Made by a program: the position numbers and the translations under genes
Assembly (NCBI GenBank): GCA_004431415.1
Contig: QPMI01000619.1
Coordinates: forward strand, 57,824-121,823
Direction: 5' to 3'
DNA from: Cyanophora paradoxa CCMP329
Taxonomy: Eukaryota; Plantae; Glaucophyta
DNA: 64,000 bases
Shown here: positions 1 through 64,000 of the stretch, one piece after another
Position numbering within the stretch: the stretch's first letter is position 1
Layout: every line of letters begins with the position of its first letter
The notes under the pieces: model-generated
The model's input: only the letters and a program-made list of their open reading frames with translations
The model's database searches: none
Told to the model about the DNA's origin: nothing

Positions 1-2740
1 ACAAGCGGGGCGGGGCGGGGCGGGACGGGGCGGGGGGCACTGAGGGCGTCGACGAGGCGATGCGGGTCGGTGCGGGCGCTGAGCGCCGAGAAGCCGACGA
101 TGTCGCTCTGCAGCACCGCCACGCTCTCGAACTCCATCGTCTCGAGCTCGCTGCCGCCGGCCCCCATGGCCAGTGAGACAAAGCGTTCGGCGACGGCGGC
201 GGGGGCGGGGGCGGCGGGCGCACGCGGAGGCGAGGGGGTTGTCGGGGCCCGGGGCGAGGGGCCAGGGGGCGGGGAGGCGGCGGAGGACGGCGCGGGGGAG
301 GCAGAGGTCAAGCAGCGCCCGCGTGTCCGCCTCCGCCTCCGCCGCCACCCGCGCCTCCCGCCCCGCCCGGCCCCGCAGCTCGAAGCCCCTGCGCGCCAGC
401 TGTAAGCTAGCAAGAAAGAACAATAGAAGCCGTGGTAAAGAGCTTTCAAAGAGCCAGATCTAGATCTAGATCTAGAGCTTAGCAAGAGAGAGCAACAGAA
501 GCCGCGTCGCGCCTGTAAGAAGCGCATTGCCAATAATAAGAAGCGCGCTTATACTTGGCATTCGATTCAAAGAGCTGGAGCGTAATGAGAAAGAACAATA
601 GAATTGAAGTCGCGCCTGGGTCTGCCAGAAGGGGAGGAGCCCGACAGAGGCGGCAAAGACGAGGGCGAACGTCGCGTCGGCGTCCGCCATCTGGCCAATT
701 AAATCAAAGTGAATCAGAAGGGAAGAGATAGAAAGATCAAAGGCAAAGAAGAGGTAGCTTGAGTTCGTTTCTATAATTAGTTCGTTGTTATAATAAGTAG
801 TTATAATTAGTTTACCGTTCGCGCCGCCGCTGAGAGGCCTAGGGCCGCCACCTCCAAGCCGACGAAGCCGAAGGCGTGGTCGAGGTACGAGAGGACGGGG
901 CCGGCGGCAACCGCCGCCACCTGCGCGTGCACCGCCGCCGCCGCGACCCTGCGCGCACACGCAAAGGCTCGGCTCGGCTCACGTCGCGACCGGGTGAGTC
1001 TGTATTTGCTCGCTCGGAGCTCGCGCGCACCAGCGGAGGCGGCGGCGGAGGGGGCCGGGGGAGCGCGAGAGGAGGCGCGAGGCGGCGAATCCGGCGGCGA
1101 GGACGGCGACGGAGGCCCCGCGGAGGGCGTAGCGCCCGCGGAGCTCGGCCGAGGACCCCAGGTCGTTCGCCAGGTACTTTAGGAACTGGATTACAGTCAA
1201 GCGAGTGTGATTCTGGGCTCCAAAAACATAGGCGAAGCAAAGGTTGCATTAAAGGAAGCCTGCAGCTGCATCTAGATCTAGAGGGCGAATTCGAATTGGG
1301 AACCGCGCCATAGTTCAAGTACATAAACATGCTATAAATTAATACCATCTAAAGAAGGCGTACTAGTACTTATAATTGAATGGCAATGTATATCAATCCG
1401 CGCGCACGGGCATTAATATTAGGCCCTGAGGGCCGCGTTGAGGGCCGCGCAGCTGCAGAGCCTCGGAGGAGGAGCAGCCGGACGCCGCTCGTCCGGCTCC
1501 GCCGCGTCGCCGCGATGTACGCCGCCTCGTCCTTTAAATTTTGCTTGTCATCCTCGAATGAATTTCGCGGGATATCGATATCGATCGATTTCGCACCTCG
1601 CGGTTTTCGAAGGCGAGTCGCCACCAGGGGCGGGCCCGGGACCGCGGGGACGGGCCACTGCCGTCGACGTCGCCATCCAATCCCTTCCCGCCGCCCCTCT
1701 CCAAATCTCTCGCGGAGGCGCCGCCATCTACTTGCAGCGCCTCGACCTGCACGCGAAAAATGCGTCGGGCGACGAAGGCGAAGTCGGATTGAATATTTTC
1801 GCGGCCAGATCTCGCTCACGCGAAGGAGGCGCGAAAATTTGCCCCGTAGCGAGTGGCGTCGAGGGGCTGGCGATCTTGAGCCCGCCGCGGGGCCGTCTGA
1901 GCCGGGATCTACGCCCGCGCCGCCTCCGCCCCACGGCTGTGCATGCCTGCTTGATCGCGATCGCGAACGGGACCGAGCTGACCGCGAGGAGCGGTGCGAG
2001 CGGGCCGATCGCGAGGCGGCGCCGGCCCCGGCCGTCCTGATCGAGCGGACGGAAAGTCGTCCGCGCCCGTCCCCTTCGACAGAGGACCGCACGACCGAGC
2101 TGCGCCCGCTCGTCAGACGTTTCCAAGCCGTCGGAGCGCGGAAAGGGCCGGGCGGCGCGCGCGCGCCTGCGGCGTGCAAGGTCCGCGAATTCCGAAGGGG
2201 CCCACTCGTCCGGACCCTCCAGATCTATAGCTAGATCCGGATCTGCGGCGGCGGACCGCGCAGAAGGCCTGGGACGGGTCGCGGCTGCCGCGGACTCGGG
2301 ATCCCCGGGCTCGCGATCGAGATCGCGATCGCGATCGGGGCCGCGCGATCGCGAAGAGCGGCGGAGGGCGCCGGCGCCAGACGCGCCCCAGGATCCCGAC
2401 CCCCGGCACGAGGGCTCGGCTCCGGATCCGCCCGCATCGAGCTCGGATCCGGCGGGGATCTCGGGCGCGATGCGGCGGCTGCTCCTCGGTCGCCGCGCGC
2501 CGCTCCGGTCGCCCTTGACGCTGGCGCCGGAGGCGAACGGCAGCTTCGAGAGGAGGGACGCGGAGGGGAGGTACGCCGGGCCGAGGCGCAGCGATCGCGA
2601 CGCCGCGCCGCGCACGCTCACGCTCCCCGCGACGGACCCCTCCACGCTCTCGCGGGCGGCGAGATCGAGGCTCGCGGGGGGTACGAGGGCGCCGAAGCCC
2701 GTGGGGTACGGGGTGGGGTCGGAGGCTCGCCGGAGCGAGG
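1..2740 (-). pseudogene. Partial duplicate of the nucleotide cyclase gene (linker, second TM block and start of the C-terminal cyclase domain); continues off the window start
   Basis: Colinear with 21065-24102, introns included. Encodes ELETMEFESVAVLQSDIVGFSALSARTDPHRLVDAL. Lacks ~290 bp (21466-21760 of the other copy) that contains a TM exon, and lacks the whole N-terminal half. Confidence 0.7.
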
Positions 2741-3034
2741 AGGAGAGGTACGCCGGGCCGTTCCCGACTGGCGCCCGTTTCACGTGCGTGTGGTGCAGCC
2801 GCACTAGTACTCGCGCGTCACGCAGTCTGACCCCAAGAGGAGCGAGCGAAGCTAACGCCGGCGCAGCCGCGAGGACCTCGAGAGCACGTGCAACGCGTCG
2901 AACCAGGTGCGACCGCCGAGCGGCCTCCGCCTCTGAATATATGCATCTCCTACCGTCGGACTCTCCGAGTCTCCGAGGGACCGAGACTCGGACCGAGGCT
3001 CGAGGGCCATGGAGTACAGACTGTACAGTAGATG

Positions 3035-3062
3035 CTGTGGCCGGTAATTCACCAAAAACAAT
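3035..3062 (+). mobile_element. Extremely 5'-truncated non-LTR retroposon 3' end
   Basis: CTGTGGCCGGTAATTCACC + AAAAACAA tail, flanked by direct repeat AGTAGATG (3027-3034 / 3063-3070). Confidence 0.7.
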
Positions 3063-3146
3063 AGTAGATGTGCTCTTCGCGCTTATAGTAATGTCAGCAG
3101 TCTAATATGAATGATCATGAATCGAAGGCGGACCGGCTACGTATAC

Positions 3147-3926
3147 TCGTGGTCGTACCCGTCGCCGGCTTGCCGTGCCTGCGTCTCCTTCTACTTCCCT
3201 CCGGCGGTTTGCCGGGCCGGACCCTCCGGCCTTTGTTCTTGATACCGGACCGCCGCCTTTGCCTTCGTCTTCTGCTTCGCTGGTCGTATCCCGCCGGCGC
3301 CGGCGTACTTCGTCTTATAGTTTAGTTCGGTCTAGTTCGGATTCTGATCGTAGTGTTGATGCTAGAGTTAGTTTCAATACTAGCTATAGTTCTCGTGCTC
3401 GACCTGTTGTTCGCCGTCGTTTGCAATTCGACTGCCCGCCTCGACCCCGGCCGCTTTAGTGATTCCTTTGACTGTCCTTTTGCCTGCTCTTGATCCGCCT
3501 GCTCCGCCTCCTGTGTCCTCCTCGACCTCGTGCCGTAGCTCTGCCCTTTCGCGTCGTCCTGCTTCGCCTCCGCCTCCGCGTCGTCTTGTTGTTCCTCTTA
3601 CTTGTCTGCTTCCTGTTATTTATCTTTCTCAAATTTGTCCTCCGCTTCTTAGTGATGTAATTCCTTCCGATATTGATGGTATCTCTAGCTCTGGCTCTTC
3701 TTCGTGTCAGTCATCCTCTGTCCCTAGATCTGCTCGATTTCTCGTCTCTTCTCGATCTGTCTCGAGCTCTGTGTCTTTTCTTTTTTATTGTCAATTTTGG
3801 CTCTTTGTCTTATCTTTCTTCGTGCTCTTGTCTTAGTTATTTTGCTTTTTTGTCTTTATGCCCCCTGGGCAGCCCCCGCAGTGCTGGTGTCTAGAGACTG
3901 TGGCCGGTAATTCACCAAAAAAAAAA
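3147..3926 (+). mobile_element. 5'-truncated non-LTR retroposon copy
   Basis: Ends CTGTGGCCGGTAATTCACC-A10. 9-bp TSD TACGTATAC (3138-3146 / 3927-3935). Homologous to 18960-19762. Confidence 0.85.
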
Positions 3927-3970
3927 TACGTATACCGTAATCCAGAATATTAAGGTCTGCACTTTATTAC

Positions 3971-4160
3971 GTCGTCCCCAAATTATGTCTTTTTTTTTGG
4001 GTGAATTACCGGCCACAGCCTCTAGTCGCCGAAAACTTGACATGACGACATAATTTGGGGACGACATAGTAGGGCGTGCTTAGTGCTTGCTATACCCCCC
4101 CCAATTTTACCGCCCCATACAAGCCTGAAAATTTCATGCTGACATAATTTGGGGACGTCA
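3971..4160. repeat. Inverted/direct GACATAATTTGGGGACG repeats (probable DNA-transposon subterminal repeats)
   Basis: 3971-3989 is the reverse complement of 4047-4065; a third copy lies at 4141-4157. Confidence 0.6.
3990..4024 (-). mobile_element. Short antisense copy of the same retroposon 3' end
   Basis: Poly-T followed by GGGTGAATTACCGGCCACAGCCTCTA, the reverse complement of the family 3' terminus. Confidence 0.75.
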
Positions 4161-4410
4161 TATTTCTCATAGAGAAGGGTCCGGATTTCAAACGACATAA
4201 ATTTGACCGTCATATTTTCCTGGATTACGGTAGAATGCTTTCAAGTGTGGACTTGGGAACTTGAATCGGAAGGTTCGGATCCCGGGATTCCCGGCGATTT
4301 CCCCGCCGTTTCGAATTCCCGGGGCTTTCCGGCCTCTGCCTCCTAGTACCTGTAAAAAATCGGAAAAAAGAACCCGGGACCGTTTGGAGCCGCTGCGCAT
4401 TCCGGCGCCG

Positions 4411-4465
4411 GCCGGCGGTTCCATGCGCTGGCCGGCGGTTCCATGCGCTGGCCGGCGGTTCTATG
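4411..4465. repeat. 20-bp tandem repeat (~2.7 copies)
   Basis: GGCCGGCGGTTCCATGCGCT repeated. Confidence 0.85.
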
Positions 4466-5084
4466 TACCGCGGCTAGTAGCCGACTACTAGTACCGCCCC
4501 GCGGGGCGCGGCCCCCGCCTATATATATATCAGCGTATCACAAGCTCGTAGCTATACCGGTAGCTACCAGTACTAGAAGGCTAGTAGGAGCTGGAGCTGG
4601 CTTGCGCTCACTCATGATCAGGCTGGCAAGATCAAGACTGAGTCAGGAGTCAGGACTCAGGAGCCTCGAGCTCGGCCGCGGACTAGTACTCCGGGAGATC
4701 CGGGTCCGACGGTCCCGGGGCCCGGACGGTCCGCCTGGCTGGAGCCGCTGGACTCGCCGGCGAGTCGCCGCCGCTCGAGCAGAGTCGAGCTCAGCGGCTG
4801 GCTGGCCGCCGGGCTTTACTACCTAGGAGCACTGAGCCCAACTCAGGCTTGCCGACCCTACTAGGAGCACTGAGCCCAATAATCCACCCTCCTTCTGTTT
4901 ACCGGCCCTCGCATCTTCGATCTCCGCCGGGCCGAGGCTCAGTCCAGAATCCAGATCGATCTGCCGCTGACTGCCGGTCGCGGCCCTGCGCAAGTTAGTA
5001 GCACAACTCCGCAGCACAACGACGCGAAGCCGCCGCCCGCGTGCCCGTACGTACACGTATAGGCCCCGAGGTGCACGCATCTTA

Positions 5085-8000
5085 TGGCCGCGAGTAACGC
5101 GTGAGGTGTGCGCTTCTTCAGGTTTCGAACAACCCCTCAGGGCCTGCATCCATCGACATCATGGGAGGAAGTGCGTTTGCGTTTGATCGCACATTTTAAC
5201 ACATTCCGAAGTCCTAATCTGCACATTGTGTTAGACTCGTCCTGCTACGCTTCCTACGACTGCAAGGCATCAACCGCTCTGTGGCATCAGAGCAACATCG
5301 GTGAAGACGACGCGAAGGCCCAGTGCCTAGCCAGTGGAGGCAAGTCTGTCACTATTGAATACAGTACTACGGTACGTACTTCGATTGCGTCAATCTCGAT
5401 GCTGGCCCCGAAACGCAGGTACGGATGCGCGCGCGTGTAATGATGTATGATGTATGATCAAGAGTTTTTGATGAATAAATGCATATGCGTAGACGATGAC
5501 GTCGACGGCGCCCAGTAACGCGGTCAATGTGGCGACGGGCGCGTTAGCGACGTCGAGCACCAAGTATGGCGACAGCGCGGGCCCCGACAAGGCCATCGGT
5601 GCGCACAATCATAACATTTCGCCCGCCCGATAATGGAGCGCGTCCCAAGACCAATCGTAACCCTGCAACCCTCGCGCGATTGCTCAGACGGCAACACTAC
5701 GCCCACCTGGAGTGGCTCGATCTTCTCGACCCGTGACGACGACACGGCGTCGAAGCTAATGATCGACTTCCAGGCGAGTATTTGATCGTTAATATTGTAC
5801 AAGCTTAGCGCGAGTGCTGATTTGCACACGTTGCAATTGTCCTCGATTCGCAGGTCGATGCGATAGTGTCAAGCATCGATGTTCACGGGGTGCGCATAAT
5901 ATGATCATGATGCTCGCACTGGTGGCGGCGCGCTCCGTTAAGCCCCTCTGAACGCACTACTGAAAATGACTAAGCCCCTCGTTCAGACCGGCTGACCCAG
6001 AATGTCAGCCTTTTCCTTAGAGGCTGATCTTTTTTGTGAGCTGAGCTGAGTTCTCGCCCAGTTCAGCCCGGTCTGAACGCTCTCTTCAGCCTCGGTTCAG
6101 CACCGTCTGAACAGCAAGGGTCTTATGCCGCTCGCTCAGCCCAGCCCATAGCGCAGCTTTACGTAGATTGCTCTAGAGCGCTCTACGCAACCTGGGCGCC
6201 CGCCGCGCGTTGCACGACTACGTGAAATCACTCAATGCACTTCGCAACACATACTGAGCACACAGAGGCGTGTGGTGCGCTACGAGAGACTGCGCTGTGG
6301 CTGAAAGAGCGCGCGCTCGGCCGGCGAGTGACGCGCGAGGCTCAGCGGCTGCCGTTGAACGTTAGCTATAGTGTACCTGTGATGTCCTGAGCTCTCTCGC
6401 ACCACGCTTTGCGCCGCCCAGCGAGGTCCAGCTGTCGACGCTCTCGGTCCGCGATCCAGAGGCCAAGCTGTTGCAGAACTACCTAGCTAAGGTCTGTTGT
6501 GCTAGCTGCGCCGAGGGCGCGCTGCGGGATCCGGAGGCCTTCTGTTTGAGACGGAGGGCTCAAGCGGACGCTCGAAGACCTGTATCCCCCTGGCCGAGAA
6601 AGCCTCAGAAAGGGCTGAGCGACGGGCTGAGAGCAGTCTCAGCTGGCGGACCAGCGGTTCAGACCCTCGCAAAGGGCTGATACTCCTGTCAGCCCGTCGC
6701 TCAGCCTGAACGGCTGGGTACTCGCACAATGCCGTTGTCTTGGCAAGCACACGAGGCGCGGCATTCCAGCGCGCGGGGAGAGCCTCTGCGACAGCAGCAG
6801 GCCCTAAGGGGGCATCAGCGTCGATGCCTGCTCCCCGAAGCTCAAGAGATTGCTCGGAGTCCGCGCGACGAGCAATGAAGGTACGCGCGCCTCGCTCGGG
6901 CGCGCTCCGCTCTCTGAAGCAAGCTAGGCGGCTCTCTCACATCTTCAGCGCATCAGGTCCTTTCTCCGATCAAGCCGCCTCAAGATCCTGCGCGGTCGTC
7001 CCCTCGGCCTTCATGAGTGATCCGGAGGTGCGCCCTGCTTTCTAAGCTTTCCTTCTGCCCTAGCTAAGGGACTTATGCCTTCAGCGACACTCGGGGATGT
7101 CCGGCTGCGCCCAGCTGCGTCCGGCTAAGGTGAACGACTCTAACGAACGACTCTGAGGTGCGCCCGAAGGCTTGAGTCCAGTGCTGCTCGCTAATGCTCT
7201 CTAGAATGCTCTCGTTTGCCTGCTCCGCGACCGGCGCCGCGAGCCTGCTCTACCTAGCTCTCTCTCACTTGCCAAGTCAGGACGCGCGACGAGGCGAGCG
7301 CAGGCGACCCGAATCGCGGCGCCTTCGCGGCGGGGGCGGCCGGGGCGCAGCGGTGGCCCTTCTCTCGCTTCGTGCGCGGCTCCCCGCCTTTCAGCGCCGC
7401 GCCCCGCGCGACGAGGCGAGCGCAGCGGCGGCCCTTCTCTCGCTTGGTACGCGACTCCCCGCCCTTCAGCGCCGCGCCCCGCGCGACGAGGCGAGCGCAG
7501 GCGACCCGAATCGCGGCGCCTTCGCGGCGGGGGCGGCCGGGGCGCAGCGGCGACCCCTTCTCTCGCTTCGTGCGCGGCTCCCCGCCCTTCAGCGCCGCGC
7601 CCCGCGCGACGAGGCGAGCGCAGCGGCGGCCCTTCTCTCGCTTGGTACGCGACTCCCCGCCCTTCAGCGCCGCGCCCCGCGCGACGAGGCGAGCGCAGGC
7701 GACCCGAATCGCGGCGCCTTCGCGGCGGGGGCGGCCTGGGCGCAGCGGCGGCCCTTCTCTCGCTTCGTGCGCGCCTCCCCGCCCTTCAGCGCCGCGCCCC
7801 GCAGGCGAGCGCAGGCGACCCGAATCGCGGCGCCTTCACGGCGAGGGCGGCCTGGGCGCAGCGGCGGCCCTTCTCTCGCTTCGTGCGCGCCTCCCCGCCC
7901 TTCAGCGCCGCGCCCCGCGCGACGAGGCGAGCGCAGGCGACCCGAATCGCGGCGCTTCGCGGCGGGGGCGGCCGGGCGCAAAGGCGGCCCTTCTTTCGTG

Positions 8001-10454
8001 CGCTCCCCCCCCCCCCCTCCCCCCCCCCCCCGCCCCTTTCTAGAGCTAGACGCCATGCGACGCCCTCTAGAGCTAGACAGCGGGGCCGCAGCCCTGGCGA
8101 CGGCTCTCAGGTGCCGCCGCTGGTGCCTTGTCCCGCTGTCTCCTAGCCGCCCTGTGTATATATATCTTACTTTTATGCAATGGAGCTTACTCGATTGCAA
8201 TTGAGCACAGAAGTCCCGAGCTGGGGTGCGTCGGCGGCGGTCACAGAGGCCAAGTTCGCAGCTGCAAGCAAGGTTCGCGAGTCTCTCTCCTGCCCGACGC
8301 CCTCTAGAGCTAGACAGCGGGGCCCCAGCCCTGGCGGCGGCTCTCAGGTGCCGTTGCCGGTGCAAGGCCACGCTGTCCAGATAGATCTATAGATTCCTTG
8401 CGGGCGCACGCCCCTGATTGTTTTGCAAAGGCTAACTCCACTATCAGGCGCCGGTCAGCCCCCCACGGGCCCGCCCCGCGGCCGCCCCGGCCCGCCCCGC
8501 CCGCCCCGCCCGCCCGCCCCGCCCCGCCCGCCCCGCGGCCGCCCGCCCCGCGGCCGCCCCGCCCGCCCCGCGGCCCCCCGCCCCGCGGCCCCCCGCCCCG
8601 CGGCCGCCCGCCCCGCGGCCGCCCGCCCCGCCCCTCCCCGCCCGCCCGGCTCGCCCCGCGGCCGACCCGCCCGCCCGCGGCCGCCCCGCCCCGCGGCCGC
8701 CCCGCCCCGCGGCCGCCCCGCCCCGCAGCCGCCCGCAGCCGCGCCCGCCCTCCCCGTCCGCCCCGCGGCCGACAAACTAGATTGTATGAATAAAGTGTAA
8801 TGCTAGCTGGCTTCTCAGAAGTGAGAGATGCAGAGGGTGCAGGGTGGGAAGGGTAGGGCCGGGCCGGGTGGCCGCGCTAGCAGCCACGCTGGCCACACCA
8901 GAAGGGTCTGAACAGTCCGTCCGTTCAGCTGTGACTGAACAGGGGTTGAGAGGCTGAATTTCCTACTTAGGCCTATAGTAAGGCGAAAAGAGTAAAAATA
9001 AGGCTTTTGTTCAGTCCTTTCCGCTATAGGTCTGAGTTGCTGAATATTTAGTCAGCCGGTCTGAACGAGGGGCTTAGTCATTTTCAGTAGTGCGTTCAGA
9101 GGGGCTTAACGGAGCGCGCCGCCACCAGTGTCGGGCCTCCTCGGCGCCCTCCCCCCCACTCCCCGCCCCAATACCCCCCCTTTTCCCCGCCCTTCCCACC
9201 GCCCCCACCCCCCCCCCCCCCCCCCACCCCCCGCGGCCCCATTACCCCCTCTTCCTCTTTCCCCCGCGCATCCCCTTCCCCCCCCCCCCCCCCCCGGCCC
9301 CAATACACACATTTCCCCCACCCACCCGTACGCGTTCTGCTCGTGGACAATCTCTAAGCGTGTGAGCAGCGCACGGAGGGACTGCTCTCTCGCACGAAGA
9401 ACTTCAACATCGAGTTCTTCAATGACGGCGCATCCGTCTACAAGACCAGTGTCGGGAACACGCCTGAATACACCGGGACGAACGGCAACGTGATCAAGAC
9501 GACGCTGCCGACCGCTGCTGTCGGTGAATGTCTTTCCGTATCGAAGCTCGCAATCGTGATATCGATTAGCCTGTTTTAATTCTAAACTTTGGTCGCGCCC
9601 GCACGCGCAGCTGACAAGGTCGTGCTCTCAAAGACGGACACAGGTGCGAGCGGTATTCATAAAAAAGAATGCACTCTAGACTTGCAAATCTAGATCGAAG
9701 GCATGCAAGCTGCATGCGTATGACTATCATTTTTGCCGAGTCGCGAGCGACGTTACCGTTTACGTACGGTTTGAACGATTGCAGCGCCCTTCAATCTGGC
9801 GGAGGTGGAAGTCTATGGTGCGCCTTAATATTATCACTATACATCGATTTCTTGTGCCAGTCAATTAAGCACGTGCACTGTAGGTGTCAAGCAGACGGAT
9901 TCTATTGTCAATGTGGCGAAGGGCGCGTTAGCGACGTCGAGCACCAAGTTCGGCGCCGGCGACAGCGCGGGCCCCGGCAAGGCCATCGGTGCGCACAATC
10001 ATAACATTTCGCCCGCCCGATAATGGAGCGCGTCCCAAGACCAATCGTAACCCTGCAACCCTCGCGCGATTGCTCAGACGGCAACACTACGCCCACCTGG
10101 AGTGGCTCGATCTTCTCGACCCGTGACGACGACACGGCGTCGAAGCTAACGATCGACTTCCAGGCGAGTATTTGATCGTTAATATTGTACAAGCTTAGCG
10201 CGAGTGCTGATTTGCACACGTTGCAATTGTCCTCGATTCGCAGGGCGATGCGATAGTGTCAAGCATCGATGTTCACGGGGTGCGCATAATATGATCATGA
10301 TGCTCGGGCCTCCTCGGCGCCCTCCCCCCCACTCCCCGCCCCAATACCCCCCCTTTTCCCCGCCCTTCCCACCGCCCCCACCCCCCCCCCACCCCCCCGC
10401 GGCCCCATTACCCCCTCTTTCCCTCTTTCCCCCGCGCATCCCCTTCCCCCCCTT

Positions 10455-10485
<31 letters not shown>

Positions 10486-11360
10486 CCCCAATACACACCT
10501 TTCCCCCACCCACCCGTACGCGTTCTGCTCGTGGACAATCTCTAAGCGTGTGAGCAGCGCACGGAGGGACTGCTCTCTCGCACGAAGAACTTCAACATCG
10601 AGTTCTTCAATGACGGCGCATCCGTCTACAAGACCAGTGTCGGGAACACGCCTGAATACACCGGGACGAACGGCAACGTGATCAAGACGACGCTGCCGAC
10701 CGCTGCTGTCGGTGAATGTCTTTCCGTATCGAAGCTCGCAATCGTGATATCGATTAGCCTGTTTTAATTCTAAACTTTGGTCGCGCCCGCACGCGCAGCT
10801 GACAAGGTCGTGCTCTCAAAGACGGACACAGGTGCGAGCAGTGTTCAGAAAAAAAGAATGCACTCTAGACTTGCAAATCTAGATCGAAGGCATGCAAGCT
10901 GGATGCATATGATTATCATTTCCGCGAGTGACGTTAACGTGAACGATTGCAGCGCCCTTCAATCTGGCGGAGGTCGAAGTCTATGGTGCGCCTCGACAAA
11001 TGCATGATCACATGCGTATACGTATACGTAGCGCATGAGCACACCTTCCGGTCGCAGGGAAACGTTCGTACGTGTCCGTTCTGGACGAGCAAATGCAAGA
11101 AGTTGATCATGAGGTGCCGCTATGTAATTATGTAGAGCTCTTTGCATGACTGACTCATTCCACTTCCTGTCGGCAGGATCCGGAGTGCGACATTGACGCT
11201 TTTGAGGTACAATTTTTATGCCCTCAGATCATCGGATAGACTGAGCCATAGACTGAGCCTCCGTTCGCGCCCCAGGATGACATCGACGGAGACTGCGAGC
11301 CCGCCTCCGCTGACTGCGGCGCCGACCTGGAGTGACGACGACTCGATGGACTGATCATGA
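5085..11360 (+). CDS. Multi-exon gene with two tandem F-type lectin / discoidin (F5/8 type C-like) domains; start and stop uncertain
   Basis: Exons 5493-5598, 5688-5773, 5854-5889, 9370-9523, ~9611-9643 and ~9785-9817 splice in frame to NVATGALATSSTKYGDSAGPDKAIDGNTTPTWSGSIFSTRDDDTASKLMIDFQVDAIVSSIDVHGRTEGLLSRTKNFNIEFF...PFNLAEVEVY. Second copy at ~9884-10985. Matches the FTP-domain pattern NVA..A..SS..A.DGN..DL..R....R..L.EVEVY. Confidence 0.75.
7280..8000. repeat. Compound GC-rich minisatellite inside the CACTA element
   Basis: Alternating ~75-bp and ~120-bp units sharing CGCGCCCCGCGCGACGAGGCGAGCGCAG and CCCTTCTCTCGCTT. Confidence 0.85.
8460..8770. repeat. Almost pure C/G low-complexity repeat (GCCCCGCGGCC-like units)
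   Basis: ~310 bp with very few A/T bases. Confidence 0.85.
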
Positions 11361-12059
11361 TGTCTGAGAGCCCCGGCACGTTTTGCCGCAGTGCGCGCTT
11401 TCGATTTCTGGCGCCGGCGCGCCCTTTTTTGAGACTTTACGGGGGACGAGTCCCTCACGTAGCTCAAAGCTTTTAAATCAAATTGATTTTCTTATCAACG
11501 TGACCGGCTACGTTTGGCTACCGGCTACGTTGGGGGTGCAGCGAAACTCGGAAGGGTCCCTGCAACACATGTACATATTTAGAGAGCGGGGAGGGGCGAG
11601 AGACACGCCTAGACCGCCCTCTTGCTTCCATGCCGCAGTGCTCCACTCTCGAGCTCACGCCACGTGCGCATGCACGCCGCTCACGAGGCGTGCACGCGGG
11701 CGTTCGGAAGCAGCAGAGGCAGGAAGATTTCCACGAAGGCGCTGCCGCAGTGCAGGATTAGTGGCCCCACACATCCACTAGTGCAAAGTGCCCCTGTTCC
11801 CCGCCCGGCAAAATCAGTGGTGAGCAGCCTGGTGAGGGGGGGTGAACATAGGCACGCTCACCATACTAGGCGAGGTGCGACTTTTGGTAAAGGGGCGGTC
11901 TCAGATAGTCGACTTCTGGTGAGGAATGAGCTAGATGTGGTAACTGGGTGAATACGCTTGCTCACCGGGTTTCCCCGCTTTTTTTGTTACCGAGCTGCTA
12001 ACCACGCTTGACAGATTGCCCCGAAGTTCCCCTCGGTAAGACGATTGCGTTCGCGCCCG

Positions 12060-12272
12060 CTAGCTGCGCTCGCTCCCGGCCGGGACAGCCGATCGTCTGC
12101 GCCCGCAACCCGCGTTAGCTTTCGCCCGAGATCGCAAAGCCGCAGCGCGCGCTAGCTGCGCTCGCTCCCGGCCGGGACAGCCGATCGTCTGCGCCCGCAA
12201 CCCGCGTTAGCTTTCGCCCGAGATCGCAAAGCCGCAGCGCGCGCTAGCTGCGCTCGCTCCCGGCCGGGACAG
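12060..12272. repeat. ~91-bp tandem repeat, ~2.3 copies
   Basis: Unit CTAGCTGCGCTCGCTCCCGGCCGGGACAGC... starts at ~12060, ~12152 and ~12244. Confidence 0.9.
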
Positions 12273-13372
12273 CAAGGGCGTGCCACGGTGGGCTTCAGCG
12301 GACAGGAGTATGCGTATACGTAAGCCCACCTCCAGCTCGCCCAGAGAGCAATTGGTATCCCTTTCGCAAGCCCCGGACACTCGCTACTTCCGCTAGTGCG
12401 GATGCGGAGGCGGAGGGGCGGGGCGGGCGAGAGGGCGGCGCCAACGTCCTGAACGATCTCTTCGATCGGGTCGAGGTCGATCGTGAGGCCGAGGCGGCCG
12501 CCGGCGCTCGCCCGAGCGAGGTTCTTGAGCGCTTGGATGATGTTCGTGCGGGCTTGTTGAGAGGCAGAGTCCGAATTGTCTGGGCAGTAAGATGAAGAAT
12601 CAGCAATCATGACTCGTGATCGTAAGCCGCGATCACGTGATCGTCGCACATGATTGGTCATGCATGTACATGTTGATCTCAATGTCAATGGTGAGGAGGG
12701 GCGCCCGCTCGAGAACTTAAGTGAGGGAGGCGAGCTCTTCCGCCTCGGCCGTGGGCGCCCCGCGTCGAGAGGAAAGCTCAAACGCAATGCTCCGGAGGGG
12801 AGAATGTCTTCCTCTGTGACGGATTCGTCGAACTGCGAGCGCGGGTGGGCACACGAACACGAACATAGAGCTGCGCGAAAAATGAGGAATAATTAAGTAA
12901 AGTTGATCCTGGCGCGGCCACGGACCTGCTTCAGGCGCGGGAGGCAGCGTGCGATGGCTGCGCAGTCCGCAGACGAGGCTGTGCAGTAGGGGGAAGCGAA
13001 ATAGAAATTCTCCAAATTCGTGAAGGGAGGCAGAAGGACCGCGAAATCGTTGGGCAGGTAAATTTCGCGGTCGGTGTAGGTGTGACCATTCGCGATGTAA
13101 ATGAGACTGCGCAGAATATGTCCAATACAGATCCCGAACCCCGCGAAAATCCCTAATAGAAGGCACTTGGCCCCGCACGAACACGTCGGAGCGAGTCGGG
13201 ATCGGAGGATGCATAGAGATTTATAAAATTGTTAGTGCCGATACCCGGTCAAATCTTTCTCCAAAACCCTAGGCCGCCCCCCGGACTCCAAGGGCCCCGC
13301 GCGAGGTGCGCCCCGCGCCGCGCCGACGATTCCATAGCGTACGGCTGCGTAAGGCGTGCTATTCCGTATGCT

Positions 13373-14113
13373 TTATTTCCTACGACTTTGCATCGCGATC
13401 CGATGATCGGTCGCTTCGTAGAGGGTGCGCTTTCGGGGGGTACAGCGCCTGCAGAGCGAGGCCCGCGCCCACGGGAGCTGGAGGGCCTGGTCCGACGCGC
13501 CGCACGCGAGCGAGCCGCACGCCCTCTCGAGCCTGGGCACGTCCAGGTAGTCGGCGAAAAGGATGAGCTCGGCGAGGAAGCAGAGGGCCGAGGCGGCGGC
13601 GCGGGGGTTGCCAAAGGCCCGCGGCGCGAGGGCCGCCGCGGCCGGCGACGGGTGGGAGAAGGCCACCTCGGCGGCCGAGACGAGGGAGGAACGAAAGGGG
13701 ATCCGGACGGGGGCCTCGCCCGCGTCGGAGCAGCCCGAGGCGTGGAGGAGAACGCGGCTGTCGCCCAGGAGGCCGTCGGAGCAGAGGAGGATCATCTCTT
13801 CGGCGCCGTCGGGGATCCGGAGGCCGTCGGAGCAGAGGAGGATCATCTCTTCGGCGCCGTCGGGGGGCGGCGCCGGGGGCATTTCCGCGGCGCACCGCAG
13901 GAGAACGTTCATCAACGCCTGCAAGGATGAAACTTGAGCGGGGGTACGCGTCCATTGCAAACGGGGGTACGCACGAGGAGGGCTCGAAGCGAGGCGTGCC
14001 TCGGACGCGATCGCGCCGGTGACCGCAATAGACGCGGCCGCACTGCGCACCGGAAAAGCCCGCAATCGGGCTATAGCGTGTCGAGGGAGGAAGCCCTGCC
14101 GAGGAACCTGCAC
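13373..14113 (-). CDS. Skp1/BTB(POZ)-like protein core exon; further exons probably extend toward ~12.4 kb
   Basis: MILLCSDG (Skp1 N-terminal I.L.S.DG-like) and LAELILFADYLDVPRLERAC (Skp1 LFELILAANYLDI-like). Internal ~48-bp duplication (PDGAEEMILLCSDGL x2). Confidence 0.55.
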   Translation of the reverse strand: MQVPRQGFLPRHAIARLRAFPVRSAAASIAVTGAIASEARLASSPPRAYPRLQWTRTPAQVSSLQALMNVLLRCAAEMPPAPPPDGAEEMILLCSDGLRIPDGAEEMILLCSDGLLGDSRVLLHASGCSDAGEAPVRIPFRSSLVSAAEVAFSHPSPAAAALAPRAFGNPRAAASALCFLAELILFADYLDVPRLERACGSLACGASDQALQLPWARASLCRRCTPRKRTLYEATDHRIAMQSRRK

Positions 14114-14869
14114 GCATGCGCGGCAGCCAACGTTGAACGTGTGCGCGCCAAGTCCGAGCGAGCGCGCGGATATCGATATATATATATATATATATATCGA
14201 TCTGGAGACTCTGCAGCAGAGAGGAGGGCGCCGCGGGCGGTGCGCTTAGCGGGAGCCGCACGATCCGCTTACTTAGAGGTGGCGCTGAGGCGCCTCGAGC
14301 GCTCGCTTCTGCGGCGGCGGCGAGCCGACGTGCTGCGCGAACGCGAGTCTGATGCGGGGCACGGGGCGCCAGGAGAAAGCTTTAAAGCGCACATTTAGCC
14401 TCCGTAGAGGTCTCCTGCGCTCCGGAGATCGGCACGGACCGCTCTTCGGATCTAAACGATTTGCATTAGCACACAACAACAACTACGAGGAGTTTCACAT
14501 CGCCCAATTTATCTCGCCGACTAGATAACACTGAGGACCGTCGAGTGCTGTGCTCTGTCTAAATGGTAGGTTTGGTGTTGGGCTAGCTGTATATCTAGCT
14601 ACACTGGAGGTCTGAAATAGGTTTGTAGCTAGCTTTAGCTATAGGTAGCTATTTCTCTGTAGCTAGCGCTAAGTCTGATCTGCAGCTATATATTTTGTAT
14701 ACTAGGGGCCCGGCCGCGTTTTGGCGCGCCGGGGGTGCAAGGGGGGAACCGGGATCTAATGAAAGAGTCGTAGTGGCACGAACATGCACGGGGCAGATGT
14801 AGATCGACCCCGGCCCATGGCCAGTGCGCGCGGCAGGTTGAAGTGTAAAGATAAACACAGATTATGATT

Positions 14870-17144
14870 GAACGAATGAGCCAGGGCCGCACTTTCAGAG
14901 TCACGGTGACGGGCGCACCCTCAGTTTGAATGTAAACAGTTTCGGACTGCCCGGCCGTGCGGGGGAGAACGAGGACGAGTTCGTTGATCTTGTTGAAGAA
15001 TGAGATGCAGTTGCCACGAGTAAAGCGCTGGCCCGAAGGGTGGTGTGTACGGACGCGAGTCTCGCCGCTGACAATCGCAATCAGCTTTCGTTCCGCCTCG
15101 TTCAGGCAGCTCAGCTCCTCGGGAATATAGCCGAAGTCCCACAACGCCACTGCTGTTCGCGGCATGTCGCCCGATTTGAGGGTGGGGATGCAGCGCTGGC
15201 AAAGACGAAAGTGCGGAATGTTCGATTTGCAGGCGACCTTGCAGCTGCACATCCTGCCAGGGCACGACTCGACGAAGGTGCCCGAGTCGCCTTCGACTTT
15301 GAGTACGGCTAGCATTTGCTGCAGGCCCGGCCGGCTTTCCGCTCCGGTAACGCGCTCAAAGGCCGGCGGCAGCAGCAGAGAGCCCTCGCGTTTTTCGACG
15401 CCAAGCAGTTTCTGCCACGGTGGGGGCGCCTCGATATCCTCCCTGCACCCAGATAAGTGATGCGCAATGGAAATGTAGAATAGGTTCGGAGTGCTCACTT
15501 GTACACCCAGAGGGGAGTAAAGATCTCAAGCGAGGCGGGGAAGAAGGGGCATTTGGGGAAGTCCGCGGCAGGCCGATACTCCGCGCAGCAGGCGCACGTC
15601 CAAAACGTGCTGTTTCGCGGCCACGTCTTCATCCACGTCGTAGTAAGAGCTGGCAGTGCGTCCCAAGGAGCGATATCTGACCGGCGATATCGACAATTTA
15701 GCGAGGGAATCCCGAATCCACATGTCCACGAAAATAGAATCCACCTGGAGGGTGCTTCTTCTCTTTGTGCTTCCGCAGAGAGGATGCAGAAGCGCCGCTC
15801 CAGCCGCAGCCCTCATGATCGCAGCTATGCGTGGCCCGTCTGGCCGTTCGCTTCCGGCGGCCTAACGCCGGGTCGGCTTCTTCCTCGGACGAACTGCTGC
15901 TGCATTCTGACTCGACTACGTCCTCCGCAGCCTCTGCATTGCGGGCAACGTCACTACATCGATCTGGTTCAGGAAAACATCACAAAAATTACCTCGGGCG
16001 TGTGCAGCCTCGTGCTGGCGAAGAGAAGGAGCCGACGGACAGATAATAGAGCACTGCCTGCACGGGTACTGGCCGACCGCTGCCGTTGCCGCAATAGACA
16101 TGTCGGAAGGTACAGCCTGCGGCGAGCACTTCGCACGCTCGATGTGCCGGTCGAACGAGAACTTGTCTGTGAAAAGCCGTTTGCAGGTGCTGCACGACAT
16201 CTGATGCGAACGCACTGAGGGATAGCATTAAGGACCAGGTGCCAAACGGCGCACCGCTCTCCAATGCGGCCCGGGATGTTGGAAACCGAGCCGTTGCACT
16301 TCCCGGCTCACGGATGGCTCAGTTTCGCGGGATGCGCATTCGCTTTCGCGGAAATCGGGACCATGAGTTCGGGATTGAGAATTCGGAATGCGGAATTCGG
16401 GGCTTGAGTCAGCGTGATTCAGATCGTTTTCGTCCGCGTGATTCAGATCGTTTTCGTCCGAAAACGATACACGATCAGCTGATCTCCCATTGCAGCGCAC
16501 GCGTTTCGAGGAGGTTGAGAATTCCTGCACAGCATTTCAGCAATTTGAATAAGCTTTTTTAAGTCTCGAGTTTCATCACGCACTGCGATCGACGATGGTG
16601 GCAAAGCCTGGAGGAACAAGTCATTAACATTATTCGAAATGAATATATCAGTCTATCGCAAACCTGATTGATTTGATGGGCCGGCTCTGCTCCAATGTTC
16701 CTCTCAGGAAGTTGAAACGCTCCAGGCTGAGCGTACACGTCAATGCGGGCGGGATATGCATGTCAATTAACGAGAGGGTACCGCCAGAGGAAAATGTGAC
16801 GATAAGCCTGTGGGAGGACTTCTGTGGTCTTCAGCTGCGGCGACCTGTGTATGCAATATATATATAATTTCAGACAGCTGCACGCCAACTGAAGACTGCG
16901 CACGCATGCTCACTGCTGAATTGTAAGTGCCCTGCGTGGCGATGCTGCGACTGTGCTGCCGAACATGACGAAGCAAGCTTCTGCGATAGCAGAAGTGTTC
17001 ACGGACTCCGGGCGGACAACGTAAGCAAATTCCGCCAGTGCACGACGATGAGAACGTGCATTGGGCGTCCGACGGCAGGAAATCTCGCCCAGGGACGACA
17101 TCTCCGGGCACAGAAGCGGCTGCAGATCTAGATCGCCGCCCCAT
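14870..17144 (-). pseudogene. N-terminal part of a Helitron RepHel-type protein (zinc fingers + DUF6570-like), truncated before Rep/helicase
   Basis: CSTCKRLFTDKFSFDRH and CRQCSIICPSAPSLRQHEAAH C2H2 fingers; IPEELSCLNEAERKLIA...GQRFTRGNCISF...VLPR...LKVRP. No HUH, Y2 or Walker A motif follows. Confidence 0.7.
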
Positions 17145-17539
17145 CTAGTGCGCAATCTCGCGAAGCTGCTAGCCTAGTAGCCGGGAGCAAGCACCGCCGC
17201 CAGTCGGAGAAGCCGTGCAGCGGAGTGGCAACCGCGCGCGAGCGCAACAAAAGCGCCGGGCCGGGCCGCGGCCAACGTGCTCGGCTGCGGGCAGCGGCGC
17301 ACGCAAAACTGCGGTATAAACTCGATTTCGCAGACGTATTCGGCGCAGCAAGAGATGACAGTCTGGACGGCCTGGCGTTCTCGGCTGCGATCAGCGGCGC
17401 ACTGCGGCAGCTAGCTATAGGCAGCGGTGCAAGCGGTTTTGCCGCAGTGCGGTGCAAGCTCTATCAAGCACGAGTGCCGGGCAGCGTGCTCGAGCTCGGC
17501 TGCGCGCAGCGGCGCGTGCTCCGTACGCAGTGCGGCTGC

Positions 17540-17866
17540 GGTGCAAACTTGATGCAGTCAAAAGTAGTTCATACCGTGCGGCTGCGGTGCAAACTTGATG
17601 CGTCACGGATACCGTGCGGCGTACGCGGCGCACTGCAAGGAATTCGAAGCGGAAATCTAGAGGAGACAGCTAGGAAGTACACACGCACTGTGATTGTATG
17701 CAGAACCGCGCAACGAAGAGCAAGGCGTACGCGACGCTCTGCGACGAAGCCGAAATCTAGAGGAGACAGCTAGGGAGAACTGGTTCCCAAGGCGTACGCG
17801 ACGCACTGCGAGGAAGCCGAAATCTAGAGGAGACAGCTAGCTATATATATAGGGAGAACTGGTTCC
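17540..17866. repeat. Short direct repeats in the Helentron 5' region
   Basis: GTGCGGCTGCGGTGCAAACTTGATGC x2; GAAATCTAGAGGAGACAGCTAG x3; GGAGAACTGGTTCC x2. Confidence 0.8.
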
Positions 17867-18649
17867 ATGCCGCTGATCATGAGTGCAGAACCGCGGAAGG
17901 AAGAGCCCGAAGGTAGTGAAAAATTGGTTGTCCCCTCTCAGACCACTTCTCGCGAGTTCGAGAGAGCTCTCGCGAGCTCGAAAGCTGACCGGTCCACCGA
18001 GCCAATCAGATCGCGAATAACGGCACATTTTCGTTGCAAACTGGACCTCGAAAACGGCCTCATAGAAAACTTTTGGCTGAAGCGAGGGAACGGGAAGCAA
18101 GGGGGGAAGACCTTCGGTCTTCTTTCCCCCCTTGCAACTAGGGTCCGTGAAAGTGAAAAGGAAAGGAAAGTAGCTAGGGATCCCGGCTCCCGTCTGCTGG
18201 TGTATACACCCCTATCGATTTTCGCTGCTCCACGCCAGCCCCAGCCGGGTGGGCACGGACCGCTCTTCGGAACCGCGGCTCGCGATCGACGAATTCGAAG
18301 TCAAGCCGAGCCGCCTCAAGCCGGCGCTCGAAGTGTCTTCTACGAGCATGATTAGCTATACAGTGACCGCGGAGCGAGTGTGGCCCGCACCGGCGGGCTC
18401 TGGACCGGGGGTTGCCCGACTTCGCTTCAGCGGCTCCGCGCCGGCTTCCGGATCGCTCCGCTTGCGTGAGGCTCGCGGATGCATAACCTGTTCTGAGCGG
18501 CTACAGACGCGCTCGCGTGCAGTCGGCGCGCAGCTAGCCGCCGGTGGGGGGTACGCCCCCACAAGTTCCCAGGATGTTCGAGTGAGAAAAAAAATAAAAT
18601 CATATTCGGAATCAGCACATTCTCCCGAGCCGATCTACGTAATAATATC

Positions 18650-19762
18650 GACGCCGACAGCGATCCCCGTCATCCGCCCGCGGCTCTCGTCCTGCAGGCG
18701 CCTCGAGCTCCAGCCCTTCCTCGGCTCCCTCTCCGCCGCGTTCCCGTCGTCGGGCTTTGATGCTGGCCTCGCCTGGCCCTCCCGCGGCCGGTCGGCCCCG
18801 GGCCCTTGACGGCTCGGCTCCTCGGGGTCGTCTTCGTCGTCGCCGTTCGTTGGGCTCTGGTTCCGGGTCGGACTTTTCGCCCGGTTTGACTCCTTCTGCC
18901 TCTCCTCCCCTGGCCGCTGTACCTGTCCCGCCTTCCCCGGGCCCGGTCTCTTCCCGGACTCGTGGTCGTGCCCGCCGCCGTCTTGCCGGGCCTTCATCTC
19001 CTTCTGGTTCCCTCCCTACTAGTACTGGGCCGGGGCCTCCGGCTCTCGTTCTTGATCCCGTGCCCCTCGCTTCGTCTTCTGCTTCGCCGGCTATTTCCGG
19101 CGGTACGCCGGTTCGCCCCCTTCGTCGACGTCGGCGCCCTCGGTCTTGTAGCCCAGTTCGGCCTAGTTCGGCTCGTAGTGTTGATTCTAGCGCTAGTACT
19201 CGTACTGGTTCTAGGGTTAGTCCGTGTGCTCGGCCTGTGGTTCGCCGTCGCTTGCATTTCGATTGCCCGCCTCGGCCGACTTTTGTGATCCCTTTGACTG
19301 CCCTTTTGCATGTTCTTGATCCCCCTGGTCCGCTTTCGAGCCGTTCCCCTTTACCTCGAGCTCCTTCTCCTCCGCCTCCGGATCCTCTTCGTGATCGCCT
19401 TGTTGTTCCCCTTACTTGTCTGCTCCCTGTGATATATCTTTCTCACTTCTGTCCTCCTTGGTCGGTTTCGTCTACTGTAGATCTCGGTGCTGGTTCTAGT
19501 TCTTTCTCGTGTCTCTCTATTTCCTCTTCTTTGCCTTCTAACTCTGTAGCTCGATCTCCGTCTCGGATTTTCTCGTCCGTCGTCTCTTCTCGGACTCTCT
19601 TCCTCTGCTGTCGATTTTGGCTCTTTGTCTTGTTGCTTTTAGTGCTCTTACCTTAGTTTTCTTATTTCAGTCGACGTCGTTCTCTTTGTTGTATATGCCC
19701 CCTGGGCAGCCCCCGCAGTGCTGGTGTCTAGAGGCTGTGGCCGGTAATTCACCAAAAACAAA
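18650..19762 (+). mobile_element. Longest (~1.1 kb) 5'-truncated copy of the non-LTR retroposon
   Basis: Ends CTGTGGCCGGTAATTCACC-AAAAACAAA. 14-bp TSD TACGTAATAATATC (18636-18649 / 19763-19776). Confidence 0.88.
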
Positions 19763-20179
19763 TACGTAATAATATCCGATGATCGCCAAATGACAAATAG
19801 ACCCCCCTTAGGGACTGGCACGTGCAGCCTAGCTAGCATCAAGCGATCGCGATCGCGAGCAGCTTCGGCTCCAGCCTGGCAGCAAGCGGATCTTCGAATT
19901 CTACGTCAACAGCCGCGGCGGCGCAACACACAGACCTACTATAGCTAGTGCTTGTATATATCCTGACGGAGTTTCGCTGTTCAACTTCACTGGCCATATG
20001 CATGGCGGGCCAAGCTTAAGGGAGTCGACCTTGCAATTGGGGGCGGCAAGAGGCAAGACTACTACTAGGCTAGAGAATCGTAGTAGAGATACGTTCGTAC
20101 TGCCTGTTCGAAAGCGCGATAGCGCTTGACACTACAGCGCTACACGTGGGCAATAGGTGGGCCTACGCGGCGGCTAGCG

Positions 20180-23100
20180 CTAGGCCTCGAGCTTCGAATG
20201 GCGCTGCGGCGGTACCGGACCGGTGTCGACGTCGATCCCGGTGATATCAGCTCCATTTTCCGGGAGGGGGCGTCGAGCCTCGGGGGGGCTGCCGCCCCCG
20301 CCGGGTGACTGGCCATGGGCGCAGGAGACGAGGAGGAGGGAGTCGGAGTCGGGGTCGCGGGGCTCGAAGGCGAAGCCCGGCCCCGCCCCCGCCGCCACCG
20401 CCGCCGTCACCTGCGCCTGGCATGGGCGGGGGCGGCGGGACGGGGGGCAGAGCGGGGCGGGCGAGGGGGCGGAGCGCACGTGGACGCGGGCGGGGAGGCC
20501 CGTGCGCTCCATCTCGCCGGCGTCGTCCGCCGCGGGGCCGACCAGCTCCCACGTCCACCGCTTCGTCCCAACGACGGCCCCCGCCGCCCGCCCCAGCCCC
20601 ACCCCAATCCGCGCCGCGATCTGCCCCCCGTCAGCTGCACCCAGCCGGCGCCGGCCATGGCCGGCGGGCGGGCGGGCCCTCGCACCGGCTCCTCTACGAG
20701 GCGGCCGCTGCCCTCTCCGAAGTCCGCCGCGCGCTCCCGCCCGTCCCGCCGGGGCCGACGCGCAGCGAGCCGCTCATAGGCGCGGCGCGCCGCGCGAGGA
20801 CGCGGGTCCGCTCGTAGAGGGCCCGCATCTCGTCAGCGGCGCGCAGCAGGGCGCCCACCTCCCGCGGGCCCGCGGGGCCCTCCAGCCCCACCGCCCCCAC
20901 CCACGAGTCTGCGCGCCGCCGCCGCCTCAGCAACGGGGGGGCCAGGGTGGGCGGCAAGGGGAGGGGCGGGGCGGACCGCCGGCGGTGCGGAGGGTCTGGA
21001 CGCCGTGGCGCTCGGCGATCTCGTCGCAGGCCGCAAAGAGCGCGTCTGGCGGGGCGCACATGAGACAAGCGGGGCGGGGCGGGGCGGGACGGGACGGGGG
21101 GCACTGAGGGCGTCGACGAGGCGATGCGGGTCGGTGCGGGCGCTGAGCGCCGAGAAGCCGACGATGTCGCTCTGCAGCACCGCCACGCTCTCGAACTCCA
21201 TCGTCTCGAGCTCGCTGCCGCCCGGCCCCGCGTGAGGCAAAGCGCGAGGCGGCGGGGGCGCCGGGGCACACGCGGAGGCGAGGGGGTTGTCGGGGCCGCC
21301 GGGGCCCGGGGCGAGGGGCCAGGGGGCGGGGAGGCGGCGGAGGACGGCGCGGGGGAGGCAGAGGTCGAGCAGCGCCCGCGTGTCCGCCTCCGCCTCCGCC
21401 GCCACCCGCGCCTCCCGCCCCGCCCGGCCCCGCAGCTCGAAGCCCCTGCGCGCCAGCTGTAAGCTCGAGCTCGAAACACATGTACAAGCACATCGACGAG
21501 ACGTAACCTAACGAAAGAACGACACAAAGTGAATGAAAGCTCAAGCTAAGCACCTGCGGGCCTCGGCCTCGCGGAGGTATCCCACGGCGCTGACGGCGGC
21601 GGCGAAGAGGCCAAGCCAGATAGGCACGAGGTCGCCCTGGCGGCTCGCGAGCGTCGCGAGGGAGCTCAGGAGGATGGCCGCGACCCACACCTGGCTTGTA
21701 TGTTAGCTTTCATATTAAAGAGCTAGGGCGTGGTAAGAGATCTAGATTTAGATCTAGAGCTTAGCAAGAAAGAACAATAGAAGCCGTGGTAAAGAGCTTT
21801 CAAAGAGCCAGATCTAGATCTAGATCTAGAGCTTAGCAAGAGAGAGCAACAGAAGCCGCGTCGCGCCTGTAAGAAGCGCATTGCCAATAATAAGAAGCGC
21901 GCTTATACTTGGCATTCAAAGAGCTGGAGCGTAATGACAAAGAACAATAGAATTGAAGTCGCGCCTGGGTCTGCCAGAAGGGGAGGAGCCCGACAGAGGC
22001 GGCAAAGACGAGGGCGAACGTCGCGTCGGCGTCCGCCATCTGGCCAATAAAATCAAAGTGAATCAGAAGGGAAGAGATAGAAAGATCAAAGGCAAAGAAG
22101 AGGTAGCTTGAGTTCGTTTTTATAATTAGTTCGTTGTTATAATAAGTAGTTATAATTAGTTTACCGTTCGCGCCGCCGCTGAGAGGGCCGCCACCTCCAA
22201 GCCGACGAAGCCGAAGGCGTGGTCGAGGTACGAGAGGACGGGGCCGGCGGCGACCGCCGCCACCTGCGCGTGCACCGCCGCCGCCGCGACCCTGCGCGCA
22301 CACGCAAAGGCTCGGCTCGGCTCACGTCGCGATATCGCTCGGGTGCGTCTGCATGTGCTCGTTCGCGCGCACCAGCGGAGGCGGCGGCGGAGGGGGCCGT
22401 GGGAGCGCGAGAGGAGGCGCGAGGCGGCGAATCCGGCGGCGAGGACGGCGACGGAGGCCCCGCGGAGGGCGTAGCGCCCGCGGAGCTCGGCCGAGGACCC
22501 GAGGGCGTTCGCCAGGTACTTAAGGAACTGGATTACGATAAATTGAAGGACGCCTGAGTTCTAAAAACGAATCTAGAGGCGAAGCAAATTCAAGGTTGCA
22601 TTTAGACTGTGGAATTGATATCTAATTGAAAAACCGCGCCGTGATACACACGGAATCGAAGCCATTCTGTATAGCCATAGCCATACCATAACACCATGGC
22701 CATCTAGATCTAAAAGACACTAATTATAAAGCGCAGTAAAATGGCGCACGGGCATGAGGGCGGCGTTGAGGGCGGCGCAGAGGAGGAGCAGCCGGACGCC
22801 GCCCGTCCGGCTCCGCCGCGTCGCCGCGATGTACGCCGCCTCGTCCTTCGAATTCGAATTTAATTTGAATTTCGCGTGTCATCCTCGAATGAATTTCGCG
22901 GTTTCGAAACCGATTTCGCACCTCGCGGTTTTCGAAGGCGAGTCGCCACCAGGGGCGGGCCCGGGCCCGGGCGCGCGGGGACGGGCCGCTGCCCGCGCCG
23001 TCCGGACCCTTCCCGCTCCTCTCTAAATCTTCCGCAGAGGCACAGCCATCAACTCGCAGTTGCTCGACCTGCACGCGAAAAATGCGTCGGGCGACGAAGA

Positions 23101-26100
23101 CGACGACGGATTTTCGCGGCCCAATCTGGCTCACGCGAAGGAGGCGCGAAAATTTGCCTCGCAGCGAGCGGCCTTGAGGGGCTGGCGATCTTGAGCCCGC
23201 CGCGGGGCCGTCTGAGCCGGGATCTACGCCCGCGCCGCCTCCGCCCCACGGCTGCAGCTGTGGATGTCTGCTCGACCGCGAACGCGAACGCGACCGGGCT
23301 GAGCGCGAGGAGCGGTGCGAGCGGCCCGATCGCGAGGCGGCGCCGGCGCCGGCCGTCCGGATCGAGTGGACGGAAAGTCGCCCGCCCCCGTCCGCTTCGA
23401 TAGAGGAGCGGGCGACCGAGCTGCGCCCGCTCGTCAGACGGTTCGAAGCCGCCGGCAGGCGGGAAGCTTAAGGGCCGGGCGGCGCGCACCTGCGGCGTGC
23501 CAGGTCCACGAATTCTGATGGGGCCCACTCCGCCGGCGCCTCTGTGTCGGGGTCCGCGGCGGCGGACCGCGCAGAAGGCCTGGGACGGGACGCGGCTAGC
23601 GCTGCCGCGGACTCGGGATCCCCGGGCTCGCGATCGAGATCGCGATCGCGATAGAGGCCGCGCGATCGCGAAGAGCGGCGGAGGGCGCCGGCGCCGGCCG
23701 CGGCCGCGGCCCAGGATCCCGACCCCCGGCACGAGGGCTCGCGATCGATATCGCTGCAGCTGGCCACGCGCGCGGCGGCTCCGGATCCGCCCGCATCGAG
23801 CTCGGATCCGGAAGGGATCTCGGGCGCGATGCGGCGGCTGCTTCTCGGGCGCGGGGCGCCGCTCCGGTCGCCCTTAGGCTTCACGCTGGCGCCGGAGGCG
23901 AACGGCAGCTTCGAGAGGAGGGACGCGGACGGGAGGTACGCCGGGCCGAGGCGCAGCGATCGGGGTGCCGAGCCGCGCATGCTCCCCGCGACCGACCCCT
24001 CCACGCTCTCGCGGGCGGCGAGGTCGAGGCTTGCGGGGGGTACGAGGGCGCCGAAGCCCGTGTACGTGGGATACGGGGCGGGGTCCGAGGCACGCCGGAG
24101 CGCCGCCTCCGCGGCCGCCGCGAGCGCTAGGCTCGAGTCGAGGCCCGCGAGCGCTCGGAGGCCGTGCTCCGGGAGGCCTGGGAGAGAGTGAGGGGTGCGT
24201 CGAAGTCAGGCTGGGGATCTAGAGGGGCAGAGGGGGCGGGTGCGGACTCTGGCGCGAATCGGGCGCGCTGCCGTTCGCGCCGCCTTGTCGCGTGACAGCG
24301 TGCAGGGAAGCCGTGGAGGGAACGGGGCTCTCAACGGGGAGCGACATCGACGGGATACCGATGTACCCCGGCGGAAGCGAGGGGGGTACGCCGATCCCGA
24401 GGTCGATCGCGAGGTCGGCTTGAGGCCTGGAGGGGGGGCGGGGCCCGGCCGCAGCTGCAGAGGAGTCGCGCTCCAGCAGGCAAGTGGCGAGGGGCCCGCG
24501 GCCCTTGACGAGGACGATGCGGGGCGGGGAGAAGGCGAAGGCGGGGGCGCCGGGGGCCCCCGAGGGGTCGGCGGCGGCGCGCAGCTCGGCGGCCGCCTGC
24601 AGCGCGTCCCGCGCCGCCGTCGGCAGCTGCACGCGGCCCTCAATCCCGTGCAGGCACATCCTGCCGCCCCGCCCCGCGTCGGTCACGGCGGCGGAGGCAG
24701 GCGGCGGGGGCGCCGGGCGGCCGCGGGGCAAAGCAAAGCACCGCTGGGCGAGGTTGCAGCTGCGGAGCGCGCGGGAGGAGGTCAGCGGCGCGGCGGGCAG
24801 CGTGCCGGGGCGGGGCGGGGCGCACGCGTCGCCGAAGACGTCGAAGGCGAGGCGGCAGCCGATCACGCCGCTCACCAGCGGGCCCCTGCGGCGGCGGCGT
24901 CGTGAGGCCGCGCCGGCGGCGGCGGCGGCGGCGGGCGCGGGCGCACTCGAAGAGGCCGGCCTTGATGGAGAAGGCGAGGGCGCGGGCGGCGTCGACCGCG
25001 TCGAGCGCAAAGGCCGCCGCCGCCTCCGTGTGGTGCACCCGCGCCCCGCCCTCGCCCTCGCCCCGCCGCAGCCAGCGGCCCCGCACGCGCCCGTCCCCCG
25101 CCCCGTACCCCGACCCCAGCCGCGGCCGCATGCCCCGCGGGCTCTCCTCCTCCTCCTCCCCCTCCTCCTCGTCGTCGTCCGCGTCGAACGCGATGCCGCT
25201 GACGCCCTGCGGGGGGCGGCGTGAGAGGCCGGGCGCGCGGGGGGGCCGGGGGGCCGGAGCGGGGGCGAGCCATGAAGGTGGAGCCGATGGACTTGATCTT
25301 GAGGACGCCGTGCCGCTCCGCCAGCGCCTCCAGCGCCGCCATCAGCGCCCGCATCCCCGCCAGCGCCCCCCGCGCCCCGCCGCCCTCGAGCTCCGCCCCG
25401 GCCCCCGCCACGCCGGCGGCGGAGACGAAGACGACGGTGGCGCTGGCGTGGAGGCGGTTGATGCGGCCCCACTCGTCCCGGTGCACCGCCTCGATCACCT
25501 GGCCCGCCCCTCGTCGGCTCGGTGGGGCCGGGCGGGCGGGGCGGGCCAGGGCGGGGCGGGGCGGACTGGGTCCGGGAGGAGGTTGCGGAGGAGGGCGACG
25601 GCGGAGCGCTGGCGGGCGACCGCCTCCTCCCGCGCCCGCTCCACCGCCTCCGTCTGCAGGAAGCTCCGCCGCGCCTCCAGCTCGTACCGCACCCCTGCCC
25701 CGCCCCCAGAGCTCGAGAACTTCAAGCCGGTCCCCAAATTAAAGAAGCGGGCGCACCGGCGGCGATGACGAGGGCTGTCGTCACCGCGAGGGCGATCTGC
25801 ACCGCGAGGGCGACCAGAAGGGACCGCGCCCGGCGCGCCTCCGGCGCCAGGGCCGCCCCGCCCAGCTCGCTCCCGATGCTGACCAGCACGAAGAGCGGCA
25901 GGACGGACGTCGAGAGCTCGAGGGGTACATGGCTGAACAGGAAGAGCGCGATCGCGATGGCGGGGGCAAGCAAATCATCTGACCCGATCGCGAGTCAGGT
26001 CAGACGGGATGGAAAGGACGATTCAGTTATATCTTGAAGGTGCACACAGTAAGGGCTGATCGCGTCCGCCACAATGTAGACACTGTGCATCCGCCTCGCG

Positions 26101-27139
26101 CAAAACAGAAGGTAGACCGAAAAGATGGCCTGCGATTCCGTGTGAAAATCGAAGAAATGCATCTTAGAAGCGCCGTCGGCGGCCCCCTCATGATCAGAGT
26201 GATATCGATCGTGGATGAAATGCCCACCGGGGGGGAGGGCGGGGGGGGGGGGGGGGGGGGGAGGGGGGAGGGGGGGAGGGGGGGGGGGAAGCCCACCGTC
26301 ATTTGCAGGGCGAAGAAACGGCGTGGCGGCATCCGCCTGACGAGCGGCGTGTAGGAGAAACTCGCGCAGACGACGACCAGCGCGAAGATGGCGATCCGAA
26401 GGGCGAAATCCGTCGACGAGACGGGCGCGGTGACGTTACCGAGCACTGCGAATTCGAAATTGCCGAGCGTTCATTGCAAGCTCGGACTCTAGCGATTGCA
26501 ATTGCGATTGATAGGCGTGTGCGCTTTAATGAAAAGGGTGGCCCGGGTTTAGTCGTCTGGCTACATAGATATATCGATTTAAAAATAAGCTCTGAATTCA
26601 TTGAAAATAGAATTATAGAATAGCGCACCATCCCCCAGAGTGCTCAAAGTCGCTATGCTGAACAGAACGCTGCGACTCGGCGAGCGATGGAAGGGCGAAT
26701 TCGAACAAGGATAATGAGACAGTGGGAAACAGAACCAGATCATTGAATGCTAATTTTTAATTGAGATAGAGGCGGAGATCTAGAGGATTTACCGGAAGCG
26801 AGTCACGCCTCTGGCGGCGTAAGAGCGCTCGAACCGGCGCTCGGCCGCCTCGTCGCGGAAGCGGACGCGCATGCGGAGAAGGCCACGGTCGAACGCCCAG
26901 CCGCTGACGGCCGCCTCCCGCAGCCGGACGCGCGGCGCCGCCGCGGGCGCGGCCGCCCCCACATTGAGCGCAGGCCGCGGGGGCCCCTCCTCGCTCCCCG
27001 TGGCCATGGCGGATCGATATCGGAAAGTCGATCGGGGCGACGACAGGCGGGATACCGCTGAAGCTGCAGCTTCGTCTGCGGGCGCGCCGGCGGCTGCAGC
27101 TTCGGATTCGACGGGGGGGACTTTGCGCACACTGCGCAT
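20180..27139 (-). CDS. Multi-exon membrane class III nucleotide cyclase (TM-cyclase-TM-cyclase), predicted adenylyl cyclase
   Basis: Domain 1: LLRNLLP, GVLKIKSIGSTFMA, GVIGCRLAFDVFGDACNLAQRMCLHGIEGRVQL, VKGRGPLATCLL. Domain 2: LLDLCLP, VLQSDIVGFSALS, VQTLRTAGDSWVG, GAVVGTKRWTWELVG. Hydrophobic exons precede each domain. Confidence 0.88.
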
Positions 27140-27961
27140 GCTGCGCGGCCTCGTTCTATATATAGATCCGAAGCTGGACCGAGTTTTAGACCTGCGCAGG
27201 CCTAGCTATATAGGCCCTAGCTATAGGCACGAGGTCTCGGCCGGCCGCGGGCGCCGCGCCCAAGGAACCTGCCTTCAGGCTCGAGCTCGCTAAAGCTTCT
27301 TCGAATTCCGCGAATATTATATCGGAGGCCGACGCCGCTTCTGCGCGCCCATCCGGCCTGGCCAGGCTTGCAATTGGGTTGATCGTGAGCGGTTGATCAG
27401 CTGCATGCGCACGTACTGCGGCAGGCAGGCCTGCCAGGCTGGCCTAGGTCTGCTGCTGATCATGACGCCATATGCATGCCAAGCCTTTAGCTAACTGATT
27501 CGGACTACATATATAAGAGCTAACTTCGACCACTGCAGCTGCTGTTTCTTGCTCTGAAGGCCCTTGGCCTGTAGCTGGCCGCGCCGCGCGAATTCGGAGT
27601 CGATGCGCGCGCGCGCCTCCGACCTGCTGCCGATGCTGCTCTGCTGTGCTGCTGCTGCTGCTGCTGCGGAGACTGCGGCCCAGCTGCAGCCGGCCTGCAG
27701 CCTGCAGGCCCCACGCGCGTGTGCAAGTTAAGCAGCGCAACCTCCGAGCTGTTAATACGATCCGATGATCGGTTATTCCGTGATGCATATGGGGTAGCTA
27801 GCGCACGAAGCGTTATTCCGCAGGGGGGAACGAGGATGGGGTACAGTCGCTAGTTGACTTCTCCATGGCGATCGTTCGGAGCTCGTAAGCTTGCCAAGCT
27901 GCTTTCCTGTTGGTCCGACTTGGTCGCCGACGCCGTGAGCGCTCGCGGTTCTAGCTGCAGC

Positions 27962-29520
27962 ATGCAGCTCCACAGCATGCGTCCTGCGAGCTGCTCGGAA
28001 GCGGGCGAGCCGGCGCCAACGGCGCTGGCGCTGCTGCCCGACGGCGTCGTTGAAGCGATCCTGCGGCACCTGGGTGCGTACGAGGCCTTCGCGGTTGTGC
28101 GTACGAGCGCCCTCTTCGAAACTTCGACCGCGCGCGTGCTTACTCCGCCGCGCAGGCGCGCGTCTGGGCGGTCGACCGGAGGCTGCGCGGCATCCTCGCC
28201 GGAATGAGGCAGTGGGGCGCGTTGGAGGTCGTCGGGGAGCGCGCGGGCCCGCCGCTCGCCGGTCGCCTGCGCGGCCTCGCGAGGCGGGCGTCTCGCGGCG
28301 GCCTCTTCGGCGTCCGGCGGCTCGTAATCGAGGCCGACTGCGCGGCGGCCTCGCCGGCGGCGCGTGCCGGCGTCGCGGCGGCCGCGCTGCAGCTCATCGG
28401 CGCGCTGGCGCCGGCGGAGGAGCTGCGCCTGGGCCTCGGGGGCACGGAGCCGTGGCCCGGGCCGCGGGAGCAGATGGCGGCCGGCGCGCGCGCGCCGCTT
28501 GAGGCCGGACAGCTCTCGGAGCTGCTCGTCGAGGCCCTCGAGCCCGCGGGGGGTACCCTCCACACCCTCCTGCTCGACGTACCCCTCTTCCTGCCCCCCG
28601 CCTTCCCCGACAAGTCGGCCGTCTTCGCCCGCCCCTTCCCTGCCCTTCGGTCCCTCGCCTTCGCCGCCGACGCCGCCTGCGTACCCCGCTCCGCCGTCGG
28701 CTACGCGGCGCACGTACCCGGCCTCCGCCGCCTCGCGCCGATCGGCGTACCCCTCGACGCGGCGTGCTTCGAGGCGCTCGCCTCGGGTCCGGCGGGGCCC
28801 GCTCTGGAGGCCCTGGGTGACCCCGGGCGCCCGGCGCTCTGCCCCGCCGCCTCCCTCGCGGGCATCGAGGGCCTCTCCGCCCTCCGCGAGCTCCACCTCG
28901 AGCTGGGACCCGCCTCCACCTCTGTCGAAGCCGGCCCGGCGGCCCTCGCGCCCCTCGGCGCCCTCCCCCGCCTCGCGCTCCTCTCCCTCTCCCTCCCCAG
29001 CGAGGCCCTGCCCCTCCTCTCGGGGGTGGCCCTGGGCCCCGCCCTGGCCGACCTCCGCGTGGCCCTCCGCCCCTCCGCCGCCGCCGGCGTAGACGGGCCC
29101 GCCGTCGCACGCGCCGTCGACGCCGCCTCCCGGGTCCTCACCGAGGTCGTACCCCCCCTCTTCCCCACCCCCCAACCCAACCCGTTCTTACTTTCGCCGC
29201 AGTGGACGTACGTGGGGCGGCCCTCGCGGGCGCCCCTCAGCGAAGACGAGGCGAGTGCCCTCGCGCGGTGCCCCCGCCTCGCCCGCCTGTGCCTCCGGCA
29301 CGCCTGGGCCCAAGGCGCCCCTGCGGAGGCGGAGGCCAATGCTGGGCCCTACGCGCGCCTCCGCGGCTGCCGGGCCGGCGCCGCGCTAGGCCTCGACGTC
29401 GAGGTCCGGCTGGCCCGCGCCCCTGCCGGCGGCGAGGCGTGGGCCGCCGCCGCCGCCGCCGCCCTCGCCGCCGCCCTCCCCGCCGCCCGCGTTGTGTTCG
29501 ATCCCGAGGAGTCCCAATGA
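27962..29520 (+). CDS. F-box / leucine-rich (RNI-like) protein
   Basis: F-box LALLPDGVVEAILRHLG, then LxxLxxL repeats (LHTLLL, FPALRSLAF, LSALRELHLEL, CPRLARLCL); two probable introns. Confidence 0.7.
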
Positions 29521-29656
29521 GATTCAAAAACTGATCATGATAGATATTACTAATTCGAGTTCTGAAGCCGATCGAGCTGGAGCCCTCATACCGACTTCTC
29601 ATCACTCGAATGTGTGGTCAAGGGGGGCCTGTGTGGTCAAGAAATTAATTGAAAGT

Positions 29657-31029
29657 CTAAGAGGATCTGGGAGCGCCGGTCCCCGGCTCAGCTCCGATCC
29701 CAGCGCTAGCACGTTGACGCACCGATTCGAGGGACGGGATGAATTCACGCAGGCGCTCGAGGCGGTGCCTCGCCTTCTGGTCGCGCTCCTCTTGCAGTTG
29801 GGCGGGCGTACGCGTGCCTACGTCCACCCTATGGGTGTCGCCCTCGCACCACGTCCCGAGCTCGCGGAGCGACGGCAGGGCGGCGCCCACGGCGCGCAGC
29901 TCCTCGTCTCCAAGGCGAGGGACTGCGTAGATGTGGAGCCTCCGGAGGGCGGAGAAGGGCGCGAGGGCGGCGCCAAGCTCGTCCCATCTGGAATCATCTG
30001 CAACTGCGCGGAATAAATGCGGGCACTGCGTGGTGCTCCCATCTGGCACTGCTGCAGATGGCACGCACAGGCTGAGGGAAGGCACGGGCAGAGGCGGAGG
30101 GACAGGGAGTGGAGGGTGGGCCCGAGGGGCGCGAGCTGCACGAGCAGAGCCGCGACGTAGAAGCGGTTCATAAGAGCCTGCGCGCGAGGCGCCGCGCCGA
30201 TGTCATGATCAGGTAATCCCCAAGGGCGCCGATGTCAGGTAATCACCTAGTCACCTAGGGCGCGGGGGCGGTACTGGTACTCGCCCGTTCCTCCTCCTCG
30301 CCTTCCGGGTAGTCATGGTATTCGCAGGCGCGTGCCGGAGAGAGGCCGTACGGTGGCGAAATCTGAAGCACAAAACCGCTGTTCGAATTCGAATCCGAAA
30401 CTAAACGGATAGACGCAACTGCAACAAATGTTCGCACGCCGCCGTGGGTGACGGAGATGCTCTGCAGCTCGGAGCCCATGTGCCGCAAGAAGCGAAGGAA
30501 GGGGACCGAGAAACCCCAGAACTTGGCACAGGAGGCGGGATCGCCCACTGAGTCCATTTCGTTCCCGTACTCGGTGGAGTAGCGATCGAAGTCATCGTAG
30601 ACCGCGTCCGTCATCTCAATAGCGGTGTCCAGCACGAACTCCCGCGCCTGCATGGAGATAATTATATGGCATCGCGCATTATATGGAGATAAAATTTCAA
30701 GATTTAGAATTTCGCTCACCTTCACAACCCCTTTCTCTACCCGCGCCGCCCACGCCTTCAGAATCCGCTTCGGGTCGACGATCGGCCACTTCTCTTCCTC
30801 GTCATCCCGAAAGTCCTCCATGTGCTTTCGGAGGTAGGGCCACTCCAGCGCGAGCGACTGCCACGTCCCATGGCCGCGGACGAGGTCGCGCAGCCGGCGG
30901 CACGCGCCGGCGACGGAGTCGAAGGCATCGGCGGCCCCGAGGCGTTCGAGCACGAGCCAGAGGACGTCATCCGGCAGCTTTTCCAATGAGAGCGAGCTCG
31001 AGGGCGAGGGCGTGCGCATGCCCTGCATA
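29657..31029 (-). CDS. F-box / leucine-rich protein
   Basis: F-box LEKLPDDVLWLVLERLG..A..VAGACRRLRDLV; C-terminal LRR-like FSALRRLHI, LPSLRELG; several short introns. Confidence 0.75.
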
Positions 31030-31678
31030 TGGCCATCTGGCACGCTCGGAATAAGAAATTCGAATTCAGAGAGCGTGTACGTATACATATGCGCGTGCAC
31101 GGGAATATTTTGCAGAGCGTATATATGCATGCGCACGCACCGATCGCGGGCTCGACGCGGCGGCGGCGGCGCGGCGGCATGCGAGAATCGAGGTCGCGAT
31201 CGGGAGAGAGATCGAATTATATAAGGCCTAGGGATGACGTACAGGCCCCTGCATGAGGACAATTATTTGAAGGGAGAATTAAGCACATGCACGCGTATAC
31301 GTACGTGGCATCCGGAAGTTGAAGCAATATATAATTTTTTAAAATTCCTAGAATTTTTAATTAAGGGGGGCGCGCCGCGCGGCGCCGGCAGGCCGGAGAT
31401 ATATAAGGAAAGGGAGCTCGAGATTTCAACGCGGCCAAAATAAAAATCGCGTCCCTCTCTGATCGATCCGTCCCTGATCGAGTCACCACCTCTTACTCCC
31501 CCCCGGGCCCGCCGCTGGCAAGACCTTGAAATTGACAGGCGCCCGCGTTGTCTTTGCAGAAAGCCTAGCACTTCAAAATGCGATTCCAAACACCGGTACC
31601 CTACCACTACCTGCGCTACCCCGCCCGGCCCGCTTTCTAAGCTTAAGCTTATAATTACTGTAGCTGGTGCGCAGCGCC

Positions 31679-33292
31679 CTACTCTTTTGGGCGGAGGTTC
31701 ATAACCCACATGGGGATGCGGATGTCCGGGATGAGCCACTGTGGGAGGGCGCGGCCGACGCGCGAGCTCGCGGGGAGGATGAATCGCAGGCTCCGGAGGC
31801 TCGGGGGGAGCCCCCCGTCCTCGTCCCGCACGCCGTACCCCTTCGCGGCCTCCGCCGCCACCTCCGGGCGCCTTATAATTAGAGAGAAGGGGCGAGAAGA
31901 GGGGTACGCGCGCTCGGACCTGGATCGTGCCGGACTTGGACATGACGTTGGGGTCCCCCGCTAGCGCTGCGGGGGGGCCCCGGGGAGCTAAAGCTCGGGG
32001 GGAGAAGAGGGGGGAGGGGAAAGCGGGGGGGTACCGCACCCGCGACGACGCGCCCCGCGAGGTAGAGCGACTCGCCCAGCGAGAGGTCCGGCTGCGGGGG
32101 GCTGAGGCCTCGAGTGCAGGGCCCGGGGGGCCGGGGGCTTCGGGGGGGCACCCGCTGGTCCGCTGGGAGCTCGCTTACCATGGCGACCGTGCGCTCCGTC
32201 CGCACGAGCCCTGAACGCACATGCGCAGCGCGCTCAGAAGGCGGGGGCCGGCCCGGCGCCTCGGGCAAGCCGGCGCACCCGGCCAGAGGCTCAGGCAGGC
32301 GACGCCGTGCGGTCTGAGGTCCTTCGCCATGTCCAGACTCATGCGATCGACGGCCGCCTTCCCTGGGGCGGCCTCAGAGGCGGGCGGGCGGGCGTGCGGG
32401 GGAGCCGCGGGGCGGGAGAGGGGGCGCGCGCCGAGCCCGTACGGCGTGTTAAACGTGTACCGGTTGGCGCCGCCGAAGGAGGAGACGTTGACGATGAGGC
32501 CGGACCCCTCCTGCACCATCCTCGGCGCGGCGATGCAGGCCGCGAGGTAGTTCGCCCGCACGCCTGCGCACGCGGGCCTCTGAGGGGCGCGGCACCGGTC
32601 GGCGCGCCCCGCGCCCCCAGGCCCGGGCCCGCGCGCCGCGCACCTATTTGGACGTTGTCGTCGAAGGTCCTCATGCCGAGCTCCCAGAACTTCCCGCCGC
32701 CGCTCCCGTAGTCCGCGGCGTCGTACTGGAATACGTTGTTGACTAGAATGTCCAAGCGCGGGTTTTCCTGGAAGATCCGCTCTGCGCCCGCTTCAGCGGC
32801 GGCAGCCGCGGACGGGACTCTATAGCTCGAGAGCGCGAACCAAACAGCGCCTTGACCTGGGCGTCTGCGCACGCGGGGCGCTTCAGAAGCGCCTCAAGCA
32901 AGTTCGAAAGAGCGCGCGCCGTCTCCGTGGTCGCACACGACAGCGACAGCCTTGCCGCCCGCTTTCTCAACCAGCTCCGCCGTGTGCTCAAGCGAGCCCT
33001 GCCCCGCGCGCCGCCGCGTATGAGCGTGAGCACATGTAAAAGCGCGTATACGTTCGCACGGGCAAGGCGGCTGTGCCTGGTCCCTTCGCCGTGCGTCCCG
33101 TGATGTAGACCTTCGCTCCCTGCTCGCCGAGGCCGATCGCAATGCCCTTGCCGATACCGCGGCTCGCACCAGTTACGAGGGCAACCTGCGGCCGCGGGCG
33201 GACCGGATCGATTGACCGGGCGGCCGCGCGCTCAGCTGCAGAGCGCGAATTTGAAGTTGAACCTTGCCACTGAGCATTTTGCCTTGCCGCAT
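31679..33292 (-). CDS. DHRS1: Short-chain dehydrogenase/reductase, DHRS1-like
   Basis: Spliced: VALVTGASRGIGKGIAIGLGEQGAKVYITGR, VVCDH, LDILVNN, GLIVNVSSFGG, catalytic YGLGK, AAVDRMSLDMAKDLRPHGVACLSLWPGLVRTE, GES..AGRVV. Confidence 0.88.
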
Positions 33293-33412
33293 GATGCAGT
33301 GCGCGCGTCTAGAGCGGTGGCCGCGCGGAGCGATTTGCAATTGCGCTGCGTCACCCTGCGTGTACGCATGCGCTCGTCGACGTCACATAGCGCAATGCGA
33401 GCGAGGTACCCG

Positions 33413-33444
<32 letters not shown>

Positions 33445-33782
33445 CTTCGCTCGCAAATTAAATGCTGCAGCTGCGGGACCGCTTCGACGTCGACGGCCGG
33501 TCCCGGAGCCGACCTCGCCGCTGCCAAGGCGCCTCGAGCTCGCTGCCTGGAGCTCGGCCGCGGCCGCCCGAACGCTCGTACTACGTATACATACGCGCGT
33601 TCCAAGTTCGTTTCGAATTCGAATTCGAATCCATCGAAACAACCTATAGCTAGCACTACCTGCCCCACCTACCGGTACGGTGACAGTCTACCCATTTCGA
33701 CCCGCCGTACCCGCGCCGCGCACAGAACGCGCTTCCCTCCCCACCCGAACCCGAAGAGATTCAAAAAGGTTCTAAAGAGAAG

Positions 33783-35925
33783 CTACGCGGCGGAGCTGGT
33801 CGTCAGCCCCGAGAAGCCCTCCAGGAGGGCCGGCGGCGGCGTCCGCGGCCCCTGGAGCGGGCCCTCCCGCCGGCCCTGGCCCTGCCCCTGCCAGCCGGCC
33901 CCGCCGGCGGCGGCCGACCAGACGTTCGCGAGGCGAACGAAGCTCCACGGCTCCGTGGAAAAGGCCACCGCCTGCGGAGACGCGTGAATCGGACGGCAGA
34001 GGAGAAGGTGGAGGGGGGCGGACCTGGGCCCTCATGGCTCGGCACCAGGCCTCGCTGCCCACCGCCATCGCCCCCGCGCTCCGCTGCATGACCTGGGTGG
34101 GGCGAGGTCGGAGAAGGAAAGCGAGGGGGGTACGGGAGCAAGGGGGGGGGGTACGCACGGCCTCGAGGAGGGGCTGGACGTGGACGGCGGCGAAGTTGGG
34201 GCAGTAGCGGCGGCGGCCGCGGGGGACGGGCAGGACGAGGGCGGCGCGGCCCAGGCCGATCCCGTTCATCGACGTCACGCAGATGCGGCGGAACCAGCGG
34301 AGGAAGAAGGGTACCCCCAGGACCCTGCGGGGGCGTCTCGGGGGCGCGGGGGGGTACGGCGCGGGGCGAGGGGGGTGCGGGGCCGCACGAGATCCAGAGG
34401 GACTTGACCGACGCGTCCTTGAAGCCCGCGAAGTCCAGCATCTGCGCACCCCCCGGGGTCGGCGCCGGCGGGGGGGGGGGGGGGGGGGGGGGGGAGAGAG
34501 AGAGAGAGAGAGAAAGGGCGAGGGATACGGACCATGGAGCCCATGGTGTTGCCCACGAGGGCGCCGGCGGCGATCATGAACGAAGCGTAGATGCCGGCGC
34601 TCGGCAAGCAGGGGATCTCCCTCTGGGGGTACGCGTTCGAACTAGCGGAGGGGGGGGGGGAGGGGGCGGAGGGGGCGCAAGGGTACCTCGTATCGGAGGA
34701 CGGAGGCGGAGGGGGCGAGGGCGCTGCGGTGCCGGGGCGTCACAGACGCGAACGGGAGGGCGGGAGCGGAAAGGGGGTACCGGGATCGGAAGAGGAAGTG
34801 CCAGGAGCGGAGGCAGGCGCGCATGCTGCGGTAGAGGCCGATCGCATGCGCCTGGCGCGCGGCGACGAGCAGCCGCCAGCGCCGCGCGCGGCCGGCGGCG
34901 GCGTCGCGCCCCGCCGCGTCCGCGACGGTGGCCGGGAGCGGGTCGCCCCAGCGCGAGGCGAGCGCGCGGTCCGCTTCGGGCGGCAGCATCGCGCGCGACG
35001 TCAGCCGCACGAACTCGTCGAGCTGCAGCAGCTGCTTCTGGAGCGACTCGTACACGCCCGGCGCGGCCGCCGGGGCGCCCGCCCTGACGAACTGCGGCCG
35101 GCACCGATCCAGCTCGCCCCGCAGCTCGTCGGACATCGCCTCGAGCTTCCGCCGCGAGTACGCCAGGTACGCGTGGAACGCGGGGCCGGAGGAGAGCGCG
35201 CCCCACGCGCGCGAGTCGAGGGCGTTCAAATTCCGAGCCAGCATTTGCTCCTGCGGGGACGGCGCACGCCGAGTTTAGAGAGCGGCGTTTGTGCGAGGCG
35301 CGTCGGCTGCGTGGCGCGTGGGCGGGGCGCCTTTGTTATGGGCGCGTGCGCAGATGCGGCTAAGGTGCGGTCTGGGGCGGGAGGGCGGCTCGCCTCGAAC
35401 TCGACGAGAAAGTTGTCCCAGTTGTCCCCCATCTCGACGGGCAGGATTACGTGGAACTCGAGCGGGGCTGCAGGCGCGGCGGCGTCGGCGTGGTTTGCCG
35501 GTCAAACGCAGAGCGCGGTCCGCAGCTCGCGCCGCACCTGGCCTGCTGGATGTGCCTCGAATCCACTGCGGGATGAGCTGCCGCAGGGCCGGCCAGCGCA
35601 GCCCCCCTTCCATCGCGCCGCTGGCGCCCGCAGACGCACTCGGCGTTCCTGACGCCGCTCCCGATCCCGTTTACGGCGCTCACGTCGCTCCCCAAGACGC
35701 AGGTGGCGGGGCGTGACTTTTCTTTTTTCGACGGGGTACAGCCGCAAAAAGACAGCAGTCAACTGGGCCCGAATGTCAGCGGCATTCTCGCCGCCGTGCG
35801 CCTCTGGTGTCCAGGTGCGCCGTACCGCGTGCGATTCGCCATAGACCCCGCGCAAGGGCCGCGCTGACGAATCCGTGATTGCGCCGTCGCGGCGTGCAGC
35901 GGCTGGTGGCGCACGATGCCGACAT
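33783..35925 (-). CDS. Hypothetical multi-exon protein with helical mid-region and C-terminal TM segments
   Basis: Spliceable exons, e.g. YLAYSRRKLEAMSDELRGELDRCRPQF, YESLQKQLLQLDEFVRLT, IYASFMIAAGALVGNTMGSMMLDFAG, LWISWVLGVPFFLRW. C-rich introns on this strand. Start uncertain. Confidence 0.5.
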
Positions 35926-36352
35926 TGAACTTGCTAGCTCCTGGCTAGGCGCCTGGCGGCCGCGGCCGCGCCGGCTGCAGTCCACGGGTGCGCCGCGTGC
36001 CGCCGACGGCCCGCCGTGACGCACTCGGCGCCTGTAGACAAACGTCGAGCACGTCAAAAAGAGGCGAATCGCGGCTGATCGTGCGCCTTCTGACCCGCGG
36101 TCATCGCAGGAACCGGCGTTGTCTCGCGCGTCTTGCGGCTACCCGCCACCACGTGCCGAGCGCCGAGCCCACCGCGAGGCAGAGGTGCGCTTGGTTTTGG
36201 GACGGTGCCTTCTCCCGGCGCCGACGCGCCGCTCAGGGGGCGCGCGGGCGAGGACGGCTGGCCATGGCCTCGGCACCAGCCGCTCCGCCGCGGGTCCGCC
36301 GGGCCTGGCGGGGCCGGCGCGCCAAAGGACGTTCAGGCCAGCGCCGAGCTCG

Positions 36353-39300
36353 ATGGGCCGGGACGCAGCGGGGAGCGCGGGCCAACCCGGCGCCTCGTCG
36401 GCCGCAGCAAACGCCGCGGGGGCCGCGGCGGAGCGGGCGCACCAGCCGCCGCTGCAGCTCGCCGCGAGGGCGCGCCCTTCCGTTCAGCATGACCAGCAGC
36501 AGCGGATGCCGTCGCCACCGCCGCTCGCCCCGGCGACCTTCGAGGAGGCCCGCGTCGGATTCGACCCCGTCCACCTCAACAAGAGCATCATGCGCGCCTC
36601 CCGGCGATCCGGTACCCTCACACCCGCCTCCGTACCCCTCCATTTAGCCCTGAGCGCCTCGCGTCAGACTGGGGCGGCATCGTGGACCTTGTGACCGGCT
36701 TTCGATTCCAGCTGGACCCCATCAACATCGCGACCTCGTTCAGGTGCCGCGTACCCCCCTCCTCGGAGTTATCGCCCTCCCTAGGGGTACGCTAAGCACC
36801 CCGTAGCGTGCTGGGGAAGGCGGTGGGGCGGGGCGACTGCCCCCTCAACAGCCTCGAGGCCCGCGGCGGCTTCCTCGCCATCGTCTGGTACCCCACCCGT
36901 ACCCCCCGGAGCGTCCCTCCTCGTACCCCCCTGACGTGGCGCAGGCACCGGCTGCTGTACGTGCACGACGAGATGTCGGCGCGCTGCATCTGCTCGATCG
37001 CCTACGGCCTCGCCCGCATGGGCCTCCGCGACGAGAAGGTGGACAGACACTCGAGACAACGCTCCGGACGCTTTCCCGCGGACCCTGACCCCCCCCCCCC
37101 CCCCCCCCACCCCCCGCCTTGCAGTTCCTCTCGATGGTCTCGCGGATGGCGCGGGCGCGCATCGGCGAGTTCGCCGCCGTCGACCTCGCCAACACCGCCT
37201 GGTGCGCCCCGGCCCCGCCCCGCCCCGCCCTAGCGCGGCCCGGCGTCCCTTCCCCGCCCCGCCCCGCTCCGCACCCCGAGACACAGGAGAGAGGCCGCCC
37301 CTCGGATTCGGGCCGCCCATCTGACTTCGTTCGCAGGTCGTTCGCGACGCTGCGGCAGCCGGACCCGCCCCTCTTCGACGCCATCGCCGCCGAGGCCGTG
37401 CGCCCCGCCCCCACCCCAGCCGCCCTACAGCCGCCCTGCACCCTCCCCGATCCTACATATCTCCTTGCCATGTCCCAGCCACCCTGTCCCAGCCGCCCCG
37501 TCCCAGGATGCTGGGCCATGCCCGGCGCCCCGCCCCCATCCAGCCTACAGCCGTCCTTCAGCCCTTTCCTCCAGCCCTTTTCTAGCGCCCGGCGCCCCGC
37601 TTTCATCCCAGCCGCCCTGCGCCCCTCCCACAGCTCTCCCACCCCGCTCTCCCACCCCGCCCTTCCTTCCCTCTGTTCCTTCCGCATCCTACAGCCCTTC
37701 TTTCTTCTCTGACTGACACCCTCCCCCGCCTCCCCCCCCCCCCCCCCCCCCCCCTCCCGCCCCCCCCTCGCCCCGGTGCAGGTGCGGCGCGGCCTCGGGG
37801 ACGTCGAGCCCAGCACATATCCATCCTCCTCTGGCGCGCCCCCGTACACCCCCACCCCTCCCCGACCCCTTCTGAACCCGTACCCCCCCTCCCCAGGTCG
37901 TTCGCGAAGCTGGACCAGGACGCGCCGGAGATGTTCGACGCCGCCGCCGCCGTCGTGCGCACCTGTACCCCCGCCCCATCCTTAAGGAACTTAGAAAGAA
38001 GAAGTAGAATAAGCCTCCTCCTCTGCGCCCCCCACCCCGCCGGCGCCCCCGACGCCTCATTCTCGGGCGTCAATCAGGTGCGGAGGGCGCCCGAGGCCTA
38101 CTCGGCGTGGTCCCTGGCCAACCTCATGTGGTCCTACGCCAAGCTCGCCAAGTGCGCCCCCCGGCCCCTCCCCCGCATCCGATCGGATCACATCACATCG
38201 CACCGAATCCGACCGGCTCCCCTTCCCTTCCCTCCCCGCCTTGGCGTAACTAACTTGTTCTTCCCTCTTCTTCTAACCTCTTCCCCCCGCTCAGGCGGGA
38301 CGAGGCGCTCTTCGAGGCGCTCGGGGGCGCCGCCCTCGACTCCGTGTCCGACTTCTCCTCCCAGGGCATCGGTCCGCCCTCCGCTATGTGATTCAATGAT
38401 AGATTCTCATAGTGGATTATAAGGCCTTTTCATTACTTTATACATGGGCATCGGTCCGCTCACTCATAATAAGAACTACCAAGGGTCTTCTTTAATAGAA
38501 TCGATGGGTTTTTATTGATTTGAATCGAGTGCGCCCCGCATCCTAAGTCTTCAGAACGCCCTAAGCGCCGGGGCGCCCGCCTCACTAACCCCCCTCTCCC
38601 CTCCCCTCCCCCCTAACTAACTCCGAACTGCCAACTTCGAACCGCTAACTCCGCTTCTCCTCGCAGCGAACGTGCTGTGGAGCGCTGCGACGCTGAAGCT
38701 GGCGGCGCCGCCCGCCCTGGTCCCCGCCTTCGCCGCCCAGGCCGCCGCCCGCCTCGACGAGTTCGACCCCCAGTGCGCCCCCTCCCCTTCGCCTCCCTCT
38801 TCTTAGCAAAGGCACCCTCCCCTTAGCTTTCTTGAGCTTCCTAGGGCCGCCCGCCCCGCCCCGTTCCGCCCCGCCCCGCCTTTCTTAGCTCAAGCTTTGC
38901 ATCCCAAAGCCGAGGGTGCCCTCCGCCCCGCCCCGCCCCCTCCCCTTCGCCTCCCCCTTCTGAGCGAAGTCACCCTCCCCTTCTCTGGAGCCCCTTGCCT
39001 TCGCCGCGCGAGCTGCAGCGCCCTGCCCCGCCCCGCCCCGCCCCGCCCCGCCCCCGTCCCCTCCTAAAGCTAAGGCCCCCCGCCTCCCTCCCCCCTCACG
39101 CCCCCTCCCCCCGCAGGTCGCTCTCGATCCTGGCGTGGTCGCTGGCCTCGCTGGGGGCCCTCTCCCCCGACCTCTGCTCCCGCGTCGCCGCCGCCGCCGC
39201 CCCCGCCGCCCCCGCCCTCATCCCCCAGCAGGCCCGCCCACCCCCTCCCTGCTCTTAGATTCGCTCCTCGCCCTTTCCTCGCCCTTTCTCCCCCCCTACA

Positions 39301-42300
39301 CGATGATTCTCCACGCCCCGCGGCCCCCGCGGCCTTTCCACGCCTTTCTCTTCCCCCTATGATTCCTTAGATTTTTAAGATTCCTACACGCCCCGCCGCC
39401 TCCCACGCCCCCTCCCCTCCCAAAATTCCTACGCGACTCCTAAGACTCCTACGCTCCTTTCCGCGCCCTTCTCTGCCCCCTACCCCCCCTCTGACTTCCC
39501 TGCTCCCGCCGCCCCGCGCCGGGATATGGGCTTAGATTCCTAAGAACTTCCGCTCCGCGCCCCGCCGCCTCCCACGCCCCCCCCCCTCCCCCCTACCCCC
39601 CCTCTAACTTCTCCCCCCCCACCCCCCCGCAGATGGCGACGATCGCGTGGGCGATCGCGACGTCGCGGGCGGGGGCGGGCCACGCGTGCGGCGCCGGGCC
39701 CGACGGCGTCGACGCCCCCTGCCCCGAGGTCGCCGGTGCGTGCAGACGAGAGGAGGGGAGGGGAGGGGAGGGGAGACGCGCTGGCGTCCCGCCTGTCCGC
39801 CTTGGGGGCCCCGGGTTACCTTGCCTGGTCGAACGCTAACGAGAGGGGAGGGGAGGGGAGGGGAGGGGAGACGCGGAGCGTCTTGTTGGCTCCCCCTCTT
39901 TCCTCGGCCTTGACGCGCCCTCTCTTTTCTTCTATCAGAGGACGGGAGCAGCGCCGAGGTCTCCCCCGGCCCCTCGGCCGAGGACGAGGCCACCGTGCGC
40001 GGCCTGTACCCCCCCTAACTTCGTTCGCGGCTCAGTCTCCGCTGCCTTTCTCAGGCCGCGTTCTTCTCGGCGGTGGCGGCGGCGGCGCGGCCCCTGCTCC
40101 CCTCCTTCAACCCCCAGGCCCGCCCGCCCCCTCCCTCCCGCACCCCCCCTTCCCCGCCCCTTTCTTCTTATACTATGCCCTCGCAGGAGCTCTCGATGTT
40201 CGTGTGGGCGCTGGCGGCGGTGCGGCACGGGGACGGCGCGCTCGCGGCGGCCGTCCACGTCGAGCTCGTCCGCCGCGTGCGCTTCCTCCTTCCTGTCGCC
40301 CTGTTCTCTTCTGTTTCCCTCACCACCCCCTCCGCAGGCGCCCTCTCTGGACGCGAGGAAGCTCTCCGTACTCGCCTGGGCCCTCGCCACCGTCCGCCCG
40401 CCCGCTTTTGCCCCGCCCCCGCCCCCCGCCCCCGTACCCTTAGGCTCTTAGGCTCCCAAGATTCCGCGCGCCTGCGGCCCCGCCCGCACCCCCGCCCCCG
40501 CCCCCGCACCCGCCCCGCTTTCACTTAGAGCCATTGCCTAAGCTTCGCCCTCGCCACCGTCCGCCCGCCCCCGCACCCAGCCCCCCGCCCCCACTCCCGC
40601 CTCCTAAGCTACCACTATCTACTATCTATCTATCTATCTAAAAGCCTTTATCGCCCGCCCCTGCCCCCGCCCTGCTTCTTCGAGCTCTTTGGAGCCTTCT
40701 CTCATTAAGCTTGAACTTCTAAGCTATGACCTAAGCTTCGCCCTCGCGCCTGAGTTTCCGGCCGCCTCCCACCGCGGGCCCGCCCCCCCCCCGACCCCCC
40801 CCCCCCTCCCTCTTCAGATGCGGCACCCCGACAGCGGGGAGGCGCTGGAGGCGCTGCTGGAGGCGGCCGCCGCCCGCGCCGACGAGATCGAGCCCCAGGT
40901 CCGCTCCGACACGCTATAGGGGCTAGAGAACGGCCTCCGGGCCGGACGGCTGGAGCGCGGCTAGAGAACGGGCGGCTGCAGAAGACAGCGCCTCGCCAGA
41001 TCTGATCTGATCTGATCTGATCCGGCTCCAACAGGGCGCGTCCAACCTGGCGTGGGCGATGGGGAGCCTGAAGCGCCCCAACGCGGCGCTGCTCGCCGGC
41101 GTCGCCCGCGTCGCGAGGGAGCGCGCCGCCGCCTTCTCGCCCCAGGCCCGCCCTCCCTCCCTTTCTCACTCGTCGTACCCCCTCCTAATCCTTTCCCCCG
41201 CAGGCCCTCTGCAACGTCGCCTGGTCCACTCCATCCTCTCCCCCCATCCCCCCCCTCTCCTCCCCCTCTCACCTCTTCCTCCCCCAGGTCCTTCGCGGCG
41301 CTGGAGGTGGACGACGCGGAGCTCTTCGACGCCGTCGCCGCGGAGGCCCTCCGCCGCCTCGAGGCCGACCCCCGCGCCCTCACCCCGCAGGCCCGCCCCC
41401 GGCCCCGCCCCGCCTTAGCGTTTCCACTAGAGTCTCACGCCGCTTCAACTAGCGTCTTGCGTCTAAGCAGGCCCGCCCCCCCTTGACTAGCGTCTGACGC
41501 CGAAACAATTAGCGTCTAACGCCGCATCTCTCAACTACGCACATCCTTCGTGGCTCTGACGCCCTGTCCTGGCTGGCTCGCGCGCAGGGCGCGGCGACGC
41601 TGGCGTGGGCCTTCTCCCACCGCGTCTGCGCGGCGGCGGCGGCCCGCGACGCCGTCCCGCCCCTCCGGCCCCGCGACTCCACCGACGACAACGCCGCCGA
41701 GGCCGCCGCCGCCGAGGCCCTCGACGTCCTGGTACCCCCCCCCCTTTCTCCCAAGTACCCCCACTCTTCCTTACGTTCAGCAGGAGCTGCCGGCGGCGTC
41801 GGCCCTGGCCTCTCCCTCCCCTTCCCCTTGTTCTCAGGCCTCGTCTTGGGCCTCGGGGGGCGCGCCGCTGCTGGAGGGCCTCGCGGGGCCCATCCCGCGC
41901 CTCTTCGCCGCCCTCGCCCGCGTCGTCGCCGCCCAGGTCCGTACCCTCCCTCCGCCCGCGCGGGGCGGCTGTGCGCAGCCTAAGACGGCCTGGCCAAGAT
42001 GCCCAAGGCGGCCTAAGATGGCATAGGCAGCGTAGCTCGGGGCGGGGGTCCGTCCTGACGGGCGAGCCTAGTCCTCCCAGTCCGAGGCTGGAGGGGCGCG
42101 TGCCCCGCCTCTTCTCTTACCTTTTCCCCAACCTTCTCGCCTTTCTCGCCATTGACCCCTTCGCCCGCGTCGCCGCCGCCCCGCAGGCCCACGACTTCCC
42201 CCCGCACGCCCTCACGTGCGCTCCCCCGTACCCCCCTCTCTTCCCCCCCCTCTTGAACGCCCCCCCCCCTACCCCTGCAGGACGGTCGCCTCGGCGTTCG

Positions 42301-44907
42301 GCTCGCTCCACGGGCCCCAGGTACACCCCCCCCCCCCCCCCCCCCCCCCTAGCCCAGCCCAGCCTAGCCCGGCCTGGCCTAGCTCACGCCCCCCCGCCTG
42401 CCTCCCCCGCAGCCTGCGCTGTTCGCGGCGATCGGGCGGGCGGCGGTGCGGCGGATGGCGGCCTTCGACGCGGGGGACGTCGCCGACCTCGCCGGCTCCT
42501 TCGCCACCCTCCGCCACGGCGACCTGTGCGCCCTTCTGCGCCGGACTGTATCTAGCTAGAGGCTCAAGGATCCGATCTTTTAGATCCAATCGCTAGATCT
42601 CAAGGATCCATTCTTTAGTCTGTAGAAGATCCAATCTTTAATCCGATCTCTTAGATCCAATCTTGTAGGCCCGGCTGACCCTGCGGGGCCGGGGCGCAGG
42701 GTACCCGAGTTCGTGCCGGCGGCGGCGGCGCGGGTGCGCGAGGTCGCCCCGCAGCTCTCCAGCTTCCAGGTGCGACACGCCCGCCCCCGCCCCCGCCCCG
42801 CGCGCCGCCCAGCGCCCTCCTCCCGCCTCGGATGGATGAACCCCCGCCCGCCCCAGATGAACCGGGTGTGCTGGGCGTTCGGGGCCGTCTTCAAGTACGA
42901 CGACCCCCGCCTCGTCGCCGCCCTCGAGGTGCCCCCGCCCGCCCGCCCGCCTCCGCCGCCCGTATTGCAGCGTCGTTCCTGCCACGCTCCTTTTACTACG
43001 CGCCACGTTCCTGTTACATGCCTATTATCACTACCCCCGGCCCCGCCCCCGCGCCCCTGCGCCACTAAGATGACATCGCACCACCGCCCGCCCGCCGCCC
43101 TGACGCGCGCCCGCGCGCGCGCCCGCAGGCGGAGATCGGGGCGCGGGTGGCGGGGTCGGGGCTGGACCCGATGGACGCCGCCAACGTCGCCCTCGGCCTC
43201 GCCTACCTCCAGGTCCGACCGTATCGCCTCGAACCCTCGCCCCTCCTCGCCCCCGCCTCCCTCCCCTCCGCCTCGCCGCCTCACCGCCCCCGCCCCCCCC
43301 CCCGCCTCAGGCCGGGGAGCGGGCGCTGCTGCGCGGGCTCGCGGCGGGCGCCCTGGCCCGCCTCGCGGGGATGGACCCCCGCGGCGCCGTCAACCTCGCC
43401 TGGTCCGCCCCCGGCCCTCGCGCCCCGCGCCCTCTCCTTAGAGAAGGCCGTCCAGCTTTAGAGATGGGCCTAGGCAGGGCGATTAGAATCAGGGCGAGTC
43501 CGCCCGCCCCGCCCCGCGCCCCCGCCCTCTCCTTCGAGAAGACCGTCTAGCTTTAGAGATAAGCCCAGAAACCGCCTCTGGGCGCCCTTAAGAGGCGCCG
43601 ATCCGATACCGATGTCAGTCTGATCTGATCTGATCTGAGCAGGTCGCTGGTGGTGCGGGGGGAGCACGAGGCGGCGGCCTCGCTGCTGGCGGCGGCCTTC
43701 CCCGCGGGGGCCCCCGCCCCGCCCCGCTTCCCCGCGGGGGGCCTCGGCCAGCTCGGCTGCATCCGCCTCGCCCTCCAGGTGCGCCTCTACCCCCCCCCCC
43801 CCCTAATATATATCGCTTCCACGTTATCATTCGTTTTTGTAAGCGACTTCACTTGAGACGATCTGTGCCCGGAGAGAGCGTGTCTCCTCCTCCCAGCTAG
43901 CTCAACAGCGACGCTGCCTCCCCCCCCCTCCTCCCCGGCGCTGACGCTGATACCCCCCTCCCATCCCCCCCCCCCCCTAGCTTGAGCGGCCCGACCTGCT
44001 GCCCTCCTTCCCGCGCACCTCGCCCCCGCCGTCGACGCCCACCTCGCCCGCCTCCGGGTACCCTACCCCCCCCCCGCCTCCCAAAATAGACCTTCCCGTT
44101 CCGACCGGTCTTGTTTTTTCCGCAGGAGGACGCCCCCTGCTCCTCCCTTCTGCACCGCAGCGTCGCCGCCGACCTCGCGGTACCCCCCCTTTCTTTCATC
44201 CCCCACCCATGGCCACCCCCGTTTCGAACCCTTTCGCCGCAGCGGGTGCGGCCGGGGTACGTCGAGGAGCACTTCGCGGGGTGCGCCGCGCCCTCCCTCC
44301 CTCCCGCCCCCGCCCTTTCACCTTATAATCCCTCCCTTCCTTTCCTCCCTTTCCCCCCCCCAGGGTCTACTTCCTGGACTTCGCGTGGGTGGGGGAGCGG
44401 GTGGCGCTGGAGGTCGACGGGCCCTCCCACTTCCTCGCCGTCTCCGGCCGGTGCGCCCGGCCCCCAGGGGATCCCTCTAGATCTGTCACAGAGAATCGTT
44501 GAAGTTTTAGAGCCTTTATGAGCCCCACACCTCTCATAGATTTTTTATTAAAACCGTGAACCTCTATTATTTATTCCTAGTTCGAGCTCCCTAAAGATCC
44601 TAGAAAGATGGTGTTAAAGACAAAAAAGCTTCCTCTTTTGGCCGAGCTGAAATGAAAGCCGGCGCCCGCAGGGCCGAGGGGGCGACGGCGCTGAAGGAGC
44701 GCCTCCTCTCCGCCGCCGGCTGGCGCGTCCTCCACCTCAGGTTCGAACCCCGCCGGGGCCCTTTCCTTCTCTTCTCAGGGGGGGCCGGGGCGCAGCCACT
44801 CGGACTGGCGGGCCCTGCCCGGGGGCCCGCCCCAGCGGGGCGCCTTCCTCAGGCGCCTTTTCTCGGAGGAGGCCGCCCCGGCTCCCGCTCCCGGGGAGCA
44901 GGAGTAG
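36353..44907 (+). CDS. OPR/FASTK-like helical-repeat protein with C-terminal RAP domain (organellar RNA metabolism)
   Basis: Many repeats of the type F.PQ.LAN..W.FA.L (DLANTAWSFATL, SLANLMWSYAKL, FSSQGIANVLWSAATL, FDPQSLSILAWSLASL). RAP signature YFLDFAWVGERVALEVDGPSHF...TALKERLLSAAGWRVLHLSHSDW. About 30 short exons. Confidence 0.9.
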
Positions 44908-46503
44908 GCCTAGGCGTAGGCCGCCCCCATATATAGCACCCGCCTCGCAGCGGGGCGCCTTTCTAAAATGTCTTCTCTCCACCCCGCCCCCGCTCCCGGC
45001 CTTGAACATGTGCCAGGCGCCGGCGCCGGCGGGCCCAAGCCCCAGGCCGGGGAGCAGGAGTAGGCGCCCGGGCCGGGCGGCCGCAGCCGCGGCTTTTCGC
45101 CTTGGCGCCTCTGCCATATGTTGTTGTACTTGTAGATTACCCTTCGAATTCTTCTTTCGGATTCGCATAACCTAGTGCGCGTAGTCGGACAGTTCATTCG
45201 TAGCCGCCCCAAGCCCCCCCGCGAGCTCGAGTACATGTATAGGCCGCCGGGTTGCAAGCCCCTGCGTGCAGCGCCGGTCCGGCCCAGTGAAGCATTGGAT
45301 GTTCGCTCTGTTGTTGATCTCCAACTTGTGATTCTTGAAATTTATATGCCTTGAACTTCGCCGAGTCGGAAAAAGAAAACTGTACACCGCTAGCGCTGCC
45401 AGGTCCGCTGGGGCGGGCCCCCAGGCTGCAGGGCCAATGGCCAGGCACTGGCCGCACTGCAGCCTGCAGGCAGGGACCGCTACAGCCTACCGGTAGTTAA
45501 TCTCCAAATTTTAAATCTCTTGAATTGTGATTCTTGAAATTTGTGATTCTTCAAATTATGGTTCTTGAAACTTAAATGCCTCGAAAAAGAGCACTTTCCG
45601 AAGTTCGATATCGATGGGCTGTCGGAGCTCAAGGATCGAACTTGTTTATACGAACTTTCGGAATCTGCAGTCGACGATGCCTTGAAGACTCGATGTCTCA
45701 TTCTCGCGAGCTCGAGGGTCTCCGAGGGGACCATGGCCATCTGTCCCGGAGCGCTAGCTATAGCCGGGCGCCCAGCTGCATGCGCAGGAATCGGTCGCGA
45801 TCGGTGCGTATGCACCCAAGAGCTACCTGTAAGCTATAGAGACTGGGAAACATTAGATCGCGATCGGCGAGTCCCGGAGAGGAGGCGCCTAAGGAAGCCT
45901 TGAAGGCGCCCCGCTAGCGCTGGGACGGGCCCCCGGCCCCCTGCCTGGGCGGCGGCCGCCGGCCCGGCGCCGGGCGAGCCGGCCCGGCGGCGGCGCCGGG
46001 GCCCGGGCCCAGCCGGAGCCGGCTCCCCGGGGCCCGGGCCGGGGCTCAGCGGCTGTTGAGCTGCTGAACTTGTGCAACAATTGTCAACTTGCAAGTGTCA
46101 ATTGCAATTTGTGATTCATGAGCATGAGGATTCAATTTTTTGTGCAGCTGCTTTTTTTAATCGCGCGGATTATAATTTGTACCCCCCGAGAAGCGGAACC
46201 GAGAAGCGGAACCAAGAAGCGGAACGTTTAACTTGCGATCGCGAGATCGAACTTTCGGAAGCGGAACCGAGTCGGCGATATCGATCGAGCCTCGGAGAAC
46301 TTCCGAGAAGTTCGGACCGGCCCGGCGGGCCGGCGGCGGCGGGGCGGCCGGGGCCCCGGGGGGCCGGCGGGCCGGCGGAATCACCGGACTCACCAGCGTC
46401 ACCGTCACGGCGTCGAGCTCGACTTGCCAGTGTTGCCACTGCCAGTGACTCGGTGAGTTGCCACTGACTTGCCAGGCTTTGGCCCGGCGCGCGGCGACGC
46501 CGG

Positions 46504-46572
46504 CGAGTCGCGAGACTCGCGATCGCGATCGCGAGTCGCGAGTCTCGCGACTCGCGAGTCGCGAGTCGCGAC
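46504..46572. repeat. TCGCGA-based palindromic repeat
   Basis: 18-bp inverted arms GAGTCGCGAGACTCGCGA / TCGCGAGTCTCGCGACTC. Confidence 0.8.
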
Positions 46573-46796
46573 TCCACTCGGACCCACTCGCGAGTCATGA
46601 TCACCGCCAACTCACCGGCCCGGCGGAGAAGCGGGGCACTGGCAGAACTTCCGAAGTTCGGAAATGCGGCCGTCGGGCCGACTCGCGTACCGTTACGTAT
46701 ACTACCGTAGTACTGCGGTGATGAACAGCATGCATATGCAAGCTGTGATCGTGAGCTCGAGGCTGTAACTGCCAGGCTGTTGGACACAGCTGCAGC

Positions 46797-47256
46797 TAGG
46801 GCACTGGCCGGGGGGGTCTCGCATTGGCCGGCGGCCCAGCCCAAGCCGCCAAAGTTCGGCCGCTGGCCCGGGGCTGGCCGCCAGCCTCCAGCCAAAACTT
46901 GGCCGGCCAGCTGGCGGCCAGCCTCTTGCTAGATCTCCGGGGCTTGGTCGGCCAGGCTGGCCAGCCGGCCAGCCTTAGAGCCCGCCCTGTTTAAGAATAG
47001 CCGTGATATAAACTCGCATTTCTAACTGGTTTATGACGCCTGTTAATAAAAAGCGCTGTTGATGTTATCAAGTCTCCCCCTCAAGCCCCACCCCTAGCCT
47101 CAAGCCTGCCCCCCAGCCAGTGCCACCGGCCAGCTGGCCGCCCATTCAAGCCGAAAAGTGCTGGCCCGGCTGGCCGACGAATCGGGAGGCTGGGCCAGCC
47201 CAAAAACCTTAAACCTGCCGGCCAGCTGGTCGGCCTGGCCGCCGGCCAGTGCCCTA
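46797..47256. mobile_element. MITE-like element (~460 bp)
   Basis: 15-bp inverted ends TAGGGCACTGGCCGG / CCGGCCAGTGCCCTA, GGCCAGC-type subterminal repeats and an AT-rich core. TSD ambiguous (TA at most). Confidence 0.5.
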
Positions 47257-47464
47257 TAGACACAGCCTCGTCCGACGGTCGAGTCGAACAGTCCGATCGC
47301 GACTGGGACTTCGGAAATTTTGCTGCATCGGCGCGGCGCCGGCAGTTGCCAGTACTTGTGCAATTTTGCAAGCTTAAGCTTACTAGTTCAGGCCCTCATC
47401 GCCTCAAGAGCACGATCGGGAGTCTGGAAACAGTCATTCGGCCCGGCGGGAATTCGGGATCACG

Positions 47465-47562
47465 ATGCAGATGTACGCGTCGCGCCCGCGGGCGATCGTG
47501 CTCGCGCTCCTTCTGGCCGCGGTGGTCTCGCTGACCGTCGCCGCCCTCGGCACCTTCAAGTG
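47465..47562 (+). CDS. First coding exon of a secreted or membrane protein (signal peptide)
   Basis: MQMYASRPRAIVLALLLAAVVSLTVAALGTFK followed by a GTGCGC donor, the motif used by other genes here. Confidence 0.55.
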
Positions 47563-48013
47563 GTGCGCGCACGCGATTCTAGGCCTACACAGCTACTAGG
47601 CCCGCCGGCCACCCGCGGCCAGTTCATCCGAGCATACTTTACCATATACTTGAAGATCGCGATCGTGCCATATTGAATGCATGCGCATCTATATATGCAT
47701 CCGATCACGATTATGATCATGATGGCGTCGATCACGAGTACGCCGCGCGCGGCGCCGGCTCTAGGCCTGATCATGACGCGCCCTATCATAGTAGTATCCG
47801 TGAAACTAAACTCCCCCATAGATCTAGATACCGATAGCTATATAGAGCTTCGTGCTACCGATAGATACCGATAGCTACCGATCCCCCTCGAACTCCACCA
47901 CGTGCCCTGCCCGCCCCCGCCCCCCTCCGCGGCCAGTTCATCCGATCATATGCATACACGCGCATACTTTGACATTTACGTACGCGTATACTTGGAGATC
48001 GTGCCATATATGC

Positions 48014-48311
48014 TGTTTTAGGAGGTTTTATACGTCCCAGTAGACCTTAGCAACCTTCCCGTAGCGTACCAGCAGCAGGCGAGCAGGCTGTCACGTTGCA
48101 AGAGAAAGCTGCTAATCACAGACTACTGTGTACCCTAGGACACGGCTACCGGAAAGTATCAAGCTAGAGTCAGAAAAAGTAGCTAGGGTCGCATCTTCGT
48201 ACAGGGGTACAGTGACTCAGGAAATCGCGAGAAGCCGCGGGTCAAGTCACGGTACTACTGCGAACGAAGTGCAAACGAAGCACTAACGGCTAGGAAACCC
48301 TATCGGCAACA
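48014..48311 (-). repeat. Candidate 3' LTR
   Basis: TGTT...AACA ends, ~210 bp downstream of the integrase stop, preceded on the element strand by purine-rich GAGGACCTGGAGAGC. Second LTR not in the window, so unconfirmed. Confidence 0.45.
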
Positions 48312-48519
48312 GCTCTCCAGGTCCTCACAGACGCTTCCACGCGGCTGGATCAGAAGAGATGTAGAGCTGCGCATTTGGTTGAGGGCAAACCAGGCAGCAG
48401 TGATCAGCCGCTGACCCAGCGCCAAGAGAGAATTCCCGAAACTCGCAAGCCACATCCCAGTGAAGGGCACGTCATCGACAACGGAAGTGAATCCGGTAAA
48501 CCGCAGTACGGGCTGTGAT

Positions 48520-50025
48520 TCAAGACTCGTCATCCGTCGTGTCATCATCGGAAAGTGAATCGGGATCAACGGCAGGTGGCGGAGGCACGGGGACCTCATG
48601 ATCGGGCGGCACAGGCACGGGGGCCTTGCGAGGGCGACCGGCTTTGCGGGGAGCGAGAACATTGGCAGGACGCTCGTGAAAAGCGATCATGAGATCAACG
48701 TGCATGAGAACCTCGCGCGAGCGATACACCAGTGAAGTGTCATCGCCTCGGACAGTGTACAAAAGACCGTGAGAGTGAACCTCAGTGACAGTGTAAGGGC
48801 CAGTCCAACCATTGCGAGGCCCAGTGCGCTTGACGTTACTGGTCTTCGCGCTGATAATCCAGCACAACACTTTGTCACCAGGCTTGAAAACACGATGCGG
48901 CTCACGGCCAGTGCCATAGCGAAGCAACTTCTTGTTGTAAAGTTTGCGGTGTTCTCGGACGGCAGAGATTTGGTCGCGGGCGGCTCGAGCGACCGACAAA
49001 GCGTAATCGTAGAGAGAAACGGGATCTTCGTGAGGTTCGCGCAGGGTGAGGTCGAGACGAAGATCGCCAGGCAACATCAATTCTCGTCCAAAGTGCAGAG
49101 CGGCGGGTGAAAAACCAGTGGCAGCGTGAATCGTGGTCCGGAGAGCGAAGAGCACGCGATAATGATAGAAAGGCCAATGGGAATTGTCCTCCCCGTTCTC
49201 ATCGCAAAGAGCATACACCAAGCGCTTGTAAATGCCACCAAGCCGCTCAGCACCGCCGTTCGTGGACTGGTGGGACGTGGGAGCGTAAATCAACCGAGTA
49301 CCCTGGCGAGTCCAGAATTTGCCCCAGAGACTAGTAGGCGTGAAGACCTTGGCGTTATCCGTGAGATACCGCTTGCAAGGGCCGTGATTCGCGTACACAG
49401 TTTGTGCAGCCCACTCACAGGCACGACCATCAGCCTCCGTCAGCATCAAAATCTCAGGGTACTTGGTAAAAGCGTCGACGTCAATGTGCACAAGTGTGAA
49501 ACGGTGAAGTCGACCGTTCTCAGAGGGCGCCATAGGGAAGTGATCGGCTTGACGCAAGTCGCCAGGATGCTCAGACTCGATCACAGTGAATTGTGACTTC
49601 GGCTTCTTGTGAGCCTTGGCAAACTGACAGTGTCGGCACGTCTTCACGTAGCGATGGACAGCAGTCGTCATGCCCGGCCACCAAAACCGTGAGGCGATGC
49701 GCCGAGCAACAATGGGGGCACCACGGTGAGCCCAGTCATCGTGGTAAGCGTGAACAATCTTCTCCCGCCACTCTGGGGGTACAACGATCTGAGGCCGCAT
49801 AGTGGGGAGCAAGGGCAACCGCAGTACGGTATCTTGCTCATCGATCGTGTACTGAGTAGCTTCACGAGCGAAGCGATCGCGTGCAGACTTGCAGAGAATG
49901 CAGCTCCCAAGCACCTCCGGGTCACGTTCACCAGCAGTGTAGTGGGAGTGACAGCGCGCCAGGTTCTCCTTCTCGCGAAGAAGTGCGAACACCATCTGGC
50001 AAAGAGGGTCACGAGCCTGAGCCAT
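48520..50025 (-). CDS. Retrotransposon integrase
   Basis: HHCC (HDDWAH...CRHC), DDE core (QADHF, LTDNA, NGGAER), TGFSPAALHFGR, GPY/F motif WTGPYTV. Confidence 0.95.
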   Translation of the reverse strand: MAQARDPLCQMVFALLREKENLARCHSHYTAGERDPEVLGSCILCKSARDRFAREATQYTIDEQDTVLRLPLLPTMRPQIVVPPEWREKIVHAYHDDWAHRGAPIVARRIASRFWWPGMTTAVHRYVKTCRHCQFAKAHKKPKSQFTVIESEHPGDLRQADHFPMAPSENGRLHRFTLVHIDVDAFTKYPEILMLTEADGRACEWAAQTVYANHGPCKRYLTDNAKVFTPTSLWGKFWTRQGTRLIYAPTSHQSTNGGAERLGGIYKRLVYALCDENGEDNSHWPFYHYRVLFALRTTIHAATGFSPAALHFGRELMLPGDLRLDLTLREPHEDPVSLYDYALSVARAARDQISAVREHRKLYNKKLLRYGTGREPHRVFKPGDKVLCWIISAKTSNVKRTGPRNGWTGPYTVTEVHSHGLLYTVRGDDTSLVYRSREVLMHVDLMIAFHERPANVLAPRKAGRPRKAPVPVPPDHEVPVPPPPAVDPDSLSDDDTTDDES

Positions 50026-51519
50026 GATGACCGCGGTCCCATCGGAAACAAGTTCACGGATCGTCGGTGGCGGAGGAACGTCAACGAGGGGCGGGGGCCC
50101 TCGCTCCAGGTGTCCATGACAACGGTGCCACGCGGCAAGCGAACGTGTGTCGGCTCATTCTGGGCGCCTTCACCTTCGTCCAGCGGGGCGATAGCGCTGC
50201 TAGAAGTGGGATCAGGTCGCGGACGACCGAGGTCACGTTCTTGCTGCAGGAAGTGCATGTACTCTTCCTCGTCAGCAACGTCGAGATGCGACGGGGGCGC
50301 AATGGCATATCGAGACTGCCGTGAATTCTTGCCCTTGGGAGGCTTCACCCGCGGTACGGGGCATGCCTTGGCGTTCAGCGCCTTGCGGGATTGTCGCCGT
50401 CTGCGCCGCTCCTCCGGGGTTCGGTTCCGAACAGAGGGCAGGGGTACGAGCGCGTCGATCTCAGACGGGGTACGGCCCATCTCTGCCAGTTGGCGTCGCC
50501 GTTCGAGCGTCGTCGCCGTCCTCTCCCGCGAGGCTTCGTGCAGATCTCGGGCCGCACGCGAACGTCTGTCGCGATCACTGGCGAGGCGGTCAGCGTAGTC
50601 CTTTTCAAGCCGTCGCTGGTATTGGCGCGGGACACTCCAAGCCGTGCTCCGTCTTGAGTTCGACGTTCCGTCGGACGCCGAGGACTGCGAAGATTGGCCG
50701 TCATCCGTGAGGGCCCGGCGTCGTGCCCGTTCCACAGAGTCGCGTAGCGTGCGGTCAGCTGCTTGACGATCGAAGCCTCGCAAAGATGGACGGGGTAGCG
50801 ACGGCTCGCTCTCCTCGTCTGTACCCCCTCCCCCTCCTTCCGGTGACTGAGACCGAGGCCTCCGGGCCGAGCTCTCCCGTCCTCGAGCTTGAAGCCCGTC
50901 AGCGGAGCTCTCCTGTCCTCGAACTTGAAGTCGGCGGCGGCGACCCTCGGCCGGTAGCCAGGCCGCGCCGTCGAGTGTATGCTCGAGGTTCGTCACCCCG
51001 CGGCGTCGCCGTGCAGGAGGGGCCGTCGCGCCCGCCTCGTCTGCCGCTGCGGCCGGTGCAGGCGTGTCAACTTCCATGGGTACGACGTCGGGGCAGAGAG
51101 GGCGCCGTTCTCGTGGAGCCGTTCCAGCGTGATCTGGGACTCCACGTCTTCCAGGCCGCCGTTCTCGACGATGTCACGCACTCGCTGAGTGTCGGGCGTC
51201 AACGACCTTGGACGTCGCCGTGAAGTCTGAGGGTCGTCGCGGTCTCGGCGCGGTGGCGCCGGGGCAAGGTGCTCGGGTCGCGTGGTGGCGCGGCGTCTAT
51301 CCCCAGTAGGGATCCACGCCGGCCCGTCCAGAGTATGTTGCAGGGCCGAGGAGGTGCGGTGGATGGCGACGCGGTAGAGTTCGCGTGGATCGTCGTAGTC
51401 TCCCGCATCGGGCACACCGAACCCGTGAGCGCCGTCTGGTATCGAAGTCGTGATGTCAGTGCCGTCAGCGCCGCCAGGCTTGTACACTGCGTGCGTCTCC
51501 GCAAGGCGAGAGCAGCAGT

Positions 51520-52140
51520 CCGCAACGACGTTCGACCGCCCGTTGCGGTACTCGATAGTGTAGTTGTAGTGGTTGAGGGCGATGGCCGCGCGCCAAGCGT
51601 CTTGTTGTTCGCCAGCTCCTGTGTCTTCAACCATTGCAACGCCGAATGATCCGTGCGGATCGTGAACGGGTGGCCGCAGACGAAGTAGTGGTGCCAGACC
51701 TTAACCGCCCAGAGTACCGCAATGCATTCGCCCTCCGTTGGTGATTGGTACTTGCGCTCCATGTTTGTCAGAGTACGACTGATGAATGCGATCGGGCGCT
51801 CGCGGCCGTCCTTGTCCTCCTGCATGAGCACCGCTCCCATGGCCCGTTTGCTCCAGTCCGTGTAAATGATGAACGGCTTCGTGAAGTCGGGCAGCATCAA
51901 CACAATGTCCTCGCACATCGCCTTCTTGAGGTCGTCCAACGCAGCGAGAGCCTCGTCATTCCACACCAAGTTGAGCCGGTCGGCTCGTAGTGCGTCCGTG
52001 AGGAGGTCTCGCAGGGAAAGTTCCCGTCGCGCGTAACTCTGTACGAAGCGCCGGTAGAAGCCCGTGAGGCCGAGGAAACTGCGGAGTTGCTCGACAGTCT
52101 GGAGTTCGTTCGCCGTGATCTTGGAGATGATCTCAACCTT
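51520..52140 (-). CDS. Retrotransposon connection + RNase H (frameshifted in this sequence)
   Basis: LRSFLGLTGFYRRFV, FIIYTDWS, EGECIAVLWAV, TDHSALQWL, IEYRNGRSNVVADCCSR. Confidence 0.93.
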
Positions 52141-53060
52141 CTTGGGTCCATGCGAATGCCGTCGCTGCTGACACGGAATCCGAGCAGCTCGACTTCCCGC
52201 ACCATGAAACGACATTTGCTGGGCTTGAGTTTGAGGTTACCGCGGTCGATCGCAGCGAAGAAGGCCTCCAGGTCGAGAAGGTGTTGTTTGACGTTCGGCG
52301 AGTGGACCGTGAGGTCATCGACGTACGCCACGACGCAGGTGGACAAAAGGTTGCCCAAAATTGACGTCACGGCTCGACAGAACGCCGCTGGGCCGTTCGT
52401 GATACCAAAAGGGGTCACTTTCCACCTGTACATTCCCCAGGGGACGATGAATGTCGTCAGGTCACGTGACTCCTCGTCGAGTTCCAACTGCCAGAAACCC
52501 GACGTTGCGTCGCCAGTCGAGAACGTGGACGCACCCTGTAGGCGCTCCAATTGGTCCTCAATGCGTGGCAACGGGAAGACATCACGTTCCGTGAGGGAAT
52601 TGAGCTTCCTGTAGTCGACGCAGAATCGCATCGTGCCATCCTTCTTCGGTGCCAGCACCACGGGGCTGCCGAAACCAGCTTGCGAAGGCTCGATGAGACC
52701 GTCGCGTAGCAGCTTCTCGATTTCCGCCTTCGCAGCCTTCTCCGCAGGCGGAGAGAGCCGGCGAGGGACGGTGTACAGCGGGAGGTGCTTGGCGGGGACG
52801 CCGGGCAGAAGTCGGATGCTGTGCTTGTACTTCAGGAGCTCGCGTGGATTGATGTTCTGGGCGAAGCAGTGCTGGCGTTGCGTGAGAAGGTTCTGGAGTT
52901 GAGTGCGATCCTCGGGAAGGGCGTCGGGGTTCGACTCCGATGGTTTCAACAGGGCGTCCACCATCGCCTTGATGGTCTCGGGCGATGGCTTTGTAGGAGG
53001 CGCAGTGTCACTCGACGGGGGCTCCATTCGAGCGTCGGCATTGACGGACGCGATGGGCAC
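52140..53060 (-). CDS. Ty3/Gypsy reverse transcriptase
   Basis: SPVVLAPKKDGTMRFCVDYRKLN, FPLPRIE, SGFWQ, PFGITNGPAAF, YVDD, KCRF, LLGF. Confidence 0.97.
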
Positions 53061-53543
53061 CGTGGGCCGACTGCGGGGCCAACCAGCATCGGCTCGGAGT
53101 CGAAGCGGGCGAAGTGAGGCTCGAAGAAACTGGCCAGCTCCATGAGCTCCTTGTCGTTGAAGTGATCGCCGGTTCGAGCAGTGTAAGGGGTGACGACACG
53201 TGCGACGTACGACATGAGACGCTCGCTGGCCTCGTGGGATAGCGGGATGTCGGCAGCAGCATCGACGGAGCCAACATGCGCCGCCTCGCCCTCCTTGCAG
53301 TTGGGTTCGGGCGGTCGTCGGTGGTAGACCTCCGGGTAGAGGCGTCGGGCTCGGGAGATGTAGCGCCGTGGTTGCGAGCGTCGGGGTACGACAACAGGCT
53401 TGAAGTTCTCATAGATTTGCGCGGCTACGGAAGAGATCGGGAATGTCAGTTGTTGTTGAGGTGTCCAGGAGCTGTAACACCCCTTGGGGTAGGTCTCGAC
53501 ATTCTCGTGTGGACGGAATTCGGACTCCGGCCAAGTCCCGAAT

Positions 53544-54557
53544 TCAGTCTCCGCAATCACAGTTCCGGCTCGCAGGCGGACAGGCCGCCTGTGAGGGTTG
53601 CAGATCTGCACGAAAAACGTGCCGTGTGCTGGGTTGCGGTGAATTTGGTATGGCACCAAGAATTCGACTTCGTCGCTCCGTCGAAGCCGTCGTCGTCGAG
53701 GAGGAGTGGTGGCGGAGTGAGGAGGACTTCCGGTGCGCCGAGAGTCGTGTTCGAAGTCGTTTGTGGCATGTAACATCGAACGAGCGATTCACCCGGCCGT
53801 ACAGTGATGTCCTTCGCCAATCGGACCAGAACGCCGCCGTCGTGCTGGCCCGCAGCCGAAAAGGGACGTGGAATCGTTCGCCATCCGAGGAGTCAGGCGA
53901 CGTGATCGTCATTCCCCAATTTGCTGGGTCGAGCACGATGTGAGCGTTGAGCGCCACCAGCGTTGTGAGGCCGAGTAGCATTGGAGTGTTGCCCATGAGA
54001 CCAGGCGCGACGACGAGGACCTTCCGCGGAATTGTGACCGGACCAACCTTAATTGCAATGAATGCGATGCGCGCATAGGCAGTCATGTCCGTTCCAAAGC
54101 CGGTGAGGTGCACGCGCGGAGCGTTGCTGTAGCGAAGGCCTGGCAGTTTGTCGGCGATACTGCCGTCGAGTACGTCCGCAGCGGCTCCTGTATCCACCAA
54201 TGCCTTGGTGAGGAGGTATTGAAGGACTTGTCGTCGGTGATCGATAGCGGCGATGTGCAAGTTGACGCAGATTCGGCCGTCGTTGATGCGCTCTCTGAGC
54301 GTGCGGTTCGTGTCCGTCATTCGCGCAATGGGGTGTGGTACTGACGGGCCGCCGTCGCCGAAGAGGGGAACGTCAAGGGGGTCCTCGACGTCGTCAAATC
54401 CCAACATGCGTGCCGCGCAGACGCGAAGCGAGGCGAGGTAGCTCTGCTCATACGGTGTGCACGGTGTCGAACCGGAGATGACGCTGGCTGGCGGGAGCGG
54501 TGCCGTCCGCTTGAGGCGAGGTCGCTTCCGCGTGGTTGTCCGCCTGTGCACGTTCAT
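53544..54557 (-). CDS. Retropepsin-type aspartic protease
   Basis: ALVDTGAAADVL active site and MLLGLTTL motif. Confidence 0.85.
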   Translation of the reverse strand: MNVHRRTTTRKRPRLKRTAPLPPASVISGSTPCTPYEQSYLASLRVCAARMLGFDDVEDPLDVPLFGDGGPSVPHPIARMTDTNRTLRERINDGRICVNLHIAAIDHRRQVLQYLLTKALVDTGAAADVLDGSIADKLPGLRYSNAPRVHLTGFGTDMTAYARIAFIAIKVGPVTIPRKVLVVAPGLMGNTPMLLGLTTLVALNAHIVLDPANWGMTITSPDSSDGERFHVPFRLRASTTAAFWSDWRRTSLYGRVNRSFDVTCHKRLRTRLSAHRKSSSLRHHSSSTTTASTERRSRILGAIPNSPQPSTRHVFRADLQPSQAACPPASRNCDCGD

Positions 54558-57500
54558 GAGGACGTCCGTCGCGGCGAATGGGCGTGCCCTGCAGGGAGCT
54601 GCCGACAGACGCAGCGGGGCCGGTGATTGCGCATTGTGGCTGAAAAGTATCCGACGCCAAGGATGGGCTTGCAGTCGGCGTTTGCGAGCTTGTTGAGGTG
54701 GCGGTTGCTGGGCCAGCCATAGTGAATCTCGTTGATCGCGTCAACTTCGGTCCCCGCTGCGCCATCCCGTCGTTCAGCCGGCCGGTAGCCAGGCTCTCCG
54801 GGGGATCGGAACGGGATGGCTTCGCGGTGGCGCGAGAGAGACGCCCGGAGATATTTGACGAGTTGGGCCAAGCGTGGCGGAGGCGCGTGTCGCGTTGGAG
54901 TACGTGCCGCTCGTAGAAACGTGTCCGTTGAGCGTCATGACTACGGAAGTCATTGTGGAGGACCACGTCCCACGCCGCGAGGCCGATTGAATTGAGGATG
55001 AAGGCCGCCCGAGTGAACAAGGCGCGAGTGAAAGCGAGGTCGGCTGACAGCCCTGAGAGGTTGTGAAATCCACCGAAAGTTCTCGATCTCGTGGAGCGTC
55101 TCCAGGATTGCGTGGGCGTTGAGTTGGTGAGACCGCTGAAGCGGCGACCAGTCGTACAAGTGATAACTGGCAGCGAATTCAGGGTCCTCGAAGGCACGGT
55201 GTCGCGCGGACGTGATCCGCTCGTAGTCCGGTCCCCGTCCAGAGTAGAGGAGCCAGCAGCCCATCGTGAGATCCGTCGACGTCCTGGGATTAGTGAGGTC
55301 GTTGTATGCGATCGTGTACGTGTGCTGCCGTGTGAGCGGTCCAAGGAGGCCGTGGGGGGCGAACGCGGACGACTGCACGCGCGAGGCTAGGCTCGGCGTC
55401 CCGGCCGACGGGGTCTCCGATGGAGCTACGGACTCGGCGGTGGAGCCACCACTGTCCGAGCTGGAGTCGTCGCCGTCAGAGGTTCCCGTCGTCTCGGTCC
55501 CCGTAGGACTACGACGCGGAGGCCTGTTACTGCCAGATGGCTTGAAGACAACACCCTGGATGTGACCGAAGCGTGCCAGTCCCGTCGGCTCGTTGGTGCG
55601 CAGATCCTTGAAGTCGGTCGACCAGACGACGAAGGGTCGGACAAAGGGCTTGCGCGCAATCCAGGGTTCCGACGAATGTACTCGTCCGTGCCCACGAGCT
55701 TGATCTTGCCGTCGAGGCGCGGTCCCAAATGTACGCGCGCGACTCCTCTGCCTTCGTCGTAGTGATGTAGTTCATGATGTTAGTGAAGCGCGTGCGGCCT
55801 TCGTACGGGTCGACAGGCGCGCCGTGGGGGCCGTGACCAATGTAAATGTGGGGATCTGACGAAGGAGGCTGTCGTTGTCCGGATCGCCCAGGGAGTGACG
55901 CAGGGGGAGGACGTCGACGATCTGTACCGCCCGGTAGGCTTCGCGGCTAGTGAACGTGATGGGCCGCCTCGTCGCCGCGTCGACGGTGGCGTGATTGTAA
56001 ACGAATTGTTCCAACCAACCGTGGAGTAGCGCCCGCGCCTGCGGTTCGCGACTGAAGATGGCGGCGCCGAATTCATTGTAGAATGGATCGAATGTGAAGT
56101 TGCCATATTCGGCGTGACGGAATTGCTCGTGTATGTCGGCGTATCGCTGTTCGAAATCCATAATAGCGTTGCGCACTGCGCTCGCGTTGACGTCATAGAC
56201 ACTGGGACGATGCGGGTGTGACGGATCGTTCGTGGGATCGAAGTCAGCGCCCCGGACTTGGGCGTTGAGTGCGTTGATGACTCCATCCGGGAGTCGGAAT
56301 GCTACGGGCCAGCAGTGGTTTCGATCCATGTCGACATCTTCGCGAGCCGCCGGGGGTGTCTCGTGCTTGATCTGGACCGCCAACCAGTCGTTGGTTGCCT
56401 TGTGCAGTAGGGATTCGAAGGCTGTGATTAAATGTGCCGGGTCGACGCGTTCGCAGTCAGGGTACTCGACCTCGTACCATTTGTCGAGTTTGGCACTGCG
56501 CGCCACTTCGCCTGAAGCCGTGAAGCGGAAGTGCAGCTCATCCTCGTGGCTACGAACGTAGTCGATGATGATGTTCCCGAGTTCCCCCGGTAGGGGCTCG
56601 AGGAAGAACGACAAGGCACCGTGCAGCTTGACTGCCGCCGCCAGGTACGCTGCGATTCCGTACACCCAAGTGTGTACCGAAAGCGGGAACCCAGGACCTG
56701 GTGGACGACGGGGGGCGTTGCAGGCGCGGTGCCCGTGGGCCCGCGACGACGCAGAGACACGACGACGCCCCCAGGGCCAGTGTAGTCATTGACGGACACC
56801 GGGAAGTACTTGGGGTCGGGCCGCACGGGTGCGGCCCGCCGCCTCGTTTGGGGTTTCCTCGTGCCCGCGATGATCTGCTGCCAGGTGTTCCGGTTGTTCG
56901 CGTCGAAGATAGTGATGTGCGAGCGGTTCTGGATCGTGTTGGGGGCACCGCGGCTGGGTCCGGCCGGTGCAACGTGCGTGAATCGGACGATTCGAGGGCC
57001 GCACAGGTCAGCATTGGCCGGCGTAAGAGTCATGGGCGGCGCGTTGAGGTCGTCGGGCATGGCAATCTCGTAGAAGCATCGTTCGACATCTTGACGTGAA
57101 GCGGAGTCACGGAGGTGCGCGTGGTTGTCCTCGTCGTAGATGCAGTCGAAGTAGTCGGCATACTTGTTGGCCGGGTGGAACTCGTCGGCGGCCGTGATCA
57201 GGAACGATCGGAAGGGCAGGCCCGCGCGGTTGTGCTGGCTGAGTTCGCCATGGCCGGGAGCACCGGCGCGGTACGGGTAGGTGCCGGGGCCGACGCCGTA
57301 GCGTAGGACACGACTGAGTGCTCGCGAGAAGTTCGACCAGCGTACGTGCATCTTCATGAGGAATGGGCGCATGTACGGGACGCGCCGGAGAAATGCCTCG
57401 AGACCAGAGTCGCCGAGTAGCACGTATGGCATGTGGACCTCACCTAGGACGTGCATGTACTTCTTTGTCGTGGTGGCGGGATGAACTGGGGGTGGGTCCC

Positions 57501-60500
57501 GAGTCGGGATTCCCTCCAGCTCTTCGACCGGCGGCGGCTCTGGGAGCTCCTCCGGTCTGTGCCCGTCCTCCACAGTGAGCTCCTCGGTCAGATCAGCCGT
57601 CTGTCCGAACGGGGCTGGGCCTCCGAGGATGTGAGCCGCGACGGCGAAGATGTGGGGCGCGTGTCGCCCATGTTCCTGGATCGTTTTGCAGTACGCTGTG
57701 GCCAGGAAGTCCGTGTTCGTGAAGAGAAGCGGTGTCATGAAGATGTGATAGGAGGTATCCCGTCCCGGATCAGTATCCAGAGGTAGGAAGTCACCTCCAG
57801 CTCGCGTCTCCTCGGGGCTGTATGTGCGCATGCCGTACGGGAGTGGGGGGCGAGGATTGTGGAGACGGATTGGGTACCAGTCGTTGATCGTTTGGGCGAA
57901 TAATTCCCCGTTGATGTGATTGTTGCGCCGTCCAAAACCCGCATAGAACGTGTCGCGCTCGTTCTCCGTCGAATCAGGTCGCGGTTCCCGTCGGACCATC
58001 ACGCCGCTCAGATCCGGCCACACTCCGTGCTGGTAGCCAGCGCCGTCGACGACCGTGAAGCCCTTCGCCCATTCCTCGTTGAGGAAGGCCCAGAAATAGA
58101 CGTCAGGAATGTCAGCGTTCTCCGAGAGTAGCACCTCCTTGAAAGGAACAGTGTGGAGTTCGCTCAAAATTCTGGAGATGATGGAGTCGACCTCCTCGGG
58201 AGTGAGCCGGGCGGCCTTGCGCTCCTTCTTCTGCAACTTCTCGTCATTCGGTCGCTTCTCGCGGGGCGCTTGCGCTCTGTTCCGTAGACCATAGCGCGGG
58301 CACGAAGCCCGAAGTACGTGTTGGAGTTCCAGAAAGTGTCCTTGCTCATGTCGTCGACAAGTCCAACGAGGGAATCCCAGTCAGGAACGCGAGGCAAGAT
58401 GTCGATGCCGTCCGACGTCCACTGTGTCAGGTATCCGTACTCGTCAACGTCGCGCTCAGGGGGCCGTGGGACCGGGACGGCAAGAGGGTCGGTGACGGGT
58501 ACCATCGGACTGGGGAGGACAGGGAGTAGGTGATCGCGGTAGCGCGGGTAGAGCATGCAGTAGAACAGATTCAATCGATGCTCGGCGTCCAGGAGGAAGG
58601 CCCGTGTTACCGCCAAGCGCTGGGTGGTCGTAGCCTTGCTAAGTGCAGTGTCGAGTCGAGCGACGAGGCCGAAAGCAAGCTTGCTCGCAGTACGAGTGCT
58701 TGACTCCGTCTCGAGCTTGTACGCGCGACGCATGGCCTCGAGAGTCAGCTGGAGGATATGGAGCGCCACGCAGTTTTGCACGCCAGGAGCGCCGCCTCTT
58801 CAGGGTGCACCATTATGTAACGGTCAGAGTTGTAATAGAGCTCGACAGCTGGCTCGGGCTGCTTCGGGTGAAGACGGGGGCGTGCAGTCGCGATTCGAGA
58901 CGGATCGGTTTGCCCTTCTTGGCGAGTTGACGCTTGTGCATGAACGTAGTGATTGACATCGCGACAACGGTGGTGTCATGTAGCTCGGCGAGCCTTGCCA
59001 GCGCAGTCGTCTCCGTGACAGACGCGGCGACGACGTTCGTGAAATTTGAGGGAGGACGCCGGAGCGGTGACGGGACAGTCCGTGCCGAAGACAGTGGTGT
59101 AGGTCGGACTCGCTGACGGGGGGCGTGCGCAGACGATGGACATCGCGTGCCGCGACCACTGCTAACTGGCTGTTCAGCCGGATCTCCTCCGCGAGCTCGG
59201 CGGTCGCCCGCTGGTTCGTAGCCGGGTTCGCGTCGGATTTCGGGTTGAAACGGGACGTGTAGTAACGGCGCAGGAAGTTGCCGGGCCCTCGACGTCGGCT
59301 GTGATGTTGACGAGGCGGAGTACGTTCTCGACTTGCTCGGTGAGCATTGACAGCAACGGCGCGTGACTCGTCGGCCATGGACGGTCGGAGCTCGGTGCTG
59401 GGTCACGAACGTCGTAGAGGTGAGCAAATCGCTATCCCCGTAGCGGTCGCGCGTCTCGTCCCACTTGTAATGGTCGAAGTATGCAGCGATGTCCCACGCC
59501 CGCGCCAGGGCCGTCGAACGCATCGACAAGGCGATGTCGGGCGGCGGTGAACCGTGTCGAAGCGTAGACAGATAGATGTCGTCAGGTCCTGTGAGCGGGG
59601 CCGTGAACTTGACAGTTTGGACCAGTTGCCTGATTGTTGCAAGGCGCGTCGCCGTGTTCGTGATCTTGTCGAAGTTCAAGAACCGTTCATCGCTCTCCGT
59701 CATCTCCACGTCGTAGTGCAGCGTCCGGAGATTGCGGGCAAGGTTGACAGCCACCTGAAGGATGCACGGTACGACTGGAGTCTTGGACTGGTGTACAAGA
59801 GTGAACTCTGTCGGTGTCAAACCAAACAGCTCCAGCATCTCTGGCCGTCCGAGGACATCGGCGAGCGGGTCGTTCGGGTGAGGCCACGTGGTCGCCGTCT
59901 CCCCAGGCGCGAAGGGCTGAGCCCGCGCGAGGCGCATGATGACGTGGATGACGGAGCGGAATTCGGTCAGATGTTGAAGGAGGTAGTGAGCCTGGTCACT
60001 CGGGCGAGTACCCAGCAACGGTTGCCCAGTAGGCGTGTTGCTGCGGGCAGCTGCGAGGTGCATGCAGCTCGTGAGCTCGCTGGCGGCGAAGAGGGTCGGC
60101 GTCTCAGGGTCTTGCGCCAATCCGTCGTCGTCGTTGTGACCATGAAGCGTCGCGGCGTGTCCAGGTACGCACGCAGCTGGTTGTGCACCACGGGCTTGAG
60201 GCGAAGGATCGTCCAGGCGTGGCGGTGTCCAAGGTCGGCGGCCACGTCCTTGATCTCGGGCTCCGAGTCGCTGGACGTGTCTTCGTCGGTGTCAGGAGGA
60301 CTGTCACGGTCGTCGTGAGGGCTCGGCAAGGTCGGCGTGTCGACGATGATCCCCCTCGAAACGCGCGGGTCGCCCATGGGCACGTCCTCGTCCTCTCAGT
60401 GCCCGACGAGTCGGCAGTCGTCGAGTCAGGCATCGACGCGTCGGTCGGTGCAGTGTAGTCGGGGTGAAGTGACGGGATCGGCAGCATCGGGGTTGGGCCG

Positions 60501-63500
60501 GGCTCTGCGGCGGGGCCGCCGTCACAGTCGTGGCCGGGGCTGGCGGGGCGTCGGACGGGGCCAGTAGCTCAGGCGCAGGCGACGGGGCCGTCGAGACCGC
60601 AGCCACGGCCGTGGGGGACGGGACGCTGTGCGGGTCGTCAGCGAGGTCGCCATCGCCGGTGCGATGGGCGAAGCATCTCGAGCGGCCGTCGACGAGACCG
60701 GCGTCTCGAGAGCGGGCGTCGGGCCACCGGAGTCGTTGTCACGGGTGCAACGGGCTGGGCGTCCGGAGTCGTCGTCGCGGGTGCAACGGGCTGGGCGTCC
60801 GGAGTGTCCGTCGACGAGGCCGTCACCTCGGCGCAGGGGGTGGGTCGTTCCGCGGGCCGGGGCTCCGGGGCGTCGGTCGGCGGTGTCACCGGTGCCGTTG
60901 GGCACGTCATGTCGTCGTCGTGGTAGTGAGGGTTGCCCGGGGTCTGGGGCCGGCTGGTATGAATCGGGAGCGCGCGGCCGCGGCCCTGACCGTTCCCCCG
61001 TGCCTCGCCGATTGGCGCGGTGGAGCCTGTGCTGCCGCAGTACGGCGACGGGCGTCCATGGTGCGGCCACGAGCAATACCACCGATTGCAGCCTGCAAGT
61101 AGGGGGCTTGCGCCGCGGCCTGCACCGGGTCCTCTCCCTTGGCAGCTTCGCGTCGAGGCGAGCCTGCAGTTCACGTGCGAGCTGTTCGTCGGCCAGCAGC
61201 TGCGCGTGCTTGTCGGGCGGAGTGGTCGGGGACGGCGTTCCAGGCGTGCGGCGACGAAGGATGTCTGTCAACACGTTGTGGACTTCGAGTACCTCGCCGA
61301 AAACTGCGTCGGGTCCCGAAGTCGCGCGTTCTCGGCGGCGAGTCGCAAGTACTCCATGTCGACGTCGTTGGTTCGGAGAGTGAGATGCGGCTTAATCTTG
61401 TCCCGCTGTCGAGCCGGCCAGTCGTGTAGAACGGCAGCGACGTAAATCGACGCCAACTTGCGGCTCACTCCCCCAGCTGCAGCGACCGTGGTCTCAGGCA
61501 CCGGGTAGGGCGGAAGATCAGTTGGTGTCGGGCCGAGGCGCGTGTTCGGCTCATCGACGGGTGCATTAACGCGTGAGCATGGTAGAACGCCGGTGCCGAC
61601 AAGCAGACGGGAAGCGACGCGTTCACAGTCGTTCGCGCGAGTCGGGACGTGTCCTGCCCAGAGGTGTTGACAACTCCCGGGGCGAGAATGATTGGCCGAG
61701 TGCCTATCGGTCCAGTACTCGCGTCGCGAACGCCAGGCCGGAGGGTGCTGGCACGGACGGTGAAGGGGCTGACGTCGACGTTAAGGAAGATGTCAGCGAC
61801 CCGAGGCCAGTCGTCGTTCCCCGTCAAAGACGTCGTTCCCTGTGGGGTGATATCCATTAACAGACCGATAATCCGCAGGAAGAGCGTCTTCATTTCCATC
61901 GTCACTCCGTACAGAGCGTCGAGCGTGATGTCCGCCGGTGCATGTCAGGTCGCAGAGTACTCGGGTACGGCGTGCGCTGGCGTGAGGTGGCGACGGTACG
62001 GGCAATTGCGGACGAACTCCATGTACGGCGGCGTTGTGCAGAGGCGCAGTGCTCCTGAAGCTCGACGTTAGTCATTGTCACCGTGTTGCCCGTGGTCGAG
62101 TCGATGTACTCGTAGTAGCGGTGCGCAATGCTGATCACTGATGCACGGAGCCGGTGGTTCACGATGACGGGTGAGCCATCGGGGCCGATGCTGCACGTGT
62201 GGCACGGTGCAGGCATGTCGACTGGCGACAGGAAGAGAAGAATTTGCTGTCCCCCAACACTGACCATGATCTTCTCGACCGTGCGAGAGGCGAAGACGCG
62301 GTCTCCACCCTCGCGCTCATACCTCCCCGCTGCCCTGGTGGCGACGAGCGATGAGCGTGATCGAGTCTTCCGCAATGTCCATCAGCATCTCGCGCAACTT
62401 CCGTTGCGGTTGATGGGGTCATTGTCAGCCCTGTCCTCCGACGCCTTGGGCCGCAGTACGGCGGGCGCGGGTGGAGTGGGCGTGGTCGGCGGGACGATTG
62501 GCGTCTTGTCCTCAGGGGCGAGGCCCTCTGCCGTCGCGACAGAGCTGGGTCCGGCGACGGGGTCGGTCGGAGCGTTTGCCGCGACGAAACGAGCGTAGGC
62601 GTCAGCAGCCTTTGCCGAAGTCGCGTCAGGGCCTGAGGCGAACCGTAGCTCACCCTCGCGCTCGAGAATGTAGACGAGAAGTAGGATCGTAGACTCGACG
62701 TCGTAGCCACGGAGGTACGTGCGGAGTGTGCTCTCAACGTAATTGACAGCGGCCGTTCGTCGGTTGGGGCGCATGAATGTTGGGCTGCGGTTCTGCGCGT
62801 CGGTGAAGGACGTCTTGACACGGTTCAGGAGGGACTCGACGACAGCAGCTCCTGGGAGCGTCAGCGTTGTCGTAGGTGCAGGCGGCGCGTCGGTTGTGTC
62901 CATGGCGCCGTCGGTGAAAGTGAAGACACGACGGGCGCACAGAGCGTTGACGATTGCCTGAACCGTAGTGTCAACATCGAATGCCTCGAGCTCCTTACGC
63001 AGTACACTCGTGACGTGGTTGGCCGCAGCCTGCCGCGTGCGAGGCGGCGGGCGCCCGTGTTCGTGATGGCCATCGCTGCCATTTCAACCAAGTGTAACAG
63101 CTGCTCGCCCTCAGCGCCCCGGTAGGGCCGGCGAAGCTGCTCGTTGGTGTTCGAGATGTTAGTGTTAATTGCCGCGATAGTCGTCGTCTCACGGGCGATT
63201 GCGATCCACGTGCGCAACGTTGTCACGTCATCCTCAGTGGCCGTGTCTGCAATGATGCGTGTGACGGCCGCATTCAGACGCTTGTGCTCACTGTGGCCTT
63301 TCGGGTTGATGAGCGGGCGGGTCGCCAGCAAGTGCCAATGCGGGTGGCTGTGGTGAGCGTGAGTGCCGTCAGCGCACGGGATGCCGGGGTTCACGTCGAG
63401 CGCCGGCGGGATCGGGAACCGCCCGTTCTTCGCGTGTCCGGAGATGTCGCGGGCGATCACAAAGAACTCCATCTCCCTGGTCGGGTCACGAACGGGGTGC

Positions 63501-64000
63501 GACGTAGGGAGGCTTTCAAGCGCAGCGATGAGCGCGGAGTGAGCAGTACGAAGTCCGTCATTGGCGCGTCACGACGGTGTGCCGAGGGAATGGGGCGGGC
63601 AACAAGGGTACCATTCTCCTGGCGGCCGACGACATGGGGGTGGCAGTCAGCACACGTCTCGTTGGCGAAAGACAGGTCCCGACGGCGAGGCATGTGCGCA
63701 TCCTCCGTGAATACCGCGGTACGGTAATTGGAGGCCTGCGTGAAGACGGGGTACATGTTGTCGTGGGGCTTGGGGAAGCGGTGCGCGCGCGCCTCCTCCG
63801 AGTCGCCTTCCGCATCGATAGCGTTGCGGACGCGAGCCCAGCAGACACCGGGGCCCTTCGGCTCGAGGTACGTCGTGAGCATCTGGAGGGCGGGGCAGTA
63901 AAGGATGGTACGCGCGTGGATCTGCGCTGGTCGCTCGAAGGGATGCCATCACGAAGCCAGTCAGTGCACTGGATGCCGTCGACGTGCATGCGGTTGTTAA
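54554..64000 (-). CDS. Very long upstream polyprotein region of unknown function (chain of overlapping ORFs)
   Basis: Overlapping or abutting same-strand ORFs (63457-63882, 62861-63472, 62382-62903, 61902-62375, 61465-61905, 58813-60120, 58164-58781, 56428-58236, 55772-56665, 54950-55378, 54554-54871) with protein-like composition and no intergenic gaps. Confidence 0.7.
60727..60808. repeat. 36-bp coding tandem repeat (TTTPDAQPVAP)
   Basis: CCGGAGTCGT...GGGTGCAACGGGCTGGGCGT repeated. Confidence 0.8.

Follow-up and report, generated by a model that had tools for sequence, protein, structure and literature searches.

Evidence from Cyanophora paradoxa for giant Ty3/Gypsy elements whose extra domains match no known family

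Introduction

Ty3/Gypsy elements in the REXdb scheme are ordered GAG-PROT-RT-RH-INT, and in plants their extra ORFs are described, in the accessible text of PMC6317226, as separate frames lying 5′ or 3′ of the polyprotein. Ogre/Tat elements reach 16–25 kb in total and possess extra coding sequence of unknown function; their size is mainly due to LTRs of 1.9–6.5 kb and 1–2 separate ORFs (accessible parts of PMC6431247 and PMC6317226). The nearest layout that we found is that of planarian Burro (GYPSM1), whose ORF1 of 4,873–5,140 aa contains Gag with knuckles, long in-frame extra domains including an envelope, and the protease (PMC6431247). A giant Gag-insert-protease layout was found described solely in flatworms, namely in Burro.

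The enzymes of such elements can lie in another frame than Gag. Yeast Ty3 uses a +1 shift at the end of gag. In retroviruses, as in the pro-pol junction of HTLV-1, a −1 shift takes place at a canonical heptamer between protease and polymerase, whose slippery form is X XXY YYZ (PMC5009743, in the part available).

The genome paper of Cyanophora gives 1.77% LTRs and 11.5% unknown repeats; in the part of it available to us the element studied here is not described and "gypsy" has 0 matches, and its repeat library may include the element unnamed (PMC6704402). Our search for a description, confined to the literature as distinct from Repbase, Dfam, GyDB and supplements, also found none.

Here we analysed a stretch of 64,000 nucleotides of the C. 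paradoxa genome (hereafter the window). An original prediction, made from the letters alone, had placed at its end an undescribed giant Ty3/Gypsy lineage with novel accessory domains. Our results support the placing of the minus-strand sequence in a Ty3/Gypsy lineage of giant elements whose additional domains are not recognised, although its layout has a precedent in Burro.

Results

Domain order and LTR

A Pfam search recovered protease, reverse transcriptase, RNase H and the zinc finger of the integrase on the minus strand in the order of Ty3/Gypsy elements (Metaviridae), which confirmed the complete enzyme set of the original prediction. The integrase core matched the integrase chains of foamy virus and Ty3 among solved structures (E 5e-11 to 1e-9), and the best solved-structure match of the reverse transcriptase was that of Ty3 (E 2e-27, PDB sequence search). 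The features of this part, where family B is a sister family in Cyanophora, are:

48014..48311, minus strand: 3′ LTR of 298 bp, TGTT...AACA, from sequence, contig branching and doubled depth; the 5′ copy lies outside the window
48312..48326, minus strand: purine-rich stretch before the LTR (11/15 purines), a weak candidate for the polypurine tract
48522, minus strand: pol stop
48520..50064, minus strand: integrase with H2C2 zinc finger, DDE core and GPY-type C-terminal motif (PF17921, E 5e-16)
50067..51590, minus strand: RNase H-integrase linker of ~510 codons, in frame and partly of low complexity, from codon bias and the open frame
51604..51963, minus strand: RNase H (PF17917/PF17919, E 8e-32)
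52170..52649, minus strand: reverse transcriptase core (PF00078, E 3e-32)
53400..53859, minus strand: opening domain of the pol frame, without a Pfam match; family B has 41% identity here
53958..54206, minus strand: aspartic protease (LVDTGA), the final known domain of ORF1 (PF13975, E 1e-6, above the cut-off)

The C-terminal motif of the integrase is one that we take to be of the GPY type. The first domain of the pol frame presumably resembles the degenerate dUTPase-like domain known between protease and reverse transcriptase. A chromodomain search with E values up to 1 was negative for the integrase ORF, and the sister-family models had none either, which sets the element apart from chromoviruses such as Chlamyvir. 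The linker showed no Pfam match to an additional RNase H.

Within the window the 298-bp TGTT...AACA segment is found a single time. The short-read contigs fork at either end of it, and at 48234 reads are about two times as deep as inside the element (1866 vs 994; 500 vs 230). Both observations fit two LTRs. No PBS was readable in the consensus lines of the loose contig ends, which mix contigs, a target-site duplication was likewise not seen, and no internal DNA repeat was found in the element at E 1e-3. The original prediction had proposed to look for a 5′ LTR or a nested insertion within 54.5–64 kb, and neither was found.

Assembly errors and open frames

Most frameshifts in the coding sequence are assembly errors and not features of the element. 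We compared short-read contigs from four runs over 46001–64000, and each of the 12 listed indel rows (of 52) restores a single letter. The gene models of other copies pass the upstream breaks with 1–3 extra bases, and one place with one base fewer. From these models and the listed rows we inferred 44 one-base indels in the element, which reproduce net length and gap count exactly in 10 of 11 long contigs; the eleventh deviates by one indel, at its last base. Once an N stands for every lost letter, the ORF1 frame is open from 63998 as far as the stop at 53559, and that of pol from 53859 to the stop at 48522, a length of 1,781 codons.

53557..63998, minus strand: in-window part of ORF1, 3,492 stop-free codons after indel marking, open at the window edge

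The gene models of other copies run on across the break junctions of ORF1. Between the protease and 64000, a codon bias trained on pol points to a single frame at any given place, and is weaker near 61.0–60.3 kb, where complexity is low. A best-path search through the uncorrected frames needed ~34 shifts, of which 30 were single-base losses. The persistence of the bias to 64000 bears out the predicted same-strand coding from protease to window edge, and the protease active site lies 3,279 codons inside the edge, in line with the predicted more than 3,000 codons upstream. The suggested single polyprotein read on through single-base shifts did not hold, as there are two ORFs with a −1 offset and the other shifts are assembly errors.

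Gag beyond the window edge

As homologues we used EukProt gene models of C. paradoxa. Four of them on four contigs (P0007, P0011, P0013 and P0014) have a common N-terminus, which is continued by sequence from the edge of the window or close to it. Residue 975 of P0007 is where the window begins, which adds ~975 N-terminal residues, and this N-terminus consists of a helical region and CCHC knuckles (zf-CCHC in two stretches within residues 515–549; 24.7 bits vs a Pfam cut-off of 20.8). It had no Pfam gag match and showed weak gag similarity to family D (E 0.34). The AlphaFold2 model containing Gag was all-helical (pLDDT 37), and its Foldseek rows, with TM-scores of at most 0.10, were discarded.

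Gag is thus likely to be present outside the window, past 64000, its capsid part being suggested by the helical sequence. In keeping with the original prediction, no capsid or CCHC match reached the Pfam cut-off in the upstream ORF pieces within the window, but the knuckles past 64000 in four copies speak against an element lacking Gag. As the knuckle-bearing N-terminus is joined to the window edge in these four copies, the additional coding sequence lies downstream of Gag and upstream of the protease. It is neither a substitute for Gag nor located before it, which alters this detail of the original prediction. Since the window starts at residue 975 of P0007, ORF1 would measure ~4,470 aa in all. 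About 3,700 aa would separate the knuckles from the protease, Gag-Pol would have ~6,150 aa and the element would be at least 19 kb long, the out-of-window part of these values coming from gene models. A length of 17.4 kb, in which a contig end lying 1,075 nt outside the window was read as the 5′ LTR, was rejected; that point fits a tandem repeat after the knuckles.

We consider this architecture, with Gag, an insert of ~3,700 aa and the protease in ORF1 and the enzymes in pol, very probable.

Copies, age and transcription

Gene models of the family were found on 16 contigs; one of these repeats the breaks of the window itself and so does not count as independent, and P0147 was not aligned. In run X1 the depth was ~990 over pol and 750–1,050 over the insert, vs 61–67 on flank contigs. 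The ratio fits ~15 near-identical copies in C. paradoxa, depth being no strict copy number. Depth was 10–20% lower over the upstream half. Five pairs of copies differ by 1–6 isolated substitutions per 1,044–2,509 residues, and the element looks intact and very young.

It had been asked whether copies without the upstream region exist. Most copies have it, but the P0146 sequence breaks off shortly before the window edge and resumes at ~57025, with a loss of ~7 kb of the insert.

The element appears to be transcribed. In two presumed RNA runs it was covered in whole while the flank at 46.6–47.8 kb was not (28/30 bins); the RNA label of runs X15–X20 is a guess, and contig depth cannot rank expression. 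Two other presumed RNA runs with the same species label contained none of the element's words.

Sister families

A tree of 107 RT-RH sequences, none dropped, placed the 17 with Cyanophora model names (12 confirmed by look-up) in one clade with support 1.0; the tree holds these sequences without named reference lineages. The best RT-RH identity outside Cyanophora in this set was 45%, and family B is 76–77% identical to the element. Related Cyanophora families carry inserts of 800–2,450 aa. Family C (P0156) has a knuckle at 560 and the protease near 3,000, and family D (P0168) a knuckle at 719 and the protease at 1,520. Their inserts have no similarity to that of the element. Long RNase H-integrase linkers are found in the sister families too.

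The insert between Gag and protease

Within the window the insert was divided as follows, from the protease upstream:

54840..55340, minus strand: block 3, a domain of ~170 aa ahead of the protease, ~33% identical in family B (iE 4e-29)
55770..57765, minus strand: block 2, a conserved stretch of ~650 aa, with 22% identity in family B and ~30% in P0181 and P0180
58415..59590, minus strand: block 1, ~390 aa, 30% identical to P0180
60270..61000, minus strand: Pro/Thr/Ala-rich low-complexity spacer with a 36-nt tandem repeat, from sequence
61000..63998, minus strand: N-terminal half with a CxxC...CxxC cluster near 62200–62030, from sequence

The three conserved blocks total ~1,200 aa and have a globular composition. 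Upstream of the protease, family B and the insert are colinear for 1,150 aa or more, with 22–36% identity. The N-terminal half had no relative among 11 other-family models, which do not include the matching part of family B.

A HMMER search with a 1,124-aa stretch of the insert against 1.84 billion representatives gave 11 matches, nine at 79–100% identity and two relatives at ~30%. No known family was recognised by the other searches. None of the 16 upstream ORF pieces (55.4–64 kb and 54.5–55.8 kb) reached a Pfam cut-off, and EAD10, a sub-threshold Pfam match (22.5 bits vs a cut-off of 24.1), was rejected. Among 15 insert pieces PHROGs gave two matches at just E 0.02–0.04. NCBIfam gave no insert match in nine proteins and the PDB sequence search none, block 3 being likewise without a solved-structure match. 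In viral contigs three scans gave 0 loci, one of them flagging a stretch without a locus, and metagenome contigs and phages gave 0 matches each. ESM Atlas returned nothing usable for two insert regions, a result which proves neither absence nor novelty. AlphaFold2 on the conserved half, with a 4-sequence alignment, gave no usable fold (pLDDT 29). No Walker A motif, intron or internal terminus was found in the insert. Its cysteine content is ~1%, and it has a single borderline hydrophobic segment (KD 1.62). HUH-like and ubiquitin-binding-like motifs were noticed by eye; no search supported them, and they were set aside.

The insert might be mostly expanded spacer, produced by a lineage that inflates its linkers under the sole constraint of a frame open to the protease. 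The RNase H-integrase linker is likewise ~500 aa long and partly of low complexity, inserts of unequal length and without mutual relationship are found in families A, C, D and E, parts of the insert are Pro/Thr/Ala-rich, and one copy has lost 7 kb. But the three blocks are colinear across 3–4 diverged sequences, and unconstrained sequence would not be expected to align at such an RT distance. We therefore regard the spacer explanation as rather unlikely.

The −1 shift after the protease

Unlike the other shifts, the frame change between ORF1 and pol at ~53860 is, by gap arithmetic, genuine. Two features were located there:

53859..53865, minus strand: slippery heptamer C CCT TTT, a putative −1 programmed frameshift from ORF1 to pol, from gap arithmetic, phase and family B
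53822..53852, minus strand: hairpin 6–7 nt past the heptamer, a candidate stimulator, from folding

One contig spans 48282–56343 with 13 gaps. All 13 are accounted for at other sites, so that none is left for a frame change at ~53860; this arithmetic uses the 12 listed of the 52 indel rows. C CCT TTT, which has the canonical form, is the sole canonical heptamer in 54640–53560 and is in phase; the chance of an in-phase heptamer in an overlap of this size is 7%. Family B retains VPF at the site, and two family B models place 49 residues on one DNA in −1 offset, against a shuffled maximum of 8. The hairpin appeared in 4/4 folds, with a stability no greater than that of shuffles (z 0.27 to −0.93).

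These results suggest that ORF1 is probably joined to pol by a programmed −1 ribosomal frameshift. The gene models span the offset with predicted introns and the hairpin is not significant, as would be expected if the offset were bridged by splicing or were an inactivating mutation common to all copies. The predicted introns, however, disagree among the models (187, 816 and 831 nt), RNA-like contigs, whose RNA label is guessed, are unspliced across the site, and family B has the same offset with the canonical heptamer in phase. Splicing or a common mutation is accordingly improbable.

Discussion

Taken as a whole, the locus is probably best explained as a young multi-copy Ty3/Gypsy element with a giant ORF1, a likely −1 shift and an insert that may act as an accessory. 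It resembles Burro in an N-terminal CCHC Gag, in thousands of in-frame residues before the protease and in very large size. A dUTPase-like region between protease and reverse transcriptase is a further likeness, which in the Cyanophora element is a resemblance only. In contrast, the MATH, BIR, ankyrin, BCL2, SUMO-like and envelope domains of Burro were undetected in the Cyanophora element by Pfam, NCBIfam and PDB searches. The pol frame of the latter is offset by −1 behind the protease, its predicted Gag-Pol is longer, at ~6,150 aa, and it has an LTR of 298 bp, ~15 copies and an algal host. The comparison is one of layout and not of RT sequence, and the element is not assigned to Burro. Unlike in Ogre/Tat, its length is almost wholly one coding frame, and its extra coding lies inside ORF1, not in separate ORFs as in plant Ty3/Gypsy elements. 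It shares the canonical heptamer between protease and polymerase with retroviruses such as HTLV-1, but would use one shift, with the protease in the Gag frame, and that shift differs from the +1 shift of yeast Ty3.

In the expression that we propose, a single LTR-driven RNA would be translated mainly as Gag-insert-protease. A minority of ribosomes would slip at C CCU UUU and give the product of ~6,150 aa, and the protease would release capsid and nucleocapsid, the enzymes and several proteins of the insert from these products. With the insert ahead of the shift, each Gag would be accompanied by one copy of each insert protein, a ratio that would suit a structural or host-binding accessory more than an enzyme. 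Cyanophora repeats are methylated (PMC12344493, in the part available), and counter-silencing is for that reason a candidate role. Our tentative reading is that the insert may serve as an abundant non-catalytic accessory, particle-associated or host-binding, which aids the packaging of a long RNA or the escape from silencing.

If the insert were instead a module for cell exit or entry, a counterpart of Burro's in-frame envelope, the element would spread between algal cells as a virus. Its position equals that of the env-like region of Burro (PMC6431247), its production would be at Gag levels and the copies are very young. But the single borderline hydrophobic segment and the low cysteine content give no sign of an envelope, and no fusion-protein or capsid match was found in Pfam, PHROGs or the PDB sequence search, so that we give such a module little probability. 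That the insert is a host or DNA-virus gene, or a second element, recently fused and carried along is the least probable and largely refuted: LTR elements do acquire ORFs (PMC6431247) and Cyanophora has methylated genes of viral origin (PMC12344493), each as stated in the accessible text, but all 11 HMMER matches are of the same family or its two relatives, no independent virus or host gene was matched, which the original prediction had named as a check, nor any viral contig, metagenome or phage, introns and internal termini are absent, and the insert, common to family B at the same place, must be old.

It is possible, though on balance doubtful, that Cyanophora has its own radiation of giant Ty3/Gypsy elements which reached the Burro design independently, with several folds without known relatives produced at Gag stoichiometry, a non-envelope exit/entry or anti-silencing module, and a Gag-Pol longer than Burro's.

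Giant in-frame expansions between Gag and protease had previously been regarded as a peculiarity of Burro in planarians. That an early-branching alga provides a second example, with different content and a frameshift after the protease, suggests that accessory modules are generally accommodated at this position. The conserved blocks add ~1,200 residues without a known family, which have been hidden in the proteome as fragmented models with invented introns. As the element looks intact and young, appears to be transcribed and resides in a host that can be cultured axenically, the role of the insert and the size limits of packaging are testable in Cyanophora.

Variant copies of the giant element

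In the gene model P0146, a family A copy of the giant Ty3/Gypsy element, a 7-kb deletion has its breakpoint at window position ~57025. Contigs of sequencing run X15 also end at ~57025, where depth was 29.5 on the pol side vs 12.3 upstream. The contig break and the higher pol-side depth hint weakly that the deleted copy (P0146 type) may be transcribed more, X15 being only guessed to be RNA. In one family A copy (depth 66 of about 830), short-read contigs joined 63055 to a repeat at 46327 (46327-46575), and this junction is probably a secondary insertion into that one copy. One contig of run X1 (depth 75) skipped 104 nt at 58761-58866, which is a small deletion in one copy.

Other features of the window

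5-2200 and 21057-23500, segmental duplication, 84-98% identity
5568-5867/9958-10257 and 9261-9560/10449-10748, near-identical direct repeats
5917-5996/9051-9130, perfect inverted repeat of 80 nt, copies 3 kb apart
14689-15525 (-), DUF6570 match, E 4e-8
30258-31262 (-), host gene, F-box-like (below cut-off)
32178-32792 (-), host gene, short-chain dehydrogenase

The direct repeats and the 80-nt inverted repeat within 5568-10748 are likely other mobile elements. DUF6570 is found in Helitron-type proteins, so the match at 14689-15525 is possibly a Helitron fragment. The duplicated text resembles an adenylate/guanylate cyclase gene; a Pfam search of two pieces of it gave no match.

Motifs and related families

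Two short sequences near ~63340 and ~61190 look like known motifs: HPHWHLL is similar to the HUH motif, and DEQLARELQ to the MIU motif that binds ubiquitin. Neither resemblance was supported by any search. A motif is repeated in the RNase H-integrase linker (LQHTLDGPAW at 51330-51300 and LEHTLDGAAW at 50985-50950), and a similar LGPAW motif is also repeated in family D.

The C. paradoxa gene models P0156 (family C), P0157, P0166, and P0168 (family D), all outside the window, belong to further families that share an RT clade with family A. The inserts between Gag and protease in families C (about 2,450 aa) and D (about 800 aa) are unrelated to that of family A. Because IPF stands in family C where families A and B have VPF, the residues at their inferred −1 frameshift site, the sequence hints that family C may have the same shift site.
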